Assembly (NCBI GenBank): GCA_022826665.1
Contig: JAJDUK010000005.1
Coordinates: 55,262 to 119,261 of the forward strand
Source: Alphaproteobacteria bacterium
GTDB lineage: Bacteria > Pseudomonadota > Alphaproteobacteria > UBA828
DNA length: 64,000 nucleotides
Direction: 5' to 3'
Shown here: piece by piece, positions 1-64,000 of the stretch
How the letters are laid out: each line of letters begins with the position of its first letter
Numbering within the stretch: position 1 is the first letter of the stretch
Position numbers and translations under genes: made by a program
The notes under the pieces: model-generated
Told to the model about the DNA's origin: nothing
Databases searched by the model: none
Seen by the model: only the letters and a program-made list of their open reading frames with translations

Positions 1-114
1 AGCGCCTCCCCTGTTCTTCCACCTGTACACTCGTCACAAATCCGATCCACTCACTCCGGACAGCCGAAGCGGCTGTAGCCGGTCGTGTCTCGAGACCATG
101 ATTACCGGGCCGAC

Positions 115-543
115 CTAGCCCGATAGCTCCACCTCCGCTCCTTCAATTGCGGGGTAGTTCAATTCGATGCGAACGCCGTTCGGGTCGTGGACGAAGACCT
201 GGTGCAGGTCGAGGTCCGGCACCTTGCGGTGGTGTGCGGTGATGCCGCGTTTCTCCAGCCTCGCGATCATGGCCTTGAGCCCGGTGGCCTCGAAGGCGAT
301 GTGATCGATCGAGCCGGTGGCGTTGTCCGCCGAGCCGCCCTGCACGCGATCGCGCTTTTCGAGATAGTCCCTGTTCTCGGCCACATGGACCACCGCACGG
401 TCGCCCAGGTAGATCCAATGCCCGTCGAACGGGAAGGGTGGCCGGTAGCCATCCTCGAGGCCCAGGACCTCGACATAGAAGTCCCGCGTCGCCTCAAGGT
501 CCCCGGTCAGCACGAGCACGTGGTTGAGGTTCTCCAGGGGCAT
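115..543 (-). CDS. VOC (glyoxalase/bleomycin-resistance/dioxygenase) family protein
   Basis: ORF 115..621 on minus strand. Motifs HVLVLTGDLEATRDFYVEVLGL and IDHIAFEATG are typical of the VOC fold. Start placed at the internal ATG (MPLENLNHV) by frame arithmetic; a 5' extension to 621 is possible. Confidence 0.65.
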   Translation of the reverse strand: MPLENLNHVLVLTGDLEATRDFYVEVLGLEDGYRPPFPFDGHWIYLGDRAVVHVAENRDYLEKRDRVQGGSADNATGSIDHIAFEATGLKAMIARLEKRGITAHHRKVPDLDLHQVFVHDPNGVRIELNYPAIEGAEVELSG

Positions 544-663
544 CGCCGTGTTCTCCAAGCCGAGTTGACAGCACGCTGGAGGGCACGATCTCATCATCCC
601 CTGCAATCGGGCGCTCAACAAGGGAAATCCCCGGTCGCAAGATCACAGAGGGAAGGCAACCGA

Positions 664-1392
664 ATGCCACCGACATCAAACAAGCCGCTGGCCGACGACA
701 CCCTTGAGCGATTGCGCGCCGTGAGCGTCGCCACGGTCACTATGCAGCTGCTCAAACGCGGCCTGCGTCACACCTTCATCCAGGCTGCCCGCCCGCTCAA
801 TCCGCAGCACGCCCGCTTCGCGGCGGAGGCCTACACACTGCGCACCATTCCCATGCGCGAGGACCTCAGCACGCCGGAGGTTCTGGCCGATCCGGAATAT
901 CCCCAACGCAAGGCCATCGAGGCCTGCCCGCCCGGCCAGGTGCTGGTTTGCGACGGCCGGGGAGAGCAGCGTGCGGGGATGCTCGGAGACATCCTGATCA
1001 CCCGGCTCATGGTGCGCGGGGTTGCGGCATTCGTGACCGACGGCCCGATGCGCGATGCGGCGGCGATCGCCGCCATCGCGTTTCCGACCTTTTGCACCGG
1101 CAGTGCCGCGCCCGCCAGCCTGGCCGCCCATTTCGCCGCCGCCGTGCAGGATCCGATCGCCTGCGGCGGCGTCGCGGTGTTCCCCGGCGACGTGCTGATC
1201 GGCGACCCAGACGGTGTGTGCGTCATTCCGCGCGGCATCGCCGACGACGTGGCCCGCGCCGCCGGCGAGCAGGAACAGATCGAGGAGTTTATCCTGGAAC
1301 GCATCCGGGACGGCGCGCCCGTGCCCGGCACCTACCCGCCGAACGAGGCGACTCTTGCCGCCTTCGAGGCTTGGCGGCGCGATCGCGAGTGA
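664..1392 (+). CDS. RraA family protein (4-hydroxy-4-methyl-2-oxoglutarate aldolase / RNase E regulator-like)
   Basis: In-frame ATG at 664 inside ORF 187..1392 (MPPTSNKPLADDTLERLRAVSVATVTMQL...). The 5' half of that ORF is antisense to the VOC gene. Conserved RraA-like blocks DGRGEQRAGMLGDIL and FVTDGPMRD. Confidence 0.65.
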   Translation: MPPTSNKPLADDTLERLRAVSVATVTMQLLKRGLRHTFIQAARPLNPQHARFAAEAYTLRTIPMREDLSTPEVLADPEYPQRKAIEACPPGQVLVCDGRGEQRAGMLGDILITRLMVRGVAAFVTDGPMRDAAAIAAIAFPTFCTGSAAPASLAAHFAAAVQDPIACGGVAVFPGDVLIGDPDGVCVIPRGIADDVARAAGEQEQIEEFILERIRDGAPVPGTYPPNEATLAAFEAWRRDRE

Positions 1393-1408
1393 CGTCCGGA
1401 TCAGGGCA

Positions 1409-2332
1409 TCAGCGGGTTTTCAAGACGAGCTTGCCTCTAAGGTGGCGGGCCGCGCTGGTGGCGAGCGCGGAGGCGGCATCTGCGAGCGGGAAGGTGCGAA
1501 TCTCGGGCACGCCAACGGCGCCTATCTCGACCAGCTCGAGGATGCGCAGCAGATGCGTCCGGTCGCGCCCAACTCTGGGGCGGAGCGCGGTCACGTCGCC
1601 ACGCGCGGGCTGCGGCGCGGTCGGGCCCGAGGCGATGAACGCCGCGCGGCCCCCTGGCTTGAGCACAGCAAAGGAACGCTCAGCCACGTCGCCGCCCACG
1701 GTCTCGAACATGGCATCGCAGTCGGAGACCGCTTCCGCAAAGTCCCGCGCGTTGTAGTCGATCACCTCGTCCGCACCGAGGCCCTGCACATAGTCGATGT
1801 TGCGGGCGCTGCACGTGGCGATGACATGGGCGCCGATGTGCTTGGCAAGCTGGATGCCGAAACCGGCGACCCCGCCGGCCCCACCCTGAATCAGGATTCT
1901 TTCGCCCGGCTGCAAGGCGAGCGTGTCCTCGATCGAGATCACCGCCGTCAGGCCGACCAGCGCGAGCGCTGCGGCATCCACATGGGACAGACTGTCCGGC
2001 TTCGGTGCGACCAGCGCCGCCTTAATCGCGATCTTCTCGGCGTAGGTGCCTTCCTGGCCCACCTCGCAGACGCCGAATACCGGAGCGCCCGGCGCGCACT
2101 CGTTCACGCCGTCTCCGAGCGATGCGACCACGCCCGAGAAATCGCGCCCGAGCACATAGGGGAAGTCGGTGATCCGGCTGTAGCGACCTGACAGCACCTT
2201 GCAGTCCGCGCCGTTGACGCTGGCGGCGTGGACGTCGACGACGATCTCGCCCGGCCCGGCTAGCGGGTCCGGCAGGTCGCCGCAGCGGATGACCTCGGGT
2301 CCGCCATGCTGCTCGAAATAGGCCGCCTTCAT
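1409..2332 (-). CDS. NADPH:quinone oxidoreductase / zinc-type alcohol dehydrogenase (MDR superfamily)
   Basis: 307-aa ORF. N-terminal GroES-like segment (EVIRCGDLPDPLAGPGEIVVDVHAASVNGAD) and Rossmann GGAGGVAGFGIQLAK motif. Confidence 0.75.
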   Translation of the reverse strand: MKAAYFEQHGGPEVIRCGDLPDPLAGPGEIVVDVHAASVNGADCKVLSGRYSRITDFPYVLGRDFSGVVASLGDGVNECAPGAPVFGVCEVGQEGTYAEKIAIKAALVAPKPDSLSHVDAAALALVGLTAVISIEDTLALQPGERILIQGGAGGVAGFGIQLAKHIGAHVIATCSARNIDYVQGLGADEVIDYNARDFAEAVSDCDAMFETVGGDVAERSFAVLKPGGRAAFIASGPTAPQPARGDVTALRPRVGRDRTHLLRILELVEIGAVGVPEIRTFPLADAASALATSAARHLRGKLVLKTR

Positions 2333-2489
2333 CGCCGTCCCTCCTGCTGCGCCGTTGCGCGGCGAAGTCTATATGGAACGCCTAGCATGTCACGCTGGCG
2401 GCCATGGCGGGCGCCGCCAAGGGGACTGGACTGGCCGTCGCTTGACGGGAAAGTCTCCGCGCTCCCCATGCAGGCTCCCGCAGGTCCGG

Positions 2490-4037
2490 TCAACGAGCCG
2501 AAAGTAGATCGCTGGCCCGTTCCGCGACCGCGACGATGGCCGCGTTGACCGGTCCTGTCGTCAGGCTCGGGAGGACAGAACCATCAACGATATAGAGCCC
2601 CGGCACGCCTGCGGCTGAAAGGTCGGGGCGGACAACGGCATCAGGGTCCGTTCCCATCCTGCAGGTTCCGACCGGATGGTGATGCGTGAAGGCGGCGCGC
2701 TCGATGAATGCCGATCGCGCATCCTGGCTCGCGAGATCGCCGGGCTGCGGCAATAGTTCTTCGCCGCACCACGGCGCGTAGGCGTCAGCTCCGCCCAGCC
2801 GCCGCGCCCAGTCGAGCGCTTCGAGGAATAGCGAGCGGTCCTCCGCTGCGCTGAGATAGGCGGGATCGATGACCGGCTTCGCGTGCGGGTCTGCGGAGGC
2901 GATGGTCAGGTGACCCCGGCTGCGCGGGTGCGTGATGCCGAACATCAAGGTGTATCCCTCACCGGGGGTGGGCACGCGAATCCTGCCCGCAAGCGCCTCG
3001 GAGACCACGGGAAGCGTGACGCACGCCACCACAAGCTCCGGCGCGTCTTCGGGCTTCTGCCCGCGTGCGTGGATGTAGGTGAGCGCCTCCGAATGTTGCG
3101 TTGTGGTCGGCGGAATCGGCCTGCGGGCGCGATAAACATTGCCCGCGGCAAGCAGGTGGTCCTGCAGGTTCTGCCCTACGTCGGGCATGTCGCGCCGAAG
3201 GTCAATGCCGAGTGCCGCCAGCCGGGCGCCCGGACCCAGACCGGATCGCATCAGTATTGCAGGCGTTCCGATGACCCCCGCGGCCAGAACAACGGAGCGC
3301 CGGGCATCGAGGCGGTGGCGCGTGCCGCCCTCCAGTACATGAACCCCGATTGCGCGTCCGCTGCCGTCGAAGGCCAGCCGGTCGACGAGGAGGCCTGAGC
3401 GCAGATCGAGGTTCGCTCTCGCGCGAACGGCCTGGGTCAAGTAGGCATCGGCCACGCTCTGCCGCTGACCATCTACAATCGTGAGCGTATTGAGCGTCGG
3501 CCCCGCCAAGTCCCGCCCGTTGTGGTCGCGGACGGGATGGAGCCCGAGCTCCCTTCCGGCCGAGCAGTGAGCACGGGTGAGCGGGTGCGGCTTGGCGGGC
3601 TGGCAAAGTCGCACGGGACCCCCTCCGCCATAACCCTCTTCGGGGGCGAAGGGCGAGGTTTCCGAACGAGTGAAGTAGGGCCGGAGCGCGGCCCAGTTCC
3701 ATCCCGTAGCGCCGGCCTCGGCCCACCTGTCGAAGTCTCTCGGATGGCCGCGCACATGACCCATGGCATTCATCGCGCTCGTCCCGCCCACCACGCGCCC
3801 GCGCGGCCAGGGATGTGCGCGTCCTGCCATGGAGCGCTGCGGCACGGTCTCGAAATTCCAGTCGATCTCGGAGCCTTGTAGAATTGGCCAGGCGGCGGGA
3901 TCGAAGATGTCGGGGTTCTCAGGTTCCCCACCCGCCTCCAGCAAGAGAACGCGGAGGTCTGGCCGCTCGGTAAGCCTCGCGGCAAGCACGCAGCCTGCCG
4001 ATCCGGCGCCCACGACAATGATGTCTGCCTCAGTCAC
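2490..4037 (-). CDS. GMC family oxidoreductase (choline dehydrogenase-like flavoprotein)
   Basis: 515-aa ORF. FAD-binding N-terminus IIVVGAGSAGCVLAARL...LLLEAGG. GMC signature region and C-terminal HHPVGTCRMG active-site block. Confidence 0.8.
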   Translation of the reverse strand: MTEADIIVVGAGSAGCVLAARLTERPDLRVLLLEAGGEPENPDIFDPAAWPILQGSEIDWNFETVPQRSMAGRAHPWPRGRVVGGTSAMNAMGHVRGHPRDFDRWAEAGATGWNWAALRPYFTRSETSPFAPEEGYGGGGPVRLCQPAKPHPLTRAHCSAGRELGLHPVRDHNGRDLAGPTLNTLTIVDGQRQSVADAYLTQAVRARANLDLRSGLLVDRLAFDGSGRAIGVHVLEGGTRHRLDARRSVVLAAGVIGTPAILMRSGLGPGARLAALGIDLRRDMPDVGQNLQDHLLAAGNVYRARRPIPPTTTQHSEALTYIHARGQKPEDAPELVVACVTLPVVSEALAGRIRVPTPGEGYTLMFGITHPRSRGHLTIASADPHAKPVIDPAYLSAAEDRSLFLEALDWARRLGGADAYAPWCGEELLPQPGDLASQDARSAFIERAAFTHHHPVGTCRMGTDPDAVVRPDLSAAGVPGLYIVDGSVLPSLTTGPVNAAIVAVAERASDLLSAR

Positions 4038-4117
4038 GCCGGCGCCAAGGCGTTTGGGCCCGGCTGTCTATGGCCGGGCCGCGGCACCAAAATTAGGGAC
4101 CGACTACGGTCCGAAGA

Positions 4118-4741
4118 CTAGGACGGACGCCAGTCGAACGGGGCGTAGTGGCCGTTGTGGCCGCCCTCCGCGTCGTTCCACTCGATGCCGAAGGCGTTCA
4201 GGTGGCTGTGGGTGCCGATGGCGAGGTGCAGGCGCTTATTGGCGGGGTGGCCGGTGTTGTCGATCATGATGGTCTCGGAGGGGTCGGGCAGGCTGGGAAC
4301 GCCCTCGGCCCCGTGGCTGAGCAGGTCGCCGGCGGTGACCGAGAAGCCCATCTTCCGCCGTTCGATCTTGATCGGCGCCCGCGCCACGCCGGCGAAGGTG
4401 CCGATGAGTGGTGCCATCAGCGCCATCGGGCCGCCCTCGTCGCCGGAGCAGATGCGGCCGATGGCGTCCACCTGCGCGTCGCTCGCGGCTTCGTCGATGA
4501 TCAGGCCCACGGTCCAGTTGCCGTCGCCCATGGGCCCTGCCACCATCGCGGCGGTGACGAAGGCCACGCCGTCGAGGCGGGTGTCGCCGTAGTGCCCCTC
4601 TGCAATGTCCAGCACGATCGCGACCTCGCAGACGCCGTCGGTCGGCATCGCGGTCATGTTGGTGAAGATGCAGGGACAGAGGTAGTCGCAGCTGCAGGTC
4701 TCGAAGTAGTCGCCCCTGATGTGCCAGTCCGCCCCGCTCAT
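4118..4741 (-). CDS. DUF1326 domain protein
   Basis: ORF 4118..4780. Start placed at MSGADWHIRGDYFETCSCDYLCPC (Cys-rich DUF1326 N-terminal signature). Confidence 0.55.
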   Translation of the reverse strand: MSGADWHIRGDYFETCSCDYLCPCIFTNMTAMPTDGVCEVAIVLDIAEGHYGDTRLDGVAFVTAAMVAGPMGDGNWTVGLIIDEAASDAQVDAIGRICSGDEGGPMALMAPLIGTFAGVARAPIKIERRKMGFSVTAGDLLSHGAEGVPSLPDPSETIMIDNTGHPANKRLHLAIGTHSHLNAFGIEWNDAEGGHNGHYAPFDWRPS

Positions 4742-4798
4742 GGCTGCATCCTCCGTCTCTCTTCCGCGCCAGCTTAGCACGCCCCGTGCCGGACGCGC

Positions 4799-5230
4799 TC
4801 AGAGAAGTCCGAGGGCGCGGAGCTCGGCCGCCATGTCCGGCGGGAAGGCGTCCTCGGGTATCTCGACCGTTCCCACAGGGCCGAGGTCGCGTGGTGCGGC
4901 GGAACCCTCCAGATAGCGCCAGCCCTGGTGCGGGCGGCGATGCACCGGATCGGTCGCGATCAGCTCGGGATCGAGCACGATGGCGCACTTGGGCTTGCCG
5001 CCGGCCTTCGTCTCGTGCCGGTCGAACGCCAGGATGCGCTGGCGCACCCGGATGCGGTGCCGGATGACCCAATACATGGAGCCGCCGGCCAGGATCTCCT
5101 CGGCCCGGCGCGGCGTGAAGCGGGTGACGTGAATCAGCCGGCCGAGCCGCTCGAGCCGCGCCGCCTGGACCGCACGCAGATGGTCCACCCCGTCGATACC
5201 GACGGCGAGCTTCAGCAGGTGCAGTGCCAC
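4799..5230 (-). CDS. DUF1489 family protein
   Basis: C-terminal 144 aa of ORF 4799..5392 (VALHLLKLAVGIDGVDHLRAVQ...IRHRIRVRQRILAFDRHE). GTG start placed at 5230 by frame arithmetic; the upstream Arg/Pro-rich extension looks non-coding. Confidence 0.5.
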   Translation of the reverse strand: MALHLLKLAVGIDGVDHLRAVQAARLERLGRLIHVTRFTPRRAEEILAGGSMYWVIRHRIRVRQRILAFDRHETKAGGKPKCAIVLDPELIATDPVHRRPHQGWRYLEGSAAPRDLGPVGTVEIPEDAFPPDMAAELRALGLL

Positions 5231-5279
5231 GTCGCGCGTCCGCGAAGCCTGACGCGCGCGGAATCTAGCTCTTGCAGGT

Positions 5280-6065
5280 TCAGTCCCACCACCTGGGCGG
5301 CCGCTTCTCGAGGAAGGCGGCGATCCCCTCCTTCCCGTCCTCCGAGGCGCGGGCGGCGGCGATGCGGCGCGCGACGTCGTCGGCCAGCGCATCGTCGATC
5401 GGCCGGCCCGAGACCGCGTCGATCAGCGACTTCGCCCGGCGTTGCGCGTCCGGCGAGCACTTCAGCAGGGTCTGCACGATCTCCGCACCGCGCGCTTCCA
5501 GAGCCTTGGCAGGCACCACCTCGTGCACCAGCCCGATCCGAAGTGCGGTCTCCGCATCGAAGCGCTCGCCCGTGAGCATGTAGCGCCGGCTGTGGGAGTC
5601 GCCGATGGCGCGGACCACGAACGGGCTGATCACGGCGGGGATCAGCCCGAGGCGCACCTCGGTCAATGCGAAGGCCGCGCCCTCCGCCGCGATGGCGATA
5701 TCACAGGCGCTGACCAGCCCGACGCCGCCGCCGTAGGCCGGCCCCTGCACCAGCGCCACGGTGGGCTTGGGCAGGCCGCCCAGCACCATGAGGAGGCGCG
5801 CGACCGCGCGGGCGTCGACGATGTTCTCCGCCTCCGAGAAGCCCGCGGCCCTTTTCATGTAGGCCAGGTCGGCACCGGCACTGAAGGACTTGCCGCGCCC
5901 GGTGAGGACCACCACGCGCACGTCGTAGCGCGCGCCCAGCCCCTCCAGCGTGCTGGTGAGCAGGGCGACCAGCGCGTCGTCGAAGGCGTTGTGCGCCTTG
6001 GGTCGGTTGAGCGTGACCGTGGCGACGGCGCCCTCGAATCCGACCAGCACGGTATCGTCGGCCAT
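5280..6065 (-). CDS. enoyl-CoA hydratase/isomerase (crotonase family; methylglutaconyl-CoA hydratase-like)
   Basis: 261-aa ORF with LNRPKAHNAFD and FSAGADL oxyanion-hole motifs. Lies downstream of a carboxyltransferase gene in the same orientation. Confidence 0.8.
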   Translation of the reverse strand: MADDTVLVGFEGAVATVTLNRPKAHNAFDDALVALLTSTLEGLGARYDVRVVVLTGRGKSFSAGADLAYMKRAAGFSEAENIVDARAVARLLMVLGGLPKPTVALVQGPAYGGGVGLVSACDIAIAAEGAAFALTEVRLGLIPAVISPFVVRAIGDSHSRRYMLTGERFDAETALRIGLVHEVVPAKALEARGAEIVQTLLKCSPDAQRRAKSLIDAVSGRPIDDALADDVARRIAAARASEDGKEGIAAFLEKRPPRWWD

Positions 6066-6080
6066 GGCCCTGCGCCCCCG

Positions 6081-7685
6081 CTACATCCTGAAGACGCCGA
6101 AGCGCGTGGCCTCGGCCGGCCCGCCCGCGACGATACCCAGAGCCCGCGCCAGCACCTGCCGCGTCTCCGCCGGGTCGATCACCCCGTCGTGCCAGAGCCG
6201 GGCTGCGGCGTAGTAGGGATTCCCTTGCTCCTCGTACTGCGAGAGGATCGGCGCCTTGAACGCCGCCTCCTCGTCCTCGCTCCATGCGCCGCCGCCGGCC
6301 TCGATCCGGTCGCGCCGGATGCGGGCCAGCACGCTCGCCGCCTGCTCGCCCCCCATCACCGAGATGCGCGCGTTGGGCCACATCCAGAGGAAGCGCGGCC
6401 CGTAGGCGCGCCCGCACATGCCGTAGTTCCCGGCGCCGTAGCTGCCGCCGATGATGACCGTGAGCTTGGGCACGGCCGCGCACGAGACTGCGGTCACCAG
6501 CTTCGCGCCATCCTTGGCGATGCCGCCCTGCTCGTAGCGCTTGCCCACCATGAAGCCCACGATGTTCTGCAGGAAGAGCAGCGGAATGCCGCGCTGGCAG
6601 CAGAGCTCGATGAAGTGCGCCCCCTTGAGCGAGGACTCCGAGAAGAGGATGCCGTTGTTGGCGAGGATGCCGACCAGGTGCCCGCCGATGTGCGCGAAGC
6701 CGGTCACCAGAGTAGCGCCGTAGCGGGCCTTGAACTCGTCGAAGGCGCTGCCGTCCGCGATGCGCGCGATGACCTCGCGCACGTTGAACATGGTGCGCAG
6801 CGATTGCGGCACGACGCCGTAGATCTCTGCCGGGTCGTAGGCGGGCTCGGGCGCCGGCTGCGGCGCGGCCTCCGGCGGCGCGGCATCGAGGCGCGCAACG
6901 ATGGCCCGCGCCCGGCGGATCGCGTCGGCATCGTCCGCCGCCATGTGGTCGGCGACGCCCGAGAGCCGCGTGTGCACGTCGGCGCCGCCCAGCTCCTCGG
7001 CGCTCACCTCCTCCCCGGTCGCGGCCTTCACCAGGGGCGGGCCGCCTAGGAAGATCGTGCCCTGCTCCTTGACGATGACGGTCTCGTCGGACATCGCCGG
7101 CACGTAGGCCCCGCCCGCCGTGCACGAGCCCATCACCACGGCGACCTGCGCGATGCCCTTCGCCGACATGCGCGCCTGGTTGTAGAAGATGCGCCCGAAG
7201 TGCTCGCGGTCGGGGAACACCTCGTCCTGGTGCGGCAGGTTGGCCCCGCCGGAATCCACCAGGTAGACGCAGGGCAGCCGGTTCTCCTCGGCGATCTCCT
7301 GGGCGCGGATGTGCTTCTTCACGGTCATCGGGTAGTAGGTGCCGCCCTTGACCGTCGCATCGTTGGCGATCACGACGCACTCGCGCCCCTGGATGCGCCC
7401 GATACCGGTGATGATGCCGGCGGCCGGAACGTCCGCGCCGTAGAGGCCGTCCGCCGCCAGCGCCGAAAGCTCCAGGAACGGCGAGCCTTGGTCGATCAGC
7501 GCCGTGACCCGCTCGCGCGGCAGCATCTTGCCCCGCTCCCGGTGCCGCTCGCGCGCCTGGGGAGGCCCGCCTTCCAGCACCCGCGCGTGGCGGCTGGCGA
7601 GGTCGTCCACAAGCGCCCGCATGGCCGCCTCGTTGCTCCTGAATTTGTCCGAGGCCGGATCGACCGTCGAGCGCAGAACCTCCAT
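6081..7685 (-). CDS. acyl-CoA carboxylase carboxyltransferase beta subunit (methylcrotonyl-CoA carboxylase beta-like)
   Basis: ORF 6081..7712 with the two carboxyltransferase halves ([24 protein letters not shown]). Start placed at MEVLRSTV (7685); ATG at 7712 is an alternative. Confidence 0.8.
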
Positions 7686-7832
7686 CGCCTCCCCTCCAGT
7701 CGGCCGCGTCAAGGTACATCCGGTCGCCTGTGATGCAACCGGTCGCCCGCGCCCGAAGGGTCGCGGGTACGGCAGATTGAGGCGCGGCGGTGCCTCCCTC
7801 GGAGCCGCGTGAGACGGGGCCGGGCTGCTGCT

Positions 7833-8177
7833 TCAGCCTTCGAGGGATGCCAGTGCCTCGGCCCTGGTCGAATGGATTGCCATAATTTTGGCGAACCCTA
7901 CTCTCTCGAAAACCAGATGGACGGAATCCGACAGTGCGCATAGGGCGAACGCCGCATCGCGTTGCCACAAGCTCTTTGCGACCCTGAGGACGGCGTAGAG
8001 ACCGGCACTGCTGATGTAGACCAGGTTCTCAAGGTCGATAATCACCGCCCGGTCGCCATCCTCGATAGCGTCTGCGACCGTCTCCTCGAACTGCGCGGCA
8101 TTGAGGATAGTGATGCGCCCGCTCACGGAGAACCACAGGACACCGTCCCGCCTTTCGCTGGTCACCTCCATCGCCAT
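7833..8177 (-). CDS. STAS domain protein (anti-sigma factor antagonist family)
   Basis: 114-aa ORF. LWFSVSGRITILNAAQFEE...IIDLENLVYISSAGL matches the STAS/SpoIIAA pattern. Confidence 0.65.
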   Translation of the reverse strand: MAMEVTSERRDGVLWFSVSGRITILNAAQFEETVADAIEDGDRAVIIDLENLVYISSAGLYAVLRVAKSLWQRDAAFALCALSDSVHLVFERVGFAKIMAIHSTRAEALASLEG

Positions 8178-8430
8178 ACCTTCCCTGTCTCACGTAAGAA
8201 CAATAGCCTGCGAACACGAGGCCGGCCACAGAACCCGGCCGCGGCAGCTCTCCGCCCCGGCGATCGGAGAGGGCCAGGGTGAGGCGGGCGAACGCGATGC
8301 AGGGCGGCGGCCGGGGCCTGCCATCCCGTCAGGATCGCGCACCTGCTGTTGCACACCTGCCGTCGCGCACGCCTGAAAGGTCGTGCGCGCCTGCTATAGT
8401 GCGCCGCCACCGACCCAGGGGAGCATCGCC

Positions 8431-9423
8431 ATGCGCCTGCCCACGCTGGCCGAATTCCAAGAGGCCGCCGCCTTCGTTCACGAGACCCTCGACCCCACGC
8501 CGCAGATCCCCTGGCCGCTGCTGGCGCAGCGCACCGGGGCCGAGGTCTGGGTCAAGCACGAGAACCACACCCCAATCTGCGCCTTCAAGGTTAGGGGCGG
8601 CCTTGTCTACATGGACAATCTGCGCCGGCACGGTTCGGTCGCGGGCGTGATCGCCGCCACCAGGGGCAATCACGGCCAGAGCATCGCTTACGCCGCGACC
8701 CGCCTCGGCCTTGCCGCGACGCTGGTGGTGCCGGAGGGCAACGCGGCAGGCAAGAACGCGGCGATGCGCGCCTTCGGCGGCGAGCTGGTGGTGCACGGCA
8801 CGGACTTCGAAGCCGCCTACGAGCACGCCCAGGCGCTCGCGGCCGAGCGGGACCTGGTCATGGTTCCCTCCTTCGACGAGCGCCTCATCCGGGGCGTCGG
8901 CACCTACGCGCTGGAGCTCTTCACCGCGGTGCCCGATCTCGACGCGGTCTATGTGCCGGTCGGGCTCGGCTCCGGCATCTGCGGGCTGATGGGCGTGCGC
9001 GATGCGCTCGGACTCAAGACCGAGATCATCGGCGTGGTTGCGGAAGGCGCCAACTGCTACGCGCTCAGCTTCGAGGCGCGGCGGCCGGTCTCGATCAACC
9101 GGTCCACGACCGTGGTGGGCGACGGCATCGCGACCCGCGAGCCTTCGCCCGAGGGCCTCGACCTGATCCTTGCGGGCTGCGCGCGCATCGTCAGCGTCTC
9201 CGACGACGAGATGCTCGACGCCATTGCCGCCTACCACGCCGACACGCACAACCTCGCCGAGGGCGCGGGGGCGTCCCCGCTCGCGGCGCTGATGCAGGAG
9301 CGTGACATGATGGCGGGCAAGAAGGTCGGGCTGATCCTCTCGGGCGGCAACGTGGACCCTGGCGTCTATGCCCGCGCCATCGCCCGGCTGGAGGCCGGCC
9401 CCGCCACGCAGGCGGCGGAATAG
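8431..9423 (+). CDS. PLP-dependent threonine/serine dehydratase family enzyme
   Basis: Start at MRLPTLAEF inside ORF 8383..9423. PLP lysine block HENHTPICAFKVRGG and glycine loop GLGSGICG. Confidence 0.75.
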   Translation: MRLPTLAEFQEAAAFVHETLDPTPQIPWPLLAQRTGAEVWVKHENHTPICAFKVRGGLVYMDNLRRHGSVAGVIAATRGNHGQSIAYAATRLGLAATLVVPEGNAAGKNAAMRAFGGELVVHGTDFEAAYEHAQALAAERDLVMVPSFDERLIRGVGTYALELFTAVPDLDAVYVPVGLGSGICGLMGVRDALGLKTEIIGVVAEGANCYALSFEARRPVSINRSTTVVGDGIATREPSPEGLDLILAGCARIVSVSDDEMLDAIAAYHADTHNLAEGAGASPLAALMQERDMMAGKKVGLILSGGNVDPGVYARAIARLEAGPATQAAE

Positions 9424-9429
9424 AGCTAC

Positions 9430-10479
9430 TCAGGCCCTTGCCTGGACCCGGTCCATCAGGCGGGCGTAGAGGGCGCGGGCCTGGGCGGTAACGCCCTCCG
9501 GCACCGCAAGCACGAAGACCACAAGAATGACGCCGAGGATCAGGTTGACGTCCACGGTCTGCTGCGTGCCGAGCTCGATGGTGACGAAACCGAGCGCCAT
9601 GGCGCCGATCAGCGGCCCCACCAGGGTGCCGAGCCCGCCGACCACCACCCAGATGATGATCTGCGCGCTGAAGCCGAGGTCGAACACGGTGGGGCTTACG
9701 TAGGAGTTCCAGTTGGCGTAGAGCACGCCCGCGAGGCCGGCCACGGCGCCGCCGATCCCGAAGACGGCCATCTTGTAGAGCCGCGTGTCGTAGCCCAACA
9801 GTTCGGCCCGGAGCTCGTTCTCCCGCATCGCGGCGACCGCGCGCCCAAAGCTGGAGTGCATCGCGAATCGCAGGCCGACATAGACCAGCAACAGGCAGAT
9901 CCCGGTGATGACGAACATGTCCTCGGGCCAGATGATGCTCATGGGATTGCCCGGCGTGTTGATCGGGGGAAGCGCGGGCATGCCGTTAAAGCCGCCGAGA
10001 TGGGCGGTGCCGATGGTGTATTCGTAACCCGCCGTGTGGCCCAGGAACTTGTAGAAGATCAGCGACACGACGAGGGTGATGACCGCCACGTAGACCGTGC
10101 TGATGCGGCCGTAGAACATGAAGTAGCCGAGGAAGAGCGCGAAGGCCGCGGGCACGGCGACGCCCGCAAAGAGCGCGGTGGTGCTGCCCCCCATGTTGAT
10201 CGAGACCACGGCATAGGTGTAGCCGCCGAGGCCATAGAACGCGGCCTGGCCGAAGCTGAAGATGCCGCCGTAGCCCCAGACCCAGCCGAGGCTCATGGCA
10301 AGGATGCCGTAGGCCATGAAGAGCGTGAGCTGGAGCAGGATGAAGATGTCGGAGACCACCAGCGGCAGGATGCCGATGACCAGCGCGATAATGACCACGG
10401 CCGCGATCGGTCCCGTGAGCGTCGGCGAAAGCCGCCCCACCGTGAGCCCTTCGGCGTTGAGATTGACGTTCAGAGCCAT
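9430..10479 (-). CDS. branched-chain amino acid-type ABC transporter permease (LivM-like)
   Basis: 349-aa polytopic hydrophobic ORF immediately downstream of, and overlapping, a LivH-like permease. Confidence 0.75.
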   Translation of the reverse strand: MALNVNLNAEGLTVGRLSPTLTGPIAAVVIIALVIGILPLVVSDIFILLQLTLFMAYGILAMSLGWVWGYGGIFSFGQAAFYGLGGYTYAVVSINMGGSTTALFAGVAVPAAFALFLGYFMFYGRISTVYVAVITLVVSLIFYKFLGHTAGYEYTIGTAHLGGFNGMPALPPINTPGNPMSIIWPEDMFVITGICLLLVYVGLRFAMHSSFGRAVAAMRENELRAELLGYDTRLYKMAVFGIGGAVAGLAGVLYANWNSYVSPTVFDLGFSAQIIIWVVVGGLGTLVGPLIGAMALGFVTIELGTQQTVDVNLILGVILVVFVLAVPEGVTAQARALYARLMDRVQARA

Positions 10480-11336
10480 CGGCGGAAGAACCGGCCGGTG
10501 ATGCCCTGCGGCAGCAGCCTGAGCAGAATGACCGCGGCGATCAGCAGCGCGACGTCGCCCATGACCGGCGTCCAGAGGAAGGTGGTGACCTGGTTCACGG
10601 TGCCGAAGAACGCCGACGCGGACGAGGTGCCGGTGACGATGGCCTCGCCGCCGCCGATCACGGTGATGAAGGCCTTGGCGATGAAGGCCGCGCCCATTGT
10701 GGGCAGCAGGCCGGTCACCGGGGCGAGCGCGGCGCCCGCAAGCCCGGTCAACGCGGCGCCCACACCGAAGGTGATGGTGTAGACGTGCTGGGGGCTGATG
10801 CCGAGCGCGGCTGCCATGTCGGCGTTCTGCATGGTGCCGCGCGCGATCAGCCCTGCGCGCGAATAGCGCAGCACGACGAAGATCACCGCGATTACCAGCA
10901 CACCGAGGAAGATGATGAAGAGCCGGTACTGGCTCTCGACGAACTCGCCGATCTCGAAGCTGCCGAGCGGCGAGACCACGCTCTCGGTCGCATTGCCGAA
11001 GATGGTGGTGATGACGCCGATGAAGAGCAGCGAGAGCCCCCAGGTCGCGATCAGGGTGTCCATCATGCGGCCGTAGAGGAAGCGGACGATGAAGCGCTCG
11101 ACGATCACGCCGACGATGCCGACGAAGAGGGGCGCGATCACCAGCATCGAGACCCAGAAGTTGATGCCGGCCTTGGTCGAGACGACCACAGCGTAGGCGC
11201 CGAGCATCAGGAATTCGCCGTGGGCCAGGTTGATGACCCGCATCATGCCGAAAATGACGGCCAGCCCCGCGCTGATGAGCGCGAGGCTGGCCACGGTATA
11301 GCCGATCTGGACGGCGATGATGCCGGCGAGGTCCAT
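10470..11336 (-). CDS. branched-chain amino acid-type ABC transporter permease (LivH-like)
   Basis: 288-aa hydrophobic ORF. Sits in an operon between the solute-binding protein and the LivM-like gene, with a 10-nt overlap. Confidence 0.75.
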   Translation of the reverse strand: MDLAGIIAVQIGYTVASLALISAGLAVIFGMMRVINLAHGEFLMLGAYAVVVSTKAGINFWVSMLVIAPLFVGIVGVIVERFIVRFLYGRMMDTLIATWGLSLLFIGVITTIFGNATESVVSPLGSFEIGEFVESQYRLFIIFLGVLVIAVIFVVLRYSRAGLIARGTMQNADMAAALGISPQHVYTITFGVGAALTGLAGAALAPVTGLLPTMGAAFIAKAFITVIGGGEAIVTGTSSASAFFGTVNQVTTFLWTPVMGDVALLIAAVILLRLLPQGITGRFFRRWL

Positions 11337-11362
11337 GATCGGTAACGACGACTAGAAAGAGG

Positions 11363-12604
11363 TCAGTCGACCTCGATCCGGTACTGGGTCGCCTGATTCG
11401 GATTGGCGATCAGGTCGCAGACCGTGGCGGTGTCGTCCGGCGTCCGGTTCTCGGCCACCTCGACGATGTTGAAGTTGCCGCCGTTCAGCTCGGCAATCGC
11501 CGCGCTCATGATCGTGTGGTGGGTGGGCGGATCCATCGTCACTGTGCCGCCCGGCCCCTCGACCGAGATCCCAGTCTCCAGCGCCTCGATCACCGCCATG
11601 CGGTCGATGGTTTCGGCTTGCTCCACCGCCTTCTTCCACATGTTGACCGAGTTGTAGGTGCAGATCGCGAGGGTGCCGATTTCCTGGGCATCTTCGCCGT
11701 AACGGCCGCGCCACTTCTCCAGGAACGCCGCGTTGGCCGGCGAGTCGATGCTCTGGAAGTAGTGGTAGGAGCACATGATACCCTCGGACTCAGCGGCCGA
11801 GACGAAGGCGTTCTCCCACGGCCCGAACACGGTGGACGCCACCGGGATCTTGTCCTGCATCCCCGCCGCCGGCCACTGCCGGTAGAAGCCGATGTGGTTG
11901 CCGCCCACCAGCGCCGAGACCACCAGGTCGGGGTCGGCCTGCTGGATCTTGGTGATGGTCGACGCGAAGTCGCCGACATCGAGAGGGAAAAACTCTTCGG
12001 CAATCACCTCGCCCCCAAAATCCTTGGCGTACTTCTTGATCCAGTCGGCGGTGATCTGCCCGTAGATATAGTCGGCGGCGATGGTGTAGACGGTCTTCGC
12101 GCCGAACTTGTCCATCGCGTACTTGAGCAGCGGGCCGTTGATCTGCGCCGGCGTCTCGGCGTTGCAGAAGACCGTTCGGTCGCAGACGCCGCCCTCGTAG
12201 AAGGTGCTGTAGAAGTAAAGCTTGCGGAAGCGGTCGAAGACCGGGCGGATGGATTCGCGCGACGCGCTGGTGATGCCGCCGAAGACGACGTCGACCTGGT
12301 CGCTGGTCGCCAGCCGCTGCGCGTACTGCGAGTAGTTGGCCATGGTCGACTGGGCGTCGTACTCGATGAGTTCGAGCTGCTGGCCCAGCACGCCGCCGCC
12401 CGCGTTGATCTCTTCCACCGCGAACACGAGCGCGTCGGCCATCTCGTTACCGTAAATGCCGATCACGCCGGTGCGGTCGTGCAGCCCGCCGACCCTGATG
12501 GTGTCGGCGCGTGCGGGTTTCACGATCACGGTCGGCGCTGCAGCTATTGCCGCGCCACCGATTCCGGCCGCCTTCAGGAACGTGCGACGATTCACTTTGC
12601 TCAT
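11363..12604 (-). CDS. ABC transporter substrate-binding protein (LivK/amide-urea binding family)
   Basis: 413-aa ORF with Tat/Sec-like leader (RRTFLKAAGIGGAAIAAAP) and a periplasmic binding protein type-I fold. Confidence 0.75.
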   Translation of the reverse strand: MSKVNRRTFLKAAGIGGAAIAAAPTVIVKPARADTIRVGGLHDRTGVIGIYGNEMADALVFAVEEINAGGGVLGQQLELIEYDAQSTMANYSQYAQRLATSDQVDVVFGGITSASRESIRPVFDRFRKLYFYSTFYEGGVCDRTVFCNAETPAQINGPLLKYAMDKFGAKTVYTIAADYIYGQITADWIKKYAKDFGGEVIAEEFFPLDVGDFASTITKIQQADPDLVVSALVGGNHIGFYRQWPAAGMQDKIPVASTVFGPWENAFVSAAESEGIMCSYHYFQSIDSPANAAFLEKWRGRYGEDAQEIGTLAICTYNSVNMWKKAVEQAETIDRMAVIEALETGISVEGPGGTVTMDPPTHHTIMSAAIAELNGGNFNIVEVAENRTPDDTATVCDLIANPNQATQYRIEVD

Positions 12605-12800
12605 CGATAGCCTCCCTGTGTCGGTGCATCCTGCCGTCCGTGCCGGACGCGGCGCGGCCGGGCGCCGGCCTCCTTGCCCAGCGCATCGCCGACGATGGTA
12701 GCCACCTTCAACCGTGGCGACAATCGGCGGGCGCGCTCAAGGCCCGACACGCCCCAATCGAACAAACGCTTGCCCAAACCGGCATAGTCCGGAATGATCC
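12605..12800. promoter_or_regulatory. divergent intergenic region between transporter operon and tetR (inferred promoter/operator region)
   Basis: 196-bp gap between divergently oriented genes. No motif resolved by eye. Confidence 0.3.
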
Positions 12801-13391
12801 TTGGCGGTGGCGGAAACCGACGGGAAGCGCAGGGACAACCGGCGGGGCCGCATTCTGGACGCGGCCGCGGTCGAATTCGCACGCTCCGGTTACAGCGCCA
12901 CCTCGGTGCGGGACATCGCCGCCGCCGCCGGCATCCTGCCCGGCTCGATGTACTACCACTTCGCCTCCAAGGAAGACCTGCTGGCCGCGGTCCATGCCGC
13001 CGGCATCCAGCGGATCAAGGAGCGCGTGCGCGCGGCCATCGAGACCGCGGACGACCCCTGGGACAGGCTGGAGGCCGCCTGCGCCGCCCACGTCGAGACC
13101 CTGCACGCGAGCAAGGACTACGGCTCGGTCATCGCCACCGAGTTCCCGCGCCGGCACTCGCCCAAGCTTCGCGCGCGCATGATCGAGGAGCGCGACGACT
13201 ACGAGAACATCTTCCGCTCGTTGATCGACGACCTGCCGCTGCCCGAGAGCACCAGCCGCAAGTATTTCCGGCTCGCGCTGATCGGCGCCATGGCCTGGTC
13301 CATCGCCTGGTACAGGCCGGGCGAGGACACGGCCGAGGAGATCGCCCGCCACATCGTCAACCTGTTCCGGCCGGCGGCGGAGGCGAAATGA
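12801..13391 (+). CDS. TetR family transcriptional regulator
   Basis: N-terminal HTH ILDAAAVEFARSGYSATSVRDIAAAAG. Its stop overlaps the start of the downstream SDR gene (ATGA). Confidence 0.8.
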   Translation: MAVAETDGKRRDNRRGRILDAAAVEFARSGYSATSVRDIAAAAGILPGSMYYHFASKEDLLAAVHAAGIQRIKERVRAAIETADDPWDRLEAACAAHVETLHASKDYGSVIATEFPRRHSPKLRARMIEERDDYENIFRSLIDDLPLPESTSRKYFRLALIGAMAWSIAWYRPGEDTAEEIARHIVNLFRPAAEAK

Positions 13392-14167
13392 GGCTCGAAG
13401 GCAAGATCGCGGTGGTGACCGGGGCTGCCCGCGGCATCGGCGCGGCCTGCGCCCGGCGCTTCGCCGCCGAGGGCGCGGCGGTCGTCATCGCCGACATCCT
13501 CGAAGAGAAGGGCGAGGCGACGGCTCAGTCGATCCGCGACACAGGCGCCAGCGCCGCCTTCGTCGCCTGCGACACGGGCGACGGCCCGCAGGCGCGCGCC
13601 CTAATCGAGGAGACGCTCACGCGCCACGGCCGCATCGACGTGCTGGTGAACAACGCCGGCATCTTCACCATCGCGGACTTCCTCGACGTGACCGAGGAGG
13701 ACTTCGACCGCGTGCTCCGCGTCAACCTGCGGGGCTATTTCCTGGTGGGCCAGGCGGCGGCGCGGGCGATGGCAGACGCAGGCTCCGGCAGCATCATCAA
13801 CATGTCGTCGGTCAACGCGGAGATGGCGATCGATTCCATCGCGGCCTACGTGGTCAGCAAGGGCGGGGTGAACCAGCTCACCTCGGTCATGTCGCTGGCG
13901 CTCGCGCCCAGGGGCATCCGCGTGAACGCGATCGGCCCGGGCACGATCCTCACCGAGCTCTCGGGCTCGCTGCTCACCGACGAGGCGGCGCGGCGGCGGG
14001 TCCTCTCCCGCACCCCCATGGGCCGTGTCGGCCAGCCGGAGGAGATCGCGGGCATCGCGGTCTTCCTCGCAAGCGACGATTCCTCATACGTCACAGGACA
14101 GGTAATCTACGCCGATGGGGGGCGCATGCGGCTCAACTACACCATGCCGGTGGAGGGCCACGAATAG
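13388..14167 (+). CDS. SDR family oxidoreductase
   Basis: ATG at 13388 inside ORF 12794..14167. TGAARGIG cofactor motif and YVVSK catalytic Y-x3-K. Confidence 0.8.
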   Translation: MRLEGKIAVVTGAARGIGAACARRFAAEGAAVVIADILEEKGEATAQSIRDTGASAAFVACDTGDGPQARALIEETLTRHGRIDVLVNNAGIFTIADFLDVTEEDFDRVLRVNLRGYFLVGQAAARAMADAGSGSIINMSSVNAEMAIDSIAAYVVSKGGVNQLTSVMSLALAPRGIRVNAIGPGTILTELSGSLLTDEAARRRVLSRTPMGRVGQPEEIAGIAVFLASDDSSYVTGQVIYADGGRMRLNYTMPVEGHE

Positions 14168-14178
14168 GGAGCGCGGCC

Positions 14179-14916
14179 ATGACTGACGAACGGAGGACCC
14201 TGATCCTCACCGGCGCGAGTCAGGGGATCGGGCACGCGACGGTCAAGCGCTTCAGCGCGGCGGGCTGGCGGGTCATCACCGCCTCGCGGCGGGCCTTCTC
14301 GGAGGATTGCCCGTGGGAGGCCGGCCCCGAAGACCACATCAGGATCGACCTAGCCGACCCGGAGGACGTCGCGCGCGGCATCGAGGAGATGCGCGGGCGC
14401 TTGGGCGGTGCGCCGCTCGCCGCACTGGTCAACAACGCGGGCATCTCGCCCAAGGGCGAGGACGGCATCCGGCTCGACAGCCTGAGCACCGACCTCGACC
14501 TTTGGCGCGAGGTCTTCCAGGTCAACTTCTACGCGCCGCTGGCGCTGGCGCGGGGCCTCTTCGATGAGCTAAAGCGCGGCCAGGGCAGCGTCGTCAACGT
14601 GACCTCGATCGCGGGCGGGCGGGTTCACCGCTTCGCTGGCAGCGCCTACTCGACCTCTAAGGCGGCGCTGGCGGCGCTCACTCGCGAGATGGCGGCGGAT
14701 TTCGGCCCGCTCGGCATCCGCGTCAACGCCATCGCGCCGGGCGAGATCGACACGCCCATCCTCTCGCCCCAGGCCAACGACCTGCTGCCGGCCATTCCAA
14801 TGGCGCGCCTCGGCAAGCCCTCGGAGGTGGCATCCGCAATCTATTTCCTCTGCTCGGACACGGCCGCCTACATCACCGGCGGCGAGCTGCACGTCAACGG
14901 CGGCGAGCACGTATAG
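14179..14916 (+). CDS. SDR family oxidoreductase
   Basis: 245-aa ORF with TGASQGIG and YSTSK motifs. Confidence 0.8.
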   Translation: MTDERRTLILTGASQGIGHATVKRFSAAGWRVITASRRAFSEDCPWEAGPEDHIRIDLADPEDVARGIEEMRGRLGGAPLAALVNNAGISPKGEDGIRLDSLSTDLDLWREVFQVNFYAPLALARGLFDELKRGQGSVVNVTSIAGGRVHRFAGSAYSTSKAALAALTREMAADFGPLGIRVNAIAPGEIDTPILSPQANDLLPAIPMARLGKPSEVASAIYFLCSDTAAYITGGELHVNGGEHV

Positions 14917-14928
14917 CGATCTAAACAA

Positions 14929-14955
14929 CTGCGGCGCCCAAGGCGGGCGCCGCAG
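14929..14955. terminator. GC-rich hairpin between convergent genes (possible bidirectional terminator, no U-tract)
   Basis: ctgcggcgcc-caaggcg-ggcgccgcag forms a perfect 10-bp stem. No T-run follows on either strand. Confidence 0.3.
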
Positions 14956-14973
14956 CAACCATGACAGCGTAGT

Positions 14974-16266
14974 CTAGGCGGTCTGGAACTCGTTCCAGCG
15001 TTTCACGACGAGGATGTTCTCGTCCATGATCGAGTTCCACACGGCGACCCGGCCCATGCGGTTCGCGAACGAGCCGCCGTCGCGGACGTGGCCGGGCTGT
15101 TCCATGACGTTGCCGAACGGGTCCTTGACCTCGCCTTCCGCCGGCTTGCCCTCGTACCAGTAATCCCACTCCCAGGGCTCCATGAAGCCGCGCGAGTTCT
15201 CGGGCGTGCACATGTAGTAACCCTGCTTGGAGAAGTAGGCGCCGGCCGGGCCCGAGTGGTACCAGTTGAAGTAGTCGTAGAGGGCGCCGAGCTTCTTGCC
15301 CTCGACGTGGCGCGGGATCATCGCGCCGAGCGCCCAGGCCCGGTAGCCTTCCTTGAGGTCGAGGTAGATGCAGGGCACGCCGCGTGCGCGCACCGCCGCC
15401 ACCGCCGGCGACCACATGGACTGCAGCACCACCTCGCCCGAGGTCATCAGATTGACCGAATCGTTGAAGGTGCTCCAGAAGGCGCGGAAGTGCCCGTCCT
15501 TCTTGAGCTGGATCAGCCGGTCGAAGGTGTAGTTGATCTCGTCGACCGTCATGTTGCCCTTGTCGCCGTACTCGATCTCCCCATTGGCCTGGAGCGCCAT
15601 GGCGATATCCATGATGCCGATGCCGGGGAAGTTCTGCAGCGCCGTCCTGCCGCTGAACTCGGGGTTGACGAACTCGGCCCAGGTCTCGATCGGGCGGCCG
15701 ATCTTTTCCGGCTGCGCGCCGAGGGTATCGGCGTTGAAGGTGCCGGGCACGATGGTCATCCATTGGCTGGATTCCGGCTCGACGAAGTCTCTACCGTCGA
15801 TGGCGGAGGTCCAGCAGTAGCGCGACGGGTTCATGCCGTCCCCGTACCAGGCGTCGGCATGGATCGTGCCGCTCTTCTTGTAGATTCCGAGCAGCTGGTC
15901 GAAATGCTCGAGCTTGGTGATGTCGATCGCCTGCATGTTGCCGGACGGGAAGATCTGCGGGAACTGCTCGAGATCCGGCTCGAAGAGGTCGGCCGATCTC
16001 GGCTGCGTGAGGGCACGCTGGCCGATTGTGTTGAGATCGACCGCCGACATGTTGAACTGGAAGCCCAGCGCCTCTTCGGCCATCGCCTCGTAGGTGCTGG
16101 AGATCGTCACCGCCGTGCCGATCATACTGATCTCGATGTCCTTGATGTCCTGCGACCAGACCGTCGGGAAACCGCCGAGGCTTGCGCCGGCCGCCACGCC
16201 GGCGGCCGCTGCCGAGCCCTTGAGTACGGACCGCCTGGAAATTCCTGTCTTCTTGAGATCCGCCAT
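14974..16266 (-). CDS. ABC transporter substrate-binding protein (extracellular solute-binding family)
   Basis: Start placed at MADLKKTGISRRSVLKGSAAAAG (Tat-type leader) inside ORF 14974..16377. Confidence 0.7.
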   Translation of the reverse strand: MADLKKTGISRRSVLKGSAAAAGVAAGASLGGFPTVWSQDIKDIEISMIGTAVTISSTYEAMAEEALGFQFNMSAVDLNTIGQRALTQPRSADLFEPDLEQFPQIFPSGNMQAIDITKLEHFDQLLGIYKKSGTIHADAWYGDGMNPSRYCWTSAIDGRDFVEPESSQWMTIVPGTFNADTLGAQPEKIGRPIETWAEFVNPEFSGRTALQNFPGIGIMDIAMALQANGEIEYGDKGNMTVDEINYTFDRLIQLKKDGHFRAFWSTFNDSVNLMTSGEVVLQSMWSPAVAAVRARGVPCIYLDLKEGYRAWALGAMIPRHVEGKKLGALYDYFNWYHSGPAGAYFSKQGYYMCTPENSRGFMEPWEWDYWYEGKPAEGEVKDPFGNVMEQPGHVRDGGSFANRMGRVAVWNSIMDENILVVKRWNEFQTA

Positions 16267-16511
16267 AAGCTTGCTCCTCCCCGTTATGACGTTCGTGCCG
16301 CACCACGCGCGATGCGATCGGGGGGGAGCCGACGAGCAGGGCGCCCGTCGGCGCCGCCCGTCGCGTTGGAGCAGCACCTCTCCACGCCTTATGGCTCAGC
16401 GGGAAGTATGCGGCCCTGTGGCTCGCAGTACAAGCGCGGCACGGGGCGGCGGGTGCCGACAGTCGGGACGAAGCGTCAGCCGCGTCTCATTCTTGAGCGG
16501 GGATCATTCGC

Positions 16512-16817
16512 TCAGCCGGCCCGTGTTTCGAGTGTCGGAATTCCGGACACGTCGACCATGCGCTCCGCGATTGCCAGGTCGTGGGCCCGCTGCAGGTTGA
16601 GCCAAAAGGCCGCGCCGTTGCCGAACAGCTTGCCGAAACGAACCGCCATCTCGGCCGTGACCGGCTGCTTCTCGTTGAGGATGTCGTAGAGGGTCTGCCG
16701 GGAGATTCCGAGGGCGCCGGCAACGGCCGTCTTGGTCATGCCGAGCGCCGGCAGAACGTCCTCCCGCAGAATCTCTCCCGGATGCACCGGCACTAGGGAC
16801 GGGTGTCTCTTGGCCAT
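16512..16817 (-). CDS. higA: HigA family addiction-module antitoxin (XRE-type HTH)
   Basis: 101-aa ORF. TAVAGALGISRQTLYDILNEKQPVTAEMAVRF is an XRE helix-turn-helix, and the overall pattern matches HigA/VapI. No cognate toxin ORF is adjacent. Confidence 0.65.
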   Translation of the reverse strand: MAKRHPSLVPVHPGEILREDVLPALGMTKTAVAGALGISRQTLYDILNEKQPVTAEMAVRFGKLFGNGAAFWLNLQRAHDLAIAERMVDVSGIPTLETRAG

Positions 16818-16857
16818 CGGTGGCTGCCCTTGATCTCTAGCGCGTTCGGTGGAGGCA

Positions 16858-16934
16858 TGGCGCGCCCGGCAGGACTCGAACCTGCGACCCCAAGCTTAGA
16901 AGGCTCGTGCTCTATCCGGCTGAGCTACGGGCGC
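16858..16934 (-). tRNA. tRNA-Arg (anticodon UCU)
   Basis: The reverse complement folds as a canonical cloverleaf. Acceptor GCGCCCG/CGGGCGC, D-arm GCTC/GAGC, anticodon stem CGAGC/GCTTG with loop CTTCTAA (anticodon TCT), T-arm GCAGG-TTCGAGT-CCTGC, encoded CCA. Confidence 0.85.
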
Positions 16935-17321
16935 CGACCCCGTTCCTACCACGACCGGCCGCAAATGTGATCGACCTTCCCAGCACACGGTAAGTGCCGT
17001 CCCTCGCCTAGTCAGGCCGCGCTCGCACTAGCCCACAACTCGACCTCCGCGTATCGTAACTACGCGATGGTGACGAAGGCCCCGGGCAGAGGTGAGACTG
17101 ACCGTCGCTCCCTACGTGGGCATGACTATGGAGCGCTGGGACGGGGTGGCGAGGGTGGGAATCGTAGTGAGGCGCCCTTGTGCGCCGGCGCCGAGAAGCT
17201 TACATTATTTTCTTGACAAACGGGAGAACACTCAATTGCGTGCTTGTCAGGTGTTGGATACGAGCCGAGGGTGCCCACCTGCGCGACGCAACACCGAGTG
17301 CCAGCTCAAGGGAGGCCGACC

Positions 17322-17576
17322 ATGTCGGAGCTGACCAAGGAGATCGCCGCTTACGAGCGTATGCGTAACGAGCTTGAGACCGATCATCTAGGCAAATGGG
17401 CACTCGTGCACGACGAGGTTCTGGTGGAGGTCTATGCGACGTTCGAGGAGGCAGCAGCTGAGGCTGTGCAACGATTTGGCCGTGGCCCCTACTTGATCCG
17501 CGAAATTGGCGCTGCGCCGATGACGCTTCCGGCATCTGTCCTTTATCATCCTGTGCAGGATCATGCCGTCGGTTGA
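17322..17576 (+). CDS. hypothetical small protein (84 aa)
   Basis: ATG at 17322 preceded by a GGAGG RBS. Overlaps the downstream gene by 14 nt. No recognisable motif. Confidence 0.4.
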   Translation: MSELTKEIAAYERMRNELETDHLGKWALVHDEVLVEVYATFEEAAAEAVQRFGRGPYLIREIGAAPMTLPASVLYHPVQDHAVG

Positions 17577-18015
17577 GTGTGGATTCGTCGATCCCGCAGG
17601 ATCTAGCGGTCCAAACAGCCTCATTCGATTTGGCCCCACCCTCACAGTCCAAATTGGCTTTGACACAGGATATTCTCCTGGGAGTCCTCCCAATTTGCCG
17701 TCAACAGAATTTCACGCGCTCGTTGATACAGGGGCGCTGAGTAGCTGCATTGATTCTACTGTGGCGGCGGCATTGCAATTGCCTATTGTTGACAAGCAAA
17801 AGGTAGCAGGCGTTCATGGTAGTGCAGACGTTAATGTTCACTTGGCGCAAATCTATGTACCTGCACTAGATTTGACGACGCATGGGAGATTCTCGGGAGT
17901 GCACCTTCACGCAGGTGGCCAACCTCACAGCGCTCTTATTGGACGGACTTTTCTTCGATATTTCACCATGATTTACGATGGGGGTACCGGCTCAGTTACA
18001 CTGTCCCGCTCTTAG
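17563..18015 (+). CDS. retropepsin-like aspartic protease domain protein (clan AA)
   Basis: 150-aa ORF with HALVDTGALSSCID (D-T/S-G-A aspartyl protease signature) followed by a hydrophobic flap region. Confidence 0.55.
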   Translation: MPSVECGFVDPAGSSGPNSLIRFGPTLTVQIGFDTGYSPGSPPNLPSTEFHALVDTGALSSCIDSTVAAALQLPIVDKQKVAGVHGSADVNVHLAQIYVPALDLTTHGRFSGVHLHAGGQPHSALIGRTFLRYFTMIYDGGTGSVTLSRS

Positions 18016-18147
18016 TCTCACTGCCAGATCGGCGCCTTCAATAAGTCCCCTTTTGACAAAATATCTTAAGTTTCGTTTCTGCCGACTGTTACCATCCGAA
18101 GCTTGCAGTTCCCACTGGAATCATCAAATTCTCTTGATGGTCCCTCT

Positions 18148-19374
18148 TCACGCCGCGGCTGCGCGCTCCGTGAGCCAGGCCTCGATGCGGGCGATGGATT
18201 CCTCGATCTCCTCGGTGCTCGCGGCGTAGGAGAGGCGGAGGTAGCCCTCGCCGTAGGCGCCGAAGCTGGTGCCGGCGATGGTGGCGACGCCGGCCTCCTC
18301 CAGCAGCCCGTCCTGCAGCGTGCGCGCGTCGAGACCGGTGCCGGTGATGTTGGGCATGGCGTAGAAGGCGCCGGCGGAATCGACGCAGGTGATGCCCTCG
18401 ATCCGGTTGAGCGCGGGGACGATGAGCTTCCGCCGCTCGTCGAAGGTGCGGCGCATGACGTCGACCGACTCCTGCGGGCCGGTGAGCGCCGCGAGCGCCG
18501 CGTGCTGGGTCGGCGCGTTGACGCAAGAGTTGCAGTTGATCGCGAGCCGCGTGGCGTGCGCCGCGAGCGGTGCGGGCCACACCCCGTAGCCGATGCGCCA
18601 GCCGGTCATCGCATAGGTCTTGCTCCAGCCGTCGAGCACGATCACGCGGTCGCGCAGTACCGGATAGTCCAGCATCGTGACATGCTCCCGGCCCTCATAG
18701 AGCAGGCGGCTGTATATTTCGTCGCTCATGATCGCGACGTGGGGATGGGCCTCGAGCCCTTCGGCCAGCCGGTCGAAGGTTTCGCGCGGAACCACGCCGC
18801 CGGTCGGGTTGGCGGGGCTGTTGAGCATGACGAGCCGGGTGCGGGGCGTGATCTTGGCCAGCACCTCCTCGGCATCGAAGGAGAAGCCGGTCTCCTCGTA
18901 GAGCGGGATCGGCACCGGCGTCGCGCCGGAGAACTTGATCGCGGACTCGTAGATGGGGAAGCCCGGATTGGGATAGAGGATCTCGGCCCCCGGCTCGCCG
19001 AACATCAGCGCGGCGAAGAACATTGTGACCTTGCCGCCCGGCACCACCACGACGTTGTCGGGATCGACCTCGCAGCGGCGGTACGTGGCGATGTCGGCGA
19101 CCACCGCCTCGCGCAGGGCCGGGATGCCGTTCGCCGGGGTGTAACCGTGGTGGCCGTCCGCCAGCGCTTTGCGGCCCGCCTCGACGATATGGTCGGGGGT
19201 GCGGAAATCAGGCTGGCCGATCCCGAGATTGATGATGCTGCGCCCGGCCGCCTGCAAGGCGCCCGCGCGGGCCAATACGTCGAAGGCGGTCTCGGTCCCG
19301 AGCCGCCCCATGCGCTCGGCGATCTGCACGTGCGCCTCCCTGTCCCACTCAAAGGCCGCGCATGATGCCACCAA
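18148..19374 (-). CDS. pyridoxal phosphate-dependent aminotransferase (class I/II, aspartate aminotransferase-like)
   Basis: 408-aa ORF. INLGIGQPDF, NPANPTGGV and PLP lysine block LDGWSKTYAMTGWRIGY. Precise start is uncertain. Confidence 0.8.
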   Translation of the reverse strand: MVASCAAFEWDREAHVQIAERMGRLGTETAFDVLARAGALQAAGRSIINLGIGQPDFRTPDHIVEAGRKALADGHHGYTPANGIPALREAVVADIATYRRCEVDPDNVVVVPGGKVTMFFAALMFGEPGAEILYPNPGFPIYESAIKFSGATPVPIPLYEETGFSFDAEEVLAKITPRTRLVMLNSPANPTGGVVPRETFDRLAEGLEAHPHVAIMSDEIYSRLLYEGREHVTMLDYPVLRDRVIVLDGWSKTYAMTGWRIGYGVWPAPLAAHATRLAINCNSCVNAPTQHAALAALTGPQESVDVMRRTFDERRKLIVPALNRIEGITCVDSAGAFYAMPNITGTGLDARTLQDGLLEEAGVATIAGTSFGAYGEGYLRLSYAASTEEIEESIARIEAWLTERAAAA

Positions 19375-19580
19375 AGGAGGCTGCGCGGAACCGGACCTGC
19401 GCTATCATGCGGCGCCGACAGGGAGAGAACTCCGGGCTAGCGCACATCAAGTCCTTCTGTGGCGTTTGCTGTCCTCTCCTGCCGCAGATAATATCCAACG
19501 TAATCAGTAGGATATCTCCAAACGACGATTCTTGCAGTCACCCGAAAGCTCCGCTAGTCTCATTCATAACGTGGGACAGA

Positions 19581-20753
19581 ATGTGGAACAGACACTTGGC
19601 CAAGCAGCTCACCGCCGCCTTCGTGCGCACCGTCAACACCCCGGGCAAGTACCACGACGAGCATGGGTTGATCCTGCGTGTCGTCCTCTCCCAGCGCAAG
19701 CAATGGATCTCGAAATCCTGGGTCCAGCGCCTCGTCATCCACGGCCGGCGCCGCGACCTCGGTCTCGGGGCCTATCCGCTCGTCGGGTTGGCCGATGCGC
19801 GCGAACGCGCCCTGGACAACCGCCGCATTGCCCGTTCCGGCGGAGACCCGCGCGCACGGCCCGCCGCCGCCGCGCCAACCTTCGAGGAGGCCTTCGAGGC
19901 CGTCCTCTCCGTGAAGGCCCCGGCATGGAAGAGCCCGACTTCGCAGGTTTCATGGCGCCAGACGATGCGCCTCTACGTCTTCCCGCACATCGGAAGCCGG
20001 GGCGTCGACACCCTCACCACCAGCGACATGCTCCTGGTGCTCACGCCGCTGTGGAACGATAAGCCGCCCACCGCCAAGCGGGTGCTGCAACGCATGAGTT
20101 CGGTGTGCCGGTGGGCGATCGCCGAGGGGTACCGCAACGACGACCCGACGGCGAACGTGACGAGCGTCCTGCCCAGGCACAAGGGTGAGGAGAGACACCA
20201 TGAGGCGATGCCGTACGTGCAGGTCGGCGCGTTTCTTGTACGCCTGCGAGACGCGGCGGTTCCGCTACCGCGACGGCTGGCACTGGAGTTTCTCACCCTG
20301 ACCGCGGCGCGCACGAGCGAAGTGCGGCTGATGACCTGGGACGAGGTGGACACGGACGCCCGGACATGGACGGTGCCCGCGGCGCGGATGAAGATGATGC
20401 GGGAGCATCGGGTGCCGCTCGCCGAGCGCGCGGTGGCAATTCTCGATGAAGCGCGCGGGCTTCCCCGCCACGGCTCCCGGTGGGTGTTTCCGGGCACCGG
20501 CGGCGCGGAGTTGAGTCAGATGGCGCTGCTGCGCACCATGCGCAGGCTGGACGAGGAAGCGGCCACGCCGCACGGGATGCGCTCGGCGTTTCGTGATTGG
20601 TGTGGCGAGCAGTCCGACGCACCGCACGCGGTGATCGAGGCCGCCCTTGCGCATGTGGTGCGCAACAAGGCCGAGGCCGCCTACGCGCGGTCGGACCTGT
20701 TCGAGCGGCGCCGAGTGTTGATGGAGCAATGGGCGGCGTACCTCTGTCCATGA
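19581..20753 (+). CDS. int: tyrosine-type site-specific integrase (P4/CP4-57 family)
   Basis: ATG at 19581 inside ORF 19362..20753. Catalytic region TAARTSEVRLMTWDE, HGMRSAFRDW (H-x-x-R) and C-terminal Tyr region. Confidence 0.85.
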   Translation: MWNRHLAKQLTAAFVRTVNTPGKYHDEHGLILRVVLSQRKQWISKSWVQRLVIHGRRRDLGLGAYPLVGLADARERALDNRRIARSGGDPRARPAAAAPTFEEAFEAVLSVKAPAWKSPTSQVSWRQTMRLYVFPHIGSRGVDTLTTSDMLLVLTPLWNDKPPTAKRVLQRMSSVCRWAIAEGYRNDDPTANVTSVLPRHKGEERHHEAMPYVQVGAFLVRLRDAAVPLPRRLALEFLTLTAARTSEVRLMTWDEVDTDARTWTVPAARMKMMREHRVPLAERAVAILDEARGLPRHGSRWVFPGTGGAELSQMALLRTMRRLDEEAATPHGMRSAFRDWCGEQSDAPHAVIEAALAHVVRNKAEAAYARSDLFERRRVLMEQWAAYLCP

Positions 20754-20981
20754 GATTTGCGGTGGTGATCGTCGTGGGTCGAAAATCCCGGTCCGCTGCT
20801 GGCACAGGCACGATGGGCTCGATCGGACCGCGAACGCCCTCGCATCACACCCCGCAACCGGCGCCGCTGGTCGCGCCCCGCTTGCGGGAAGCTCATGGAG
20901 GGACGCTCCAACGGACGAAGTGACCACGCGGATGTCCTCGACGAACTCGGCATCGGTACGGGCGCTCTGCACGCGCCCCGT

Positions 20982-21248
20982 TCACCTGGGTTGAATTCGC
21001 CGGCGTCCCGCTCCGTGACGCGCGGAATCGCCGCACACGCTGTCGCGCGAAGCGATCCACTCGTCGATCCCTCGTGCAAGCCACCCGACCGCGCGCGAGG
21101 TCAGCCGGATGGCGGCCGGAAAATCGCCGGCCTTGATGAGGCGGTAGATCGACGCCTTGGAAAGCCCGGTGCGTTCCATCACCGCGGGCAGGCGCAGTAC
21201 TCGCCCGTCAACGTCCACGGCGCCGTTCTCCCTGTCAGATCCGTTCAT
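20982..21248 (-). CDS. alpA: AlpA family phage/island regulatory protein (excisionase-like HTH)
   Basis: RLPAVMERTGLSKASIYRLIKAGDFPAAIRLTSRAVGWLARGIDEWIA matches the AlpA/MerR-like HTH pattern. Convergent with the integrase. Confidence 0.7.
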   Translation of the reverse strand: MNGSDRENGAVDVDGRVLRLPAVMERTGLSKASIYRLIKAGDFPAAIRLTSRAVGWLARGIDEWIASRDSVCGDSARHGAGRRRIQPR

Positions 21249-21604
21249 GCGATCTCACCGATGTCTCGATCGGGAACAAACGTTGTCGTTCGTCATGGCC
21301 GATACCTCCCGGTTACGAGGTCCCGGCAAGGCGATTCATGGCGGCTAGGGTAAGCTCGTACCGATGTGGCGGCCACAACTTCAGTTAGGGAAAATCCTGC
21401 GCTTGGCACATCGGTGCCAAGCGTGCTCTCACGTGCTCAAATTCGAACACGTGCGACCGAACTTCCCACTGATCCCCGAACTGATCGCCGCCCTCAACCG
21501 CGCCCGCGACAAGGGTACCCACGAGCGTCTGATTCGACGCCTCGCCAGGGCCATGACGCGGCAACTACGTAAACGCATCAAGACCCGGCGGACAATCCGG
21601 CCCT

Positions 21605-21877
21605 CTACGGCTTAGCCGGTTCCACGATGATGCGGCCTCGCCCTCGCCTGATCCGGTAGCCGCCGCGCGGGATCGCCAGAGTACCGTCCTGCACCATCGG
21701 CCAGAGCGTGTCGACGATCATGGCCGCGTTGCCGTCCTGCTTCCCCTTTGCCGTGTCCTGCGACGCCAGCCATTCCGCGAACGCGCGTGTCCCTACCTCG
21801 TCCCCCACCGATTTCCTGAGCGCGTTGAGTTTGCGGAGCTGCCCCTTCGTCAACGTCGACTCATCGAATTCTGTCAT
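21605..21877 (-). CDS. hypothetical protein
   Basis: Start at MTEFDESTLTKGQLRKLNALRK inside ORF 21605..21937. No motif. Confidence 0.3.
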   Translation of the reverse strand: MTEFDESTLTKGQLRKLNALRKSVGDEVGTRAFAEWLASQDTAKGKQDGNAAMIVDTLWPMVQDGTLAIPRGGYRIRRGRGRIIVEPAKP

Positions 21878-22271
21878 CGCGGTTCCTCTTCCGGCTTCTT
21901 CTGCTGAACGAATCGATGCCCCTGTAGCCGATACCAATAGCAGCGCCGCTTCCGCCGGCCCATGTCTCGTTGCCGGTATCGGCCCGGCCTTCCGCGATCC
22001 GCATCTTCAGAACATGAGACGGCCGAAACGTCACGACGCGGCGCGCCGGGATCGGCGCCGGCTCCCCGGTCTTCGGGTTGCGGCCCTCCCGTGCCCGTTT
22101 GTGGCGAACCCTGAAACTGCCGAACCCGGAGATCGTCACCGCCCCCCCCGCCGACAGCCGTTCGGCGCACCCCACGACCGCCATGTCCACGCGCGCCGCC
22201 GCAGCGCGGCGCGGCAGGCCGGTCTCGCGGTGGACGGCGTTCGCCAGATCGGCGCGCGTCACTGTCGCCAT
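21861..22271 (-). CDS. HU/IHF family DNA-binding protein (unusually long C-terminal tail)
   Basis: TRADLANAVHRETGL...GGAVTISGFGSFRVRHKRAREGRNPKTGEPAPIPARRVVTFRPS is the HU/IHF arm signature. About 40 extra C-terminal residues. Confidence 0.65.
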   Translation of the reverse strand: MATVTRADLANAVHRETGLPRRAAAARVDMAVVGCAERLSAGGAVTISGFGSFRVRHKRAREGRNPKTGEPAPIPARRVVTFRPSHVLKMRIAEGRADTGNETWAGGSGAAIGIGYRGIDSFSRRSRKRNRDDRIR

Positions 22272-22447
22272 GGCAGAACAGCACTCCGGATTTCGGTCAG
22301 CGTAGCCCCGCCACAGCTTCGGTCAAATCTCAAGACTGCTCACTTGCGAACCAGGCAACTGCGTGCAGCCCATGTCATTCGCCGGCCGGCGCGCTTCAAG
22401 GCGGAATGCGCCAGTGCGCCGTTGCGGAGCGCAGCTGACGCCTGCGG

Positions 22448-24052
22448 CTAAATCCCGATTCTCTTGCTCAGGCTCAGGTAGTTTCGACCGTCTTTGCGCC
22501 GGTATCGCAAGTCGTCGACATACGTGCGCACCAGATGCAGGCCGAGGCCGTCCACCACCGTTTCTTCCTGTATCGTGTCCGGACCCGGCTGGAACATGAG
22601 GGTATCGGGATCCAGCTCCCGGCCGTCATCCTCGAAGCGGATTGCGAGGCTGCGGGATTCCTCGTTCATCTGAAGGTGGACGTCGATCCGCTGCGTGTCG
22701 GCATCGTCATGGCCATGCTCCACCATGTACATCAGTGTCTCCTCCAAACAGAGTTGTATCTGGAACCGGTCCTGTTGCGGCAGCCCGTGCCGGTCGGCGA
22801 AACCGTCCATCGCCTTCGCGACCCGTTCCAGTTCCCCGCGGCCGTTGCGCACGACCAGGCTCAAGCCTGGGGCCGCTTCCGGGGATCCGTCCCGGCCACT
22901 CGCGGCTGTCGACGGCCCCTCGCGGTCCCCTTCCGTTCGGACACCTGGCCGCTGGGCATCGGACGGCCCGTCGGCTCGCACCAACGCGCTCAACGCCGCG
23001 ACATCGATCGCCGGTGTAGTCGACTTGGGTGGCCAGCTCCGGTCCCCGGCCTTTACGACGAGGCTTCTGACCGCTTTCCTCAAGTCGGCCACAAGAGCCA
23101 ACTGCTGCAGCGTGTCCAATGTCTGCGCATGCTCCGGCAGGCACAGGTGCCGCCAGAGCATCTGATAGGACAGGACGTCATCGCCGGCGAAGTCGAAGAT
23201 ATCCATCGGCGAGGCCGGATCTTCCGGCGAGAGCCCCGCGGCCCGGAGCAGGCAGGCGAGCGCCCCGCGGGTTATCCGGTCTTCCTCGAACCCGTCTTCC
23301 GTTCTGTGCAAGGCGCCCAACACGGCGAAGTAGCCCGAGTTCAGTGGCTGGCTGAAGCTCCACAGCGGTCGCGTGGGGTTGGTCAGGTAGCGCCGCTCGC
23401 CGCCCCGGTGAGGGCGCAGCAGGGCGGCGTTGCGGTGGGGAAAGCGGTCGAACAGAAGCAGGGTCTCGGCGTGCTCTATCGCGGCCTTGACGAACGACCA
23501 GCCGACGACCTGGTTGACCCTTCGCTGGTCGGGCGGCGCAGCGGCGATGAGGTCGGCACTCATGCGCGCCGTTTTCTCGACGCAGAGCTCTTGCAGCTTC
23601 AAGTCCTCCGCGTGACCCAGAGGAAAATACATCCATATGCGCTCGATAACGTTGTAGTGCGCAAACTCCCGATCGGTCTCGCAGGCTTGCCGGGAAATCG
23701 AAGCGGTCACGGGATCGTTCGCGTAGGCCAGAGCCGTGCCGCGATAGACGCTTCGCGGGAATTGGTCGAGGACGATCAACTTCGCCAGAATGCCCTTCGG
23801 AGTGTCCCAGACCGGGTCGCCGAAAAAACGGTCCACCCCCTCTCGGTGCATCTGCTCGCACCATTCGCGCTGAACCCGAAGATCGTTCGGATCCAGGGTG
23901 CTTCTGGTGAACGGTCCGACCCGCCACCGTCGCATCGCCTGCTGCCAGTTCTCGCGGGAAGCATCGGCCGGCGTGCGCAGGCGACCGAGCCAGAAATCCA
24001 GCACCGCCTCCGGAGAGCGCTCCGCAATACGGACATGGTCGTCAGCGCCCAT
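22448..24052 (-). CDS. DUF924 domain fused to RsbW/SpoIIAB-like anti-sigma serine kinase (HATPase_c_2-like) domain
   Basis: Start at MGADDHVRIAERSPEAVLDFWLG (frame arithmetic). N-terminal half has the DUF924 block LIVLDQFPRSVYRGTALAYANDP. C-terminal 140 aa has CLEETLMYMVEHGH, RFEDDGRELD and GLGLHLVRTYVDDL resembling N, G1 and G2 boxes. Confidence 0.55.
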   Translation of the reverse strand: MGADDHVRIAERSPEAVLDFWLGRLRTPADASRENWQQAMRRWRVGPFTRSTLDPNDLRVQREWCEQMHREGVDRFFGDPVWDTPKGILAKLIVLDQFPRSVYRGTALAYANDPVTASISRQACETDREFAHYNVIERIWMYFPLGHAEDLKLQELCVEKTARMSADLIAAAPPDQRRVNQVVGWSFVKAAIEHAETLLLFDRFPHRNAALLRPHRGGERRYLTNPTRPLWSFSQPLNSGYFAVLGALHRTEDGFEEDRITRGALACLLRAAGLSPEDPASPMDIFDFAGDDVLSYQMLWRHLCLPEHAQTLDTLQQLALVADLRKAVRSLVVKAGDRSWPPKSTTPAIDVAALSALVRADGPSDAQRPGVRTEGDREGPSTAASGRDGSPEAAPGLSLVVRNGRGELERVAKAMDGFADRHGLPQQDRFQIQLCLEETLMYMVEHGHDDADTQRIDVHLQMNEESRSLAIRFEDDGRELDPDTLMFQPGPDTIQEETVVDGLGLHLVRTYVDDLRYRRKDGRNYLSLSKRIGI

Positions 24053-24509
24053 GTCTCGATTGTCCCATCTCGCCCGACAGGCCCATCGACCGGCGCAACC
24101 TAGGGGGAAACCCGGTCGCGCCGCTATCCTCCCAAGTGGGAGGTTTCGTTCGAAAGGGGGGTCAAAAAAACTCGGCCCGAACGATGTTCCTGCGAGATTT
24201 TTCGGTGTGGCGGGGCGGCGACGGCGCGCCGGCATGGCCCAGTGCCAGCGCGGCCAGGGTCAGGTTCTCCAGCACATCGGCCGCCGCCATCGCGAGCGGC
24301 AGAAGATAGAGCGGCGCGGCGCGCCGCCACAGTCGGACCAGCAGGATCGTCAGCAGCCGGTCGTAGGCGGTCCGCCTGCTGTTCCCGACCGGCTGCTGCA
24401 AGAGCGAGATGCTGACCCTGCGCTGGTGGGGGTCGATCTCGAATTCGGCGAGCTCCATCTCGCTGCAGCCTAGACCGGCCCTCGCGCGGACCTGCTGCCA
24501 CCGACGGCG

Positions 24510-24866
24510 GTGGCGCTGTTGGAAGCGCTGCCGCGACGGATGGACAGCCCCTGGGTGTTTCCGGGCAACGACCGCTACGGGCGCTACAGCAGCGGCGGAC
24601 TCGACCATGCCTGGCGGACCGTGCGGGCAGCGGCCGGGCTGGAGCACGTGCGGATGCACGACCTCAGACACAGCTTCGCGTCCACGGCGCTCGCCCTCGG
24701 AGAAAGCCTGCCGATGATCGCCAGGCTCCTAGGCCACAGCCAGATCAAGACGACCGCCCGCTACGCCCACCTTGTGCGGCAATCGGTGAAGACCGCCGCC
24801 GACACAGTCGCGGACAGCCTCGCGGAAGACCTGGGCCCGCCCCCGGTCGCTCCGTCCACCGCCTGA
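24510..24866 (+). pseudogene. 5'-truncated tyrosine recombinase (C-terminal catalytic fragment only)
   Basis: 118-aa ORF with MHDLRHSFAS and GHSQIKTTARYAHL (R-H-R-Y catalytic region). No N-terminal core-binding domain upstream in any frame. Confidence 0.6.
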
Positions 24867-25436
24867 CCGGCGGCGCGCATTGACCGGATTGGTCTCGGGC
24901 CGCGGCATCGGCTGCTTGTCCCGGACGGCCCCGCGTCGGACACGGCTCTACATGTACGCAATACCGTCGCGCGTCAGATTGATGACCTTCTCGATGTTTC
25001 CCTCGTCAAGTTTGGAAAGGCGCGATTCCGGCATCCCCAGGGCGGCCGCCAATTCGCTCCTTCGCACGATTGTTGTTCGGCGCGCATGTTGGGCGCCGAT
25101 CGCCGTAGTAAAGCGTTGATTTGCTTCGATTCCGAGGGGTCAAACTTCGACGCCGAACAACAGTCGGCGGCCATCATTGATGCCAAATTTCCTTCGGCCT
25201 CGCCGCCGGCCGGCAAGGTCAAGGAGGCAGGGCGGCCCAATTCTTCGTCACGCCCGGAAGATGCGCCATGTCCGGTCCCAACGCGTTTGCAAGGCTCCAC
25301 GAAGCCTGAATCAGTGGAATCGAAATCACGCTGACCCCCGACGACATGGACCTGCTATTCGGCGCAAGTCCTTTTGTTCTGGGGTATTTCCTTCTATACA
25401 AACCCTCAGGCGATCTAGTCGCGAAGAGGACGTGTC

Positions 25437-25988
25437 ATGAAGCCAGCAGTGGCCGTTGTCGATTGGTATGGGCCATACACTCTTGAAGAGGCACGAACCG
25501 CCACCCCAGACTTTGGGGATGGCATCTACATGGCCACCGGAGCATGCAAGTATCAGCGCGCCGTACGGCCTCAGTATTTGGGAATAACATCAAGTCTTTC
25601 GTCAAGACTAAACGGAGACCATCATAAGTTGTCACTGGTCACTCGAGAGCAGGAACTATGGCTAGGGGAAATCGCCAGTTATAGACGGCCTGGTAGGAAG
25701 ACAAAAGCTACCGATAGAATGCTTGACTTGGCTGAATGGGCGCACATCTACTTTCTACAGCTACCCCTCAACGAGAAAAAAAGAGCACAACCTCCAGATT
25801 ATCCGATTACGGTATACAATCGGTGGTGGCGCAACGATTATGCAACTCCACATCGCCGACGTCCACATCAACGATGGCCCGACCTCATCGATTTTGTTGA
25901 CTGCGATTACCCGGCGAAAGTTGTCTGGTTTGGACGGCGTCAGGTCATAAGGCCCGTGCTTGACTTCAAGAACTCACATGTAGTTTGA
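25437..25988 (+). CDS. hypothetical protein (183 aa), first gene of low-GC island
   Basis: Clean ORF in the low-GC segment. No recognisable motif. Confidence 0.4.
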   Translation: MKPAVAVVDWYGPYTLEEARTATPDFGDGIYMATGACKYQRAVRPQYLGITSSLSSRLNGDHHKLSLVTREQELWLGEIASYRRPGRKTKATDRMLDLAEWAHIYFLQLPLNEKKRAQPPDYPITVYNRWWRNDYATPHRRRPHQRWPDLIDFVDCDYPAKVVWFGRRQVIRPVLDFKNSHVV

Positions 25989-26073
25989 AGTCCGTGCTAG
26001 GCGCACTCCACCGCCTTCAGCCGCTCTACATGCGTAGAGGAGATGATCACACATCCAGTCCAAGAACTGAGCT

Positions 26074-26583
26074 CTATGTATTCAGTACGTTCATGCCACT
26101 GGCTGTTTCCATGACCAAGGCCACATGCTCGAGAAATTTGCGTTGCGCATTGTCGGCTAAGTCCACGTGAGTTGTGTCATCACCTACCGTCATATCCACC
26201 GATCCAGTTGCGATGTCGACCTCCACCGTGCCGCCGATCGTCGGGTGTTCTTGAAGGGCCTTGCGTATTCGAATGTTAGTATCTTGCGATCGCCCGGATT
26301 TGCGAAATTGACTAAACCTGGGCCGCAACTCGACCGTTTCTCCTACATAACACTTCGTACGCCCTTCACCGTAAAGGTGGAACCTGTATAGACCGGTCTC
26401 ACGCGTAGTCTCTGGAAACGCTGGGTCGCCCTTGTCGTCCCATGTGATGCGACCGATGCGTCGCCATCGTACCTCGACCGAAAATCGTATCGACTCAATT
26501 CCCGTTACCACCATCTCAGTCGCTGTTGTTCCGATCATCGCAGTTGCTCCGTGACCTCCCATCTGTTGATGATGGCACACCAT
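26074..26583 (-). CDS. GIY-YIG-like nuclease candidate
   Basis: GLYRFHLYGEGRTKCYVGETVELRPRFSQF resembles GIY-(x10)-YVG followed by the conserved Arg-x3-F helix of GIY-YIG domains. Last gene of the dcm operon; start may be MIGTT at 26538. Confidence 0.4.
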   Translation of the reverse strand: MVCHHQQMGGHGATAMIGTTATEMVVTGIESIRFSVEVRWRRIGRITWDDKGDPAFPETTRETGLYRFHLYGEGRTKCYVGETVELRPRFSQFRKSGRSQDTNIRIRKALQEHPTIGGTVEVDIATGSVDMTVGDDTTHVDLADNAQRKFLEHVALVMETASGMNVLNT

Positions 26584-26616
26584 ACTTACGCGCCCAGCGC
26601 CAGCTCCAATACGTTC

Positions 26617-27669
26617 TCACCGCTCATCACCTTGGTCATCAAGATAGCGATGAATTGCCCGTGCATGATGCTCTGCGAACTTCGGCGGGAACGCATTTCC
26701 AATCATTTGTGCTGCTGGATATCTCCCCCGGGAAAGGTCGAATCTATAGCTTTTAGGGAAACCCTGAAGCAGAGCTGCTTCTCGCAATGTAATAGCTCTA
26801 TCTTTTTCCGGGTGTAAGAATCGCCCTTTCGAAGGATTAATGCATCCTCCAGTTATAGTCGGTGCTTCCTTCCTCCATTCCATACGACCATACACATCCC
26901 AAAATCCCTCTAACCTCTTGTGACATTCCAGCTGGTCATCAACGGGCAAGTCCGCTCTACTGCCCCCATCCTTGGGTATGCGGCAAATCAATTCGTAAAC
27001 CTTATGCGCTCGCCTCACTTTGTAATTGTGCGCTGGATCATTCGATTTCTCTGGCGCTGGCAACTTTCGTATAGCTTCAGACACTGTTCTGCGCCGTGAG
27101 GGGCAAGCAAATGGAGGCAATCCCTTAAGGCCTCCCAACAAAAGCAAGCGACGTCGCCGCTGCGGTACACCGTACCGTGCGGCATCAAAGACATCCACAC
27201 CAGTACGGTAATCTAGACAATGAAGTTCGCTCCTTAGCCGCTCCAATCTCTCGTCACTCATGAGAGCAGGTACGTTCTCCATCATAATGGCTTTCGGCCG
27301 AAATACCCTAACGAACCGAACAAACTGGAACACCAGCTCGTTTTGTGGATCGTTTGCGTCCCTCGCTCCATTCAGAGTGCGCAAGGTCGAATATCCTTGG
27401 CAAGGAGGGCAACCCGCTATGAGATCCATCTCCCCGGCTCTTATGCCAAGTACTTTCATCAGTTTTCGCGGCTTGATTGTCGTAATGTCACACTGGAACA
27501 TTCGGGTGTTTCGGTGGTTCTTACGATAGGTTGACGCAGCCAAGGGATCGTTATCGATCGCTGCCACCACGTCGAAGCCAGCTCGACGAAGACCGAGCGA
27601 CAGCCCGCCACAACCTGCAAATAGATCTACCGCTCGCCGTTCCGCCTTCTCGTATTGGAACGATCGCAT
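26617..27669 (-). CDS. DNA (cytosine-5)-methyltransferase
   Basis: All C5-MTase motifs in order: FAGCGG (I), GCPPCQGYS (IV), MENV (VI), QRRRR (VIII), IGNAFPP (X). Start codon overlaps the upstream gene stop. Confidence 0.9.
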   Translation of the reverse strand: MRSFQYEKAERRAVDLFAGCGGLSLGLRRAGFDVVAAIDNDPLAASTYRKNHRNTRMFQCDITTIKPRKLMKVLGIRAGEMDLIAGCPPCQGYSTLRTLNGARDANDPQNELVFQFVRFVRVFRPKAIMMENVPALMSDERLERLRSELHCLDYRTGVDVFDAARYGVPQRRRRLLLLGGLKGLPPFACPSRRRTVSEAIRKLPAPEKSNDPAHNYKVRRAHKVYELICRIPKDGGSRADLPVDDQLECHKRLEGFWDVYGRMEWRKEAPTITGGCINPSKGRFLHPEKDRAITLREAALLQGFPKSYRFDLSRGRYPAAQMIGNAFPPKFAEHHARAIHRYLDDQGDER

Positions 27670-29438
27670 TAATCGACCCTTCCCACAAAGTCCAAACCCA
27701 CCCGAGACAGTGAAGCCCCCAGTTTGTGCAGCAGATTCAATGCATACTCGTAGCGCAGCTGACCGACAACTCGCACTTCTTGTTCCACAAAGCTAAGATT
27801 ACCGTTCGCTGATCTCGTCGACCCTATGGTCAACATTCTTGTGCTAGCAGGGTCGAGAGAAAATAGTCCCTTATTCTTGGCGTAAACAAAGCTCAAAACG
27901 GGCTGGGCATTTCTTTGACTGGTAAACAGATATGACCTATTCTCGCGCCCGTCCAGGTTCAAGAACACACAGCGTCCTTCATTTATTTCATCTGGCCTTG
28001 GCACCGCGCGTGTATCTCTGTGCAGCTTTACCGCGATGAACGGCAGCCACTCCCCGAAGCGGTCACGACGTTCAGCTCCGCCTTGACCAGGTACCAAGTC
28101 GCAGGCCGGGCTCAAACACACCCAGTAATCATCGCCACTCTGAAAGACATGTCCAGTAGTTAAGTGACGTCCTCCGGGGGGTCTGCTGCATGCGAGTACG
28201 TTGTGCTCGATCAATGCTGTCGTTTTTTCCGATTGTTCAGTGAGATCAACCTGAAAGCGTCTATTGCACACTTGTTTGCTGTTCTCACCGTTTGAGTTTT
28301 CAAATTGCACCAGTTCATCGGCGAAGTCACTGACACTTGGGATCACCTCATCAATAAGCAGCTCTGCGTGCCATTTCACGCTTTCTGAAATGTATTGAAG
28401 GCGCACGTCACTGCTCGCGTCCAAGAGCCTGCTGTACCAATAGGCAAGTGCACGGCGTCGAGCAAGAACGTGCTCCTGAACAGGAACACCTTGTTCGTCT
28501 ACCTCCGCCCGCAACCGCGACAAAAGCAGCCGAGAAGGCGTTGGATTCCATCCCGAAAGCGCTTGACTCAGTCGTTGCAAGAGATCGTCGTGCTCTCCCT
28601 TACGAGCAAACGCTATGAAAATGGAACCACTCTGAATCCAATAAGGGTCGGATAGAGCCCACGCAAACTCTCCAACATAGTTGCTGTGCAGGCTCTCCGC
28701 CAATGCCCTTTCCCGCATGACAAGCGCGTAGATTAGCAACGTGCGACGATCATCCTCATCCAAGCCGACGTCGACGCAAAGTGCGTGAAATTCCGCAAAG
28801 GGCTGCTCCGCCGCCTCCATCGTGCCAAACACTTGACCAGGCTCTCGACGGTATTCGAGATATGCCTCCGTCCCAATGCTAGCCAAGAGCGCGTCTTCGA
28901 ACCCCTCCCGTTCGAGCTCCGCTTCATCCAACAGACGCTGGGCTGCTTCGGCGCCAGCACCGCCGCGGGTTAGGTCCTGAGATGCCGAGAGAAGACCGAT
29001 GCGTACCTGCTGAAACACTTCATCCAGCTCTAGGGATGTGTAAATGATTACCAAGTTGAAGTGCTGATTGCCGGCGACATTGCGCAAAATTTCGATTGCT
29101 CTTGAGCCGTCTTCTCGCCGAGTCCGGTCTAACTCATAGTCCAGGACTAACAAGTCCGATTGATGCAAATGCCGTGCAACCTCCCTCGCGCCCTCCTCAG
29201 GTACGTTCTGTCCGTCGTGAATATCCAGTAGGAGCGGCGTATCTCTATCCCGAAACTGCCTTATCAGCTCTCGTACCCGATCTGGCGATTCGCGCCATCT
29301 CTTTTCAACACCTTGGTCCGATTCTGGAGCAGCCAATATGTCGCTATACGTCGGATAGTCATCATCTACGATGAGAACCGAACGAATGGGATCAACATAG
29401 GCTTTTCCTATGAACGCATCGTAGGACTCACACATCAC
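27669..29438 (-). CDS. receiver-like (CheY-fold candidate) N-terminal domain protein with large uncharacterised C-terminal domain
   Basis: N-terminus IRSVLIVDDDYP...TPLLLDIHDGQ...DLLVLDYEL...NLVIIYTS resembles beta1 acidic pair, phospho-acceptor Asp and beta4/beta5 of REC domains, but is degenerate. C-terminal 430 aa has no recognisable motif. 11-nt overlap with the upstream GHKL gene. Confidence 0.5.
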   Translation of the reverse strand: MMCESYDAFIGKAYVDPIRSVLIVDDDYPTYSDILAAPESDQGVEKRWRESPDRVRELIRQFRDRDTPLLLDIHDGQNVPEEGAREVARHLHQSDLLVLDYELDRTRREDGSRAIEILRNVAGNQHFNLVIIYTSLELDEVFQQVRIGLLSASQDLTRGGAGAEAAQRLLDEAELEREGFEDALLASIGTEAYLEYRREPGQVFGTMEAAEQPFAEFHALCVDVGLDEDDRRTLLIYALVMRERALAESLHSNYVGEFAWALSDPYWIQSGSIFIAFARKGEHDDLLQRLSQALSGWNPTPSRLLLSRLRAEVDEQGVPVQEHVLARRRALAYWYSRLLDASSDVRLQYISESVKWHAELLIDEVIPSVSDFADELVQFENSNGENSKQVCNRRFQVDLTEQSEKTTALIEHNVLACSRPPGGRHLTTGHVFQSGDDYWVCLSPACDLVPGQGGAERRDRFGEWLPFIAVKLHRDTRAVPRPDEINEGRCVFLNLDGRENRSYLFTSQRNAQPVLSFVYAKNKGLFSLDPASTRMLTIGSTRSANGNLSFVEQEVRVVGQLRYEYALNLLHKLGASLSRVGLDFVGRVD

Positions 29439-32391
29439 CGAACTTTGCTCCCCGAAACGTGATCAGAAAGTTTGCTCCGTCCAAAGGCATCCTCGCCTTG
29501 TTGGCCTCGTACTTTATTCGGTGACCTCCTGCCGACAAATTCGCCCGGCATAGATACAGTCCCACTCCGCGTCCCCCTCGTGCCTTTCGTGTGAAAAACA
29601 AGGTGAAGAGGTTGCTCACATCTTCTTCATCCACTCCGGGACCATTGTCAGAAACAACCACATCATCTTCGATAACGCCAAAAATGATCCGGCGCTTTTT
29701 TACCTCAGTGCTGGCCAGCCAATAGATGCTGTTGTTCACTAAGTTGATGAACACAGGATAAAGCCGGGACTGCTGATCAAATACCTGCAAACGAAGAAAC
29801 TCATCGGTGGCCTCCAACGCAATTTGGTTTCGCGCCAAAATCGGCTTAAAGAAGTCCGAGGTATATCGAAATACGTCTTCACCTGTGATCCATTTCTGAA
29901 TCTTTTGGCCCGCTAATCGGAGAGGTGACAGGAACCGCAGCTGGTCGGTAAGCCCTTCGTATGCAAATTCGATATCCTTCGCGGCTTTGCTTTCCCGGAT
30001 ATCTCCCGGCAAACGACGCAACCCATCAGCGAGAATGTCGTCGAAGGCTTGAAGATCATGTGCGACGATTTCCACCGCTATGCCAAGCTGCGCCAAGCTA
30101 TTCAGCCTGTCCAGCTCCGCGCGCAATTCGCCCACTTCGTCCGCGTCGAACGTCGCCAAATGCAGCAGGTCTACACTTTCCCCCAAGCTCTCGAGCGTTG
30201 TTATATATGGCAGCAATATATCCCGGTTCTCTTTGTCAAACCTCTCCTTCAATTTATCCATCGCGGCGGAAGCTTCCAAATACGGCATCGCTTGCGCGCG
30301 CACTCGATCCAGCAGCGGTTCGGCTTCTCGAGTGAAAGCGTCCATCCTCTCCTTGACCAGTTCTCTGACGCGTTCGTACTCTGCGCGCTGTAATCTCTCC
30401 GCTTCCTTACCCCAATTATCCAATCGCCGTTTGAGTTCTCGGCCTTGTCGGGTCAATTGTTCAAGGAGTAAATCCTCTGGCCTTGCCGGGTCGACACGTT
30501 CGATCTGCTCTTCCAACTTTTCTCGCAACGCGGCGACCGCGGTTCGGAAAGCACGATAGTTCCGTCGATACTCGACATATTGGCTCTCCAAGCGCGCGCT
30601 CAACTTCTTCGGCTTCACCGGTAGTGTGAAGTCAGAGAGGCGCCCTACAAACGCATCGAGGTCTTCCTTTGCTGGTCCAATTTGCCTTTCTCTCGTTATA
30701 TCAAGTGATTCCACATAGCTCTCAATCTCGTGAAGGACCGCCGGTAGCTCTTCCGCAAAGTCTTTCAAATTCGCGCGAAACGCGCGCGCCTGCCTCTTGT
30801 GAAGCTTCTCGCGTTCTTTATTTGCCTTTTGACGACGATTGTCCTCCCTGATGTCCGGTAAGAAGTCTCCGCGAAAACTGGACTCGGAACCAAAGTACAA
30901 CCTAGCGGATCTCTGCAAAACATTCGCAACGATTTCCCGAAACGTTTTTGCGGCATGGTTGTCTAGAAGCCCTTCTCTCCCCGCCTTGTCCTTGAGGTTC
31001 GGATTAGTCTCGCGTCCGATTGAGAGACGCCCGAACATTTGTCTGTGATTCCAGAATTCACGACCGGCACTCTTGCTGCGGCGTGACTCGATTTCGAAAA
31101 AATCGTTATCTGTACGGCCATAGGGAAGAACACGAAGACCGTCTCGAAAAACCATGAAGCCAGAGTACTTGTTCGCGAGATCGCGATAGCGGTTGAAGTC
31201 CGCTTCGGTGTGCGTGCTGTTTATGGCGGTGAATTCCATTGACGCGATATAGAGGCCGAATGGGCCCACCCGGGTGTCCGCGCGGGTCGGAATTGTTAGA
31301 TCGCGCGGTGGCGGAATGACGCATTCGTCCGTCAGGTCTTTTCCGAAAGCTCTAATGGAGCCTGTGAATACGCCGTCTTCTCCCACCCGCCCCACAATGC
31401 GATGCTCCATGTCATCAATTTGCCGTCTGTCGAACTGTCTCTCGGAACCGACAACTAAATCCGCTGTTCCATTTGTCCAGGCGCGTACGGCATACGAAAA
31501 CTGCGGATCGCTGTTCGACAATGCCTTATCCGAGGGATCTACGAAAGGGTCCACAAAACTCGAAAGCGTCTCGAAGAAACGATCACGCGTCGCCTGTTGC
31601 GCAACCTCACTGTAGTTCCGCTCGATCTGTGCCCGTAAATCATAGTTGAGGCCGGATATCAGTAGCGCCGTACCCCTATCCGACGCATCTGTCCACACAG
31701 GCCAAGGCTCAATGTGTTCCGGTTGGAAAGGCAGCTCAAGAATGTTGGCGATAATGTCTTCGGAGCGAGCGACCTGTATTCCACTTTCCTTCAGTCCGTC
31801 AATCTCCGACCAAGCCTCGGATATTCGAGCAGATCGCCCGGGTTCTCTCCCGCCCTTAACATTTTCCGACAGAGTCTTGGCCAGTAGCGGCAATTCTACG
31901 AATAAATCAGCTCTGTCTTTGAAATCCACAAGAGGAATTTGAATGTCAGAAAGATTGAGAAAGGGATTCTCAAACAATCGCCAATCGATCAGCGCCGCGA
32001 TGAAAGGCGAATCTTTTCTCTTGGACACCAGCAGCAACAAGGGACCCAAGTTCGCACACGAAAGGCGCCCGATTCCCTTTTGGCCTTGGCGTGGCCGAGG
32101 CTTCAGGCCGTTGCGATCCGCTCGACTTCTCGGATCTGCAGTGGCCTTCGCCTCAGTGCCCACCACCAGCCAGTGTCGCTGGAATTCCTCCCCGCTCATT
32201 CCATGCCCGTCGTCCACGATCGCCGCGACAGGCTCCGGGTCCTTGAAGAGGTGGAGTTCGACCATTCTCGCGTAGGCGTCATACGCATTCTTCCAGAGCT
32301 CGGATATCGCCGTCGGGCAATCCGCGATCTGCTCCCGACCCAGGTGGTCTACGGTCCGTGCCCGAGTCTGAAATGCGATTCCTTGAACCAT
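29428..32391 (-). CDS. dual Bergerat-fold ATPase: N-terminal MORC/MutL-like GHKL domain plus C-terminal histidine-kinase transmitter (HisKA-like H-box + HATPase_c)
   Basis: N-terminal ELWKNAYDA (ExxxNxxDA), DDGHGM, GQKGIGRLS. C-terminal IVAHDLQAFDD (H-box-like), INLVNNSIYW (N box), SDNGPGV (G1), LFTLFF (F), GGRGVGLYLCR (G2). Confidence 0.65.
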   Translation of the reverse strand: MVQGIAFQTRARTVDHLGREQIADCPTAISELWKNAYDAYARMVELHLFKDPEPVAAIVDDGHGMSGEEFQRHWLVVGTEAKATADPRSRADRNGLKPRPRQGQKGIGRLSCANLGPLLLLVSKRKDSPFIAALIDWRLFENPFLNLSDIQIPLVDFKDRADLFVELPLLAKTLSENVKGGREPGRSARISEAWSEIDGLKESGIQVARSEDIIANILELPFQPEHIEPWPVWTDASDRGTALLISGLNYDLRAQIERNYSEVAQQATRDRFFETLSSFVDPFVDPSDKALSNSDPQFSYAVRAWTNGTADLVVGSERQFDRRQIDDMEHRIVGRVGEDGVFTGSIRAFGKDLTDECVIPPPRDLTIPTRADTRVGPFGLYIASMEFTAINSTHTEADFNRYRDLANKYSGFMVFRDGLRVLPYGRTDNDFFEIESRRSKSAGREFWNHRQMFGRLSIGRETNPNLKDKAGREGLLDNHAAKTFREIVANVLQRSARLYFGSESSFRGDFLPDIREDNRRQKANKEREKLHKRQARAFRANLKDFAEELPAVLHEIESYVESLDITRERQIGPAKEDLDAFVGRLSDFTLPVKPKKLSARLESQYVEYRRNYRAFRTAVAALREKLEEQIERVDPARPEDLLLEQLTRQGRELKRRLDNWGKEAERLQRAEYERVRELVKERMDAFTREAEPLLDRVRAQAMPYLEASAAMDKLKERFDKENRDILLPYITTLESLGESVDLLHLATFDADEVGELRAELDRLNSLAQLGIAVEIVAHDLQAFDDILADGLRRLPGDIRESKAAKDIEFAYEGLTDQLRFLSPLRLAGQKIQKWITGEDVFRYTSDFFKPILARNQIALEATDEFLRLQVFDQQSRLYPVFINLVNNSIYWLASTEVKKRRIIFGVIEDDVVVSDNGPGVDEEDVSNLFTLFFTRKARGGRGVGLYLCRANLSAGGHRIKYEANKARMPLDGANFLITFRGAKFGDV

Positions 32392-32738
32392 GCCCTCGTT
32401 CCGCGCCCGTCGCCGACCCGATCAGACGGCCCGCTCAATGCCGAACAGACTCCGCACCAACAGCCGAATGAGGCCGACGCCACCACATATAGCATATACT
32501 ACTAAGGATGCCCCAATATGGAGGCGAAGACCGCTCACGGTTCGACGAGCCTTGGGTTCGGCTCCCTCGACATCTCCACTGAATTCGCCCCATCCCGCCT
32601 ACGCTCCAGCCTTCCAGCCACAATTTCAGCAGCCTTGATGCCGGCCTTTTGCTTCCTAGCCTGATTCTTGCCCGTAGTGATCCTCCCCGCTCAAATCCTG
32701 CACTCCCGTGTCCGGTTAGTGCAATATGGCTTCCGCCG
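32392..32738. promoter_or_regulatory. divergent intergenic region between GHKL operon and vsr (inferred promoters)
   Basis: 347-bp non-coding gap between divergently transcribed genes. No motif resolved. Confidence 0.3.
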
Positions 32739-33203
32739 ATGACCGACACAGTCGATCGCAACACCCGTTCTCGCATGATGGCGAGTGTCTCCAGCAAGGA
32801 CACGGCGCCGGAACTCGCTCTGCGTCGGGCACTTCATGCGCTGGGCCTGAGATACCGACTCCATTGTCGGAATCTCCCCGGCACTCCCGATCTGACCTTT
32901 CCTCGCTTCCGAGCCGTCTGTTTCGTACACGGCTGCTTTTGGCACCGCCACCCCCGCTGTCACCGTACGACAGACCCCACCACACGCCCGGAATTCTGGC
33001 ACGCCAAGTTTCAGGCCAACGTGGAGCGTGACCAACGCGCACGACAGCAGCTTCTGGCCGCTGGATGGCGAGTGGCAATCATTTGGGAATGTGCGCTGCG
33101 CAAGGATCGAGCGGAACGTACATCCCACGTGGTGGCCCAATGGCTACACGGCGACGACCGCGAATTCGAAACGCCTCTCTTCGAAACCCGACACCAACAA
33201 TGA
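32739..33203 (+). CDS. vsr: very short patch repair endonuclease
   Basis: ATG at 32739 by frame arithmetic. TPELALRRALHALGLRYRL, FVHGCFWHRH and WRVAIIWECAL are canonical Vsr blocks. Confidence 0.85.
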   Translation: MTDTVDRNTRSRMMASVSSKDTAPELALRRALHALGLRYRLHCRNLPGTPDLTFPRFRAVCFVHGCFWHRHPRCHRTTDPTTRPEFWHAKFQANVERDQRARQQLLAAGWRVAIIWECALRKDRAERTSHVVAQWLHGDDREFETPLFETRHQQ

Positions 33204-33372
33204 TCTCCCTACCGTATTTTGAACCCGACACCGAGGGCATTTTTCCTCCGATTCTGCTGGCCCTCCACGCATCGCGCTGATCGCCTCGCATGCCCACTTG
33301 TTGCCGACGTCGACACCAACCGGGTGATTCGAATTGCCTTACTGCACTTGGAAGTTGTCCTGATACTTGAGT

Positions 33373-33560
33373 TCATCGCGCGACGAAACCGGACCATTCT
33401 TCCATCAGCACCCGCCGCCGCTCGAACAGATCCGTCCGGCGATAAGCGGCCTCCACCCGATCGGAATTCACGTGAGCCAAGGCGAGCTCGCAGACTTCGC
33501 GGGGTACGTCGGAGCACTCCGCCGCCCAGTCCCGAAACTGGGACTGGAACCCGTGCAGCC
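33373..33560 (-). pseudogene. P4-type integrase C-terminal fragment (about 60 aa)
   Basis: LHGFQSQFRDWAAECSDVPREVCELALAHVNSDRVEAAYRRTDLFERRRVLMEEWSGF is near-collinear with the C-terminus of the intact integrase at 20590-20750. No upstream part is present. Confidence 0.6.
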
Positions 33561-33566
33561 CGCACG

Positions 33567-34181
33567 TTAGCTCTGCCGACCGAGGTGGCCGAAGTCGATT
33601 TCGTACGGCACACCGGTGAGGTTGGTGAGTGTGACGATGACGCGGAACGGGCTGTCGACGTAGGGACGGGTCAGCCAGCCGGCCGGCAGCGGACCGCCCT
33701 GGAAGGCTGCGGCCGCTTTCGTCGCCTGGCCGATCGCCCTGTCGTTGAACAGCGACTTCAGCGGTTGGCCAGCGGCGATGTCGTTGGTCTCGACGAAGCC
33801 GGCGATGTCCAGTTCCTGCACCCAGGTCTTGTAGAACGGATTGCGGTCCCACTCGACCTCAGACGAGGCGGGCGAGATGTGCGGGAAACCGAAGGCAAGC
33901 GCGCGGGCAAGGATGGCGGCGCACACGCCGCCGCCGGATGCGCCGGCCGCGACACGGATCTTCACGTCGTGGTCGGGCACGTCATCGTCGTTCGTCTTCG
34001 CCACGTACCAAGCGTCCAGCGCCTCGATGAGCTTGTCCAGGAATCCCGCCGTGTAGGCGCCGGCCGAGACCGTGCCGCCCAACACCAGAGCGACCTCGAA
34101 GGTGCCGTCGGGCAGGCTCCGCGTGACGTTGCTTTCCAGGACCCGCAGGATCTCTTTGTTTGTCGGCGCTGGCATCGTCAT
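33567..34181 (-). pseudogene. patatin-like phospholipase, 3'-truncated (lacks catalytic Asp block)
   Basis: Start MTMPAPTNK. Has VLGGTVSAGAY (oxyanion loop), GASGGG (GxSxG) and TNLTGVPYEIDF (TDLxTG block). The ORF ends about 10 aa later, before any DGG/DGA motif, right at the integrase fragment. Confidence 0.55.
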
Positions 34182-34370
34182 TCCCCTTTCGCTGCGTACC
34201 ACCAACTCTACATGGGTACAGGGCTTAACATCAGAGATCACTATCGGATGGAGGCGACTGCCTAGCTTCGCACCCTCGGGCTCGTCACGCTTGGCTGCGA
34301 ATGAGCGATCCACTAACATTCCAACTGAACCAGCCCCCGAGAACAGACGATAAGGCTGAGGTAACCAGTT

Positions 34371-35132
34371 ATGTTGAAGTCTGTCGGTAAGCCACGCCTC
34401 AGGAACGCCCTCAAGAAACTGAGGCGAATTCCATTTAATCGCGAGGATCCCTACAATCTGGCAACGGCACCTGTGGAGATGTTGGAGTTCCTCGCAATGA
34501 TTTCTGGGTTAAAACCAGTTGTACTTATTGGACGGGGATTTGATGATCAGAATTGGATTAGGGGGGTTCAAGATCTCGCTGAGGATATGCACTTGCATGT
34601 GATCGAAGGTCCCAAGTGGGAAGCGATTCCGGAATACAGCGGCTTGCCAAATTGGTTCGCTTTGATAGACCAGAAGAAGCTCTCAGAGAATTCGGTTGTG
34701 TATATTAGCAAATCAAAGTCAATCTCTAAATGTGTTAGGAGAATTGTGGATGCTAGAAGTATTACTATCGAGGAAGAGTCAGCTATCCTTGGTTATCCAA
34801 CATGTTGTGTAAAAGACCATTATTACAAAGCTGAAAGGATGAACAGAGGCTTTAACCTTATGCTGGAGCGGCTCTCTAGTGGTGACAAGTCAGAAATGAT
34901 GCGACTTGTTAGGGAGGACGTACCCATGTCGCCTGAGACTGATGAGGAGATAGAATGCATGAGAGAGGCGACACGCACAGTCGTTGCTCCCTACACGAGC
35001 ATTGTGATGTGTCCTTCCTGCGAAGATGATCAGGATAGTCCAGCTCGTATAGTCTCAAAGAATTACAAGATTCTTGCTGATAGTATCGATCCCCGTCTAG
35101 CGTTAGATATAAACCTTCATCAAAAAGTGTAA
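34371..35132 (+). CDS. hypothetical Cys-rich protein, very AT-rich (foreign)
   Basis: 253-aa ORF with GC about 45% in a 65-70% GC genome. Contains GYPTCCVKDHY and CPSCEDD Cys clusters. No family recognised. Confidence 0.45.
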   Translation: MLKSVGKPRLRNALKKLRRIPFNREDPYNLATAPVEMLEFLAMISGLKPVVLIGRGFDDQNWIRGVQDLAEDMHLHVIEGPKWEAIPEYSGLPNWFALIDQKKLSENSVVYISKSKSISKCVRRIVDARSITIEEESAILGYPTCCVKDHYYKAERMNRGFNLMLERLSSGDKSEMMRLVREDVPMSPETDEEIECMREATRTVVAPYTSIVMCPSCEDDQDSPARIVSKNYKILADSIDPRLALDINLHQKV

Positions 35133-35340
35133 GCTGCGCGTAATCGCGACCTACCCTTCTAGATTGTGGGACATAGTACCGGCAATTTCAAACGCCAGCT
35201 TTTCACGAAACAGTTTCAATCGCGTGGATTTCTTCCAGTCTCGCCATGCTTTCCCAGGGCCCGGTCCGCCCCATATACCCCTAGCCCAGCCGGGCCCCCA
35301 CAGTTAGCACGATGCGCCGACCATCACGGACCTCGCCTGC

Positions 35341-35772
35341 TCAGCAGGCTCGTCCAACCGAACCCCGAAGACGCTCGATGTCCTCGCGAAAGGGATCGCG
35401 GCTTTCCGCATCGAAGTCCTCGGGATGCGAATCCATCCAGGCGATCGTGCGCTCGTAATATTCGATCGCCCGTTCGGTTTCGCCGCGCGCTTCGCAGACC
35501 ATCGCCTTACGCATGAGCCAATCGTGCACCTCGGGATAGCGGGTCCTCAGCTGCTCGCACACGGCGTCCGCTTCGTCGAGGCGGCCTTCATCGATCAGGT
35601 TGACGACGCTGTTCGAGAGCCGGTCCAGGTCGGTCTCGGCCCAGTGGTATCCATGTTGCGATGCCGCCGGCGCGGTAGGCACATAGGCGGCGCGGTCGCG
35701 GTCCCAGCAGCAGCGCTTGTACTTCCTGCCGCTGCCACAAGGGCAAGGTTGGTTCCTGCCGATCTTCACCAT
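35341..35772 (-). CDS. SEC-C metal-binding motif protein (YchJ-like)
   Basis: Start [22 protein letters not shown] (SEC-C motif) placed by frame arithmetic inside ORF 35341..36303. Confidence 0.6.
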
Positions 35773-35953
35773 TAACGCCTCGTCGCCGGCATTTCCGGCT
35801 CTCGGACCCCCGATCACATGTAGCCCGCTCGCCGGTCGCCAGCAACATTCCCGACCTTCCGCGGCGCGCCGGCAGGAGGCAGCGGCCGGCCTCTTCCGGG
35901 CGAATTCGGGGACCGGAAAGTGGCCCTCGCGCCACCGCCGGGGAGGCCGACCC

Positions 35954-36769
35954 ATGTCCAGCCGCATCGCCGACATTCTCGTGCCGCCGCGATGCCGGGA
36001 GATGATCCGCGCCGGCGCGCTCATCGCCATCAACACCAGCGGTGGCAAGGATTCACAGGCGATGACCATCCTGCTGTCGCGGATCGTTCCCCGCGACCAG
36101 ATCGTGGCGGTCCACGCCCCGCTCGGCGAGGTCGAGTGGCCGGGTACGATCGAGCATATCGAGGCAACGCTACCCGCCGGCGTGCCGCTCGTCATGGCGC
36201 CGGTTTCGTCCGGCAAGTCGCTGCTCGACCACGTCGAGGAGCGTGGCATGTTTCCAGGAGCCCGCCAAAGATGGTGTACGGCGGCCCTTAAACGGGGACC
36301 CATCGAGCGCGAACTGCGCCGCTATCTGAAGGCTCATCCCCGCTTCGGCGGGCGCCTCGTCAACGCCATGGGCATGCGCGCGGAGGAAAGCCCGGCACGT
36401 GCCAGGAAGGCGCCGTGGAGGCGCAACGACCGGATGAGCGTCGCGGGCCGCGAGGTCTTCGACTGGCTGCCGGTCTTCGACCTCTCCACGGACGACGTCT
36501 TCCGCGTCATCCACGACGCCGGCCAGTCGCCGCACTGGGCCTACGCCGCCGGCATGTCGCGGCTGAGTTGCAGCTTCTGCATCCTGGCGTCCCGCGCCGA
36601 CCTTCGCCGCGCGGCCGAGCTCCGCCCGGCGCTCTACCGCACCTATGTGGAGCTTGAGCGGCGCATCGATCACACGCTCTCGCCGTCGGGCATCCCCCTG
36701 CCGGAACTGACCGGCGTCTCCCCGGCAACCGCCCGCCACGACGACCCGACCGGCCTGAACAGCATCTGA
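35954..36769 (+). CDS. phosphoadenosine phosphosulfate reductase family protein (PP-loop ATPase)
   Basis: ATG at 35954. Has INTSGGKDS (SGGxDS PP-loop). Confidence 0.7.
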
Positions 36770-36915
36770 TTCCGGCGCCCCGGGCCGCACCGCCGCCCGG
36801 CAGCAGGCTTCCGCCCCATGCCTCCGGACACGACGAGCGGAGCGGCGCTGCCGGCCGGGCGAAGGCCGGGCGCCCGGAGGGCGTGGCCCGCGCCGCTTTC
36901 CCGCAATTCCGGAGC

Positions 36916-37947
36916 ATGCCCATGACGCTTCCCGAGACCATCTCCGCCGACTACACGCTGCGCCCGAGCGAGCTCGCCGAGGTGCTCGCCACCCTGGTCA
37001 AGGCCCGCCAGCCCACCCTGGTCTGGGGACCGCCCGGCGCGGCCAAGTCGATGATCGCCCGGCAGGTCGCCAGCGACCATGGCTACAACTACGTCGACAT
37101 CCGCGCGCTGCTGCTCGATCCCGTCGACCTGAGGGGCATCCCCTGGCGCGACGAGGACGGCCGCACGCGATGGGCGCCGCCGGTGTTCCTGCCGCCCACC
37201 GCCAGCACTGCATTGTGGATGCTCAATCTGGAAGAGCTGGCCTCCTGCGTGCCGATGGTCCAGGCCGCGCTCTACCAGCTCAGCCTGGAGCGCAAGTGCG
37301 GCGAGTACGAGCTGCCCGAGGGCGCCTCGATCATCGCCTGCAGCAACCGCGAGAACGACCGCGGCATCGTCCACCGGATGCCGACCCCGCTCGCTAACCG
37401 CTTCGTCCATCTGGAAATCCGGGTCGACGCGAAAGACTGGTGCGCCTGGGGCGCGGCGAACGGGATCGCCCCGGAAGTGCTGTTCTTCATCGAGCTCGAA
37501 CCGGAGCTGCTTCACCAGTTTCATCCGGAATCGAAGGAGCACGCCTTCCCGAGTCCCCGCAGCTGGGAGTTTGCCAGCAACATCGTCAAGAACCGCAACG
37601 GGCTCGATGCCGAGGTCGAGCGGGCGCTGTTCCGGGGCACGGTGGGCGAGGCCGCGGCGGTCGAGTTTACGTCGTTCCTGAAGGTATGGCGCGAGCTGCC
37701 CCATCCGAGGGCCGTCCTCGACGATCCCGGCAACGCCGACATCCCGGAGAACGCCAGCACGCTGATGGCTCTCTGCGGCTCGCTCTACCGCATGGCCTCC
37801 GACGTCAACCTGGACGCCATCGTGACCTACGCCACCCGGCTCCGGCGCGAGGTGGGCGAGTCGCTCGTCGGCGCCTGCGTGCGCCGCGAGCCCGCGCTCC
37901 AGCGCTCGCCCGCCTTCATCCGCTGGGCGGCGGCGAAAACCCAGTGA
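36916..37947 (+). CDS. MoxR-like AAA+ ATPase (AAA_5)
   Basis: Walker A GPPGAAKS and Walker B/sensor region IIACSNREND. Confidence 0.75.
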   Translation: MPMTLPETISADYTLRPSELAEVLATLVKARQPTLVWGPPGAAKSMIARQVASDHGYNYVDIRALLLDPVDLRGIPWRDEDGRTRWAPPVFLPPTASTALWMLNLEELASCVPMVQAALYQLSLERKCGEYELPEGASIIACSNRENDRGIVHRMPTPLANRFVHLEIRVDAKDWCAWGAANGIAPEVLFFIELEPELLHQFHPESKEHAFPSPRSWEFASNIVKNRNGLDAEVERALFRGTVGEAAAVEFTSFLKVWRELPHPRAVLDDPGNADIPENASTLMALCGSLYRMASDVNLDAIVTYATRLRREVGESLVGACVRREPALQRSPAFIRWAAAKTQ

Positions 37948-37958
37948 AGGAGAACGCC

Positions 37959-38093
37959 ATGCACTGGTCGGTCACGCACCGCCCGGCGGGGGATGCCCCG
38001 TCGCGCAAGTACGCCGTGCGGGCGCCCAGCCTCGACGCGGCCAGGCGGAAGCTCGCCGCCTTCCTCGACGTCCCCGTGTGGACGCTCCGCTAA
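37959..38093 (+). CDS. small hypothetical protein (44 aa)
   Basis: Short ORF MHWSVTHRPAGDAPSRKYAVRAPSLDAARRKLAAFLDVPVWTLR with a GAAGGAG-like RBS upstream. Sits between MoxR and DUF3150 genes. Coding status unproven. Confidence 0.3.
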   Translation: MHWSVTHRPAGDAPSRKYAVRAPSLDAARRKLAAFLDVPVWTLR

Positions 38094-38110
38094 CCCGAGA
38101 GGAGAACCCG

Positions 38111-39025
38111 ATGGACCTCAACCGCGACGCCATGCTGGTCGGGCTGCACATCGCCGCCTGGTCCGGCCGGCTCTACGACCGCCAGGCGAGCGACCACGTC
38201 GCCGTCGCACACGAAGCGAACACCAGCGCCGGGCGCTACAACAAGCGCCTGCTGCCCAAGGCCGCCTTCGCCGCGCTGACCGCCACCATGAGCGAGGCGA
38301 GGACCAAGCACTATGCCAACTCATTGCCCTGGGACGACAAGGGCGCGCGGCTGCTCACCGTCGCCAACTACGAGCACTACACCGAGCTCATGGACGGCCT
38401 GCGCGAGCGCGTGGTCCGCCAGCGCGCCCGCTTCGTCGAGGATTACGACGACTATATCGACCAGGCCCGGCTCGATTTGGGCAAGCTGTTCCGCATCGCG
38501 GACTACCCCTCGAAGGAAGCGCTCCAGGGCAAGTTCGCGATCCGCTACCGCATTACGCCGGTGCCGGACGCCGAGCACTTCATCGCCCAGCTCGCCCCCG
38601 ACGACACCGAGCGGGTGAAGCGCGACATCGAGCGCCACGTCGAGGAACAGCTCCACGGCGCGGTGGGCGATCTCTACCGTCGCTTCGGCGAAGCCGTCGA
38701 GCGGGTCTCCGAGCGCCTGCGCGAGGACGACGACGGCAAGCCGCTGGTGTTCCGGGACACGATGATCTCGAACATCCGGGATCTGGTGGACGTGGTCCCG
38801 CGGCTCAACATCTTCGGCGACGACGAGCTGGCGAAGCTCTGCGAGCAGGTGAAGGAGAAGATCGCGAGCGTCGAGCCGGACGCGCTCAGACCGTCGAAGA
38901 CCTTCGATCCCGCAGCCCGCGCGCAGGTCAAGCGCGACGCGGACGCGCTCGCGGAGAAGTTCGCGGGGTATTTCGGAGGGCGTGCCGAAGAGCCCGCCGC
39001 CGAGCCGGTGCGGGAGGCCGCCTGA
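38111..39025 (+). CDS. DUF3150 domain protein
   Basis: Start MDLNRDAMLVGLHIAAWSGRLYD. Fits the length and context of DUF3150 proteins found with MoxR/VWA pairs. Confidence 0.5.
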   Translation: MDLNRDAMLVGLHIAAWSGRLYDRQASDHVAVAHEANTSAGRYNKRLLPKAAFAALTATMSEARTKHYANSLPWDDKGARLLTVANYEHYTELMDGLRERVVRQRARFVEDYDDYIDQARLDLGKLFRIADYPSKEALQGKFAIRYRITPVPDAEHFIAQLAPDDTERVKRDIERHVEEQLHGAVGDLYRRFGEAVERVSERLREDDDGKPLVFRDTMISNIRDLVDVVPRLNIFGDDELAKLCEQVKEKIASVEPDALRPSKTFDPAARAQVKRDADALAEKFAGYFGGRAEEPAAEPVREAA

Positions 39026-40431
39026 TGGCCGCCCGCGTGCTCGACGAGTCCGCGATCCGGGTCAGCGACTGCGTGACGGAGCTGCTGCGCAAGCAGCCCT
39101 TCTTCGGGAGCCTCGTTCTGCGGCTCCCGCTCCGGCCCGATCCCACCCGCGAGACGCTGGCGACGGACGGCCACGAGATCCGCTATTCGCCCCGCTGGGT
39201 GGCGGAGACCGAGGCGCACCTGATCGAGACCGCGATGGCGCGGGTGGTGATGGCGTGCGCCCTGAAGCATCACACGCGGCGGGGCGAGCGCGACCCCGAA
39301 CGCTGGCAGATGGCCTCGCAGCTCGTCACCCATGCGCTCATCCGCGACGCCGGGTTCACGCTGCCGCCCGACGCCGAAGCCTGGGACGACCTGAGCGTCG
39401 AGCAAGCCTACGACCGGCTGCCGCAACCCGGGGACGACGATTCCGGGGACCATAACGCTCCCTCGAATGCTGCCGGTGCTGGCTCTTCCGCCGCTGCCCA
39501 ATCCTCGTCGGATGGCGGTGACAATGACGCGGACCAGCCGTCCGATCCCGCCGATGACAGGGACCCGCAGGACCCAAGCAGCGGTCAAGACGGCGACGCC
39601 GAAGATGACGGCGGGGATGACCGGAAGCCGCACGACGATGGTGGCCACGAGAACGGCCAGGGCGGGGATGCCGGATCCGATGCACCTCCCAGCCACGATC
39701 CCTCCGGCACCGGCGAGGTCATGGACGCCGGCACGCGGGCGAGCGAGGACGGCAATGAGTCCGGCAAGACGCCGGTGGACGTCGCCGCCGAGGAGCAGGC
39801 CTGGGACGAGGCGATGCACCAGGCCCTCAACATCGCCCGCGCCGAAGGCAAGGTGCCGGGCCGGGTCGAGGAAACGGTGAAGGGCGCTCATGCGAGCAGG
39901 CTCGACTGGCGCACCCTGCTGCGGCGCTACATGACCGATGCCGCGAAGAGCGACTATTCCTGGAGCCTGCCCAACCGGCGCTTCATCGACTCGGGGCTCT
40001 ACCTGCCCTCGATCCGCTCGGAGGGGATGGAGACGATCGCCGTCATCATCGACACGTCGGGCTCGCTGCCGGCGGACACACTGGCCGAGTTCTGGGCCGA
40101 GCTGCGCGAGGTCGCGGCGGAGATCCGGCCCGAGAGCGTCGTCGTGCTCCAGGTCGACGCCGCGCTGCAGGACGCGGCGGAGTACGCGCCCGACGACCTC
40201 CCCGACGAGATCGCGCTGAAGGGACGGGGCGGCACAGACTTCCGCCCGGGCTTCCAGTGGCTCGACGAACAGGGAATCCGGCCCAGCGTGTGCCTCTATT
40301 TCACGGACATGGAGTGCTCCGACTACCCCGAGGCCGAGCCCGGATTCGACACGATCTGGGTGAACTGGGGTCCGCCTCCGTCCGACTGGAACCGCGAGCC
40401 CTGGGGCGAGCGCATCGACATCGCCGCATGA
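39025..40431 (+). CDS. von Willebrand factor type A (VWA) domain protein with acidic low-complexity linker
   Basis: ATG overlaps the stop of the DUF3150 gene. C-terminal IAVIIDTSGS (MIDAS DxSxS-like) and GGTDF. Central D/G/S/E-rich segment of about 120 aa. Confidence 0.65.
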   Translation: MAARVLDESAIRVSDCVTELLRKQPFFGSLVLRLPLRPDPTRETLATDGHEIRYSPRWVAETEAHLIETAMARVVMACALKHHTRRGERDPERWQMASQLVTHALIRDAGFTLPPDAEAWDDLSVEQAYDRLPQPGDDDSGDHNAPSNAAGAGSSAAAQSSSDGGDNDADQPSDPADDRDPQDPSSGQDGDAEDDGGDDRKPHDDGGHENGQGGDAGSDAPPSHDPSGTGEVMDAGTRASEDGNESGKTPVDVAAEEQAWDEAMHQALNIARAEGKVPGRVEETVKGAHASRLDWRTLLRRYMTDAAKSDYSWSLPNRRFIDSGLYLPSIRSEGMETIAVIIDTSGSLPADTLAEFWAELREVAAEIRPESVVVLQVDAALQDAAEYAPDDLPDEIALKGRGGTDFRPGFQWLDEQGIRPSVCLYFTDMECSDYPEAEPGFDTIWVNWGPPPSDWNREPWGERIDIAA

Positions 40432-40472
40432 CGTCCCAACGACACCGCCGCACCGTTCGAGGAGCAACCGCC

Positions 40473-41129
40473 ATGCAGACCGTTCACCCGTCTCCCGAAG
40501 CCATCCGCCTCGCCATGGCGCGGATCGAGCGCGCCATGGAAGTCCACGGCGGCGACCGGGAGGCTCCTATGGACTGGGGGATCGTCCACCGTCACGAGTG
40601 CCGCACCACCGCCTGCCACGGCGGCTGGTACGCGCTCGGCCGCCTGATGGACCACCCCGCAATCCGCTGGCGCCACGACGAAACCTTCTACAAGGACCCC
40701 GGCGAGATCATGATGGCATTGAGGCGGGATGGGACCGTCACCCATCTCATGTACCACGAGGGCGCGCATATGCTCGCGCGCGACCTCGGCTTCATGAATG
40801 TCCCCGCGTGCAAGGGCTGGGCGGAGCGCCACCCGCAGATCTGGGGCAACCGCCACGGCGAGCGGATGTGCGCCGGCGACGGGGCGCTCGCCTTCGGCAA
40901 GCCGCCCTTTGCGCCGGTCCTGGTAAGCGAGATCATCGCGTGGTGGCGCGCGGTCGCGGACCGGCTCGAAGCGGCGATCCCGGTTCACCACAACCGGCCG
41001 GCCGGTATCGCGGCTCTTGAGCGCCACGATGCGCACACCCGTGAGACCGTCGCGGTCGAGCCTTGCGCGGGCGGCTACCGGATCGTCCGGCGGCCCCGCC
41101 CGATAGACCTGCTCTCACTCCAGTCCTGA
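40473..41129 (+). CDS. hypothetical protein (218 aa)
   Basis: In-frame ATG at 40473 inside ORF 40257..41129. No motif recognised. Confidence 0.35.
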   Translation: MQTVHPSPEAIRLAMARIERAMEVHGGDREAPMDWGIVHRHECRTTACHGGWYALGRLMDHPAIRWRHDETFYKDPGEIMMALRRDGTVTHLMYHEGAHMLARDLGFMNVPACKGWAERHPQIWGNRHGERMCAGDGALAFGKPPFAPVLVSEIIAWWRAVADRLEAAIPVHHNRPAGIAALERHDAHTRETVAVEPCAGGYRIVRRPRPIDLLSLQS

Positions 41130-41295
41130 TCGCGTCCGTTCGGGGCGCGCGCCTCACCGCCGTCCCGCCGCCGCACCCCGGCCCCCGACCGCAACGCCGC
41201 CGGGAGACGGAGCGGGGCGGCCGTTCGGGCGGGCGCGGGGGTGGCCGGAGAGAGCCGCCCGCGCCGCATGTTCGCAACCCTCCAGGGAGATTCGC

Positions 41296-43752
41296 ATGAA
41301 CCACATCGCCCCCAGGGCCGAGCCGCTCATCCGGGAGATCCCGCTGAGCCGGCTCGCGCTCGCCCCCGAGAACGTCCGCAAGACCCCGCCCGATCCCCGG
41401 GCCGATGCGGAGCTCAAGGCCTCCATCACCGCCCTCGGGCTGCTGGAGAATCTGATCGTCCGCATTGACGAGCCCGCCGAGAATCCCGGATCGGGTCCGG
41501 GACAGGCGGCTGACGAGCGCTTTGCAGTGGTGGCCGGCGGGCGCCGACTCAAGGCCATGCAGGCGCTGGTCGAGGACAAGGTGCTGGATGCCGACCATCC
41601 GGTGCCCTGCTTGGTCAGGTCCGGCGACGTCGAGCCCGGCGAGGTCTCGCTCGCCGAGAACGTCGTGCGCATCGCCATGCATCCCGCCGACCAGGTGGTC
41701 GCGTTCACGAAGCTCGCCGACGCCGGCCAGTCGGTTTCCGCCATCGCGGTGCGTTTCGGCGCCTCCGAGCGCATCGTCGAGCAGCGGCTGCGCCTCGGCA
41801 ACGCCGCCCCGGAGCTGCTGGACGCCTACCGGGCGAACGAGATCGACCTCGAAGTCCTGAAGGCTTTCGCCGTCACCGCCGACCGCGAGAGCCAGATGGC
41901 GGTCTGGGAACAGGTCGCGGCCCAGCCCTACCGGCCCTCGGCCGCGCAGGTGAAACGCCTGCTCACCGAGGAGCGGGTGCCCGGCGGCACGGCGATCGCC
42001 CGCTTCGTCGGCGTGGACGCCTACGAGGCCGCCGGCGGCCAGATCATGCGCGACCTGTTCGCCGACGAATACGAGCACGGCGTCTGGTTCGAGGACCCGG
42101 TGCTGCTGGAGAAGCTGGCGGCCGACAAGCTTCAGGCGGCCGCCGACGAGCTGACGACGCGCTGGAAGTGGGCCGCCCCCATGATCGAGGTCGCCTGGGA
42201 CGACACCGCCCGCTGCGGCCGCATCGAGCCGCAGCCGGCGGAGCGCACTCCCGAGGAGGAGGCCGAAATCGGCAAGCTGGAAGCCCGGCAGGCCGAACTC
42301 GCCGAGCTCGACGACGACGAGTGGACCGCGGAGCTGGTCTCGGAAGCCGAGGCCATCGAGACCCGCCTCGACGAGATCGAGGGCGGGATCGAGGCCCGCG
42401 CGGTCTTCCGGCGCGAGGATCTCGCGATGGCGGGCTGCGTAGTCACCGTCGCCCAGGACGGCTCGCTCCAGGTCATTCAGGGCCTGGTGAAGCCCGAGGA
42501 CATGCCGAAGCGGACGGAGGCGGGCGAGACCGGATCGGAACCCGGCGACGGTCACGCCCCGGATGCCTCGACCCACGGCGTTCACACCGCCGGTCATGCC
42601 GTTCACTCCGCCGCCCCGTCCGTCTCCACGCCGATAGCGCCGCCGAAGGACCCCGAGGCCGAGGCGCGCAAGGAGGCCGGCGTCGGGATCGGCCTCGCCG
42701 ACGATCTGCGCTCGATCCGTACCGCACTGGTCAAGGCGAAGCTGGCCGGCGACTTCGAGGCGGCCTTCGACCTCGCGCTGTTCCAGATGGGCCGCGCGGT
42801 GTTCACGCCGGGCCATCACGACCACGCCCTCGACATCGCGGTCAAGGAAACCCCGGACCGGCCCAATACCCGGATGAACGACGCCGACTTCGCGGACTGG
42901 TCGCAGGGCGAGGCGATGCTGGCGGACCGCTCGCACCTGTCGTTCGACTGGCTGGAGATCGAGGACGACGGCGAATCCTTCGCGGCGCTGCGGGCCTTGC
43001 CCCAAGCCGAGAAGGAGGCGCTCTTCGCGGCCTGCGTCGCGAGGACGGTGAAGGGCCAGCTCGCCTTCGAGCCCCAGGCCCGGCCCGAGCTCGAAGCCAC
43101 GGTGGCCCGGCTCGACATCGACTTCGCGGCCCATGTCCGGCCCACTGCCGATATGCTGTGGTCGCGGATCAACAAGAGCCGCGTCCTCGACATCGCCCGC
43201 ACGGTGTTCGGCCTGGCCTGGGCGTCGGCGCGGTCCAAGTACAAGAAGCCCGCACTGGCCGAAGCGATGGAGGCCGCCTTCGCCGCCGGGGACCCACCGG
43301 TCGGCGTGACCAGGGCGATGCACGCCGCCGCGCTCGCCTGGGTCCCGCCCGGCTTCGCGGCATTCGACACGGGCCGGACGGTCGGTGATCCCGGGGATGC
43401 GGCGACTCCCACCGCCGCGACCGCACGGGCCGGGGACACCGCGCCCCCGGAACTCGCGCATCCGTCCGCCGACTCCGGGACCGATCCGGCGGAGGCGGCG
43501 CCGGCCGGCAACGGCCATGCGACGGAGGCCGCTCCGGAACCGTCGAACGGTGTGACGGCAAATGCCGGAAACGGCGCCGCCGACACGATCGACCCTGGCC
43601 CGGACGCCGATCGCGGCGATACCCGGGAGGCCGATCCCGACCCGACCGTCGCAGGCGGGCCGGACGGCATCGCGGCGACCGGCCCGGTCAACGGCCACGA
43701 CGCGCCGCCGGACCCGATGGACATCCCCGAGTTCCTCCGCCGCGTCCAGTAG
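41296..43752 (+). CDS. large ParB/Srx-fold nuclease-like protein (ICE/plasmid type)
   Basis: 818-aa ORF. N-terminal ParB-N block LAPENVRK...FAVVAGGRRLKAMQAL (GxRRxxA). Long C-terminal low-complexity tail. Confidence 0.7.
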   Translation: MNHIAPRAEPLIREIPLSRLALAPENVRKTPPDPRADAELKASITALGLLENLIVRIDEPAENPGSGPGQAADERFAVVAGGRRLKAMQALVEDKVLDADHPVPCLVRSGDVEPGEVSLAENVVRIAMHPADQVVAFTKLADAGQSVSAIAVRFGASERIVEQRLRLGNAAPELLDAYRANEIDLEVLKAFAVTADRESQMAVWEQVAAQPYRPSAAQVKRLLTEERVPGGTAIARFVGVDAYEAAGGQIMRDLFADEYEHGVWFEDPVLLEKLAADKLQAAADELTTRWKWAAPMIEVAWDDTARCGRIEPQPAERTPEEEAEIGKLEARQAELAELDDDEWTAELVSEAEAIETRLDEIEGGIEARAVFRREDLAMAGCVVTVAQDGSLQVIQGLVKPEDMPKRTEAGETGSEPGDGHAPDASTHGVHTAGHAVHSAAPSVSTPIAPPKDPEAEARKEAGVGIGLADDLRSIRTALVKAKLAGDFEAAFDLALFQMGRAVFTPGHHDHALDIAVKETPDRPNTRMNDADFADWSQGEAMLADRSHLSFDWLEIEDDGESFAALRALPQAEKEALFAACVARTVKGQLAFEPQARPELEATVARLDIDFAAHVRPTADMLWSRINKSRVLDIARTVFGLAWASARSKYKKPALAEAMEAAFAAGDPPVGVTRAMHAAALAWVPPGFAAFDTGRTVGDPGDAATPTAATARAGDTAPPELAHPSADSGTDPAEAAPAGNGHATEAAPEPSNGVTANAGNGAADTIDPGPDADRGDTREADPDPTVAGGPDGIAATGPVNGHDAPPDPMDIPEFLRRVQ

Positions 43753-43769
43753 ACGGCATCGCACAGGCG

Positions 43770-43810
43770 CCCCGCCCGGCACCCTCCCGCCGGGCGGGGC
43801 GTTTTTTCTT
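43770..43810 (+). terminator. rho-independent terminator downstream of parB-like gene
   Basis: Perfect 11-bp stem ccccgcccggc/gccgggcgggg with an 8-nt loop, followed by cGTTTTTTCTT. Confidence 0.6.
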
Positions 43811-43834
43811 CCGCAATTCCATGGAGGTCCGTCC

Positions 43835-45595
43835 ATGAACCGCACGATCCGTGCCCGCATCCACGAAACCGCCGTGAAGCGGGTCACCCGCATCTATGCC
43901 GCAACCCTCGCCGACATCTTTGCCGAGACCCTGCAGAACAGCCGCCGCGCCGGCGCCGCGCGAGTGCGAATTTCGGTTTCCGCTCCCACCGCGCGGCCGG
44001 AGGGGACCGCTCCCGAAATCGGCGAGACGCCGCTCACCGTCACAATCGCCGACGACGGCGTCGGGATCGCCGATCCTGCCGTGCTGCTCAGCTTCGGCGA
44101 GAACGGCTGGGACGACGCGCTTGTGCGCCGCGAAGACGCCGCCGGCTTCGGCTTCGCCAGCCTGGCGCGGCGCAACTGCGCCGTCTCCTCGCGGCCGCGT
44201 TCATGGGGCGGCGAGACGTTGCCCGGCTGGTGGGTCCAACTCGAGCCCGAGCATTTTCTCGGGGAGGCCGACGCCGAGGTGCATGCCGACGACGAGGCGC
44301 CCTATCCCTATGGGACGTCGATTTCGTTCGAGGCGACCGAATCAATTGCGTCTATCCGTAACGCCGCGGAGAACGCCGCCCACCACTATCCGCTGCCGGT
44401 CGTGTTCGAGGACCGCTCGGAGGGTGGATATGTCGCCGGGGAGGAGCTGCCGCGCCGCGCCTTCCTCGACGGCGCGGTCCATGCCGAGCCCTGGCGTGGT
44501 CTCGTCTTCGGCGTCTTCAAGGACCGCCGCAGCGGCTACAACGACCCCGACCTCAATTTCTTCGGGCTGCCCCTGGCACTCCGCCTGCCCACGGTCGAGA
44601 CCGTCCACGGCGCGACCTGGACCGTGCTCGCCGAAGTGGACGACTGCCCCGACCTCGAACTGGTCCTGCCGGCCCGCAAGGAAGCGGTCGAGAACGCCTT
44701 CCTCAAGGAGATGCGCGCAGCCGCCCGTCTCGCGATCTACCGGGCCATGGCCGCCGATCCCTCTCCGCGCCCTGCCTTCGAGGACCGCGAGAGGGCGCGC
44801 GAGGCCGGCATCGACGTCGCGCCGCCGCCGGCCGTGCTGCGACCCTGGCGGCCCTCGGTCGCCGACTGCAACGACTGGCGGGAGCCGGGCAAGCTGGCGG
44901 ACGCCGGCCATGACGCCCTGGTCATGGATTGCGACCCGGAGCCGCCCGAGGCGCAGGCGCTCTGGCGCGCCGCAGAACGCGCCGGCTTCGCAACGCGCCT
45001 GTTCGAGGCCGACCGGAGATTGCAAGGCTACGGCTGGTACGACGCGCTCGACCGGGTGGCGGAAATAACCGTCCGCGTCGCCGCCGGGGACGATTGGATG
45101 GCGCTCGACCAGTACCCGCTGCCCGAGACGTCCCGTGCCCCGGCCGCGCCGTTGCCCGCCCGGCCCGCCGCGATCCGCATCGGCCTCGCCGTCCGTCCGG
45201 CGTCGGGTCCCATGCGGACGCTCGACGTGCCCGCCGATCTGGTCTTCGCCGGCGAGGCCTGGTCCTGGATCGACGAGGCCATGCCGCTGGTGACGGAAGA
45301 CAGCACCCTCCAGCCGCACCAGCTCGCCTCGTTGCTCATGGCCGCGTTCTTCTCGCCCTCCGACGATGCCGACTCGGACAGCTGGGAGACCCAGCGCAAC
45401 CGCTTCGAGGACGACGCGCTGCACCTCGCGACGCGGCTGCTGCTGTCCGACGACGAGGCCTGCCGGGCGTCCATCGCCGAGGCGGTGCGGCGTGAGCTGG
45501 TCTGGCTCGCGCCCTGCGACCGCGCCGTCGACATCCACATCCGCCGGCCGGACGTGACCGTGACCCTCGGCGGCGCCGCGGAGGCCGCGTCGTGA
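43835..45595 (+). CDS. HATPase-like (Bergerat fold) domain protein, ICE-associated
   Basis: ATG at 43835 (the upstream ATG gives a 5-codon ORF). N-terminus ADIFAETLQNSRRAGA and TIADDGVGIADP resemble N and G1 boxes. Remainder has no motif. Confidence 0.45.
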   Translation: MNRTIRARIHETAVKRVTRIYAATLADIFAETLQNSRRAGAARVRISVSAPTARPEGTAPEIGETPLTVTIADDGVGIADPAVLLSFGENGWDDALVRREDAAGFGFASLARRNCAVSSRPRSWGGETLPGWWVQLEPEHFLGEADAEVHADDEAPYPYGTSISFEATESIASIRNAAENAAHHYPLPVVFEDRSEGGYVAGEELPRRAFLDGAVHAEPWRGLVFGVFKDRRSGYNDPDLNFFGLPLALRLPTVETVHGATWTVLAEVDDCPDLELVLPARKEAVENAFLKEMRAAARLAIYRAMAADPSPRPAFEDRERAREAGIDVAPPPAVLRPWRPSVADCNDWREPGKLADAGHDALVMDCDPEPPEAQALWRAAERAGFATRLFEADRRLQGYGWYDALDRVAEITVRVAAGDDWMALDQYPLPETSRAPAAPLPARPAAIRIGLAVRPASGPMRTLDVPADLVFAGEAWSWIDEAMPLVTEDSTLQPHQLASLLMAAFFSPSDDADSDSWETQRNRFEDDALHLATRLLLSDDEACRASIAEAVRRELVWLAPCDRAVDIHIRRPDVTVTLGGAAEAAS

Positions 45596-46074
45596 GCCGG
45601 CCCTGGACCGTTCAGGTCGGCTACAGCGCGCACTACTGCAACACCGTCACGGTGGGGGCCGACACGCTCGAGGAAGCCCTCGAGAAGGCCATCGCAACCG
45701 CCAACGAGGACGCTGCGGGCTGGCGCTCGACTGACCATTGCTCGGATTCGTTCGTCGACGCCGTCTGCGAAGGCTCCGATGCCGATCCGTGGGACCGCGA
45801 CGCCACGCTGCCGGTCCCGGCGCGCTTCTCCGAGCATGGCGAGCCGCCGGTGGTGACCCTTGCCGGACCCCTCCCGCCGGGCGCCGTCCGGGTCTCCGGC
45901 GGCAGGGCGACGCTCCGCTTCGAGACCGAAGCCGGCACGATCACGGCGGAAGTGCGCGACCCGCCCCTTCCGCCCACAAACAAGCCGCTGGTCACGGTCT
46001 CCGTCGGACCCGACGGCAAGCCCCGGGTCGAGGTCGAGGGCGGCAGCGCCAGGGTGCACATTCTCGACGGCTGA
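45592..46074 (+). CDS. hypothetical protein (160 aa)
   Basis: ATGA overlap with the upstream gene. No motif. Confidence 0.35.
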   Translation: MSRPWTVQVGYSAHYCNTVTVGADTLEEALEKAIATANEDAAGWRSTDHCSDSFVDAVCEGSDADPWDRDATLPVPARFSEHGEPPVVTLAGPLPPGAVRVSGGRATLRFETEAGTITAEVRDPPLPPTNKPLVTVSVGPDGKPRVEVEGGSARVHILDG

Positions 46075-46234
46075 TCCGGCCGCCTGCCGGTCGCCGCCGC
46101 CGATCCTTCCTCACCGATGCCCGTCCCCGCTCCGCCCGGAGCGGGGGCCGGCATGCGTCCGGACGAGGCGGGGCCGGGGCGCGGAAGCGTCCCGGTCCCG
46201 CATGTCCTGCATCCGGAAACAGGAGGTCCAGCTC

Positions 46235-46450
46235 ATGAAGCCTGCCGCAGTCCCCGAGATCGCCGAGGTCGCAGCCCCGCCGCCCCGGCCCGGCGACGAG
46301 GCCCAGAAGCGCGCCATCGCCAATGCCGTCTGGACCGACCTTCTCTGGCTCATGCCGCCCGACCGCACGGTCACGATCGCCGTCACCGGCGGCAACGTCG
46401 CGGTCGAGCTCGGCCCGCCCACCCCGGCGCCGGAGCTCCCGGCCCACTGA
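46235..46450 (+). CDS. hypothetical small protein (71 aa)
   Basis: ATG at 46235 with an AGGAGG RBS 8 nt upstream. Confidence 0.35.
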   Translation: MKPAAVPEIAEVAAPPPRPGDEAQKRAIANAVWTDLLWLMPPDRTVTIAVTGGNVAVELGPPTPAPELPAH

Positions 46451-46493
46451 TCCGGCGGGGCGCTTCGGATCCACTCCCTTGGAGGACGTCGCC

Positions 46494-47234
46494 ATGCCCG
46501 AATCTGCAACTGGTTTCGACGAGATGCCGCTCTACGACGTACCCGCCGGCCCCGCGTCGATCCGGCAGGCCGCGGACCGCCGCCGGCTCCAGCGCCGCTT
46601 CCTGCGCGCCGGGCGCGAAGCCGTCGACGACCGCGATCTGCTGGAACTGCTGCTCTCCGGACGCCCCGCGGTGGACGATGCAAGCGCACTTGCCGCAAGC
46701 CTGCTCGACCTGTTCGCCACGGCGCCGCGCGTGCTGGCGGCCCGGCCGGACCGGCTGCGCACCGTGCCCGGCCTGCCGGACGATGCCCTCGCCGCCCTCA
46801 AGGCCGCCGAGGCGCTCGGCATCCGCATGGCAAGGTCGGACGTGCCCGACACGGTGCGCCCGTCCCTCGGCAGCTACGACAAGGTGATCGAGTACTGCCG
46901 CGCGCTCGCGGGCCACCGCGAGGTCGAAGAGTTCCGGGTTTTGTATCTCGATCGGAAGAACGTGCTTGTCGCCGACGAGTGCCATCAGCGCGGCACTGTC
47001 TGCCACACGCCGGTCTATCCCCGGGAGATCTGCGTGCGCGCGCTGGAGCTTCAGGCCAGCGCGGTCATCGCCGTTCACAACCATCCCAGCTCGGACCCGA
47101 ATCCGTCCAGAGCGGACATCGACATGACGAACCGCCTCCGCGACGCGCTGAAGACGATCGGGGTCACGCTGCTCGATCATCTGATTGTCGCCCCGACCGC
47201 CTCGGTGAGCTTCCAATCGCGCGGGCTGCTCTGA
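46494..47234 (+). CDS. radC: RadC family JAB/MPN domain protein
   Basis: AVHNHPSSDPNPSRADI (JAMM-like HxHPxxxxxPS) and the N-terminal HhH-like region typical of RadC. Confidence 0.8.
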   Translation: MPESATGFDEMPLYDVPAGPASIRQAADRRRLQRRFLRAGREAVDDRDLLELLLSGRPAVDDASALAASLLDLFATAPRVLAARPDRLRTVPGLPDDALAALKAAEALGIRMARSDVPDTVRPSLGSYDKVIEYCRALAGHREVEEFRVLYLDRKNVLVADECHQRGTVCHTPVYPREICVRALELQASAVIAVHNHPSSDPNPSRADIDMTNRLRDALKTIGVTLLDHLIVAPTASVSFQSRGLL

Positions 47235-47281
47235 CAGGCCGCAGCGATCCCCTCCCTCTCTTTCCCGCGAGGAACCCCACC

Positions 47282-47692
47282 ATGCCCGGCAACGCCACCG
47301 TATTCGATCCCGTCATCTCCACCTACACCCGCGCCCAGGCGATCGAGGACGGCATCCTCGTCGACGTCTCCGAAACCGCGTGCGAGGCGGGATTCAAGAT
47401 CCCCGTCGCGGTCACGCGCACCGTCTGGGAACGCCTGGTCGCCCTGCCCGAGGGCTACCAGGGCTTCCAGGACGAGCGCGGGCGTCTCTGGGACGTTCTC
47501 TGGATGGCGCACTACTACGCGCTCCGCGCCTCCAACAGCAACCGGGTCACCATGTGCGTGCTGGTGCGCGACATCCGCAAGGACCTCCGCGACAGCAACC
47601 GGCCGCCCCGCAAGCACTGCCCCATCGTGGCGATCGGCGGCGGGGACGCCGGAGAGCCGGTCGTGACCGTGATGTTCCCCGAAGACGACTGA
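47282..47692 (+). CDS. hypothetical protein (136 aa), ICE-associated
   Basis: ATG at 47282 by frame arithmetic. No motif. Confidence 0.35.
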   Translation: MPGNATVFDPVISTYTRAQAIEDGILVDVSETACEAGFKIPVAVTRTVWERLVALPEGYQGFQDERGRLWDVLWMAHYYALRASNSNRVTMCVLVRDIRKDLRDSNRPPRKHCPIVAIGGGDAGEPVVTVMFPEDD

Positions 47693-47723
47693 GCGCGCCT
47701 GCTCCGACAGCCACGGCCGGGCT

Positions 47724-47999
47724 TCAGCTGTCCGTGCCGTCCGACCCCTCGCCTTGCCGCTGCCCGCCCCAGGGGTCGGGCGTGCTGTGGCCGCGGGCAA
47801 GGGGCCGTCGGAAGCACTTGATGCCGCTCAGTTCGAGATGGTCCACGATCTTCTCGGCGAACGGCCTGAGCCGGTCATGGTCGCCCGGCCCGCGCTTCTT
47901 CGGCCAGAAGCGCTCCACCTTGCGCAGCGCCATGTCGACCGAGAACACCAGGTCCTCCCGCGACACCGGGATGGTGTGTTTTCTCTCCATGCCTCGCAT
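47724..47999 (-). CDS. small conserved hypothetical protein, paralog A (91 aa)
   Basis: VSREDLVFSVDMALRKVERFWPKKRGPGDHDRLRPFAEKIVDHLELSGIKCFRRP is collinear with the protein at 50912..51166. Confidence 0.45.
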   Translation of the reverse strand: MRGMERKHTIPVSREDLVFSVDMALRKVERFWPKKRGPGDHDRLRPFAEKIVDHLELSGIKCFRRPLARGHSTPDPWGGQRQGEGSDGTDS

Positions 48000-48065
48000 G
48001 GTCGCATGAGAACATTAGCAGAACAAGAGTGGTAATCTGCCGCCGGTGCGGCTAAGGTCGCTGGC

Positions 48066-48758
48066 ATGTGTGGCCGGTTTACCCAGAGGCTCTCGTGGAG
48101 AGAGCTGCACGAGCGGATGGATCTCATCGGCACCCCGCTCAACCTGCGGCCCCGCTACAACGTGGCGCCGAGCCAGGACGTGGCGGTCGCGCGCGCCGCC
48201 CAGGAAGGCCGCACCCTTTCCATGCTGCGTTGGGGGTTGATACCCGCCTGGGCGAAGGACCCGGCGATCGGCTACAAGCTCATCAACGCCCGGTCCGAGA
48301 CGGTCGCAGAGAAGCCGTCCTTCCGATCGGCCTTCCGCCATCGGCGCTGCCTGATCCCCGCGGACGGCTTCTACGAGTGGCAGCGCCGGGGCGGGACCCG
48401 GCAGCCCTGGCGGTTCGGCCTCCGGGACGGCGCCCCCATGATCTTCGCAGGCTTGTGGGAACGCTGGACTGTTCCCGAGGGTGCCGCCCTCACCGGATCG
48501 CTCGCCGAGCGCAGCCCCGGCGATGCGGTCGAGACCTGCACGATCCTCACCACCGCCGCCAACGAGACGGTCGCGCCAGTGCACGGCCGCATGCCGGTCA
48601 TCCTGCCGCCGGACGCCTGGGATGCCTGGCTCGCGGGTGAGGAGGTTTCGCTCGCCCCGTACTTGGCGGACGACACTACGGCTCATCCGGTCTCGACGCA
48701 CGTCAACCGGCCGGCCAACGACGACCCGCGCTGCATCGAGCCGATTTCGCTGAACTGA
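48066..48758 (+). CDS. SOS response-associated peptidase (SRAP/YedK/HMCES family; abasic-site processing protein)
   Basis: N-terminal MCGRF with catalytic Cys2. YNVAPSQDV and GFYEWQ blocks. Confidence 0.85.
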   Translation: MCGRFTQRLSWRELHERMDLIGTPLNLRPRYNVAPSQDVAVARAAQEGRTLSMLRWGLIPAWAKDPAIGYKLINARSETVAEKPSFRSAFRHRRCLIPADGFYEWQRRGGTRQPWRFGLRDGAPMIFAGLWERWTVPEGAALTGSLAERSPGDAVETCTILTTAANETVAPVHGRMPVILPPDAWDAWLAGEEVSLAPYLADDTTAHPVSTHVNRPANDDPRCIEPISLN

Positions 48759-49068
48759 TCCCCGGCCGCCCGGCGGCCTGAGCGTCCCGCTGCCGACGGC
48801 AGCGGCAGGGATCGGCGTCGGTGTTCCATCCCCCTTCTTCACGCGTGTCTCCGTCCGGAGTCCGGTCAGCCGGAGCCGGTCAGGCCGGCGGGTCGGCGCG
48901 GGAGGACGCGCGACTCGCCGGAATCCCGACTACGCCATTCCAGCCTGGAGACCGCCCATGCTCCACCGGATCCCCGACCACGACCGCGTCGTCCTGCGCC
49001 GCATCCAGGAGGCGGTTCGCTTCGTGCGGGTTTCGCTGCCCGACACCACCCCGGAAGGGAGCTGAGCC

Positions 49069-49713
49069 ATGCCGAGGATCATCAAGACCACCGTATTCAC
49101 CATCGACGAGCTCTCAGATGCCGCGAAGGAGAAAGCCCGCGCCTGGTATCGCGAGTCCTGTTTCGACTACGAGTGGTACGACTGCGTCTACGAGGATTTC
49201 CAGACCATCTGCGGGATCCTCGGCGTGACGCTCGCCACCAGCCCGGTACGCCTCTATGGCGGCGGCACGCGGGACAAGCAGCAAATTTTCTGGACCGGTT
49301 TCAGCTCACAGGGCGACGGCGCCTCGTTTGCCGGTCACTACAGCCACGCCAAAGGCGCCGCCAGGGCCATTCGCGCCTACGCGCCCAAGGATGACGAGCT
49401 GCACCGTATCGCAGACGCATTGCAGGCCGTTCAACGTCGGAATATCTGGCAGCTACACGCGTCCATTTGCCAGCGCGGCCGTTACTGCCACGAATACACC
49501 ATGACGATCGAGGTCGAGCGCGAAAGCCCAACCTGGCAGCCGCCGACGGACGATGCCGAGGACGCGGTGACCGAAGCGTTGCGCGATCTGGCACGCTGGC
49601 TCTACCGGCAGCTCCGGGACACCTACGAGGCCGAAACCTCCGACTGCGCCGTCGACGAGGCCATGGAGATCAACGGCTGGACCTTCACCGCCGAGGGAAA
49701 CAGGTTCGGCTGA
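49069..49713 (+). CDS. hypothetical protein (214 aa), ICE-associated
   Basis: Clean ORF with good codon usage. No motif recognised. Confidence 0.35.
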   Translation: MPRIIKTTVFTIDELSDAAKEKARAWYRESCFDYEWYDCVYEDFQTICGILGVTLATSPVRLYGGGTRDKQQIFWTGFSSQGDGASFAGHYSHAKGAARAIRAYAPKDDELHRIADALQAVQRRNIWQLHASICQRGRYCHEYTMTIEVERESPTWQPPTDDAEDAVTEALRDLARWLYRQLRDTYEAETSDCAVDEAMEINGWTFTAEGNRFG

Positions 49714-49855
49714 CGAGGCGCATCGATCGAAGTTCACCCCGCCAATTCCGGACTTTCATCTTGCCGTTGGCGGTCTTCGCTCCCCACAAATCCGCCGCCG
49801 ACCGATCATTGACAGCGCCGTACTCCGTCGGGCAATCCATCGCCGCTCTCGCCCA

Positions 49856-50902
49856 ATGAATCCAACGATCCCCATGACCGACCTTTACGCCATCAACGTT
49901 CACCTTCAGGAACGGCTCGAACGGGACTGGCGCGAGGAAGTTCGCGCCGCCGAGGCCGCGCGCTGGCTGGACGAAGCCGGCCTTCTGCGAAACTACAAGA
50001 ACGGCCTGCCGCTGCGCAGATTGCTGCGCGCCGGACGCATCGCAGGCCAGCAACAGCGCCCAGACCGGAAGAACGGCGCATGGTTCATTCGTCGGCTCGC
50101 GGCGTCCCGCGACCCCGACGCGATCCGTGACGCCCGCTATCGGCTCCGGCGCTGTCTCCCCATCGACCGTGGCGTGCTGCCGCCCGACTGGCCGGTGAAC
50201 CAGGGTCCCGCCGTCTTCTGGCAGGAACTGGGCAAGACGGTCGCGACCTTCGGATACTTGGAGCACATTCTGGCCTCCACCTGCTACGCGCTCCTCGCGA
50301 CGGGCGAGAGGGCCGTCACGCTTCTCGAGGCGAACGACCATGCAGCCATGCGCCGGTGGACCAAGCGACTCCTGCGCTCCCAGACCGACAGCATGCGCCC
50401 TCTCACCCGCGAGCTCGACCGGGTCCTGACCGAGACCGGCCTGGTTCCCCGCGCCGTTCGCGAGGATCTCGTAGCGCGTCTCGATGAACTCCGGCCCTGG
50501 CGCAACGCCCTCTGCCACGGCGCGTGGCTCAGCGTCGCCGAAGACGGTTCCGCCCGCCTTGAGCACCTCTATAGGGACGACGAGGACCTTCCCGTCGCGT
50601 TCGAGCGGAACGTTGGAGTCAAGGACCTGTCCGACGTCCGCGCACGCACGGTCGATATCACCATACGCATCGCCGAAGCAGCCTCCGTCGCCGGCCCCGC
50701 CTACACCCATATGGGCGGCGTCGGCTACGCCCTCGCCACCGTCATGCCGCGCATGTACGAGCCGCGGAACGCCCCTCCCGAACCGGAGCTGCTGCACGCG
50801 GCCCGGCGCGCGGTCGAGCGCGACAGCACGCTTAGCAAAGAGAGACTTACCCGGCGCCTGGGGGCGCTCGATAGCGGGATCGCGCCGACCGAACCGGAAT
50901 AG
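49856..50902 (+). CDS. hypothetical protein with C-terminal HEPN-like R-x4-H motif
   Basis: LDELRPWRNALCHGAWL contains RNALCH (Rx4H) within a predicted helical segment. Otherwise no motif recognised. Confidence 0.4.
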   Translation: MNPTIPMTDLYAINVHLQERLERDWREEVRAAEAARWLDEAGLLRNYKNGLPLRRLLRAGRIAGQQQRPDRKNGAWFIRRLAASRDPDAIRDARYRLRRCLPIDRGVLPPDWPVNQGPAVFWQELGKTVATFGYLEHILASTCYALLATGERAVTLLEANDHAAMRRWTKRLLRSQTDSMRPLTRELDRVLTETGLVPRAVREDLVARLDELRPWRNALCHGAWLSVAEDGSARLEHLYRDDEDLPVAFERNVGVKDLSDVRARTVDITIRIAEAASVAGPAYTHMGGVGYALATVMPRMYEPRNAPPEPELLHAARRAVERDSTLSKERLTRRLGALDSGIAPTEPE

Positions 50903-50911
50903 CGAAATCTC

Positions 50912-51166
50912 TCAACCTCCTCGGCCGGCCGCTCCGTTGGATGCCACCATCGGGCTGCGCCCCGGCGAACTGCCGAAGCAGCGCATCCCGCAGAGTTCGA
51001 CAAGTGCGACCTCGGCCGGTGCGACGAGTTTCAGCCGGCCGCGGTCGCCGGTTACCCGCTTCTCCGGCCGGCGCTTACTCGCCTCGCGCGGCGCTATTTC
51101 GACGGTGAACAGCAGGTCCTCCCGCGAGACCGGGCGGACGGATATCTCGTGCATCGGCTGAGCCAT
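50912..51166 (-). CDS. small conserved hypothetical protein, paralog B (85 aa)
   Basis: MAQPMHEISVRPVSREDLLFTVEIAPREASKRRPEKRVTGDRGRLKLVAPAEVALVELCGMRCFGS is collinear with paralog A at 47724..47999. Start placed by frame arithmetic inside ORF 50912..51655. Confidence 0.45.
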   Translation of the reverse strand: MAQPMHEISVRPVSREDLLFTVEIAPREASKRRPEKRVTGDRGRLKLVAPAEVALVELCGMRCFGSSPGRSPMVASNGAAGRGG

Positions 51167-51461
51167 CGCCTGAAAACGATTCGAGAATTCTAGCTGCCAC
51201 AGGCAACGCTGCGGCCGATTACCCCGCAGCTGTACTTTTCCGCCTTCAGGCCTGAACGCTCTCCGGGATCCCGCTGGCACCGCCTGGGCGGACCGTCCGC
51301 CGTTCCAGCGGCTCATTCCCTTCATCTTCACGTCTCCGTGCGTCTCGCCGGCGTCAGGACGGCCAGCCGGCCGTGGGCGGTCCGGTGGAGCTGGGCGGGA
51401 GGAATTCCTCCCCTCGGCGCATCCCGCCGGTCTTCCGCCCCAGCCGTACGGAGACCGCCCC

Positions 51462-54400
51462 ATGCTCGACGCCCCGCAGGCGCCGGACGCTCTCGCGCGT
51501 CCGCTTCCTCCCGCCATCGCCTCCGACACGTCCGCAACGCCGGCCCGCCCCGTCGTGGGCGATGCCCTGTTCGCCGCGGCCCAAACCCTGCTGCCGGTGC
51601 TGGAGGCCGGCCGGTCCCTCGACGCCGCGACGCTGCGGGACGCCATGACGGACACTTTCGGCGCGTCCGACTCCGAGGGCGCCTGGGTCTGGAAGGACGC
51701 CTACGAGGCCGCCGAAGCAGCCGTCGTGAACTTCATGCAGCGTTACGGCCGGGGCATGCGCCGGGCCGCCGGCGACGGCGGGCCGCGCCGCATGCTGGCG
51801 ATGCTGGAGGCCCTCGCGGCGCTGGAGCCCTCCCACACCAGGCGCTCCGAGGAGCAGGTGCGGCTCCAGCAGTTCTCGACGCCGCTGCCGCTCGCCTATG
51901 CCGCGCTCCAGGCCGCCGCGATTCGGCCGGGCGACATCGTGCTGGAGCCCTCGGCCGGCACCGGCATGCTGGCTGTGATGGCGCAGTGCGCGCTTGGCAA
52001 TTCCGCCGCCGGCAATCTCCATCTCAACGAATACGCTCGCGTCAGGGCACGGTTGCTGACACGGCTGTTCCCCGAGGCGGTGGTCACCGCGTTCAACGCC
52101 GAGACCATCGCGGATTGGCTGCGCGATGTCCGGCCCACCGTGGTGCTGATGAACCCGCCGTTTTCGGCGACGCCGGGGGTGCATCGCATCACCCGCGACG
52201 CCGACCTCCGGCATGTCCGCTCGGCCGCCTCCATGCTGCCGCCCGGCGGGCGCCTGGTGACCATCACATCCGCCCATTGCGCGCCCGGCGACACCGTCGG
52301 CCGTCTCGATCCCCCGGCCCGCTGCGTCTTCACCATGGCCATCGACGGCAGCGCCTATGCCCGCCGGGGCACCGCCTTTGACACCCGTCTCACCGTGCTG
52401 GAGCGCGGCGACGGACCCGACGTGGAGCTGGACGGGACAGCCCGCGCGGCCAACGCCGGCGAGCTGCTCGACGCGGTTATTTCGCGGGTGCCGCCTCGGT
52501 CACCCATCACTGTGCCGTCGGTCCCGGCCGGTCCTGCGCGCGACCTGTTCGGCAAACCGGTCGCCCCCGCGAAGCGGCGGGGTCCCAAGTCCGCCTCGAC
52601 CCCCGAGACCCGGCAGGCCCATGACTGGGGGGCGGTTTCGGAGCTGGTCGTCGAGACCGGGCCGGTCGATGCCGCGGCAGATGCCACTGCCAACGACGCC
52701 GGCCCCTACGCACCCTGGCGGCCGGGCGTCGTTCGTGTGCCGGGCGCGGTCGAGCATCCGACGCCGCTGGTGCAGTCCGCCGCCATGGCCGCCGTCCCGC
52801 ATCCCGCGCCGGCCTGGCGCCCGATGCTGCCGGAACGCGTGGTGACGGACGGCATGCTGTCCGACGCCCAGCTCGAGAGCGTCGTGCTGGCGGGGGAAGC
52901 CCATTCCCGCCATCTCGCCGCGGAGTACCGGATCGGATCCCAGTGGGAAACAGTCCACCGCTGCTCGAAGGACGGCGAGGACGGCAACGACGAGGAGGTC
53001 GATACCTCCCTCGTCACCCAGGAGAACGAGACCCTGTCGGAGCCGGTGCGCTTCCGCCGGGGCTGGATGCTGGGCGACGGCACCGGATGCGGCAAGGGCA
53101 GGCAGGTCGCCGCCATCATCCTCGACAACCGGCTGCGCGGCAGGAAGCGCGCCCTCTGGCTGTCGCAGTCGGACAAGCTGCTGGAGGACGCGCGTCGCGA
53201 CTGGACGGCGCTCGGTGGGCTGGACAGCGACATCATCCCGCTGGGCAATTTCCGCCAGGGGATGGAGATCCCGCTCGATGCGGGCATCCTGTTCGCGACA
53301 TACGCCACGCTGCGCTCGCCGTCCCGCCAGGGCAAGCCCTCGCGGCTGGAGCAGATCGTGGAATGGCTGGCCGGCTCGCTCGACGAGGAGGACCGCCACG
53401 CCTTCGACGGAGTGATCGTCTTCGACGAGGCGCACGCCATGGCGAACGCCGCCGGCTCCAAGTCCGAGCGCGGCGAGACCAAGCCGTCCCAGCAAGGTCG
53501 CGCCGGCCTGCGGCTCCAGAACGCCCTGCCGGACGCCCGCATCGCCTATGTCTCGGCCACCGGCGCGACGACGGTGCCGGGATTGGCGTATGCGGGTCGT
53601 CTGGGCTTGTGGGGCGCTGGCGAGACGCCATTCGAGAAGCGCGTCGAGTTCGTCTCCGCCATGGAGGCCGGCGGCGTCGCCGCGATGGAAGTCGTTGCAA
53701 GGGACCTGAAGGCGCTCGGTCTCTACCAGGCGAGAGCCTTGGCCTATGACGGGATCGAGGTCGACATCCTCGAACACCCGCTCACCCCTGAGCAGCGGCG
53801 CATCTACGACTCCTATGCCGGCGCCTTCAAGGTGATCCACGCCAACATCGAGGAGGCCCTGAAGGCCACCGGCATCGTCCAGGGCGAGGACACGCTGAAC
53901 AAGAACGCCAAGGCGGCCGCGCTCTCCGCCTTCGAGGGCACCAAGCAGCGCTTCTTCGGCCATCTTCTGACCGGCATGAAGTGCCCCTCGACGATCCGCG
54001 CGATCGAGGCCGACCTCGCCGCCGGCCGGTCGGCGGTCGTCCAGCTCGTGTCCACGGGCGAGGCATTGATGGAACGCCGCATCGCCGAGGTCCCGGCTTC
54101 CGAGTGGGACGACCTCAACATCGACCTCACGCCCCGGGACGCGATCCTGTCCTACCTGATGCACGCCTTCCCGGTGCAGTTGCAGGAGCCGTTCACCGAC
54201 GACGGCGGCAATCTCCTCAGCCGGCCCGCCAGGGACGCCGACGGCAACCCGGTGATCTGCAAGGAGGCCGAGGACCGGCGCGACGCGCTGATCGAGAAGC
54301 TGGCGGCGCTGCCGCCGGTGCCGACGGCGCTCGACCAGATCGTGCAGAAGTTCGGGCACGAGGCGGTCGCGGAGGTCACTGGCCGGTCGCGGCGCGTGCT

Positions 54401-55946
54401 CAGGATCACGGACGCCAAGGGCGAACGCCTCTCGCTGCGCAGCCGGCCCGCTTCTGCCAACCTCGCCGAGACCGCCGCATTCATGGACGGCGAGAAGCGC
54501 ATCCTCGTGTTCTCCATGGCGGGCGGCACGGGCCGCAGCTACCACGCCGACCTGTCCTGCGGGAACACCGAGCGCCGCATCCATTACTTGCTGGAGCCGG
54601 GCTGGCGCGCGGACCAGGCCATCCAGGGGCTCGGTCGCACCCACCGCACGCACCAGGCCAGCGCGCCGCTGTTCCGGCCCGTCACCACGGACGTGAAGGG
54701 CGAGCGCAGGTTCATCGCCACCATCGCACGGCGGCTCGACTCGCTCGGGGCCATCACGCGCGGCCAGCGCGACAGCCAGACCGCCATGGGCGGCAGCGAC
54801 GCCGCTCTGTTCCGCGAGAGCGACAATCTCGAGAGCGTCTATGCCAAGGCCGCATTGCGGCAGTTCTACGGCGCGCTCTGGCGCGGTTCCATCCAGGGCT
54901 GGAACGTTGAACGCTTCCAGGTTTCGACGGGTCTCAAGATCGTGCACGAGGGCGGGCTCAAGGACGACCTGCCGCCCATGCCGAAGTTCCTAAACCGGCT
55001 GCTGGCGCTGCCCATCGCCGAGCAGAACCAGCTTTTCGCCGAGCTGGAGGCGCGCATCGCGTCCAACATCGAGCAGGCCATCGAGGCCGGCAGCTACGAG
55101 GTCGGGGTCGAGACCGTGACCGCCGACTCGCTGGTAATCGCCGGCCGGGAAACCCTCTACGAGCATCCCGGCACTGGGGCGGCGACCGAGCTGGTCGAGA
55201 TCGTCCGCCGCAACAAGCTGGTGCCGCTGACCGCCGAGGACGCGCTGGAGATCGGCGAACGGGAGCCGGGACCGGACGGCAAGCCGCGCCTCGCCGTCAA
55301 CGCCCGCTCGAAGCGTGCCGCGGTCATCCTTCCGGCCGCGTCGCGGATGCTGGACGACGGCGGGGTGAAGGAGCGGGTGCGGCTTCTCCGTCCCGCGACC
55401 GGCGAGAGCATGGCGAAGGCCGAGCTCGACGCCTCCAACTGGCGCCGGGCCGACCAGGCACAGTGGCGGCGCATCTGGGACGCCGAGATCGCCGGCCTGC
55501 CGTCCCACCGGGACTCGCGCTTCTGGCTCGCCTCCGGCCTGCTGCTGCCCGTCTGGGACCGGCTGCCGGCCGAGAACATGCGGGTCCGCCGGCTCACCAG
55601 CGATGACGGCATCTCCCTCATCGGGCGCGTGCTGGACGCCGAGCAGGTGCGTGCCGTGCGCGCCGGGTTCGGCCTCGACGGCGGTCCCGCCATGACCGGC
55701 GCGGAGGCCTTCGCGGCAGTCATGGAGCGCGGCAACGCGCTCGCGCTCGCCAACGGCTGGCGGCTTGCCCGCCGGCGCCTGATGGGCCGCAACCGGATCG
55801 AGCTTGAGGGGCCGGCGGACACCGACCTGCCGGCGCTCCGGCGCATGGGATGCACGGTCGAGATTGTCTCGTTCCGGGCCCGGATATTCGCGCCCAACGC
55901 CGGCGCGATGGAACGCATCCTCGACCGCTGGCCGCTCGCCGCGTGA
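51462..55946 (+). CDS. N6-adenine/N4-cytosine-type DNA methyltransferase fused to SNF2/DEAH-box superfamily-2 helicase (ICE orphan MTase-helicase)
   Basis: 1494-aa ORF. VLEPSAGTGML (motif I) and VVLMNPPF (motif IV, NPPF) in the N-terminal 300 aa. GDGTGCGKGRQ (Walker A) and VIVFDEAHAM (DEAH) in the central helicase domain. Confidence 0.75.
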   Translation: MLDAPQAPDALARPLPPAIASDTSATPARPVVGDALFAAAQTLLPVLEAGRSLDAATLRDAMTDTFGASDSEGAWVWKDAYEAAEAAVVNFMQRYGRGMRRAAGDGGPRRMLAMLEALAALEPSHTRRSEEQVRLQQFSTPLPLAYAALQAAAIRPGDIVLEPSAGTGMLAVMAQCALGNSAAGNLHLNEYARVRARLLTRLFPEAVVTAFNAETIADWLRDVRPTVVLMNPPFSATPGVHRITRDADLRHVRSAASMLPPGGRLVTITSAHCAPGDTVGRLDPPARCVFTMAIDGSAYARRGTAFDTRLTVLERGDGPDVELDGTARAANAGELLDAVISRVPPRSPITVPSVPAGPARDLFGKPVAPAKRRGPKSASTPETRQAHDWGAVSELVVETGPVDAAADATANDAGPYAPWRPGVVRVPGAVEHPTPLVQSAAMAAVPHPAPAWRPMLPERVVTDGMLSDAQLESVVLAGEAHSRHLAAEYRIGSQWETVHRCSKDGEDGNDEEVDTSLVTQENETLSEPVRFRRGWMLGDGTGCGKGRQVAAIILDNRLRGRKRALWLSQSDKLLEDARRDWTALGGLDSDIIPLGNFRQGMEIPLDAGILFATYATLRSPSRQGKPSRLEQIVEWLAGSLDEEDRHAFDGVIVFDEAHAMANAAGSKSERGETKPSQQGRAGLRLQNALPDARIAYVSATGATTVPGLAYAGRLGLWGAGETPFEKRVEFVSAMEAGGVAAMEVVARDLKALGLYQARALAYDGIEVDILEHPLTPEQRRIYDSYAGAFKVIHANIEEALKATGIVQGEDTLNKNAKAAALSAFEGTKQRFFGHLLTGMKCPSTIRAIEADLAAGRSAVVQLVSTGEALMERRIAEVPASEWDDLNIDLTPRDAILSYLMHAFPVQLQEPFTDDGGNLLSRPARDADGNPVICKEAEDRRDALIEKLAALPPVPTALDQIVQKFGHEAVAEVTGRSRRVLRITDAKGERLSLRSRPASANLAETAAFMDGEKRILVFSMAGGTGRSYHADLSCGNTERRIHYLLEPGWRADQAIQGLGRTHRTHQASAPLFRPVTTDVKGERRFIATIARRLDSLGAITRGQRDSQTAMGGSDAALFRESDNLESVYAKAALRQFYGALWRGSIQGWNVERFQVSTGLKIVHEGGLKDDLPPMPKFLNRLLALPIAEQNQLFAELEARIASNIEQAIEAGSYEVGVETVTADSLVIAGRETLYEHPGTGAATELVEIVRRNKLVPLTAEDALEIGEREPGPDGKPRLAVNARSKRAAVILPAASRMLDDGGVKERVRLLRPATGESMAKAELDASNWRRADQAQWRRIWDAEIAGLPSHRDSRFWLASGLLLPVWDRLPAENMRVRRLTSDDGISLIGRVLDAEQVRAVRAGFGLDGGPAMTGAEAFAAVMERGNALALANGWRLARRRLMGRNRIELEGPADTDLPALRRMGCTVEIVSFRARIFAPNAGAMERILDRWPLAA

Positions 55947-56037
55947 CTCGCGGAGAATTCACCCGTTCAATGCCCGGCCGGGATACCTATTGCCGGCCGG
56001 GCGGCGGCCGGAGCCGCCGCAATCGAAGGAGAACCCC

Positions 56038-56307
56038 ATGACCGCGCAGACCCTGCCGGACAATCCGAATTTCTGTTTCTGCCCGGCCTACGACGTCGAG
56101 ACCGAGGTGCAGCAGATCAGAATCGTCATCGAAGGCCTCGCCGGGCACGTCCCGACCGCGCTCATCTCCCTCGACCTCGACGACGCCCTCAGCATCTGCG
56201 ACAAGCTGAACCGCCGGCTTGGCCTCGACCGGGAAGCTTGGACCGCCATGGTCGCCGCCTCCATGCGCGCCGAGGACGAGGACCCCGAGAGCGACCCCTG
56301 GCATTGA
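56038..56307 (+). CDS. hypothetical small protein (89 aa)
   Basis: ATG at 56038 by frame arithmetic, with an AAGGAG RBS. Confidence 0.35.
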   Translation: MTAQTLPDNPNFCFCPAYDVETEVQQIRIVIEGLAGHVPTALISLDLDDALSICDKLNRRLGLDREAWTAMVAASMRAEDEDPESDPWH

Positions 56308-56317
56308 GTCCGGCCCC

Positions 56318-56334
56318 CTGCTGCGCAGCCGGCC
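56318..56334 (+). repeat. 17-bp direct repeat copy 1 (CTGCTGCGCAGCCGGCC, contains 10-bp palindrome GCTGCGCAGC)
   Basis: Exact 17-mer seen three times in the same orientation. This copy lies 11 bp after the stop of the upstream small gene. Confidence 0.6.
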
Positions 56335-56565
56335 CGGCATCATCCAGGACCCCGGTTGGACGGGCGGCCGCTATCCGCAGACCATCCCGTCGCCGTCGCG
56401 GTCGTAGGTATCTGTATGGGCCGAGTGGTTGCGCGACAACGGCGTGATGCCGTCACGCATGGCTCCATCGAGGGGCAATCGAGGACGCCTGGATAACATT
56501 GGCCGGGTATGTGCAGATTCCACCGTCGTGGATGTGCCATGGAGCACTGAACGGGAGGAAGCGGC

Positions 56566-57747
56566 ATGCGGCGCCATCTTGTGGTTTGCACCGACGGAAC
56601 TTGGAACACGCCTGATCGGCGTGACCGCGGACGGATTGTCCCGAGCAACGTGGTCAAGGTGGCACGGGCGGTTGCCGGCTTCAATACCTCCGCTATCGAG
56701 CAAAAGGTCTATTACGATGCCGGCGTTGGCACGGGGGATTGGTGGGATCGAATCAAGGGCGGCGCCTTCGGATTCGGGCTATCGCAAAACGTGAAACAGG
56801 CCTACGTGGCCCTCGGGGAGATCTTCGCACGGGGTGACAAAATATTCCTGTTCGGCTTTTCGCGCGGTGCCTATACGGCGCGCAGTCTCGCTGGCCTGAT
56901 CGGACTGTGCGGAATTCCGGATAGTCAGAAAGGCAATGTCACGAGGATCGCCGAGGAGGCATTCAGGATTTACCGCTTAAGCCTTCGATCGCTCGACAGA
57001 GCAAATCAAGCGGAACAACACATCGAGACGTACTCCCACACGAAGAACGGCCGTGTTCTCAACAAAATCCACTTCATCGGCGTCTGGGATACCGTGGGCG
57101 CCCTCGGAATCCCGCTCGGGTTGTTCAGGGCATACAACCGGTACCGATTCCAGTTCCACGACACAGATCTGGGTGGCCATATCGAGAGAGCGTACCACGC
57201 GCTGGCGATCGACGAACGCCGCCGACCGTTCAAACCGACGCTATGGTTAGCCGCCAATGCACCGACGAAACAGGTCGTGGAACAGTTCTGGTTTCCGGGG
57301 GTTCATACCAACATCGGGGGCGGCTATATCGACCATGGGCTGTCGGATCGGGCGTTTCTGTGGATGTGCATCAAGGCGCGGGACGCAGGTCTCGGGTTCA
57401 AGGCCGACTACATGAACCTTCGCGTGATCCCCGACTATCACGGCGAGCTGAGAAATTCCCGGGTGGGGTTTTACAGACTGCTGCCTGCGAAAACGCGTTT
57501 GATCGGGACGACCAAAGCCGTGGGAGAGGCGATACATTACTCGGCGGAGGAGCGGTTCGAACATGCGACGGAACGCAACTACCAGGAGGGGCACGCGAGC
57601 AAGAACCTGGGCCCGCTCTTAAAGGATGCCGGGAAGATTGGAGGGCCGAGTGTGGCGCCTGCACTGAGAGCGGAGAAAGCGTTTCACAGCCGCCTGTCTG
57701 GGTACTTTTGGAAGGATGGCGGAGGATCGCCCAAGTCGTTCCCGTAA
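56566..57747 (+). CDS. DUF2235 domain alpha/beta hydrolase (Tle1-like phospholipase fold)
   Basis: LVVCTDGTWN N-terminus, GFSRGAYTAR (GxSxG nucleophile elbow), GVWDTVGALG. Lower GC than neighbours. Confidence 0.7.
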   Translation: MRRHLVVCTDGTWNTPDRRDRGRIVPSNVVKVARAVAGFNTSAIEQKVYYDAGVGTGDWWDRIKGGAFGFGLSQNVKQAYVALGEIFARGDKIFLFGFSRGAYTARSLAGLIGLCGIPDSQKGNVTRIAEEAFRIYRLSLRSLDRANQAEQHIETYSHTKNGRVLNKIHFIGVWDTVGALGIPLGLFRAYNRYRFQFHDTDLGGHIERAYHALAIDERRRPFKPTLWLAANAPTKQVVEQFWFPGVHTNIGGGYIDHGLSDRAFLWMCIKARDAGLGFKADYMNLRVIPDYHGELRNSRVGFYRLLPAKTRLIGTTKAVGEAIHYSAEERFEHATERNYQEGHASKNLGPLLKDAGKIGGPSVAPALRAEKAFHSRLSGYFWKDGGGSPKSFP

Positions 57748-57838
57748 CAGGCTATGCGCGCCAGCGCACGAAGCCCGCTGAAGAGATATTGAGAATTTGG
57801 GGTGTTGCCGTTCTGGCCGAACGGACGGACGGTGTCGT

Positions 57839-57855
57839 CTGCTGCGCAGCCGGCC
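57839..57855 (+). repeat. 17-bp direct repeat copy 2 (CTGCTGCGCAGCCGGCC)
   Basis: Exact copy about 90 bp after the stop of the DUF2235 gene. Confidence 0.6.
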
Positions 57856-58048
57856 CGAATCCCCCGAGCCTATCCCGCCGTACGCCGCGCACAGGCAGGC
57901 CCGGCGCACGCACGGCGACCGTCGGAGGGGCGGGCAGTTCCCGAAGGCCAACCCAGTACCGCTAGTCTCCGCCGGCGGTGGGAAACCGTGGATCGCCGCC
58001 TCCGAGACCGTCTGACTCAAAGCCCGCCGCGCGACTGCGCCGTCTTCC

Positions 58049-58065
58049 CTGCTGCGCAGCCGGCC
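58049..58065 (+). repeat. 17-bp direct repeat copy 3 (CTGCTGCGCAGCCGGCC)
   Basis: Exact copy about 210 bp after copy 2. Confidence 0.6.
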
Positions 58066-58582
58066 AAGCGCCGTCTCCGGTCAGTCCCTCCAGCCAAGCC
58101 ACCACCACACGATCCAGACCGGTAGGCGACCGCAACGGCGCGACCCGCGATCGAGAGCGGACTGAGCAGCCCGGCCGGTAGCGTCACCGCCACCGTCGCC
58201 GCGCCGGTAGCCGAGCCGCCACAGCCTCCAGCTTCCAAGCGCGAGCGGCAGGCCGCAGGGGACGAACGGCGCCAGCGTCAGCCCCTCCATCGCCATCGTC
58301 GCCGGCCACGGCCCCAGCCGCCCTGCCGCCACCGCGTCCGTCCACCCGAACCGCACGGCCACCTGCGCCACGATCCCGGCCGGCAGCCAGAGCAGCGCCA
58401 GCGGCCAGAACCCGTGACGGCCGATCCATCCGCGCCCTTCCATGCCGTATCCCTGCACCGGACGGGGGCGACGTTCAAGCCAGCTCGGACCAAATATCGC
58501 CGGAGAGGCGGAGAAGAGCGTGCTGGGAGCGAAGCCGCTGACGGAGAGGGAGTGGCGGCAGTCGCAACCGGGGAGATCGACC

Positions 58583-59119
58583 ATGCCGACATTGCGATAT
58601 GCGGGGATTGGGGCGCGTGCGACGCCGGTGGCCGTGCTGGCGGACATGACTGTGCTGGCGGGATGGCTGGCCCGGACCGGCTGGCATCTTTCGAGCGGTG
58701 GGGCGAATGGAGCCGACACTGCGTTCGCCGAGGGTACGCCCGCCGGGCAGAGGACGATCTGGCTGCCGTGGCGGGACTGTAACGGGAATCGGGGGACGGA
58801 CTGCCGGGTGTTGTCGGCTGAGGCGATGGCGGAGTGCATCGAGATCGCGGCGCCCCTGCATCCGGCGTGGGAGCGGTGTTCGCCGGCCGTCCGCATGCTG
58901 CATGCCAGGAACGCGGCGGTGTTGCTTGGCGACACGCTGGGCCGGCCCGTCGATGCAGTCGTGTGCTGGAGCGAACGCGGCGCGGTTACCGGAGGCACTG
59001 GCATGGCTATCCGTATCGCCGAGGCCCGCGGCATCCCGGTGCTGAACCTGGGATCGATGACCCCGCGTGCCGTCTGCGAGCGCCTGGCCGCAATCCGCCG
59101 CGCCGTCCATCGGTCATAG
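58583..59119 (+). CDS. SLOG superfamily (DprA/Smf/LOG-like Rossmann fold) protein
   Basis: YAGIGARATP...LSSGGANGADTAFAEG (GGAxGxD) with IWLPW. ATG at 58583 by frame arithmetic. The 414-aa antisense ORF 58081..59325 is judged spurious. Confidence 0.55.
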   Translation: MPTLRYAGIGARATPVAVLADMTVLAGWLARTGWHLSSGGANGADTAFAEGTPAGQRTIWLPWRDCNGNRGTDCRVLSAEAMAECIEIAAPLHPAWERCSPAVRMLHARNAAVLLGDTLGRPVDAVVCWSERGAVTGGTGMAIRIAEARGIPVLNLGSMTPRAVCERLAAIRRAVHRS

Positions 59120-59220
59120 AGGAAGAGTGAAGCGCCTGCCGGGCGAGTGTCCGGCAGGGCGGAGGGAGTGGGTCCCCCGCGCCGATGCCGGGCAGGGCAA
59201 CGGCAGAGGAGGTCCCGCCC

Positions 59221-59454
59221 ATGTTTCATCCCGACACATCCCTCGATCACCTGGCCGAGCTCGGCATCGACCCGGCGGCTGTCCGCGAGGTCATCGACGA
59301 CGAGCGCGCGATCCGCTGTCCGCACCGCGCCGTCGTCTATCCCGCATACGGCTTCGCAAGCCTTTCCCCGGAACCGGCGTTGGAGATGGTCCTTCAGGAC
59401 GCGGCGCCGGCGGAGCCCTGGGACCCGGCGTCGTCGCTTCCCCCGGCCGATTAG
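59221..59454 (+). CDS. hypothetical small protein (77 aa)
   Basis: In-frame ATG (MFHPDTSLDHLAELGIDPAAVREV). No motif. Confidence 0.3.
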   Translation: MFHPDTSLDHLAELGIDPAAVREVIDDERAIRCPHRAVVYPAYGFASLSPEPALEMVLQDAAPAEPWDPASSLPPAD

Positions 59455-59564
59455 AGGTGGAGGAGGGCTTGGAGAGATTGAACGGAAGGGGGGTCGGGGG
59501 AGTGAACCCGGCCTCCGGCCGTTCGGAACCCATCGTCATCAACCAGGAACCACAGGAGAGCGTC

Positions 59565-60026
59565 ATGCCCTTCGGAAAGAATCACGCGGAACTGGTCGGC
59601 CGCCTCGGCGACGACGTCACCGTCAACCACCTCAGGAACGGCGGCCGCGTCGCCAACATGAGCATCGCGACCGACGAGTCGTACATCGACAAGAACTCGG
59701 GCGAGAAGGTCGACAAGACCGAGTGGCACCGGGTCGTCACCTTCCAGGACGGGCTGATCGACATGCTCCAGAGGCACGCGACGAAGGGCCGCTTGATCCA
59801 CGTCGAGGGCAAGCTCCAGACTCGGCGCTGGAAGAAGGACGGCGAGGACTCCTGGCGCTTCTCGACCGAGATCCTCGTCGTGCCGGGCCACAGGGTGCAG
59901 TTCTACGACAAGCCCAACGGCAGCAGCGCGCCGGCCGCGGACGCCCAGGCACCCGCGAACGGCACGGACATGCCGGACGGCGGCGCCCCGGCGCAGACCG
60001 GCGACATCGAGGACCCGCCCTTCTAG
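59565..60026 (+). CDS. ssb: single-stranded DNA-binding protein
   Basis: OB-fold blocks GRLGDDVTVNHLRNGGRVANMSIATDESY, KTEWHRVVTF and VEGKLQTRRWKKDGEDSWRFSTEIL. Gly/Pro/Asp-rich tail ending DIEDPPF (acidic tip). Confidence 0.85.
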   Translation: MPFGKNHAELVGRLGDDVTVNHLRNGGRVANMSIATDESYIDKNSGEKVDKTEWHRVVTFQDGLIDMLQRHATKGRLIHVEGKLQTRRWKKDGEDSWRFSTEILVVPGHRVQFYDKPNGSSAPAADAQAPANGTDMPDGGAPAQTGDIEDPPF

Positions 60027-60191
60027 GCGCTTCCCGCCCATTCCTCCTCCCTCCCGCCTCGGGGGCCGGCGCTTCGGCGCCGGTCCCCCCTTTTGCAGCC
60101 GAACCGGAGTCCCCCAATGTCCGTTGGGCGCGCGGCGACGGAGGCGGAGAGGAGCGCCGGAGGGGCGTTCCATTGCCCAGGGAGAGAGAGC

Positions 60192-60776
60192 ATGCGCGAC
60201 AACACCGAGAGCGTCTTCGCCCGGGGGGCCGTCATCGTCCCCGACTTCGTCACCCCGGCCGAGGAGGAGCGCATCCTGCTCCGCATCGGCGCCGCGCCCT
60301 GGCTCACCGAGCTGCGACGGCGCGTCCAGCATTACGGCTACCGCTACGACTACCGCGGCGCCAGCCGCCCGGTCCCCGCCGCGCCGTTTCCGCGCTGGGC
60401 CGGGGTCATGGCGGACCGGCTGCGGGACCGCTTCGGGAGCGCGCTGCCGGTGCAGTGCATCGTCAACGAGTACCGCCCCGGCCAGGGGATCGGCATGCAC
60501 GCCGACCATCGCGACTTCGGCGACGTCGTCGCCTCGCTGTCGCTCGCCGCCGACTGGCCGATGCGCTTCCGGCCGCGCTCCGTCCGCCCCTACGCCCGCG
60601 ACGGCCTGCCGGGCGACGAGGTCGCCGTGCTGCCCCGCCGCTCGGTCCTGGTCCTCGCGGGCGAGGCGCGCCGGGACTGGATGCACGGCATCGACCGCGC
60701 CGACACCGCCGGCGCGGCCGCCACCCGCGTCTCCGCCACCTTCCGGACGCTCGCGTCCGGCGCCGGCCGGCCGTGA
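60192..60776 (+). CDS. 2OG-Fe(II) oxygenase, AlkB-like
   Basis: IVNEYRPGQGIGMHADHRD (H-x-D) with a downstream His in WMHGIDR and RxS-type 2OG anchoring (RVSATF). Confidence 0.6.
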   Translation: MRDNTESVFARGAVIVPDFVTPAEEERILLRIGAAPWLTELRRRVQHYGYRYDYRGASRPVPAAPFPRWAGVMADRLRDRFGSALPVQCIVNEYRPGQGIGMHADHRDFGDVVASLSLAADWPMRFRPRSVRPYARDGLPGDEVAVLPRRSVLVLAGEARRDWMHGIDRADTAGAAATRVSATFRTLASGAGRP

Positions 60777-60826
60777 GCCGGCCCGACCCGTCCTCTTCCA
60801 TCTTCCCCCAACCAGGAGCACCGCCC

Positions 60827-61909
60827 ATGATCCGCTTCACCCAGGGCGACCTCTTCGCCTCCGGCTGCGAGGCTCTCGTCAATCCCGTCAACTGCGTCGG
60901 CGTGATGGGCAGGGGGCTCGCCCTCCAGTTCCGGCACCGCTTCCCGGCCAACTACGAGGCCTATCGGCACGCCTGCGCGCGCCGCGAGGTCCGGCCCGGG
61001 CTCTGCTTCGTCTTCGACGCCGGCGCCGGGCCGGCGCGCTTCGTCGTCAACTTCCCAACCAAGCGCCACTGGCGCGACCGCAGCCGCATTGAGGACATCG
61101 CCGCCGGGCTCGACGACCTCGCCGGCATCCTCCGCCGCCGCGCCATCGGCTCCGTCGCGATCCCGCCGCTCGGCTGCGGCCTGGGCGGACTGCCCTGGCC
61201 CGCCGTCCGCTCGCTGCTGGTCGACCGCCTCGCATCCTGCTCCGGCGTCTCGATCATCATCTTCGAGCCTGGCGGACCGGAGCCGAGGCGCGCTTGCGGC
61301 GGGGCGAAGCGCGGCAGGGCCGGAGGGAGTCCGCCGCCGGCAACGGAGGATGACGGAATGCGTATCTACCACCGCGACGAGGTTTGCCCGTTCCGGTTTA
61401 CCCGGGCGGCCTGGGGCGAATTCAGCAATTTCGCGCCGCTGACGGCGCCGATCGCCGCCGGCCCGTGGACGTTTGCGACGTCCGAGCACCTGTACCAGGC
61501 GGCGAAGTTCGGCGCCGCCCCGGCGGTGCAGCGCCGGATCGCCGGCGCGCCGACGGCGCGCGAGGCGGCCGCCATCGGGCGCGGCGAGCGCACCGGCGTC
61601 GATCCCCGCTGGAACGAGCAGCGGGTGAACGTCATGCGCTGGGTGCTGCGCATGAAGCGCGAGACCAACGCCGCCGCGATCGATGCCGCCCTCGCCGCGA
61701 CCGGCGAGCGCGCCATCGTCGAGGTCTCGACCCGCGACCCCTGGTGGGGCGCCAGGCCGGACGGCGACCGCTATCGCGGCGCGAACGTGCTCGGCCGGCT
61801 CTGGATGGAGCTCCGCCAGCAGCTGTGCGACGGCGATCCCGCCGCGCGCGCCGCCGCGTGGGCCGGGCGCATCCGCGTCGGCCGGCTGGCCGATGCGCCG
61901 CGCGCCTGA
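60827..61909 (+). CDS. macro domain fused to NADAR (YbiA-like) domain protein
   Basis: N-terminal LFASGCEALVNPVNCVGVMGRGLALQF (macro glycine loop). C-terminal EFSNFAP...SEHLYQAAKF (NADAR ExxYQxxK block). AGGAG RBS 9 nt upstream of ATG 60827. Confidence 0.7.
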   Translation: MIRFTQGDLFASGCEALVNPVNCVGVMGRGLALQFRHRFPANYEAYRHACARREVRPGLCFVFDAGAGPARFVVNFPTKRHWRDRSRIEDIAAGLDDLAGILRRRAIGSVAIPPLGCGLGGLPWPAVRSLLVDRLASCSGVSIIIFEPGGPEPRRACGGAKRGRAGGSPPPATEDDGMRIYHRDEVCPFRFTRAAWGEFSNFAPLTAPIAAGPWTFATSEHLYQAAKFGAAPAVQRRIAGAPTAREAAAIGRGERTGVDPRWNEQRVNVMRWVLRMKRETNAAAIDAALAATGERAIVEVSTRDPWWGARPDGDRYRGANVLGRLWMELRQQLCDGDPAARAAAWAGRIRVGRLADAPRA

Positions 61910-62051
61910 CCGGCGCGCTCGCCGGCCTTCTTCTTTCTGACCGTCCTGGCCTCGCGACCCCGCTTCGCGCGGCCCGCTCGCCCTCCTGCGCCGGCCGGAG
62001 GGGAGGCCGGCCGGTATCGGGCATCTCGCTCGCCTTGGAAGGAAGTCCCGC

Positions 62052-63053
62052 ATGCAGCACCAACCGTCTCCCGCCGCCGGCATCGCCGCGGCGCTCGCAG
62101 CGCGCGCCGAGGAGGTGTGCAGGCAATATCTACCGCATGGCCGTCGCCAGGGCCGCTACTGGATCTGCGGCGACCTCGACGGCGCTCGCGGACGCTCGCT
62201 CTTCGTCCGCCTCTCCGGCTCCGGCAAGCCCGGTGGGTGGACGGATGCAGCAACGGGGCAGCACGGCGATCTGCTCGACCTGATCCGCTACCGCTCAGGA
62301 GCGCCGACGCTGCGCGCGGCGCTCGACGAGGCGCGGCGCTTCCTCGCCCTGCCGACTTCGCCGGCGACGGCCTCGGATGCGCCCTACGACGCGACCGAGG
62401 CGGCGCGCCGCCTGTGGCGGCGCTGCCGCGCCATCGACGGCAGCCACGCCGAGCGGTATCTCCACGCCCGGGGGCTGTCGCGCTGCCGCTTCGCGACGCT
62501 GCGCTTCCATCCCGAGCTTCGCTATCGCGAAGGCTCGTCCGTGCGCCGGTTACCGGCGCTGGTCGCCGCCGTCACCGGCGGCGACGGCGCCATCCTCGGC
62601 GTGCAGCGCACCTGGCTCGACCCGCGCTCCCCCGCCAAGGCGGGCGTCGCTACGCCGCGCAAGGCGCTCGGCCGCATCCACGGCCTCGCGGTGCGCTTCG
62701 GCGCGCCCTCCGACATCGCTCCGCTCGTCGTCGGCGAGGGCATCGAGACGGTGCTCTCGCTGGTCACCGCCGTGCCGGAGATCACGGCTGCAGCAGCGCT
62801 CTCGGCCGGGAGCCTCGGCGCGTTCGCGCCTCCCTCCGGCCTCGCGCGGCTGGTGATCGCCCGCGACAACGACGAGGACGGCGCGCTCGCGGCCGAGCGC
62901 CTCGCCCGGCGCTGCGCGCGGGCGGGCATCGCCGCCACCGTCATCGTGCCCGCCGGCAACGACTTCAACGACGACCTCGTCGCGCTCGGCTCAGCGGCGC
63001 TCTGCGCCCGCTTCGCGCCGCTGTTCCGCTCCGCCTGCGCCTCCGGCTCATAG
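62052..63053 (+). CDS. toprim domain protein (DUF7146/primase-like, ICE type)
   Basis: VVGEGIETVLS (toprim Glu) and IARDNDEDG (DxD). Confidence 0.65.
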   Translation: MQHQPSPAAGIAAALAARAEEVCRQYLPHGRRQGRYWICGDLDGARGRSLFVRLSGSGKPGGWTDAATGQHGDLLDLIRYRSGAPTLRAALDEARRFLALPTSPATASDAPYDATEAARRLWRRCRAIDGSHAERYLHARGLSRCRFATLRFHPELRYREGSSVRRLPALVAAVTGGDGAILGVQRTWLDPRSPAKAGVATPRKALGRIHGLAVRFGAPSDIAPLVVGEGIETVLSLVTAVPEITAAAALSAGSLGAFAPPSGLARLVIARDNDEDGALAAERLARRCARAGIAATVIVPAGNDFNDDLVALGSAALCARFAPLFRSACASGS

Positions 63054-63133
63054 GCCGGACCGATATCCCGCTCCGGTGGAGGAAGAGAAGAGCGGAGGGT
63101 CGGGCAAGCCGACCCGAGGAGTGGAGGGAGTCC

Positions 63134-63469
63134 ATGAGAGCCATCGTCAATCTGAAGCACGAGCCGGCGCTGCGCGACGAGTTCGAATACGCGCTTGTCG
63201 TCGATAACACCGTGCTGATCGACCGCCGCACCAGGTGGGGCAACCCGTTCAGAATCGGCGAAGACGGGTCGCGGGATGAGGTGATCGCCCGCTACCGCGC
63301 GCATCTATGGCAACACATCCAGGCAGGCGACGTTTCGCTGGAAGAGCTCGCAGAGCTCGACGGGTGCTGGCTGGCCTGTTGGTGCGAGCCGCTGCCCTGT
63401 CATGGAGATGTGCTCGCCAAGGCGGCGGCGTGGGCCTCCGGGGTGTTGGCCGATCGGAAGGGTTCGTGA
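63134..63469 (+). CDS. DUF4326 domain protein
   Basis: RWGNPF...WLACWCEPLPCHGDVL Cys/His cluster typical of DUF4326. In-frame ATG at 63134. Confidence 0.55.
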   Translation: MRAIVNLKHEPALRDEFEYALVVDNTVLIDRRTRWGNPFRIGEDGSRDEVIARYRAHLWQHIQAGDVSLEELAELDGCWLACWCEPLPCHGDVLAKAAAWASGVLADRKGS

Positions 63470-63767
63470 GATGCGTTCCTTCGTTCCTGTCGTACAGGGG
63501 GAATTGGGCGATGCCTTCGGCCCGGGCTATCCGCTGCAATCTCCACTCGCTGGCGCTCGCTCCGATTTCCGCTTCTATCCCTATCGCCTCCGCTCGCAAG
63601 CTCGCTCCGCGCTTCGCTTGGCAAAGCGGCTGGCGCCGCTTGGGGGCATGAAAAGCGCCTCCCGACGTGAAGTCCTATCGTGTCACACGTGCTCGCGACA
63701 GCAACCCTCCGGGTCCTCCGGTCGCTCCGCTCCCTGCGGCCTGGCCCAAGAACCTCTAGGGCGGGCC

Positions 63768-63982
63768 GTGAAAGTCGCCGACCGTGAAGTTGGGCTTGCC
63801 AGAACTCCCAACCACCTCGCCTGTGGCGCGCCGGTCCCTGAAGAAGGGCCCGGCGCGGAGGCCCGGCGCTCCCAGCCCTTGAGAAGGCCAACTCGAAACT
63901 CGGCCAACCACCGCGACCCCGCGCCGGGCCTCCCATAACCGGACGACGCCCAACTTCCGCACCACTCGGCGACTTTCCGCAC
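63768..63982. repeat. nested imperfect inverted repeats (outer arms about 28-35 bp, inner arms 13 bp)
   Basis: Outer left gtgaAAGTCGCCGAccgtgAAGTTGGGC pairs with outer right GCCCAACTTccgcaccacTCGGCGACTTtccgcac. Inner GGAGGCCCGGCGC pairs with GCGCCGGGCCTCC. Confidence 0.4.
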
Positions 63983-64000
63983 CAACCCCGCCCAAGAGGT

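Follow-up and report, generated by a model that had tools for sequence, protein, structure and literature searches.

The kinases RsbW, SpoIIAB and UsfX (HATPase_c_2) are known from partner switching, a scheme of kinase, STAS protein and sigma factor. The systems of Rv1364c (M. tuberculosis) and SiaABCD (P. aeruginosa), represented among the structural matches by 3ke6 and 6kko, retain both a PP2C phosphatase and their STAS-like substrate, and Rv1364c is a fused RsbU-RsbW-RsbV protein. The closest sequence relatives of the domain described here are free-standing 147-aa HATPase_c_2 proteins, which are encoded in REC-SpoIIE(PP2C)/sensor-kinase operons of similar MAGs. Canonical DUF924 proteins (COG3803; about 180–200 aa), such as Atu0120 (PDB 2i6h), have neither a middle domain nor a C-terminal module, and only incidental mentions of them were found in the searchable literature. 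Among mobile elements, P4/CP4-57-type modules pair an integrase of three P4-type domains with an AlpA gene, and excisable integrase-bounded islands lie between direct repeats (attL/attR), as a rule where a tRNA gene has its 3′ end, with an empty site in relatives.

The locus analysed here lies in a 64-kb window (the whole stretch of DNA examined) from a Defluviicoccus-like alphaproteobacterial MAG. Its RsbW-like GHKL domain sits behind a 360-aa core made of a DUF924 domain and a middle domain, with Tyr instead of the N-box Asn and without adjacent STAS, sigma-factor or PP2C genes; the phosphatase and STAS-like substrate of Rv1364c and SiaABCD are neither present nor linked at the fusion locus. 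An integrase of three P4-type domains is likewise paired with an AlpA gene, but the locus is not at a tRNA 3′ end, has no flanking direct repeats and occupies an intergenic spacer, and remnants of two other integrases come after it. Our best overall reading, which we give about an even chance, is that the region is a mosaic carrying a functional member of an uncharacterised family that moves as a single gene between uncultured bacteria, and that the GHKL domain regulates in cis, as a module whose ancestors were partner-switch kinases. The features are listed in Table 1.

Table 1. Features of the window discussed in the text, with the evidence for each.
Feature	Position	Strand	Evidence
STAS gene (single-domain)	7833–8177	-	PF01740, 6e-20
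Left junction of variable region	19431–19580		blastn and alignment of L051/L052 vs window
P4-type tyrosine integrase, intact, 390 aa	19581–20753	+	three Pfam domains above cut-offs
AlpA-family regulator/excisionase-like HTH protein, 88 aa	20982–21248	-	PF05930
90-aa ORF without family match	21605–21877	-	called as gene in two public assemblies
IHF-alpha-like DNA-bending protein, 136 aa	21861–22271	-	PF00216
Single-gene block common to window and closest homologue's locus	22354–24083	-	blastn of L037/L038 vs window
DUF924–GHKL fusion gene, 534 aa	22448–24052	-	profile searches, alignment, structure models
RsbW/SpoIIAB-like GHKL domain, residues 395–534	22451–22870	-	HATPase_c_2
Low-complexity linker, residues 361–394	22871–22972	-	pLDDT below 50
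Helical middle domain, residues 226–360	22973–23377	-	invariant motifs RPLWSFxQP, WPPxS
DUF924 domain, residues about 10–225, all-alpha	23378–24025	-	PF06041
Tyrosine recombinase, 5′-truncated, C-terminal 118 aa	24510–24866	+	Phage_integrase, 1.7e-14

The match between the window and close relatives, at their orthologous aminotransferase locus, ends at ~19438–19440, within the spacer that separates their glnB and aminotransferase genes, and a mosaic of ~17 kb (about 19440–36300) interrupts this spacer. In the relatives, glnB (P-II) and glnA come directly next; neither gene is present anywhere in the 64-kb window, and with them the far flank of the relatives' locus is missing from it. The integrase “islet” (19581–24052), which the preliminary description took to be of an excisable type, is the left arm of this mosaic, and the mosaic holds remnants of two further integrases besides the intact one. 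No repeat of at least 11 nt joins the junction (19330–19600) to any part of 20800–37000, and the sole tRNA gene (Arg, 16858–16934, minus strand) lies at a distance of 2.5 kb, and its 3′ end points away. The locus thus does not show the combination of attL/attR repeats, tRNA 3′ end and empty site in relatives that defines an excisable island. No att repeats were found and the islet belongs to a larger mosaic, so we could not delimit it as an excisable unit; the region makes up the left arm of a composite integrase-associated variable region that has probably lost the capacity for excision, and as an integration site the islet is an ordinary mosaic.

The genes named in the preliminary description are all present where it had placed them, with support far above chance. 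The integrase is intact and converges on the AlpA-like gene as described, with arm-binding, SAM-like central and catalytic domains (Arm-DNA-bind_3, 3e-15; Phage_int_M, 6e-23; Phage_integrase, 9e-17) and the R..K..HxxR..H..Y catalytic residues (AARTSE, K..EHRVPL, HGMRSAFR, LAH, AAYAR); the JGI metagenome scan gave no relative that exceeds 45% identity to it. The AlpA protein is a clear member of its family (1.6e-18; 66.8 bits, cut-off 21). The order of the AlpA and IHF-like genes also stands, with the correction that an unlisted 90-aa ORF lies between them, overlapping the IHF-like stop codon by 17 nt and matching nothing in Pfam, NCBIfam or PADLOC. The IHF-like protein belongs to the HU/IHF superfamily (1.3e-24; 86.7 bits, cut-off 22.4), and as the match spans residues 4–92, the extended tail noted earlier (residues 93–136, 44 aa) is a real C-terminal addition. 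Its top NCBIfam match is IHF-alpha, at scores under the equivalog cut-offs (106.1 vs 111 bits and 99.4 vs 120 bits) and at a length beyond the ~100 aa expected of himA (IHF alpha), and it is an extra paralogue with 54% identity to the core IhfA of a relative (L037). Beyond the fusion gene and divergent from it, the truncated recombinase covers only positions 92–168 of the Phage_integrase profile. Its lost N-terminal part would overlap the fusion gene, and the remnant marks an older integration event.

The layout proposed earlier for the fusion protein, an N-terminal DUF924 domain and a C-terminal GHKL domain of 140 aa, is confirmed by PF06041 and HATPase_c_2 matches above gathering scores. In full, the protein runs from DUF924 through a helical middle domain and a disordered linker to the RsbW-like GHKL domain. 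The DUF924 domain has the Atu0120-like all-alpha fold of PF06041/COG3803 and packs with the middle domain as one unit (pTM 0.83 for the core-only model). The middle domain has only 18 representatives among 1.84 billion proteins, each immediately behind a DUF924 domain, and the compact all-helical core of DUF924 and this rare domain is the constant part of the family. A fold search with the core matched nothing except generic helical/TPR-like repeats, so it may be a scaffold without an activity of its own to regulate. The linker varies in length and sequence across the family alignment and evolves neutrally (dN/dS about 1).

The family search returned 141 proteins at E ≤ 0.001, and the family comprises at least 120 clusters at 90% identity. 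Nearly all of the 120 best clusters listed, about 110, carry records of both PF13581 and PF06041; the rest are mostly shorter or partial proteins with PF06041 alone. Each of the 34 genomic copies comes from a MAG, the groups including Alpha- and Gammaproteobacteria, Binatia and Acidobacteriota among others, and the family is absent from the viral contigs and PLSDB plasmids searched. The hosts are described as uncultured marine, probably sponge-associated, bacteria. The window and the locus of the closest homologue have a 1.73-kb gene block alone in common (93% nucleotide identity), with unrelated flanks, and similarity to the other loci (34/34) is limited to the gene. The window copy and a gammaproteobacterial one are separated by a dS of only 0.56, and mobile-element genes adjoin some other copies. 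These observations support the horizontal movement suggested earlier. Comparison of the window protein with its closest homologue gives a dN/dS of 0.23 over the whole length and 0.19 for the GHKL domain. Purifying selection (about 0.2) thus acts on this domain despite the Asn-to-Tyr change.

Elsewhere, the same core ends in an EF-hand pair (P0129, P0134), a PilZ domain (P0132) or nothing instead of the GHKL domain. The EF-hand and PilZ relatives are few, share no more than about 28–30% identity in the middle domain, and retain the middle-domain motifs although they lack any kinase. A split form occurs at two loci (L030 and L032), where a 150-aa HATPase_c_2 gene lies 30 bp upstream of a 365-aa gene for DUF924 and the middle domain. 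These architectures show the C-terminal module of the core to be interchangeable, and its replacement by EF-hand or PilZ suggests that the GHKL domain is one of several swappable regulatory inputs rather than a sigma-factor switch with a DUF924 sensor.

The anti-sigma-kinase-like assignment of the GHKL domain, made earlier from the sequence alone, is borne out by profile (HATPase_c_2, 64.7 bits; gathering 27.4) and by fold, the top structural matches being UsfX, Rv1364c, SpoIIAB, SiaB and RsbW (Bergerat fold). On the other hand, the RsbW/SpoIIAB NCBIfam equivalog scores are far below their cut-offs (32.8 vs 145, 29 vs 155 and 15.3 vs 135 bits). The free-standing 147-aa relatives (40–45% identity, E about 1e-45) differ in standing alone, in their intact N-box (LEEMVLNVINYGF) and in their linked PP2C phosphatase; because they sit in REC-PP2C operons, also with HATPase_c_2 and sensor-kinase genes, the GHKL domain can be traced to genuine Ser kinases of partner-switch systems. 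It appears first as a separate gene next to the core and then in fused form. Glu437 and Glu438 are invariant, and the G1- and G2-like boxes recognised earlier are kept as DDG (DxG) and GLGL (GxGL). The earlier reading of Met at the N-box Asn gives way to Tyr442 (EETLM-Y-MVEHG), which falls on the Mg-coordinating position in the profile alignment to RsbW and SpoIIAB. Among about 117 members, this position is Tyr in 97 (including the window protein), Asn in 12 and His in 4, and Asn is retained in the split, Binatia and Acidobacteria forms as well as in the free-standing relatives. The window protein therefore lacks the Mg-ATP-coordinating residue of an active GHKL Ser kinase; with the catalytic Glu, G1 and G2 intact, Tyr may not abolish nucleotide binding, and the domain may have kinase activity on an unlinked substrate.

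In most genomes the family gene has metabolic genes around it, and often it seems to share an operon with a flavin oxidoreductase gene (MSMEG_0569-like; 19–127 bp downstream in 10 of the 34 loci); in five loci a multihaem cytochrome gene and a gene for a 490-aa protein adjoin it. In the window, by contrast, the gene is a solo paralogue and has neither the flavin oxidoreductase nor the cytochrome partners. These neighbours in other clades hint that the output of the core may connect to redox metabolism.

In the reading we favour, the GHKL domain would serve the DUF924 core in cis, as an input that regulates it or binds a partner; in the sister architectures this role would fall to the EF-hand (Ca-binding) or the PilZ domain (c-di-GMP-binding), a proposal that follows domain-swap and gene-fusion logic. 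Because of the Asn-to-Tyr change, the domain in the window's clade would most likely work by binding, not by Mg-ATP-dependent phosphorylation. A more specific version, which we hold tentatively, is that DUF924 and the middle domain form a signal-controlled output module gated by an attached GHKL (pseudo)kinase, EF-hand pair or PilZ domain, that the GHKL version is a new use of the RsbW fold outside sigma-factor and STAS control, and that the gene spread singly, originally together with redox genes.

The preliminary description had instead proposed a partner-switching-type regulator. As a true anti-sigma kinase, the protein would sense through DUF924 and the middle domain, phosphorylate an unlinked STAS protein through GHKL and sequester an unlinked sigma factor. 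The nearest folds and profiles (UsfX, SpoIIAB, RsbW, SiaB), the PP2C operons of the free-standing relatives, and the conserved catalytic Glu, G1 and G2 under purifying selection all speak for this. The STAS gene mentioned earlier as a possible but unlinked antagonist is real, although on the minus strand; it is the only one in the window, 14 kb from the fusion gene, and a homologue of it lies 2.7 kb from the L032 split pair. However, a survey for fusions beside STAS or sigma-factor genes found no linkage above chance: STAS genes occur within 10 kb in 2 of the 34 family loci, about the chance expectation, and are not among the top neighbour families; no sigma-70-family gene lies within 10 kb at these loci or anywhere in the window; and a PP2C gene is near family copies in one context only (L003/L039). 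With Tyr at the N-box in most of the family, EF-hand or PilZ on the same core and equivalog scores far too low (33 vs 145 bits), we consider an anti-sigma kinase unlikely.

Slightly less probable is a kinase fused to its own substrate, in the manner of Rv1364c, in which GHKL would phosphorylate a conserved Ser/Thr of the core (candidates: WSF[ST]QP, 231–236, or WPPxS, 340–344) and switch it on or off. These two motifs, the best conserved in the middle region, do hold Ser/Thr, in low-confidence and probably flexible loops, and where kinase and core are separate adjoining genes the N-box is intact. Yet the motifs persist in the window's clade although the Mg-binding Asn is gone, and in the EF-hand and PilZ variants that have no kinase. 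We regard as improbable an accessory role in defence or host interaction, for a gene that would be cargo of the island because it lies beside a restriction-modification-like defence cluster and is confined to symbiont MAGs. The fusion gene is indeed 2.5 kb from a low-GC Dcm/Response_reg_2/HATPase_c_3/Vsr cluster, and the family occurs in uncultured bacteria of several phyla with signs of recent transfer; against this, neither the fusion protein nor the IHF-like protein and small ORFs match any PADLOC defence model, no viral or plasmid copies were found, and the gene's usual setting is metabolic. Decaying cargo, a pseudokinase remnant without a role, is very improbable and disfavoured: the N-box Asn is lost and truncated copies exist (e.g., L033, L036), but the ORF is intact, dN/dS is low overall and in the GHKL domain while the linker evolves neutrally, and a Tyr conserved in 97 sequences is unlike random decay.

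DUF924 (COG3803) is widespread, and a subfamily joined to three signalling modules, with split genes besides, offers a concrete route to the function and control of the core. That an RsbW-type domain occurs apart from the kinase–STAS–sigma scheme and has undergone a conserved Asn-to-Tyr change raises the question of whether this fold can be a pure binding switch. If the core is indeed a signal-controlled output module, this subfamily would provide the first functional handle on the DUF924/COG3803 family.

The AlphaFold model of the fusion protein (pLDDT 75.6) shows a helical DUF924 domain and a helical middle region, followed by a disordered linker (residues 362–393) and an alpha/beta GHKL domain (residues 396–531). 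A search of 1.84 billion proteins yielded only 18 representatives of the middle domain (residues 226–360), which always lies directly C-terminal to a DUF924 domain and forms the core of the protein with it. The C-terminus of these representatives varies and consists of a GHKL domain, an EF-hand pair (proteins P0129, 6.6e-13, and P0134), a PilZ domain (P0132, 1.3e-15), an unassigned region, or nothing. Moreover, the protein is split in several loci from other assemblies: in L030 and L032, a 150-aa HATPase_c_2 (GHKL) gene is located 30 bp upstream of a 365-aa gene for DUF924 and the middle domain, and a distance of 0.2–4.4 kb separates the two parts in L035 and L028. That the split genes are adjacent and their order permuted argues for joint action of the GHKL and core parts. 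A constant core, interchangeable small signaling domains, and split-gene forms thus suggest, with roughly even probability, that the GHKL domain is a regulatory input acting on the DUF924 core; the pattern does not favor a role of DUF924 as the sensor of an anti-sigma kinase.

The assignment of the C-terminal domain to the GHKL kinases, with N, G1, and G2-like boxes, was made in the preliminary description and is upheld, as the family profile aligns with Bacillus subtilis RsbW (2e-6) and SpoIIAB and the window copy retains the G1 (DDG) and G2 (GLGL) boxes as well as the invariant Glu pair. The Mg-coordinating Asn of these Ser kinases aligns, however, with Tyr442 (EETLM-Y-MVEHG) and not with Met as described there. 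The closest free-standing GHKL relatives (147 aa, 40–45% identity) have the Asn intact and are flanked by a REC-SpoIIE(PP2C) gene on one side and by a binding-protein/sensor-kinase pair on the other, and the GHKL module therefore descends from genuine partner-switch kinases. Loci L053–L057 (4802–9928), from the same kinds of MAGs, contain a conserved operon of REC-SpoIIE(PP2C), 147-aa HATPase_c_2, Peripla_BP_6, and HAMP-HisKA-HATPase_c sensor kinase genes. This partner-switching cassette has no STAS gene next to it.

The fusion gene had been read as a horizontally moved partner-switching regulator; the RsbW-like module and the horizontal transfer stand, but partner switching is not supported, as there is no linked STAS or sigma-factor pattern. 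The unlinked STAS gene noted at 7833–8177 is real (PF01740, 6e-20) and is located on the minus strand beside a carboxyltransferase gene. Homologous fusions do not have such neighbors as a rule. In iterative HMMER searches (queries: the window STAS protein, SpoIIAA, and RsbV), a STAS ORF was found within 10 kb in 2 of the 34 loci with copies of the fusion gene, which by a rough estimate is about the chance expectation, and SigB and RpoE queries detected no sigma factor near any of the 34 copies or anywhere in the window. In a Pfam scan of the 121 proteins encoded by the two nearest genes on either side of each of the 34 copies, STAS, sigma-70, and SpoIIE/PP2C were not among the 25 neighbor families listed, and PP2C is near the fusion gene in one context only. 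A partner switch acting in trans, with the ancestry of the module on one side and these neighborhoods on the other, is unlikely.

Of about 117 sequences, 97, among them the window copy, have Tyr in place of the N-box Asn; the split genes and the fusions from Binatia and Acidobacteria retain the Asn. Kinase–substrate autoregulation appears slightly more doubtful than the trans-acting switch. Compared with the closest homolog, dN/dS is 0.19–0.22 in each of the three folded domains, and selection therefore maintains the GHKL domain with its Tyr; in the linker, dN/dS rises to ~1 in more distant comparisons. Readings of the fusion protein as junk or as a defense factor, the latter annotation being rejected as the fusion protein has no PADLOC match, are each less probable again. 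A regulatory input to the DUF924 core remains the preferred reading of the GHKL domain.

The commonest neighbor families in the survey are flavin-dependent oxidoreductases (9–11 members), AMP-binding enzymes (5), and multiheme cytochromes (4–5). An MSMEG_0569-like flavin oxidoreductase gene, whose score against TIGR04046 (412 bits) is below the cut-off of 498, is located 19–127 bp downstream of the fusion gene on the same strand in 10 of the 34 loci (L004, L006–L009, L011–L013, L015, and L025). This flavin-dependent enzyme (416–450 aa) is 75–81% identical across alpha- and gammaproteobacterial MAGs. In four of these loci, the fusion gene is preceded by one or two paralogous genes of 112–120 aa without a family match. 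A cluster of a multiheme cytochrome and a 490-aa protein adjoins the gene in five MAGs, of which two are from Binatia, two from Alphaproteobacteria, and one from Gammaproteobacteria; in the Binatia loci L022 and L024, these genes flank the fused gene. In L030 (6531–11601) and L032 (6414–11645), they are co-directional with the split pair in an apparent operon of multiheme cytochrome (659–688 aa), 490-aa protein, HATPase_c_2, and DUF924+middle genes. The 490-aa protein has a signal-peptide-like N-terminus and a C-terminal Phe and, judging by these sequence features, is possibly an outer-membrane barrel; the operon may represent a porin-cytochrome-like redox module under the control of the split pair.

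Among 5.8 billion proteins, 141 relatives of the fusion protein were identified. Nearly all of the best 120 clusters are ~515–560 aa and recorded with both PF13581 and PF06041, and about ten are shorter or partial with PF06041 alone recorded. Members named by their source are called only “DUF924 family protein”, and searches of the available literature for DUF924, PF06041, Atu0120, and 2i6h gave incidental mentions only, with nothing on DUF924 function; the family is present in databases, yet undescribed. In a scan of one genome per species, the 34 loci were all in metagenome-assembled genomes, under the names Defluviicoccus, Rhodobacteraceae/Paracoccaceae, Rhodospirillaceae, Thalassobaculaceae, Gammaproteobacteria, Pseudomonadales, Binatia, Ca. 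Multivorans, Acidobacteria, Thermoanaerobaculia, and Immundisolibacterales. Among the isolate names, many (RHO, COS, APA, SB, and Langseth) resemble those of sponge-microbiome MAG sets. Defluviicoccus is co-mentioned with sponges and symbionts in only a few papers. Two Defluviicoccus MAGs have two paralogs each, one solo, as in the window, and one with the oxidoreductase.

Horizontal movement of the fusion gene on the scale of a single gene is well supported. The window and the locus of the closest homolog (L037/L038) share 93% nucleotide identity only over 22354–24083, which comprises the ORF with 31 bp before and 94 bp after it. L037/L038 has tRNA-Pro/LppC on one flank and glycosyltransferase genes on the opposite flank, a context also found in L005, and similarity between the window and all other loci is likewise limited to the ORF. 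Between the copy in the window and one from Gammaproteobacteria, dS reaches only 0.56. A minority of copies have recognizable mobile-element genes at a distance of up to 10 kb: L007 has IS630-type transposases together with a P4-type integrase and an AlpA gene, L039/L040 has IS21 and DDE transposases, and L004, L015, and L033 have recombinase genes or fragments. Two truncated copies are probably pseudogenes left by transfer events, namely L033 9012–10975 in an Immundisolibacterales MAG (residues 1–221, 76% identity), which abuts a tyrosine recombinase gene, and L036 10007–10651 in an alphaproteobacterial MAG (residues 23–237). An integron cassette was suggested by a truncated recombinase divergent from a one-directional gene array and by the single-gene block shared between contexts, but was rejected because the recombinase fragment fits XerC/D-type models better than integron integrases; visual inspection of the 94 bp that follow the stop codon revealed no attC-like R''/R' motifs. 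Plasmid carriage was rejected as PLSDB contains only short canonical DUF924 genes (≤41% query coverage, <35% identity) and not the full-length protein, and phage carriage as viral contigs contain no relatives.

All genes previously named in the islet (19581–24052) were recovered by ORF listing and profile scans, and the same genes were called in two other public assemblies of the same sample. The start of the fusion gene at 24052 is favored over an upstream ATG at 24235 by 27 aligned homologs. The closest model for the HU/IHF-fold protein is IHF-alpha, with a score below the equivalog cut-off, and residues 93–136 form an extra tail. Over 17,171 aligned nt, the window and L001, from another assembly of the same sample, have nine nucleotide differences, all within a 63-nt stretch of this gene (~22142–22204), resulting in eight residue changes; six of the nine are A in L001 and non-A in the window. 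Strain variation, an assembly chimera, or local hypermutation may account for this patch. A diversity-generating retroelement was rejected (no template repeat in the window; a 16-nt match at 16099 does not extend), as was gene conversion from core ihfA, since a relative's core ihfA resembles neither variant there.

The region is a mosaic integration hotspot. In the relatives L051 and L052 (aminotransferase 93–95% identical), glnB-glnA is directly upstream of the aminotransferase gene and tRNA-Arg is 34 bp downstream. The window matches them only at 18148–19438 and 16858–16979; therefore, glnB-glnA is nowhere in the 64-kb window, the start of the integrase region (~19440) falls within what was the spacer between glnB and the aminotransferase gene, and a 1.17-kb low-GC piece (16980–18147) was inserted between the stop codon of the aminotransferase gene and tRNA-Arg. 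The homology ends exactly at the 3' end of tRNA-Arg (16858), left of which the relatives have ABC-transporter genes and the window has unrelated ORFs, the classic mark of a tRNA-targeted island, here left of 16858, in one of these genomes. On the other side, the low-GC gene cluster at 26617–33203 looks like a restriction-modification-like defense island of the methylase, GHKL-ATPase, and receiver type. The two integrase remnants point to repeated integrations, and core-like GC resumes at ~36.3 kb. Just past the variable region (37993–40431, plus strand) is a gene for an 812-aa protein with DUF2201_N (putative metallopeptidase) and VWA-like DUF2201 domains. An excisable 4.5-kb islet is not supported: direct-repeat searches (seed 10–11 nt) between the integrase-side junction, tRNA-Arg, and the rest of 16–37 kb gave chance-length matches only, with no repeats resembling att sites at any boundary of the variable region. 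The island backbone was not traced elsewhere, the integrase having no relative above 45% identity in a JGI metagenome scan.

Features of the islet and the adjoining variable region (window coordinates)
Feature	Position	Strand	Remarks
Small ORF	17244–17576		In the 16980–18147 insertion; no family match; overlaps next ORF
Small ORF	17563–18015		In the same insertion; retropepsin-like aspartyl protease, PF13975 5e-7
Integrase	19581–20753	+	390 aa; three P4-type domains: Arm-DNA-bind_3 3e-15, Phage_int_M 6e-23, Phage_integrase 9e-17
AlpA	20982–21248	-	PF05930 1.6e-18; integrase converges on it
90-aa ORF	21605–21877	-	No family match; absent from the preliminary description
HU/IHF-fold protein	21861–22271	-	136 aa; PF00216 1.3e-24, residues 4–92
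Fusion gene	22448–24052	-	534 aa; DUF924 6.4e-33, HATPase_c_2 1.1e-17
Recombinase, 5'-truncated	24510–24866	+	118-aa XerC/D-like C-terminal fragment
Low-GC block	~25–33 kb		GC 0.50–0.55; Dcm, Response_reg_2, HATPase_c_3, and Vsr genes
Dcm cytosine methylase	26617–27669	-	Strong PADLOC match, the only one of the cluster
Response_reg_2 (PF19192) protein	27669–29438	-	588 aa; no PADLOC match
HATPase_c_3/HEF_HK protein	29428–32391	-	987 aa; weak match (1e-8) to type II restriction-enzyme model
Vsr mismatch endonuclease	32649–33203	+	Low-GC cluster 26617–33203
Second integrase remnant	~33382–33555	-	C-terminal piece of 58 aa; 60% identity with the intact integrase
Patatin-like gene	33567–34319	-	Integrase remnant directly downstream
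SEC-C/TPR gene	Right of the patatin-like gene, before ~36.3 kb		

In the likely history of the fusion protein, a partner-switch kinase gene was first recruited beside the core gene and then fused to it; the Mg-binding Asn would have been lost afterward, in the clade now spread across Alpha- and Gammaproteobacteria. The islet is ordinary, and the architecture of the window protein is a variant not described before.

What the first reader, a model, noticed from the sequence alone, without database searches (positions are those of the whole stretch)
24510..35140. Compositional island with decayed integrases and a deletion junction fusing a truncated patatin gene to an integrase 3' fragment
Seen in sequence:
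- GC content drops abruptly at about 25437 and recovers at about 35140.
- A 5'-truncated tyrosine recombinase (24510-24866) sits at the left edge.
- Inside, a 60-aa C-terminal fragment of a P4-type integrase (33373-33560, minus) abuts the 3'-truncated patatin-like ORF (33567-34181, minus) with only a 6-bp gap.

Inference: Both ORFs appear cut at the same point, which indicates a deletion removing the patatin C-terminus, the integrase N-terminus and probably an att site. The island therefore looks like a stack of at least two independently acquired elements, now immobilised.
Basis: partly seen in the sequence, partly recalled or inferred. Interest (0 to 1): 0.55.

Follow-up and report, generated by a model that had tools for sequence, protein, structure and literature searches.

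The report
Patchwork cargo slot of mobile element
The low-GC stretch is the accessory-gene slot of a larger integrated mobile element, holding one intact methylase-linked gene block of restriction-modification type borrowed from conjugative elements plus dead pieces of an integrase, a lipase and a recombinase gene; it is a well-documented but ordinary example of how such slots turn over.

Summary
GC falls from 0.69 to about 0.52 between roughly 25.0 and 35.3 kb. A dead tyrosine-recombinase remnant lies at the left edge. A 3' integrase fragment is fused to a 5' patatin fragment at 33563-33565.

The interpretation needs revising:
- The left remnant (24343-24866, not 24510) is the last 43% of the second of two tandem recombinase genes. 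These genes belong to the backbone of a large, multi-copy mobile-element family, not to the island.
- The low-GC DNA fills that family's variable slot, between the recombinases and a conserved PAPS-reductase-family gene (homology resumes sharply at 35859).
- In 16 relatives the same slot is 0.7-9.2 kb long and often low in GC. It carries unrelated defence genes (type II/IIG R-M, CBASS, ApeA and others).

Here the slot is a mosaic of at least six pieces:
- An intact 7.9-kb block: orf183, orf169, Dcm, Response_reg_2 protein, paraMORC/HEF_HK protein, Vsr. Three conjugative-element contigs carry it too.
- A 315-bp integrase piece.
- A 644-bp patatin piece.
- An intact unknown gene, orf253.
- A SEC-C/TPR gene.

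No att-like repeats were found. An intact P4-type integrase sits at 19.58 kb, so "immobilised" is unproven.

Verdict: a new member of a known kind, of modest interest.

The parts
24343..24866 (+). Dead 3' remnant (residues about 229-400 of 400) of recB, the second of two tandem tyrosine-recombinase genes of the backbone element. It carries a frameshift at 24427-24431, stops near 24361 and at 24471, and a changed box-I Arg.
   Evidence: tblastn of full-length recB/recA from L004, L007 and L029. blastn homology to 9 loci starts at 24366. Pfam Phage_integrase E 1.7e-14.
24867..25358 (.). Segment S0: short spacer, GC 0.61, no intact gene. The minus strand at about 24950-25140 reads like the tail of a small helix-turn-helix protein.
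   Evidence: Translations and fine GC profile. A 95-nt similarity to L041. No gene is called here in L001.
25359..33245 (.). Segment S1: intact 7.9-kb low-GC block (GC 0.536). It holds orf183, orf169, Dcm, the RR-like protein, the HK-like/paraMORC protein and Vsr. The same block, with nearly the same ends, sits as low-GC cargo between the T4 coupling-protein and relaxase genes of three conjugative-element contigs.
   Evidence: blastn 76-83% identity to L165, L166 and L167, with left ends at 25359-25371 and right ends at 33148-33240. Block GC 0.53 against backbone 0.62-0.73 in those contigs.
25437..25988 (+). orf183: conserved 183-aa protein of unknown function that travels with the block.
   Evidence: 78-80% aa identity in L165, L166 and L167. 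No Pfam, NCBIfam, PHROG or PADLOC match.
26074..26583 (-). orf169: unknown protein, an optional member of the block (present in L166 only).
   Evidence: 68% aa identity in L166, absent from L165 and L167. No family match.
26617..27669 (-). C5 cytosine DNA methyltransferase (Dcm type), intact.
   Evidence: Pfam DNA_methylase E 1.4e-60. PADLOC MTase_II E 2.3e-83. The PCQ and ENV motifs are visible in the translation.
27669..29438 (-). Response_reg_2 (receiver-like) protein, 589 aa, intact. Its C-terminal beta-rich domain gives only weak MazF/CcdB/Kid-like fold matches.
29428..32391 (-). HK-like/paraMORC protein, 987 aa, intact: HATPase_c_3 (N-terminus) + HEF_HK + HATPase_c (C-terminus).
   Evidence: Pfam E 5.3e-16, 2.3e-5 and 1.2e-13. 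The N-terminus resembles the BbrUII/HgiDII restriction enzyme family (NCBIfam E 1.6e-16; PADLOC REase_II E 1.1e-8). Full-length homologues in 80 metagenome loci.
32649..33203 (+). Vsr very-short-patch repair endonuclease, intact, divergent from the HK-like gene.
   Evidence: Pfam Vsr E 1.6e-28. PADLOC Vsr E 4.5e-33. 79-89% identity in L165-L167.
33373..33563 (-). Segment S2 core: last about 60 codons of a P4-type integrase gene (box II His/Arg and the catalytic Tyr region). The N-terminal ~400 residues are missing. The piece as a whole spans about 33250-33563.
   Evidence: BLASTP 60% identity to residues 404-461 of the window's intact integrase. 85% nt identity to L169 over 33563-33375. 90-92% aa identity to many integrase C-terminal ORFs.
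33563..33565 (.). Junction of the patatin-derived and integrase-derived DNA: blunt, with at most 1-2 nt of possible microhomology or filler.
   Evidence: Nucleotide alignments to L083 (patatin side ends at 33565) and L169 (integrase side starts at 33563).
33565..34208 (-). Segment S3: 5' piece of a patatin-like phospholipase gene (coding 34181-33570, 204 codons). It keeps the GxSxG serine motif and lacks the catalytic Asp region. GC 0.66.
   Evidence: Pfam Patatin E 3.9e-5, below cutoff. 103 homologues. The alignment shows homologues continuing beyond this point. L083 encodes about 570 aa including 'SVDGG'.
34371..35132 (+). Segment S4 (34209-35320): orf253, an intact 253-aa protein of an unnamed family, in the lowest-GC DNA of the window (0.486).
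   Evidence: phmmer finds 197 cluster representatives at E<=1e-3, many aligned over residues 4-248. No Pfam, NCBIfam, PHROG or PADLOC match. Composition.
35341..35772 (-). Segment S5 (35321-35858): SEC-C motif + TPR protein, 143 aa. It is an accessory gene shared with only 4 of 80 related loci.
   Evidence: Pfam SEC-C E 5.2e-9. tblastn hits in L003, L035, L063 and L076 only. Homology to L003/L035 starts at 35334/35321.
35859..36769 (+). Start of the conserved backbone: a ~95-nt conserved leader (35860-35953) and the PAPS-reductase-family gene (35954-36769). Dozens of related loci begin their homology here.
   Evidence: blastn start points at 35859-35867. Alignments. 204 relatives in genome contigs. 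Pfam PAPS_reduct and phrog_424.
19581..20753 (+). Context: an intact P4-type integrase at the left border of the mobile DNA, followed by an AlpA-type gene, an HU gene and a DUF924-HATPase_c_2 gene up to 24052. DNA to the left of 19374 carries housekeeping genes.
   Evidence: Pfam Arm-DNA-bind_3, Phage_int_M and Phage_integrase. Gene calls in L001. Housekeeping genes at 1-19374.

Best explanation
The low-GC stretch (24867-35858) is the variable accessory-gene slot of a large integrated mobile element.

The element family (shown):
- Two tandem ~400-aa tyrosine-recombinase genes (recA, recB) lie at one end.
- A variable slot follows.
- Then comes a conserved backbone that opens with a ~95-nt leader and a PAPS-reductase-family gene, followed by DUF2201/VWA, RadC and a strawberry-notch-type helicase.
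- In relatives the slot holds unrelated genes, many matching defence models, often low in GC.

This copy (shown):
- The recombinase module has been destroyed. Only a frameshifted 3' stump of recB is left.
- The stump is joined on its left to a different block that starts with an intact P4-type integrase.
- The slot has been filled piecemeal with DNA from other mobile elements.

Contents of the slot (shown):
- (i) An intact 7.9-kb block encoding a C5 methyltransferase, a receiver-like protein, a paraMORC/histidine-kinase-like GHKL ATPase and Vsr. It is also carried as low-GC cargo by conjugative elements.
- (ii) Two dead gene pieces, a 315-bp 3' end of a P4-type integrase gene and a 644-bp 5' end of a patatin gene, joined bluntly at 33563-33565.
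- (iii) Two intact small genes, orf253 and SEC-C/TPR.

Inferred, not shown:
- The pieces arrived and were trimmed by illegitimate recombination, and possibly by homologous exchange between co-resident copies of the element. They did not arrive by site-specific integration.
- The intact block works as a restriction-modification-like defence unit. Dcm would mark self DNA. Vsr would repair the T:G mismatches that 5-methylcytosine deamination causes. The HK-like/RR-like pair would supply the sensing and restriction or toxic activity.
For: Backbone and slot:
- 204 relatives of the PAPS-reductase gene, up to 6 copies on one contig, across several phyla.
- Homology of dozens of loci begins at 35859-35867.
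- Tandem recombinases lie upstream on the same strand in 16 loci, with 0.74-9.2 kb between them and the backbone. Slot GC is often 0.53-0.62 against a backbone of 0.70.
- recA and recB are complete Arm-DNA-bind_3 + SAM-like + catalytic integrases.
- Slot ORFs of relatives match type IIG and type II (XhoI) R-M, CBASS cyclase + HORMA + TRIP13 + SAVED-TIR, ApeA, PD-T4-4, PDC-S58 and transposases.
- The closest relatives L003 and L035 share the SEC-C gene and backbone but carry other low-GC cargo, including SIR2-like, radical-SAM and AAA_16 ATPase-domain proteins.

recB stump.

The block:
- It occurs in L165, L166 and L167 with coincident ends, between TraG/VirD4-type and TraI/TrwC genes.
- All four core genes are full length.
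- HK-like and RR-like genes are adjacent in 78 of 80 metagenome loci. Dcm is present in 76 of 80 and Vsr in 33 of 80.
- The family and its R-M association are described in PMC8011034.

Junction: and its presence in several assemblies.

No flanking direct or inverted repeats.
Against: - The mechanism of cargo exchange was not observed. The sharply conserved right boundary could equally mark a site-specific recombination site.
- Only 16 of 80 related loci show the recombinases within 10 kb. The architecture is inferred from that subset.
- Whether the DNA from 19.4 kb to beyond 56 kb is one element or two adjacent ones is unknown. The right end was not found in the window.
- The defence role of the Dcm/RR-like/HK-like/Vsr block is a prediction from gene association. 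PADLOC has no model for it and no nuclease domain was identified.
Confidence: 0.75

Rival explanations
1. Two or more self-contained genomic islands, each brought in by its own integrase, stacked at one chromosomal site. A single later deletion between a full patatin gene and a full P4-type integrase gene removed the att site and froze the stack.
For: - Two integrase-type remnants and several compositional segments exist.
- The patatin/integrase junction is a clean two-sided truncation.
- In L166 a P4-type integrase N-terminal fragment and an AlpA gene lie beyond the Vsr end of the same block, in the same orientation. This hints that the block once sat beside such an integrase.
Against: - The left remnant belongs to the backbone recombinase pair, not to the island.
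- The integrase piece is only about 315 bp long and has a second breakpoint near 33245.
- The patatin piece also ends abruptly on its 5' side, at 34208.
- There is no tRNA or att repeat at either edge.
- The block's relatives sit in conjugative elements without an adjacent integrase.
Confidence: 0.15
2. The slot is an active cassette-exchange site. The conserved ~95-nt boundary at 35860-35953, and a counterpart near the recombinase genes, would be recombination sites used by the tandem recombinases to swap cargo, in the manner of an integron.
For: - The boundary is very sharp and conserved across phyla.
- Cargo in the same position is highly diverse.
- The element is multi-copy within genomes.
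Against: - No repeated site was found at the ends of the cargo, or of its sub-segments, in this window.
- The sub-segment junctions fall inside genes (patatin, integrase, recB). That is typical of illegitimate events, not site-specific ones.
- The conserved leader may simply be the promoter or 5' UTR of the first backbone gene. RNAalifold gives no covariation signal either way.
Confidence: 0.1
3. The junctions are artefacts of metagenome assembly: chimeric joins of reads from different genomes.
For: The window comes from a metagenome-assembled sequence, and mosaic low-GC DNA inside high-GC DNA is a classic place for misassembly.
Against: - The same order and the same patatin/integrase junction appear in the ENA scaffold and the Logan assembly of one sample. 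They also appear in an assembly from another sample that differs by 1.5%.
- The recB stump is likewise present in L001 and L002.
Confidence: 0.02

Closest known systems
Defence and accessory-gene hotspots of integrated mobile elements. Defence systems are reported as pervasive cargo of chromosomally integrated ICEs and IMEs (PMC10201445, abstract only, seen). Hotspots in P2/P4-type prophages and SXT-type ICEs are cited from my own knowledge.
   Same: A fixed position between conserved backbone genes holds different, compositionally foreign, mostly defence-type genes in different copies of the element.
   Different: The backbone here (tandem DUF4102-type recombinases, then a PAPS-reductase-family gene, DUF2201, RadC and a strawberry-notch-type helicase) was not found described in the papers searched. 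This copy has lost its recombinase module, and its slot contains gene debris.
Response_reg_2 / HEF_HK two-component-like pair associated with C5 methyltransferases, Vsr and paraMORC ATPases (Bellieny-Rabelo et al. 2021, PMC8011034).
   Same: - The same Pfam domains occur in adjacent genes, with Dcm and Vsr as neighbours.
- The receiver Asp residues ('IVDDDYP', 'LVLDY') and a His followed by an acidic residue ('VAHDL') are present in the translations.
   Different: - Gene order is HK, RR, Dcm with a divergent Vsr, shared with a minority of loci such as L089 and L095. The common order is Dcm, HK, RR, with Vsr, where present, on either side of the core.
- The function is untested anywhere, to my knowledge.
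GInts: genomic islands defined by the ginABCD operon (three tyrosine recombinases plus a small protein) at the 5' end, followed by cargo (PMC5385486).
   Same: Several recombinase genes lie in tandem at one end of the element, directly followed by a variable cargo region of a few kb to tens of kb.
   Different: - Relatives here mostly show two recombinases, not three.
- No ginD-like gene was looked for.
- A long conserved backbone follows the cargo.
- In the window itself the module is dead.
Classical tRNA-linked genomic islands with a P4-type integrase and flanking direct repeats.
   Same: P4-type integrase genes (one intact at 19.58 kb, one 60-codon fragment inside), an AlpA-type gene, foreign composition and mosaic decay.
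   Different: - No tRNA lies at either edge.
- The only tRNA (Arg, 16858-16934) points its 3' end away and has no repeated 3' half.
- No direct repeats were found.

Membership tests
Response_reg_2/HEF_HK R-M-associated system (PMC8011034) | Adjacent genes encoding a Response_reg_2 protein and a HEF_HK protein | tested here: met
   PF19192 E 4.5e-22. PF19191 E 2.3e-5, 25.2 bits against a cutoff of 24.1. The two genes overlap by 11 nt.
Response_reg_2/HEF_HK R-M-associated system (PMC8011034) | GHKL domains on the HK-like protein: HATPase_c_3 (paraMORC-type) plus a C-terminal HATPase_c | tested here: met
   PF13589 E 5.3e-16 at residues 27-130. PF02518 E 1.2e-13 at residues 874-965.
Response_reg_2/HEF_HK R-M-associated system (PMC8011034) | A neighbouring C5 cytosine methyltransferase, often with Vsr | tested here: met
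   Dcm lies directly downstream and Vsr is divergent upstream. The association holds in 76 of 80 and 33 of 80 related loci respectively.
Response_reg_2/HEF_HK R-M-associated system (PMC8011034) | Phosphotransfer or restriction activity | not testable with these tools
   [not shown]
P4-type (DUF4102) tyrosine integrase, for the fragment at 33373-33563 | Complete protein with an arm-binding N-terminus and a catalytic domain holding Arg I, Lys, His, Arg II, His/Trp and Tyr | tested here: not met
   Only residues equivalent to 404-461 of 463 remain. No further integrase similarity was found upstream, even at E up to 10. It is a gene fragment, not a member protein.
Tandem backbone recombinase recB, for the remnant at 24343-24866 | An intact reading frame of about 400 aa with the catalytic residues | tested here: not met
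   Residues 229-400 only, with one frameshift, two stops and Arg I changed to Cys.
Patatin-like phospholipase | Ser-Asp catalytic dyad: GxSxG plus a DG[AG] motif | tested here: not met
   GASGG is present. The region holding 'SVDGG' in L083 is absent because the gene ends at 33565. The Pfam score of 24.4 is below the cutoff of 27.7.
Classical integrase-bounded genomic island | Flanking direct repeats (att) and insertion next to a tRNA or other target gene | tested here: not met
   The longest shared words between the edges are 10-11 nt, and the longer imperfect matches look like chance. No tRNA lies at the edges.
Classical integrase-bounded genomic island | Composition that departs from the host genome | tested here: met
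   z = -3.6 to -5.1 for GC, and tetranucleotide r of 0.61 and -0.10.
GInt (ginABCD) islands | An operon of three tyrosine recombinases plus a small fourth gene at the 5' end | tested here: not met
   Relatives show two adjacent recombinase genes (three hits only in L043). The window keeps only a stump. ginD was not searched for.
Cargo/defence hotspot of an integrated mobile element | The same flanking backbone genes with different intervening genes in different copies | tested here: met
   16 loci with recB and the backbone, slots of 0.74-9.2 kb and diverse defence families. L003 and L035 share SEC-C and the backbone but carry different cargo.

The most novel reading that the evidence does not exclude
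The window may expose an undescribed family of integrative elements. The family is highly multi-copy (4-6 copies per genome) and spans phyla, occurring in uncultured Alphaproteobacteria, Binatia, Thermodesulfobacteriota and Gammaproteobacteria; several bins have sponge-type names. Its slot between two tandem recombinases and a sharply conserved 95-nt boundary would be a dedicated, actively exchanging defence-gene site. One of its cargoes would be a still uncharacterised methylase-linked two-component/paraMORC system whose receiver-like protein ends in a MazF/CcdB-like toxin fold.
Probability: 0.3. Interest if true: 0.55.

Novelty: new member of a known kind. Interest (0 to 1): 0.3.

Why it matters
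As a single locus it adds little. Mosaic, decaying islands with dead integrases are common.

Its value is as a worked example. Comparison with relatives turns an apparent "island with its own integrase" into the cargo slot of a bigger element. It also shows that such slots are refilled with fragments taken from other mobile elements.

Two by-products may be worth more than the finding itself:
- A widespread multi-copy element family with a defence-gene hotspot in uncultured, partly sponge-associated bacteria.
- A fresh, intact example of the untested Dcm / Response_reg_2 / HEF_HK-paraMORC / Vsr system. It moves as a discrete 7-8 kb block between element backbones, which makes it a natural candidate for experimental testing as a defence system.

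Tried and rejected
- **att-like repeats.** Only chance-level matches of 8-11 nt exact, or imperfect matches up to 25 nt, turned up.
- **A recurrent integrase breakpoint.** The closest database hits to the 60-codon integrase fragment were all short ORFs (66-119 aa), which looked like a shared breakpoint. I rejected this. Their N-terminal cut points differ. The hit lengths also appear to be capped at about 1.75 times the query length (119 for a 68-aa query, 349 for a 204-aa query).
- **L140 and L141.** These loci seemed to carry the same C-terminal integrase fragment next to a Dcm-HK-RR block. L140 is an internal deletion of the L141 integrase. The L141 fragment is a decayed piece of another integrase. 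This is not evidence for a site-specific process.
- **Structured RNA in the conserved leader at 35860-35953.** There is no covariation support.
- **Rfam scan of the window.** Only the tRNA was found.
- **Family searches for orf183, orf169 and orf253.** Pfam, NCBIfam, PHROGs and PADLOC gave nothing.
- **An intact patatin-integrase arrangement in relatives.** None was found. The best patatin homologue (L083) lies on a contig with IS elements and no integrase.
- **Literature on this backbone.** A search for the gene combination found nothing relevant.

Full report
**1. Checking the observation**

*Composition.*
- Sliding-window composition confirms a strong island. Outside it, 1-kb windows average GC 0.686 (sd 0.037).
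- From 25001 to 32000, and again in the 34001-35000 window, values are 0.50-0.55, z = -3.6 to -5.1.
- The fall is graded over about 24950-25350 and the recovery over about 35150-35500.
- The island is not uniform. 33400-34200 is back at 0.64-0.70, and 34250-35250 is the lowest part of the window (0.39-0.49).
- Tetranucleotide usage agrees. Correlation with the rest of the window is 0.61 for 25359-33245 and -0.10 for 34209-35320, against 0.97-0.99 for the flanking DNA.

*Genes in the region.*
- The ORF at 24510-24866 matches the catalytic domain of tyrosine recombinases.
- The last 60 codons of the minus-strand ORF ending at 33373 are 60% identical to residues 404-461 of an intact P4-type integrase elsewhere in the window.
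- The minus-strand ORF 34181-33570 is the N-terminal part of a patatin-like protein.

**2. The left-edge recombinase belongs to the backbone**

- I used the first conserved gene to the right of the island (PAPS-reductase family, 35954-36769) to fetch related loci. It has 204 relatives in the species-representative genome collection.
- It is often multi-copy: six loci on contig CBDDOM010000002 and four each on OZ220712, OZ244869 and OZ241976.
- The hosts are uncultured Alphaproteobacteria, Binatia, Thermodesulfobacteriota and Gammaproteobacteria. That is the signature of a mobile element.
- Nucleotide homology of dozens of these loci to the window begins sharply at 35859-35867 and runs rightwards for at least 10.8 kb. 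It covers DUF2201/VWA, RadC and a strawberry-notch-type helicase.
- In 16 of the loci, one or (usually) two ~400-aa tyrosine-recombinase genes lie upstream on the same strand. They are complete Arm-DNA-bind_3 + SAM-like + catalytic integrases.
- tblastn with these full-length proteins shows what the window retains: residues 229-256 (24343-24426, one frame) and 259-400 (24432-24863, another frame) of the second recombinase, recB.
- The remnant has stops near 24361 and at 24471, the latter replacing a conserved Lys codon. The box-I Arg is changed to Cys.
- Nine loci start their nucleotide homology at exactly 24366.
- The remnant is thus a 5'-truncated, frameshifted stump of a backbone gene. It is not the integrase of the low-GC DNA.

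**3. The low-GC DNA fills a variable slot**

- In the 16 loci the distance from the last recombinase to the backbone is 0.74-9.2 kb. Slot GC is often 0.53-0.62 against about 0.70 for the backbone.
- Sixty-three ORFs from those slots match a wide range of families: type IIG and type II (XhoI) restriction-modification, CBASS (cyclase, HORMA, TRIP13, SAVED-TIR), ApeA, PD-T4-4, PDC-S58, HU and transposases.
- The closest relatives (L003, L035, L063) share the SEC-C gene and backbone with the window at 84-92% identity. Upstream they carry other low-GC genes, including SIR2-like, radical-SAM and AAA_16 ATPase-domain proteins.
- This is a cargo hotspot, largely of defence-type genes. That is a known kind of arrangement in integrated mobile elements (PMC10201445).

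**4. Anatomy of the slot in this window**

Comparison with other contigs splits the slot into at least six pieces.

| Piece | Coordinates | Content |
|---|---|---|
| S0 | 24867-25358 | Short spacer with a helix-turn-helix-like remnant |
| S1 | 25359-33245 | Intact 7.9-kb block |
| S2 | about 33250-33563 | Integrase 3' piece |
| S3 | 33565-34208 | Patatin 5' piece |
| S4 | 34209-35320 | orf253 |
| S5 | 35321-35858 | SEC-C/TPR gene |

*S1.*
- It encodes orf183, orf169, a Dcm-type methyltransferase, a Response_reg_2 protein, a HATPase_c_3 + HEF_HK + HATPase_c protein, and Vsr.
- The same block, at 76-83% nucleotide identity and with nearly the same ends, lies in three other metagenome contigs. 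There it sits between T4 coupling-protein and relaxase genes of related conjugative elements.
- In those contigs too it is low-GC cargo (0.53 against 0.62-0.73), and it is bordered by IS debris.
- No terminal repeats were found at its ends.

*S2.* The integrase piece has a second breakpoint, relative to the block's relatives, near 33245.

*S3.* The patatin piece is 85% identical to contig L083 over exactly this span.

*S4.* orf253 is intact and belongs to an unnamed family of about 197 clusters.

*S5.* The SEC-C/TPR gene is shared with only four related loci.

**5. The junction**

- Patatin-derived DNA matches L083 through '...CAGAGCTA[A/C]CG' and diverges after 33565. The TAA stop corresponds to a Tyr codon in L083.
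- Integrase-derived DNA matches L169 from 33563 to the stop codon.
- The join is therefore blunt, with at most one unassigned base. It lies inside both genes and in different frames.
- L083 shows what is missing from the patatin gene: about 365 further codons, including 'FLSVDGGTFNNEP', the Asp half of the catalytic dyad.
- The junction is present in the ENA scaffold and the Logan assembly of one sample (L001, L002) and in an assembly from a second sample that differs by 1.5% (L084). It is real and has persisted.
- It is best read as an illegitimate-recombination scar.
- Whether it arose by one deletion between two once-intact neighbouring genes cannot be shown. No relative with that arrangement was found, and both pieces are short and broken at their other ends as well.

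**6. What the cargo probably does**

- The adjacent HK-like and RR-like genes, with a C5 methyltransferase and often Vsr nearby, form the system predicted by Bellieny-Rabelo et al. (PMC8011034).
- In 80 metagenome loci carrying a full-length homologue of the HK-like protein, the RR-like gene is adjacent in 78. Dcm is present in 76 and Vsr in 33.
- All four genes here are full length. The diagnostic residues are visible in the translations:
  - receiver Asp residues;
  - a His followed by an acidic residue in HEF_HK;
  - the GHKL boxes;
  - the PCQ and ENV motifs of Dcm.
- The N-terminus of the HK-like protein resembles the GHKL part of BbrUII/HgiDII-type restriction enzymes.
- I infer a restriction-modification-like unit. 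This is inference from association, not a tested function.

**7. Wider context**

- DNA to the left of 19374 carries housekeeping genes.
- The mobile DNA begins with an intact P4-type integrase at 19581-20753, followed by an AlpA-type gene, an HU gene and a DUF924-HATPase_c_2 gene. The recB stump comes next.
- The only tRNA (Arg, 16858-16934) has its 3' end pointing away and has no repeated half-site.
- The recombinase module of the backbone element was therefore replaced or deleted on its left side.
- Whether the composite can still move using the P4-type integrase is unknown. No matching repeat was found to the right within the window.

**8. Verdict**

It misassigns the left recombinase, and it misses that the "island" is the cargo slot of a larger element family.
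- The locus is a new member of a known kind.
- Interest is modest for the finding itself and somewhat higher for the element family and for the untested methylase-linked system it carries.

Noticed in passing
window 35860-35953; the same position in L003-L076: A ~95-nt sequence directly upstream of the PAPS-reductase-family gene is conserved across at least 30 loci from several phyla. It marks the exact point where the variable cargo ends. RNAalifold finds 15 pairs but almost no covariation. It could be a promoter or operator, a 5' UTR, or a recombination boundary.
   Followed up: partly
L019, L021, L023, L027, L029, L033 (one contig); L038/L046/L055/L069; L040/L042/L075/L079; L052/L058/L059/L073: The backbone element is present in 4-6 copies per genome in several uncultured bacteria of different phyla. 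Some bins have sponge-type names (Spongia_Bin9, RHO and COS bins). I found no description of this backbone in the papers searched.
   Followed up: partly
[not shown]
   Followed up: partly
window 34371-35132: orf253 is an intact member of an unnamed family of ~250-aa proteins with Cys-rich motifs. There are 197 cluster representatives at E<=1e-3. It matches nothing in Pfam, NCBIfam, PHROGs or PADLOC, and it sits in the lowest-GC DNA of the window.
   Followed up: partly
window 19375-24342: An intact P4-type integrase (19581-20753) with AlpA-type, HU and DUF924-HATPase_c_2 genes starts directly after an aminotransferase gene, with no tRNA at the border. The nearby tRNA-Arg (16858-16934) faces the wrong way to be its target. 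The attachment site of this block is unknown.
   Followed up: partly
window 24950-25140, minus strand: An open frame without a clear start reads '...RRTTIVRRSELAAALGMPESRLSKLDEGNIEKVINLTRDGIAYM*', which looks like the tail of a small helix-turn-helix protein. A 95-nt stretch (25068-25162) is 77% identical to L041 3913-4007.
   Followed up: no
L141 549-2256; L140 7650-8340; L166 3681-3978: Other loci carrying the Dcm/HK-like/RR-like block also have broken P4-type integrases beside it. L141 has a full integrase followed by a decayed C-terminal piece of another. L140 has an internally deleted copy. L166 has an N-terminal fragment with AlpA. This suggests the block often travels near such integrases, but no common breakpoint was found.
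   Followed up: partly
L083 331-2021; proteins P0003, P0004, P0015, P0022, P0024: Several of the closest patatin homologues from other metagenomes also look frameshifted or truncated. L083 needs one frameshift repair to give about 570 aa. This patatin lineage may be decaying in several places. Part of the effect may come from the hit-length limit noted in the next item.
   Followed up: no
tool behaviour: the search for homologous proteins returned no hit longer than about 1.75 times the query (119 aa for a 68-aa query, 349 aa for a 204-aa query). Searching with a gene fragment therefore returns mainly other fragments, and this must not be read as biology.
   Followed up: yes
L004 4123-4563 and L007 4291-4716 (both minus strand): In two relatives the gene immediately upstream of recA reads like a PIN-domain (VapC-type) toxin ('M.YL.DTNV...'), next to ordinary chromosomal genes. 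It may mark the element's end or its target. This is by eye only and was not tested against Pfam.
   Followed up: no
window 46323-47234, 51462-55946, 56566-57747, 59147-61909, 62117-63469: Further right the mobile DNA encodes RadC, a strawberry-notch-type helicase (AAA_34 + Helicase_C_4), a Tle1-like phospholipase-domain protein, a Macro + NADAR protein and a DUF4326 protein. No conjugation genes and no right end were seen within the window.
   Followed up: no

Follow-up and report, generated by a model that had tools for sequence, protein, structure and literature searches.

A kinase–receiver pair of the HEF_HK/Response_reg_2 family coupled to a C5-cytosine methylase: a candidate methylation-guarded defence or addiction module on a low-GC mobile element

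Described systems that share parts with the locus

Dcm–Vsr pairing is classical, and type II restriction enzymes of the GIY-YIG class exist, for example Eco29kI. The description closest to the locus presented here is that of HEF_HK (PF19191) and Response_reg_2 (PF19192), which resemble a two-component system and are associated with C5-methylases, Vsr and paraMORC ATPases (Bellieny-Rabelo et al. 2021, PMC8011034). That paper contains no experiments, gives the receiver protein no output domain, and suggests a regulatory role tied to restriction-modification systems (PMC8011034). The family is widespread and has carried Pfam names since 2021, and such operons are already annotated, generically, in RefSeq. 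The window analyzed here, a stretch of 64,000 nucleotides from an alphaproteobacterial contig (JAJDUK010000005.1), contains what its sequence indicates is a horizontally acquired member of this family, which the published description fits gene for gene: the kinase has the "group 1" architecture, the receiver belongs to the same family, the genes are adjacent or overlapping, both proteins are soluble, and a C5-methylase and Vsr are the commonest neighbors (PMC8011034). It differs in its kinase-receiver-methylase order with a divergent Vsr. A preliminary description of this DNA had regarded the cassette as undescribed and as matching no nameable system, which does not hold, since its kinase–receiver pair defines PF19191/PF19192, published in 2021 (PMC8011034). 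As for a match of the whole cassette to a named system, the pair is described and Pfam-named but has neither a defence-system name nor a PADLOC model; PADLOC, NCBIfam and Pfam returned no named defence system across eight ORFs, and scans of diverse family members returned none either. Beyond the 2021 paper, our analysis adds a three-gene minimal core and a predicted MazF/CcdB-like fold for the receiver protein's C-terminal domain.

Ambrosia of Pseudomonas aeruginosa is an experimentally validated anti-phage system in which the receiver Asp is essential and cluster reporter genes are induced on infection, and its authors favor transcriptional control by the receiver (bioRxiv 10.1101/2025.09.30.679545). 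Like the locus described here, it is an operon of a DNA methylase, a HATPase_c_3...HATPase_c sensor kinase and a receiver protein, and BLASTP with the first 399 aa of its kinase AbrB (E 6e-16 for 34% identity across aa 7-140 of the 987-aa protein, and E 4e-9 for 30% across aa 374-477) identifies AbrB as a distant relative of our kinase-like protein. Ambrosia differs in having an N6-adenine methylase (AbrA) where ours is of the C5 type, a type IV HNH nuclease (AbrD), an XRE regulator (AbrR) and its own 209-aa receiver (AbrC), which is unrelated to Response_reg_2; AbrB itself has 747 aa, whereas the kinase here has 987. AbrC, AbrD and the XRE regulator are absent from the window and from 84 related loci, and hhalign gave our receiver profile a probability of 0.2% against AbrC.

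Detocs comprises a TPR-sensor kinase (DtcA), a stand-alone buffer receiver (DtcB) and a receiver-PNP ATP-nucleosidase effector (DtcC) (Rousset et al. 2023, bioRxiv 10.1101/2023.01.24.525353). Its logic, a relay from the His of the kinase to the Asp of the receiver and on to a fused non-DNA-binding effector causing cell arrest, is the logic we propose here from sequence, although Detocs has no methylase and its TPR, buffer receiver and PNP parts were not found: PADLOC gave no match at all for the receiver and none to Detocs for the kinase, neither protein has a PNP or TPR domain, and no extra receiver gene recurs in the 84 loci. ParaMORC GHKL ATPases are known nuclease partners in restriction-modification contexts (Iyer, Abhiman & Aravind 2008, PMC2292703). 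MORC/paraMORC proteins (PMC2292703), the BbrUII/HgiDII enzymes and the GHKL-Shedu protein VcSduA (PMC12137116) share with our kinase an N-terminal MutL-type GHKL ATPase with a catalytic Glu, neighborhoods with cytosine methylases and Vsr, and an ATPase proposed to gate a nuclease or effector. They differ in carrying or partnering recognizable nucleases (PD-(D/E)xK, DUF4263) or helicases, whereas the GHKL domain here is fused to a histidine-kinase transmitter and has no recognizable nuclease domain. The concept of a latent toxin held in check is common to our reading and to MazF/Kid/CcdB toxins, and PrrC–EcoprrI, in which an RNase toxin is coupled to restriction-modification, shares the concept of a latent toxin linked to DNA modification. 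MazF/Kid/CcdB toxins nevertheless show no sequence-level relationship to our output domain, in which their catalytic residues are not conserved, and here a separate antitoxin gene is lacking, the domain sharing its polypeptide, in cis, with a receiver and a helical region. Among methylation-linked defence systems, MANTIS was also considered and rejected, as its composition differs (AAA+ ATPase, adenine methylase, PLD-helicase).

Layout of the locus and its conserved core

Four ORFs are packed on the minus strand: the HK-like gene (29428..32391, 987 aa), the RR-like gene (27669..29438, 589 aa, or 588 aa if the second Met is the start), a gene for a Dcm-type C5-cytosine DNA methyltransferase (26617..27669, 350 aa) and a small accessory GIY-YIG-like ORF (26074..26583; 169 aa at its longest, likely 146-154 aa). 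The HK-like and RR-like genes overlap by 11 nt, and the 1-nt overlap of the RR-like stop with the methylase start suggests translational coupling of these two genes. The packing noted in the preliminary description thus stood as regards both overlaps; the 34-nt gap reported before the small ORF is 33 nt and is not meaningful, because a downstream start of that ORF, probably at M16 or M24 (154 or 146 aa), is likelier. On the plus strand, Vsr is transcribed divergently (32649..33203), with its ATG at 32739 and a TTG-extended upstream ORF from 32649, and the distance of 347 bp from the HK-like gene start was confirmed to that ATG. A further plus-strand ORF of 183 aa (25437..25988) is convergent with the cassette and lies beyond the limits first given for it.

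The island is sharply low in GC, as claimed earlier (0.536 at 25437-33203 versus 0.67-0.70 in the flanks), and also contains a P4-type integrase, AlpA and integrase remnants. The cassette sits on a mobile element; a scan for direct and inverted repeats found no att-like repeats bounding it. Its relatives are found on conjugative elements, plasmids and E. coli prophages. The receiver family comprises >990 clusters at 90% identity, from Alpha-, Beta- and Gammaproteobacteria, Desulfobacterota, Binatia, Dadabacteria, one candidate-phyla-radiation (CPR) genome, plasmids and E. coli prophages.

We clustered all neighbors in 84 related loci. All 84 have the receiver, and in 82 a kinase adjoins it; an adjacent C5-methylase is found in 78, Vsr occurs in 44 and an integrase in 9. 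The earlier view of a kinase–receiver pair embedded with Dcm and Vsr is borne out. No other real gene family recurs in the 84 loci, indicating that there is no separate nuclease; specifically, none of the loci revealed a recurrent nuclease gene co-conserved with the methylase. The junction between methylase and pair is usually a same-strand 4-nt overlap, and the HK-RR-methylase order with divergent Vsr is a minority arrangement. Methylase, kinase and receiver are tightly co-conserved, and the conserved core comprises three genes that appear translationally coupled, with Vsr a frequent fourth; synteny of all five genes, about which the preliminary description had asked, is found in the closest clade but not across the family. 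In one locus (L081), IS insertions have split the receiver gene, with kinase and methylase left intact, which agrees with a receiver that is both dangerous and dispensable.

Methylase and Vsr are both canonical, as first read and as in the classical Dcm–Vsr pair. The methylase matches PF00145 (1.4e-60), TIGR00675 and PADLOC MTase_II (2e-83) and contains the motifs FAGCGG (FxGxG), PPCQ, ENV, QRR and GNA; Vsr matches PF03852 (1.6e-28, 98.8 bits versus a cut-off of 27), TIGR00632 (146.2 bits versus 97.85) and PADLOC Vsr. Close kinase/receiver pairs have swapped methylases, the kinase being 64% identical where Dcm is 36% identical, which argues that the pair works with whichever methylase is attached. 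The co-occurrence of Dcm, Vsr and a MutL-type GHKL domain could also reflect a self-contained very-short-patch repair or epigenetic module in which the MutL-like ATPase aids Vsr at Dcm-made T:G mismatches and the pair signals DNA damage, with no role in conflict; a functional link exists, as MutL stimulates Vsr in E. coli (noted in PMC2292703). We consider this extremely improbable: about half of the 84 loci lack Vsr, the module is mobile, low in GC and patchily distributed, and a homologous sensor, Ambrosia AbrB, acts in phage defence.

The kinase-like and receiver-like proteins and a possible phosphorelay

The kinase-like protein begins with a HATPase_c_3 domain (PF13589; aa 27-130, nt 32002-32313, 5e-16, 59.3 bits) with the residues of a MutL/MORC-type GHKL ATPase (E31, N35, D60xGxG and G103-G108, as G103xxGxG). 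A middle region at about aa 137-510, including an 'RDGLRVLPYG...NPNLKDKAGREGL' block, is conserved, yet aa 130-520 gave no profile match, and a coiled coil follows at about aa 520-760. The transmitter consists of a DHp-like HEF_HK domain (PF19191; aa 768-825, nt 29917-30090, 25.2 bits versus a cut-off of 24.1) with H778 at nt 30058-30060, and a HATPase_c domain (PF02518; aa 874-965, nt 29497-29772, 1e-13, 51.9 bits) in which N-, G1- and G2-boxes are present. Matches to PF19191, PF19192, HATPase_c_3 and HATPase_c all exceed their gathering thresholds. The E31/N35/DxGxG/GxxGxG residues, H778 and the N/G1/G2 boxes are invariant across 29 kinase homologues, all 29 of which share the HATPase_c_3 + HEF_HK + HATPase_c architecture. 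These matches support reading the protein as a soluble fusion of a MORC/MutL-like GHKL ATPase with a histidine-kinase transmitter, and the two Bergerat-fold ATPase domains and the MORC-like fusion proposed in the preliminary description both stood. The T/N phosphatase motif at H+4 is missing in HEF_HK, which fits a one-way trigger.

A search of PDB sequences with the kinase profile matched only histidine-kinase and MutL/PMS2 N-terminal domains, and the GHKL domain resembles restriction enzymes of the BbrUII/HgiDII type (NF050001, 1.6e-16; PADLOC REase_II, 1e-8). This resemblance raises the alternative that kinase-like and receiver-like proteins form an ATP-dependent restriction enzyme that cleaves unmethylated DNA, with phosphotransfer licensing cleavage rather than host killing, and with a nuclease site hidden in aa 130-520 of the kinase, in aa 155-420 of the receiver or in the C-terminal barrel. 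BbrUII/HgiDII-family type II enzymes are indeed what the GHKL domain most resembles, the methylase is nearly obligatory and apparently translationally coupled, as in restriction-modification systems, paraMORC GHKL ATPases partner nucleases in such contexts (PMC2292703), and a nuclease could lie within large conserved regions that have no assignment (~260 receiver residues and ~400 kinase residues). We nevertheless regard the alternative as unlikely. The match to the restriction enzyme family takes in the ATPase domain alone, at positions 8-119 of the 659 in the profile, no nuclease family was detected in the kinase, the receiver or any of the 29 kinase homologues, and the alignments show no obvious invariant constellation of the PD-(D/E)xK, HNH or GIY-YIG kind; a sequence-specific nuclease would also be hard to square with the swapping of methylases of ~35% identity, unless recognition comes from the methylase itself.

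The receiver-like protein matches Response_reg_2 (PF19192) at aa 18-150 (nt 28989-29387; 79.5 bits versus a cut-off of 27), and D25/D26, D100 (nt 29139-29141) and T134 are invariant in 57 receiver homologues; like the invariant residues of the kinase, they speak for catalytic competence. D100 is the predicted phospho-acceptor; the canonical receiver Lys is not evident. With its PF19192 match and the 11-nt overlap of the two genes, the protein answers to the earlier reading of a receiver-like partner of the kinase with a large output domain of unassigned family. A helical region (aa 154-417), with a possible winged-helix-like element at about aa 215-297, leads to a beta-rich C-terminal domain (aa 420-583, nt 27690-28181) in which G429, C446-D447, P450, R562-x-E564-Y565 and R579-x-G-L are invariant across the family. 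Models of the output domain are confident (pLDDT 83.5 and 86.1), and the order of secondary-structure elements in the model is that of MazF. The domain has no Pfam match, its profile found no match at E<=10 among PDB sequences, Foldseek of the model against the PDB returned nothing significant, and hhalign gave a probability of 0.3% against a mini-profile of hand-typed MazF-type sequences; the profile of the whole receiver protein likewise found nothing useful among PDB sequences. No obvious counterpart of the catalytic Arg/Thr pair of MazF is present, and the C446-D447 and R562-x-E-Y invariants suggest either a chemistry different from that of MazF or only an interaction surface. The output domain may be toxin-like.

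The intergenic region between the HK-like gene and Vsr (32392..32738) probably holds the promoters of the divergent genes. In an alignment of the four closest relatives it is 86% conserved, and an AT-rich block, TAGTATATGCTATATGTGGTGG, at about 32481-32503 is invariant. A simple scan of the region found no sigma-70 consensus, and the result of a promoter and terminator scan was no better than that for shuffled sequence. Such conservation is unusual, and the AT-rich block could be an operator, as would suit a regulatory two-component system in which the pair senses infection or stress and controls the linked methylase and any nearby nuclease. A role of this kind was speculated on by Bellieny-Rabelo et al. 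2021 (PMC8011034) and is the working model for Ambrosia, whose kinase is homologous to ours, whose receiver Asp is essential and whose reporters respond to infection. We find it distinctly unlikely for this locus: the receiver is unrelated to AbrC and has no DNA-binding domain detected in Pfam, most loci have no nuclease gene to regulate, and a conserved 430-aa output with a beta-barrel is atypical of transcription factors.

We consider that the locus is probably a phage- or plasmid-defence module, most likely a methylation-guarded, phosphorelay-gated defence or addiction module. Counting for a defence role are the homology of the kinase to AbrB of the validated Ambrosia system, the likeness of the GHKL domain to BbrUII/HgiDII and the low-GC mobile-island setting, and the defence or abortive-infection role proposed in the preliminary description remains the best reading. 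The best explanation overall, which we think has an even chance of being correct, is an HEF_HK/Response_reg_2 member acting as a methylase-guarded phosphorelay with a toxin-like output. We infer the direction of signaling, the cue sensed and the output domain's activity as follows. The methylase would mark host DNA as self, and the N-terminal GHKL ATPase and conserved middle region of the kinase would monitor DNA, its methylation state or an infection cue. On a signal, the C-terminal kinase domain would autophosphorylate H778 and pass the phosphate to receiver D100, and phosphorylation would free the MazF/CcdB-like beta-barrel as an effector, with growth arrest or nucleic-acid attack resulting in abortive infection or post-segregational killing. 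The role of Vsr would be limited to repair of T:G mismatches arising from 5-methylcytosine deamination.

More tentatively, and with doubts that outweigh our confidence, we suggest that the methylase/kinase/receiver trio could be a self-contained immune or addiction system, in which the MORC-like ATPase reads the 5mC self-mark or methylase occupancy and a His-to-Asp phosphorelay unleashes a cis-fused MazF/CcdB-like toxin, with no dedicated nuclease or free antitoxin. If true, this would be the first direct link from DNA-methylation self-recognition through two-component signaling to a toxin effector. A trio that proved to be a defence system would show an epigenetic self-mark wired to a phosphorelay rather than to a nuclease, and would account for the observation, made long ago, that MORC-like ATPases associate with methylases. 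Testable handles are H778, D100, E31, C446/D447, R562/E564/Y565 and the isolated domain aa 385-589; the minimal construct is the three genes and can do without the small ORFs.

Small GIY-YIG-like ORFs at the 3' flank

In the version that follows the preliminary description, the locus would be a five-gene restriction-modification-like operon, phosphorelay-gated, in which the GIY-YIG-like ORF is the nuclease cognate to Dcm. The 169-aa ORF follows immediately downstream of Dcm, on the same strand, displays by eye the motif GIY-x11-YVG...R...E...N, and scored a 63% probability in hhalign against a hand-typed GIY-YIG mini-profile. It has no Pfam, NCBIfam or PADLOC match even at E<=10, and 4 of 10 remote homologues match PF01541 at 15-19 bits, under the cut-off of 22.6. 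Support for the GIY-YIG assignment is indirect, and the ORF is not a conserved component of the module. Only three close homologues exist, each directly downstream of the same cassette; the ORF is kept in 3 of 4 close relatives but is missing in the fourth (L083) and in all 80 distant loci. Its wider family (810 clusters, often DUF7662 fusions) is not linked to methylases: remote members have no adjoining methylase, and their neighbors are AlpA, toxin-antitoxin-like or unrelated genes, which is incompatible with a classical cognate restriction enzyme. The ORF resembles GIY-YIG type II enzymes such as Eco29kI in its GIY-YIG-like motif and differs in lacking co-conservation with the methylase. 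On its distribution it was rejected as the cognate restriction enzyme, and the five-gene operon is very improbable. By its clade-only presence and the lack of adjacent methylases beside its remote homologues, the 169-aa ORF is judged a clade-specific dispensable passenger and not the nuclease of the system.

In the reading of a methylase-guarded phosphorelay, both small ORFs at the 3' flank would be passengers. The 183-aa ORF was likewise rejected as a cognate restriction enzyme, since homologues in Lysobacter, Acidihalobacter and a Pseudomonas prophage occur on their own, and it is probably a passenger. A search of PDB sequences with its family profile returned nothing useful. The family alignment shows GIY-like invariants with a weak hhalign match, and the ORF lies beside the cassette in all four close relatives and elsewhere alone in unrelated contexts.

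Gene organization and domain content

An ORF scan reproduced the gene layout of the preliminary description: on the minus strand lie a 987-aa kinase (29428-32391), a 589-aa receiver protein (27669-29438; 11 nt overlap with the kinase gene), the 350-aa C5-cytosine methyltransferase Dcm (26617-27669; 1 nt overlap with the receiver gene) and, after a 33-nt gap, a 169-aa ORF (26074-26583), and a Vsr gene (32649-33203) is transcribed divergently on the plus strand, its ATG at 32739 being 347 bp from the kinase start. The low-GC island was likewise recovered, with a GC content of 0.536 over 25437-33203 versus 0.67-0.70 in the flanks. The kinase/Vsr intergenic region (32392-32738) was 86% identical in four relatives whose proteins were 70-90% identical. 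Within this region, an AT-rich block at about 32481-32503, TAGTATATGCTATATGTGGTGG (tandem TATATG), was invariant and is a candidate promoter or operator. A 30-codon extension 5' of the Vsr ATG was conserved at the protein level too.

Pfam matched HATPase_c_3 (aa 27-130), HEF_HK (PF19191; aa 768-825) and HATPase_c (aa 874-965) in the 987-aa protein, in agreement with the two Bergerat-fold ATPase domains originally reported, and these were the only Pfam domains in all 29 kinase homologues. Dcm (PF00145, 1e-60) and Vsr (TIGR00632, 146 bits) were canonical, as had been claimed. The MutL-type ATPase motifs of the kinase (E31, N35, DxGxG and GxxGxG) were invariant in the 29 homologues, and the sole matches of the kinase profile among PDB sequences were MutL/PMS2 at the N terminus and histidine kinases at the C terminus. 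A repair module is a reading to which we assign very little probability. The 29 kinase homologues also retained without exception the N, G1 and G2 boxes and H778, by sequence the phospho-accepting residue. HEF_HK was without the H+4 Thr/Asn phosphatase motif, which, as judged from sequence, would fit a one-way trigger.

Distribution, described family and relationship to Ambrosia

Homologues of the receiver protein numbered more than 992, nearly all of them full-length (575-606 aa). We fetched 80 genome loci from Alpha-, Beta- and Gammaproteobacteria, Desulfobacterota, Binatia, Dadabacteria, a Paceibacterota MAG and a cyanobacterium, and added four close metagenomic relatives to give 84. By tBLASTn, the kinase adjoined the receiver in 79 of the 80 genome loci, a C5-methylase was present in 75 and Vsr in 43; none had a match to the 169-aa ORF, to a neighboring 183-aa ORF or to any other ORF from the flanks. 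Synteny of all five genes was confined to the closest clade. Unbiased clustering of all ORFs within 4.5 kb in the 84 loci yielded only five recurring real families (receiver, 84; kinase, 82; methylase, 78; Vsr, 44; integrase, 9), all other clusters being antisense shadows of their genes, and no recurrent separate nuclease emerged. The pair's descent has been traced to paraMORC ATPases of restriction-modification systems (PMC8011034; background PMC2292703), and a restriction complex with a hidden nuclease is an unlikely explanation that we nevertheless take seriously. Best supported, in our view, is a methylation-linked conflict module that minimally consists of methylase, GHKL/kinase and receiver/effector.

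The methylase mostly shared the strand of the pair and overlapped by 4 nt, lying 5' of the kinase in ∼51 loci and 3' of the receiver in ∼16, and the arrangement with a divergent Vsr was seen solely in the window's own clade. Because methylases were only ∼35% identical across the two arrangements, whereas kinases were 63-64% and receivers ∼51% identical (methylase identity within one arrangement was ∼70%), methylases have been exchanged and the signalling pair retained.

The preliminary description had called the operon undescribed, which did not hold. PF19191 and PF19192 (Response_reg_2, in the receiver protein) derive from the purely non-experimental study of Bellieny-Rabelo et al. 2021, which found the two gene families linked in 91.6% across 644 regions, HATPase_c_3 + HEF_HK + HATPase_c as the dominant architecture, no other known domain in the receiver protein, and C5-methylases and Vsr over-represented beside the pair (PMC8011034). 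A Rhizobium plasmid operon is annotated in RefSeq as 'ATP-binding protein / response regulator receiver domain / DNA cytosine methyltransferase / Vsr'. The PADLOC check proposed earlier gave no match of any PADLOC-DB 2.0 model to the window proteins or to diverse family members; the module is thus described and Pfam-named, yet without a defence-system name.

Ambrosia of Pseudomonas aeruginosa, validated in a 2025 preprint, comprises an XRE regulator, an N6-adenine methylase, AbrB (a HATPase_c_3...HATPase_c sensor kinase whose gene cluster has HEF_HK-annotated members), AbrC (a 209-aa receiver with an essential D60) and AbrD (a type IV HNH nuclease), every component being needed for phage defence (10.1101/2025.09.30.679545). 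Two collinear blocks of the window kinase matched AbrB, of which the N-terminal 399 residues were compared: aa 7-140 at 34% identity (E 6e-16) and aa 374-477 at 30% (E 4e-9). AbrB also matched the kinase gene in 81 of the 84 loci. AbrC was unrelated to the window receiver, and counterparts of AbrC and AbrD were absent from the 84 loci. The two systems thus have the sensor in common but differ in methylase class, receiver and its output, and nuclease. The pair might act in transcriptional control, as proposed for Ambrosia, an option we consider distinctly improbable. Likeness to Detocs is limited to the kinase-to-receiver-to-effector logic. The initial sequence observation was sound. Its novelty was overstated, since a 2021 paper had already described the module and a homologous sensor belongs to a validated defence system; the locus adds another member to a widespread, previously known family.

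Putative signalling route and output domain

Within a methylation-linked conflict module, the MutL/MORC-like ATPase of the kinase protein would sense DNA or its methylation state, H778 would gain a phosphate and pass it to D100 of the receiver, and the putative C-terminal barrel of the receiver would then be freed as the effector. Modelled separately, receiver aa 385-589 gave a confident predicted structure (pLDDT 86.1, pTM 0.82) with the element order of MazF: two strands, a short helix, further strands, a long hairpin and a C-terminal helix. Foldseek with this model against the PDB returned nothing significant, the domain profile matched none of the PDB sequences, and hhalign against MazF-type sequences gave 0.3% probability. 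Residues invariant down to 22-27% identity (G429, C446-D447, P450, R562-x-E564-Y565 and R579-x-G-L), of which C446-D447 and R579-x-G are kept in an E. coli prophage homologue, have no correspondence to the Arg/Thr pair of MazF. For these reasons, a MazF/CcdB-like barrel is moderately supported as a predicted fold resemblance and not as family membership. Two results sharpen future experiments: a three-gene core in which no separate nuclease gene recurs, and an output domain predicted to be toxin-like.

Escherichia phage phi467 (LN997803.1 34758-38226) and Enterobacteria phage CP-1639 carry a 'group 2' pair beside intA, consisting of a 572-aa kinase without the N-terminal GHKL domain and a Response_reg_2 partner; no methylase was visible in the record. 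The prophage receiver, at 22% identity, kept the A-x-C-D-L-V-P and R-I-G-x-D motifs.

Small ORFs and the surrounding island

The 169-aa ORF had no Pfam, NCBIfam or PADLOC match even at E<=10, and its close homologues among 5.8 billion proteins were three, each directly 3' of the same cassette; of the close relatives' loci, L084 holds a fourth copy and L083 lacks the ORF. Alignments suggest M16 or M24 as its start. An exhaustive HMMER search extended the family to 810 clusters, whose members stand alone (∼140 aa) or lie C-terminal to DUF7662 in ∼250-aa proteins. Many remote homologues (P0235-P0361; hundreds of clusters) are ∼250-aa proteins of the latter type, with N-terminal DUF7662 (PF24698) and a GIY-YIG-like domain, and some adjoin AlpA-like excisionase genes. 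Since PF01541 (GIY-YIG) matched sub-threshold at the expected position in 4 of 10 remote members, and hhalign against a hand-made GIY-YIG mini-profile gave 63% probability over 63 columns, the GIY-YIG likeness claimed for this ORF is plausible. Neighbors of remote members were AlpA, a YaaD/ParE-like gene, a KAP NTPase fragment or housekeeping genes, and never a methylase. We therefore rejected the ORF as the cognate restriction enzyme, a role also at odds with its absence from all 80 distant loci, and an operon centred on a GIY-YIG nuclease, as first envisaged, seems very improbable.

A convergent 183-aa ORF (25437-25988, plus strand) accompanies the cassette in each of the four close relatives and has ∼100 homologous clusters elsewhere, stand-alone and in unrelated contexts. 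Its well-conserved family (∼180 aa; Lysobacter, Acidihalobacter, a Pseudomonas prophage, Gemmataceae, Campylobacterota, Chloroflexi) has no Pfam or PDB match and shares the invariant residues G-[IL]-Y...QY[VL]G...R...H...WLGE...E-W-H...LN-K; it looked GIY-YIG-like by eye, with an hhalign probability of only 54% over 20 columns. We regard both small ORFs as likely passengers.

A full P4-type tyrosine integrase (Arm-DNA-bind_3 + Phage_int_M + Phage_integrase; 19362-20753, plus strand) is separated by an aminotransferase gene from tRNA-Arg(TCT) (16858-16934, minus strand); GC fell to 0.56 at 17001-18000, and att repeats delimiting the island were not detected. The island also holds an AlpA-like gene. 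Integrase fragments lie to either side of the cassette and a truncated patatin-like ORF is present too (24974-25300, 33373-33852 and 33567-34319, all minus strand), suggesting a decayed mosaic of integrative elements. One integrase remnant is a PF00589 fragment, and the other is an ORF that ends in a typical P4-integrase C terminus ('AHVNSDRVEAAYRRTDLFERRR'). Close relatives adjoin TraG/TrwB and TrwC/TraI genes and IS elements, and more distant ones lie on three plasmids and in two E. coli prophages. In one close relative (L081, 3518-8594), the receiver gene is interrupted by IS copies and in three pieces, with UPF0236-family transposase gene copies within and beside it, and kinase, methylase and small ORFs are intact. 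The locus resembles a naturally occurring knockout of the putative effector.

The same island encodes a 595-aa fusion of DUF924 and HATPase_c_2 (anti-sigma-factor-type GHKL; 22448-24235, minus strand) with no obvious connection to the cassette. Downstream of the island are a Cys-rich 253-aa ORF without a family (34371-35132, plus strand), a SEC-C motif + TPR protein (35341-36303, minus strand) and an 812-aa DUF2201 metallopeptidase/VWA-like protein (37993-40431, plus strand).
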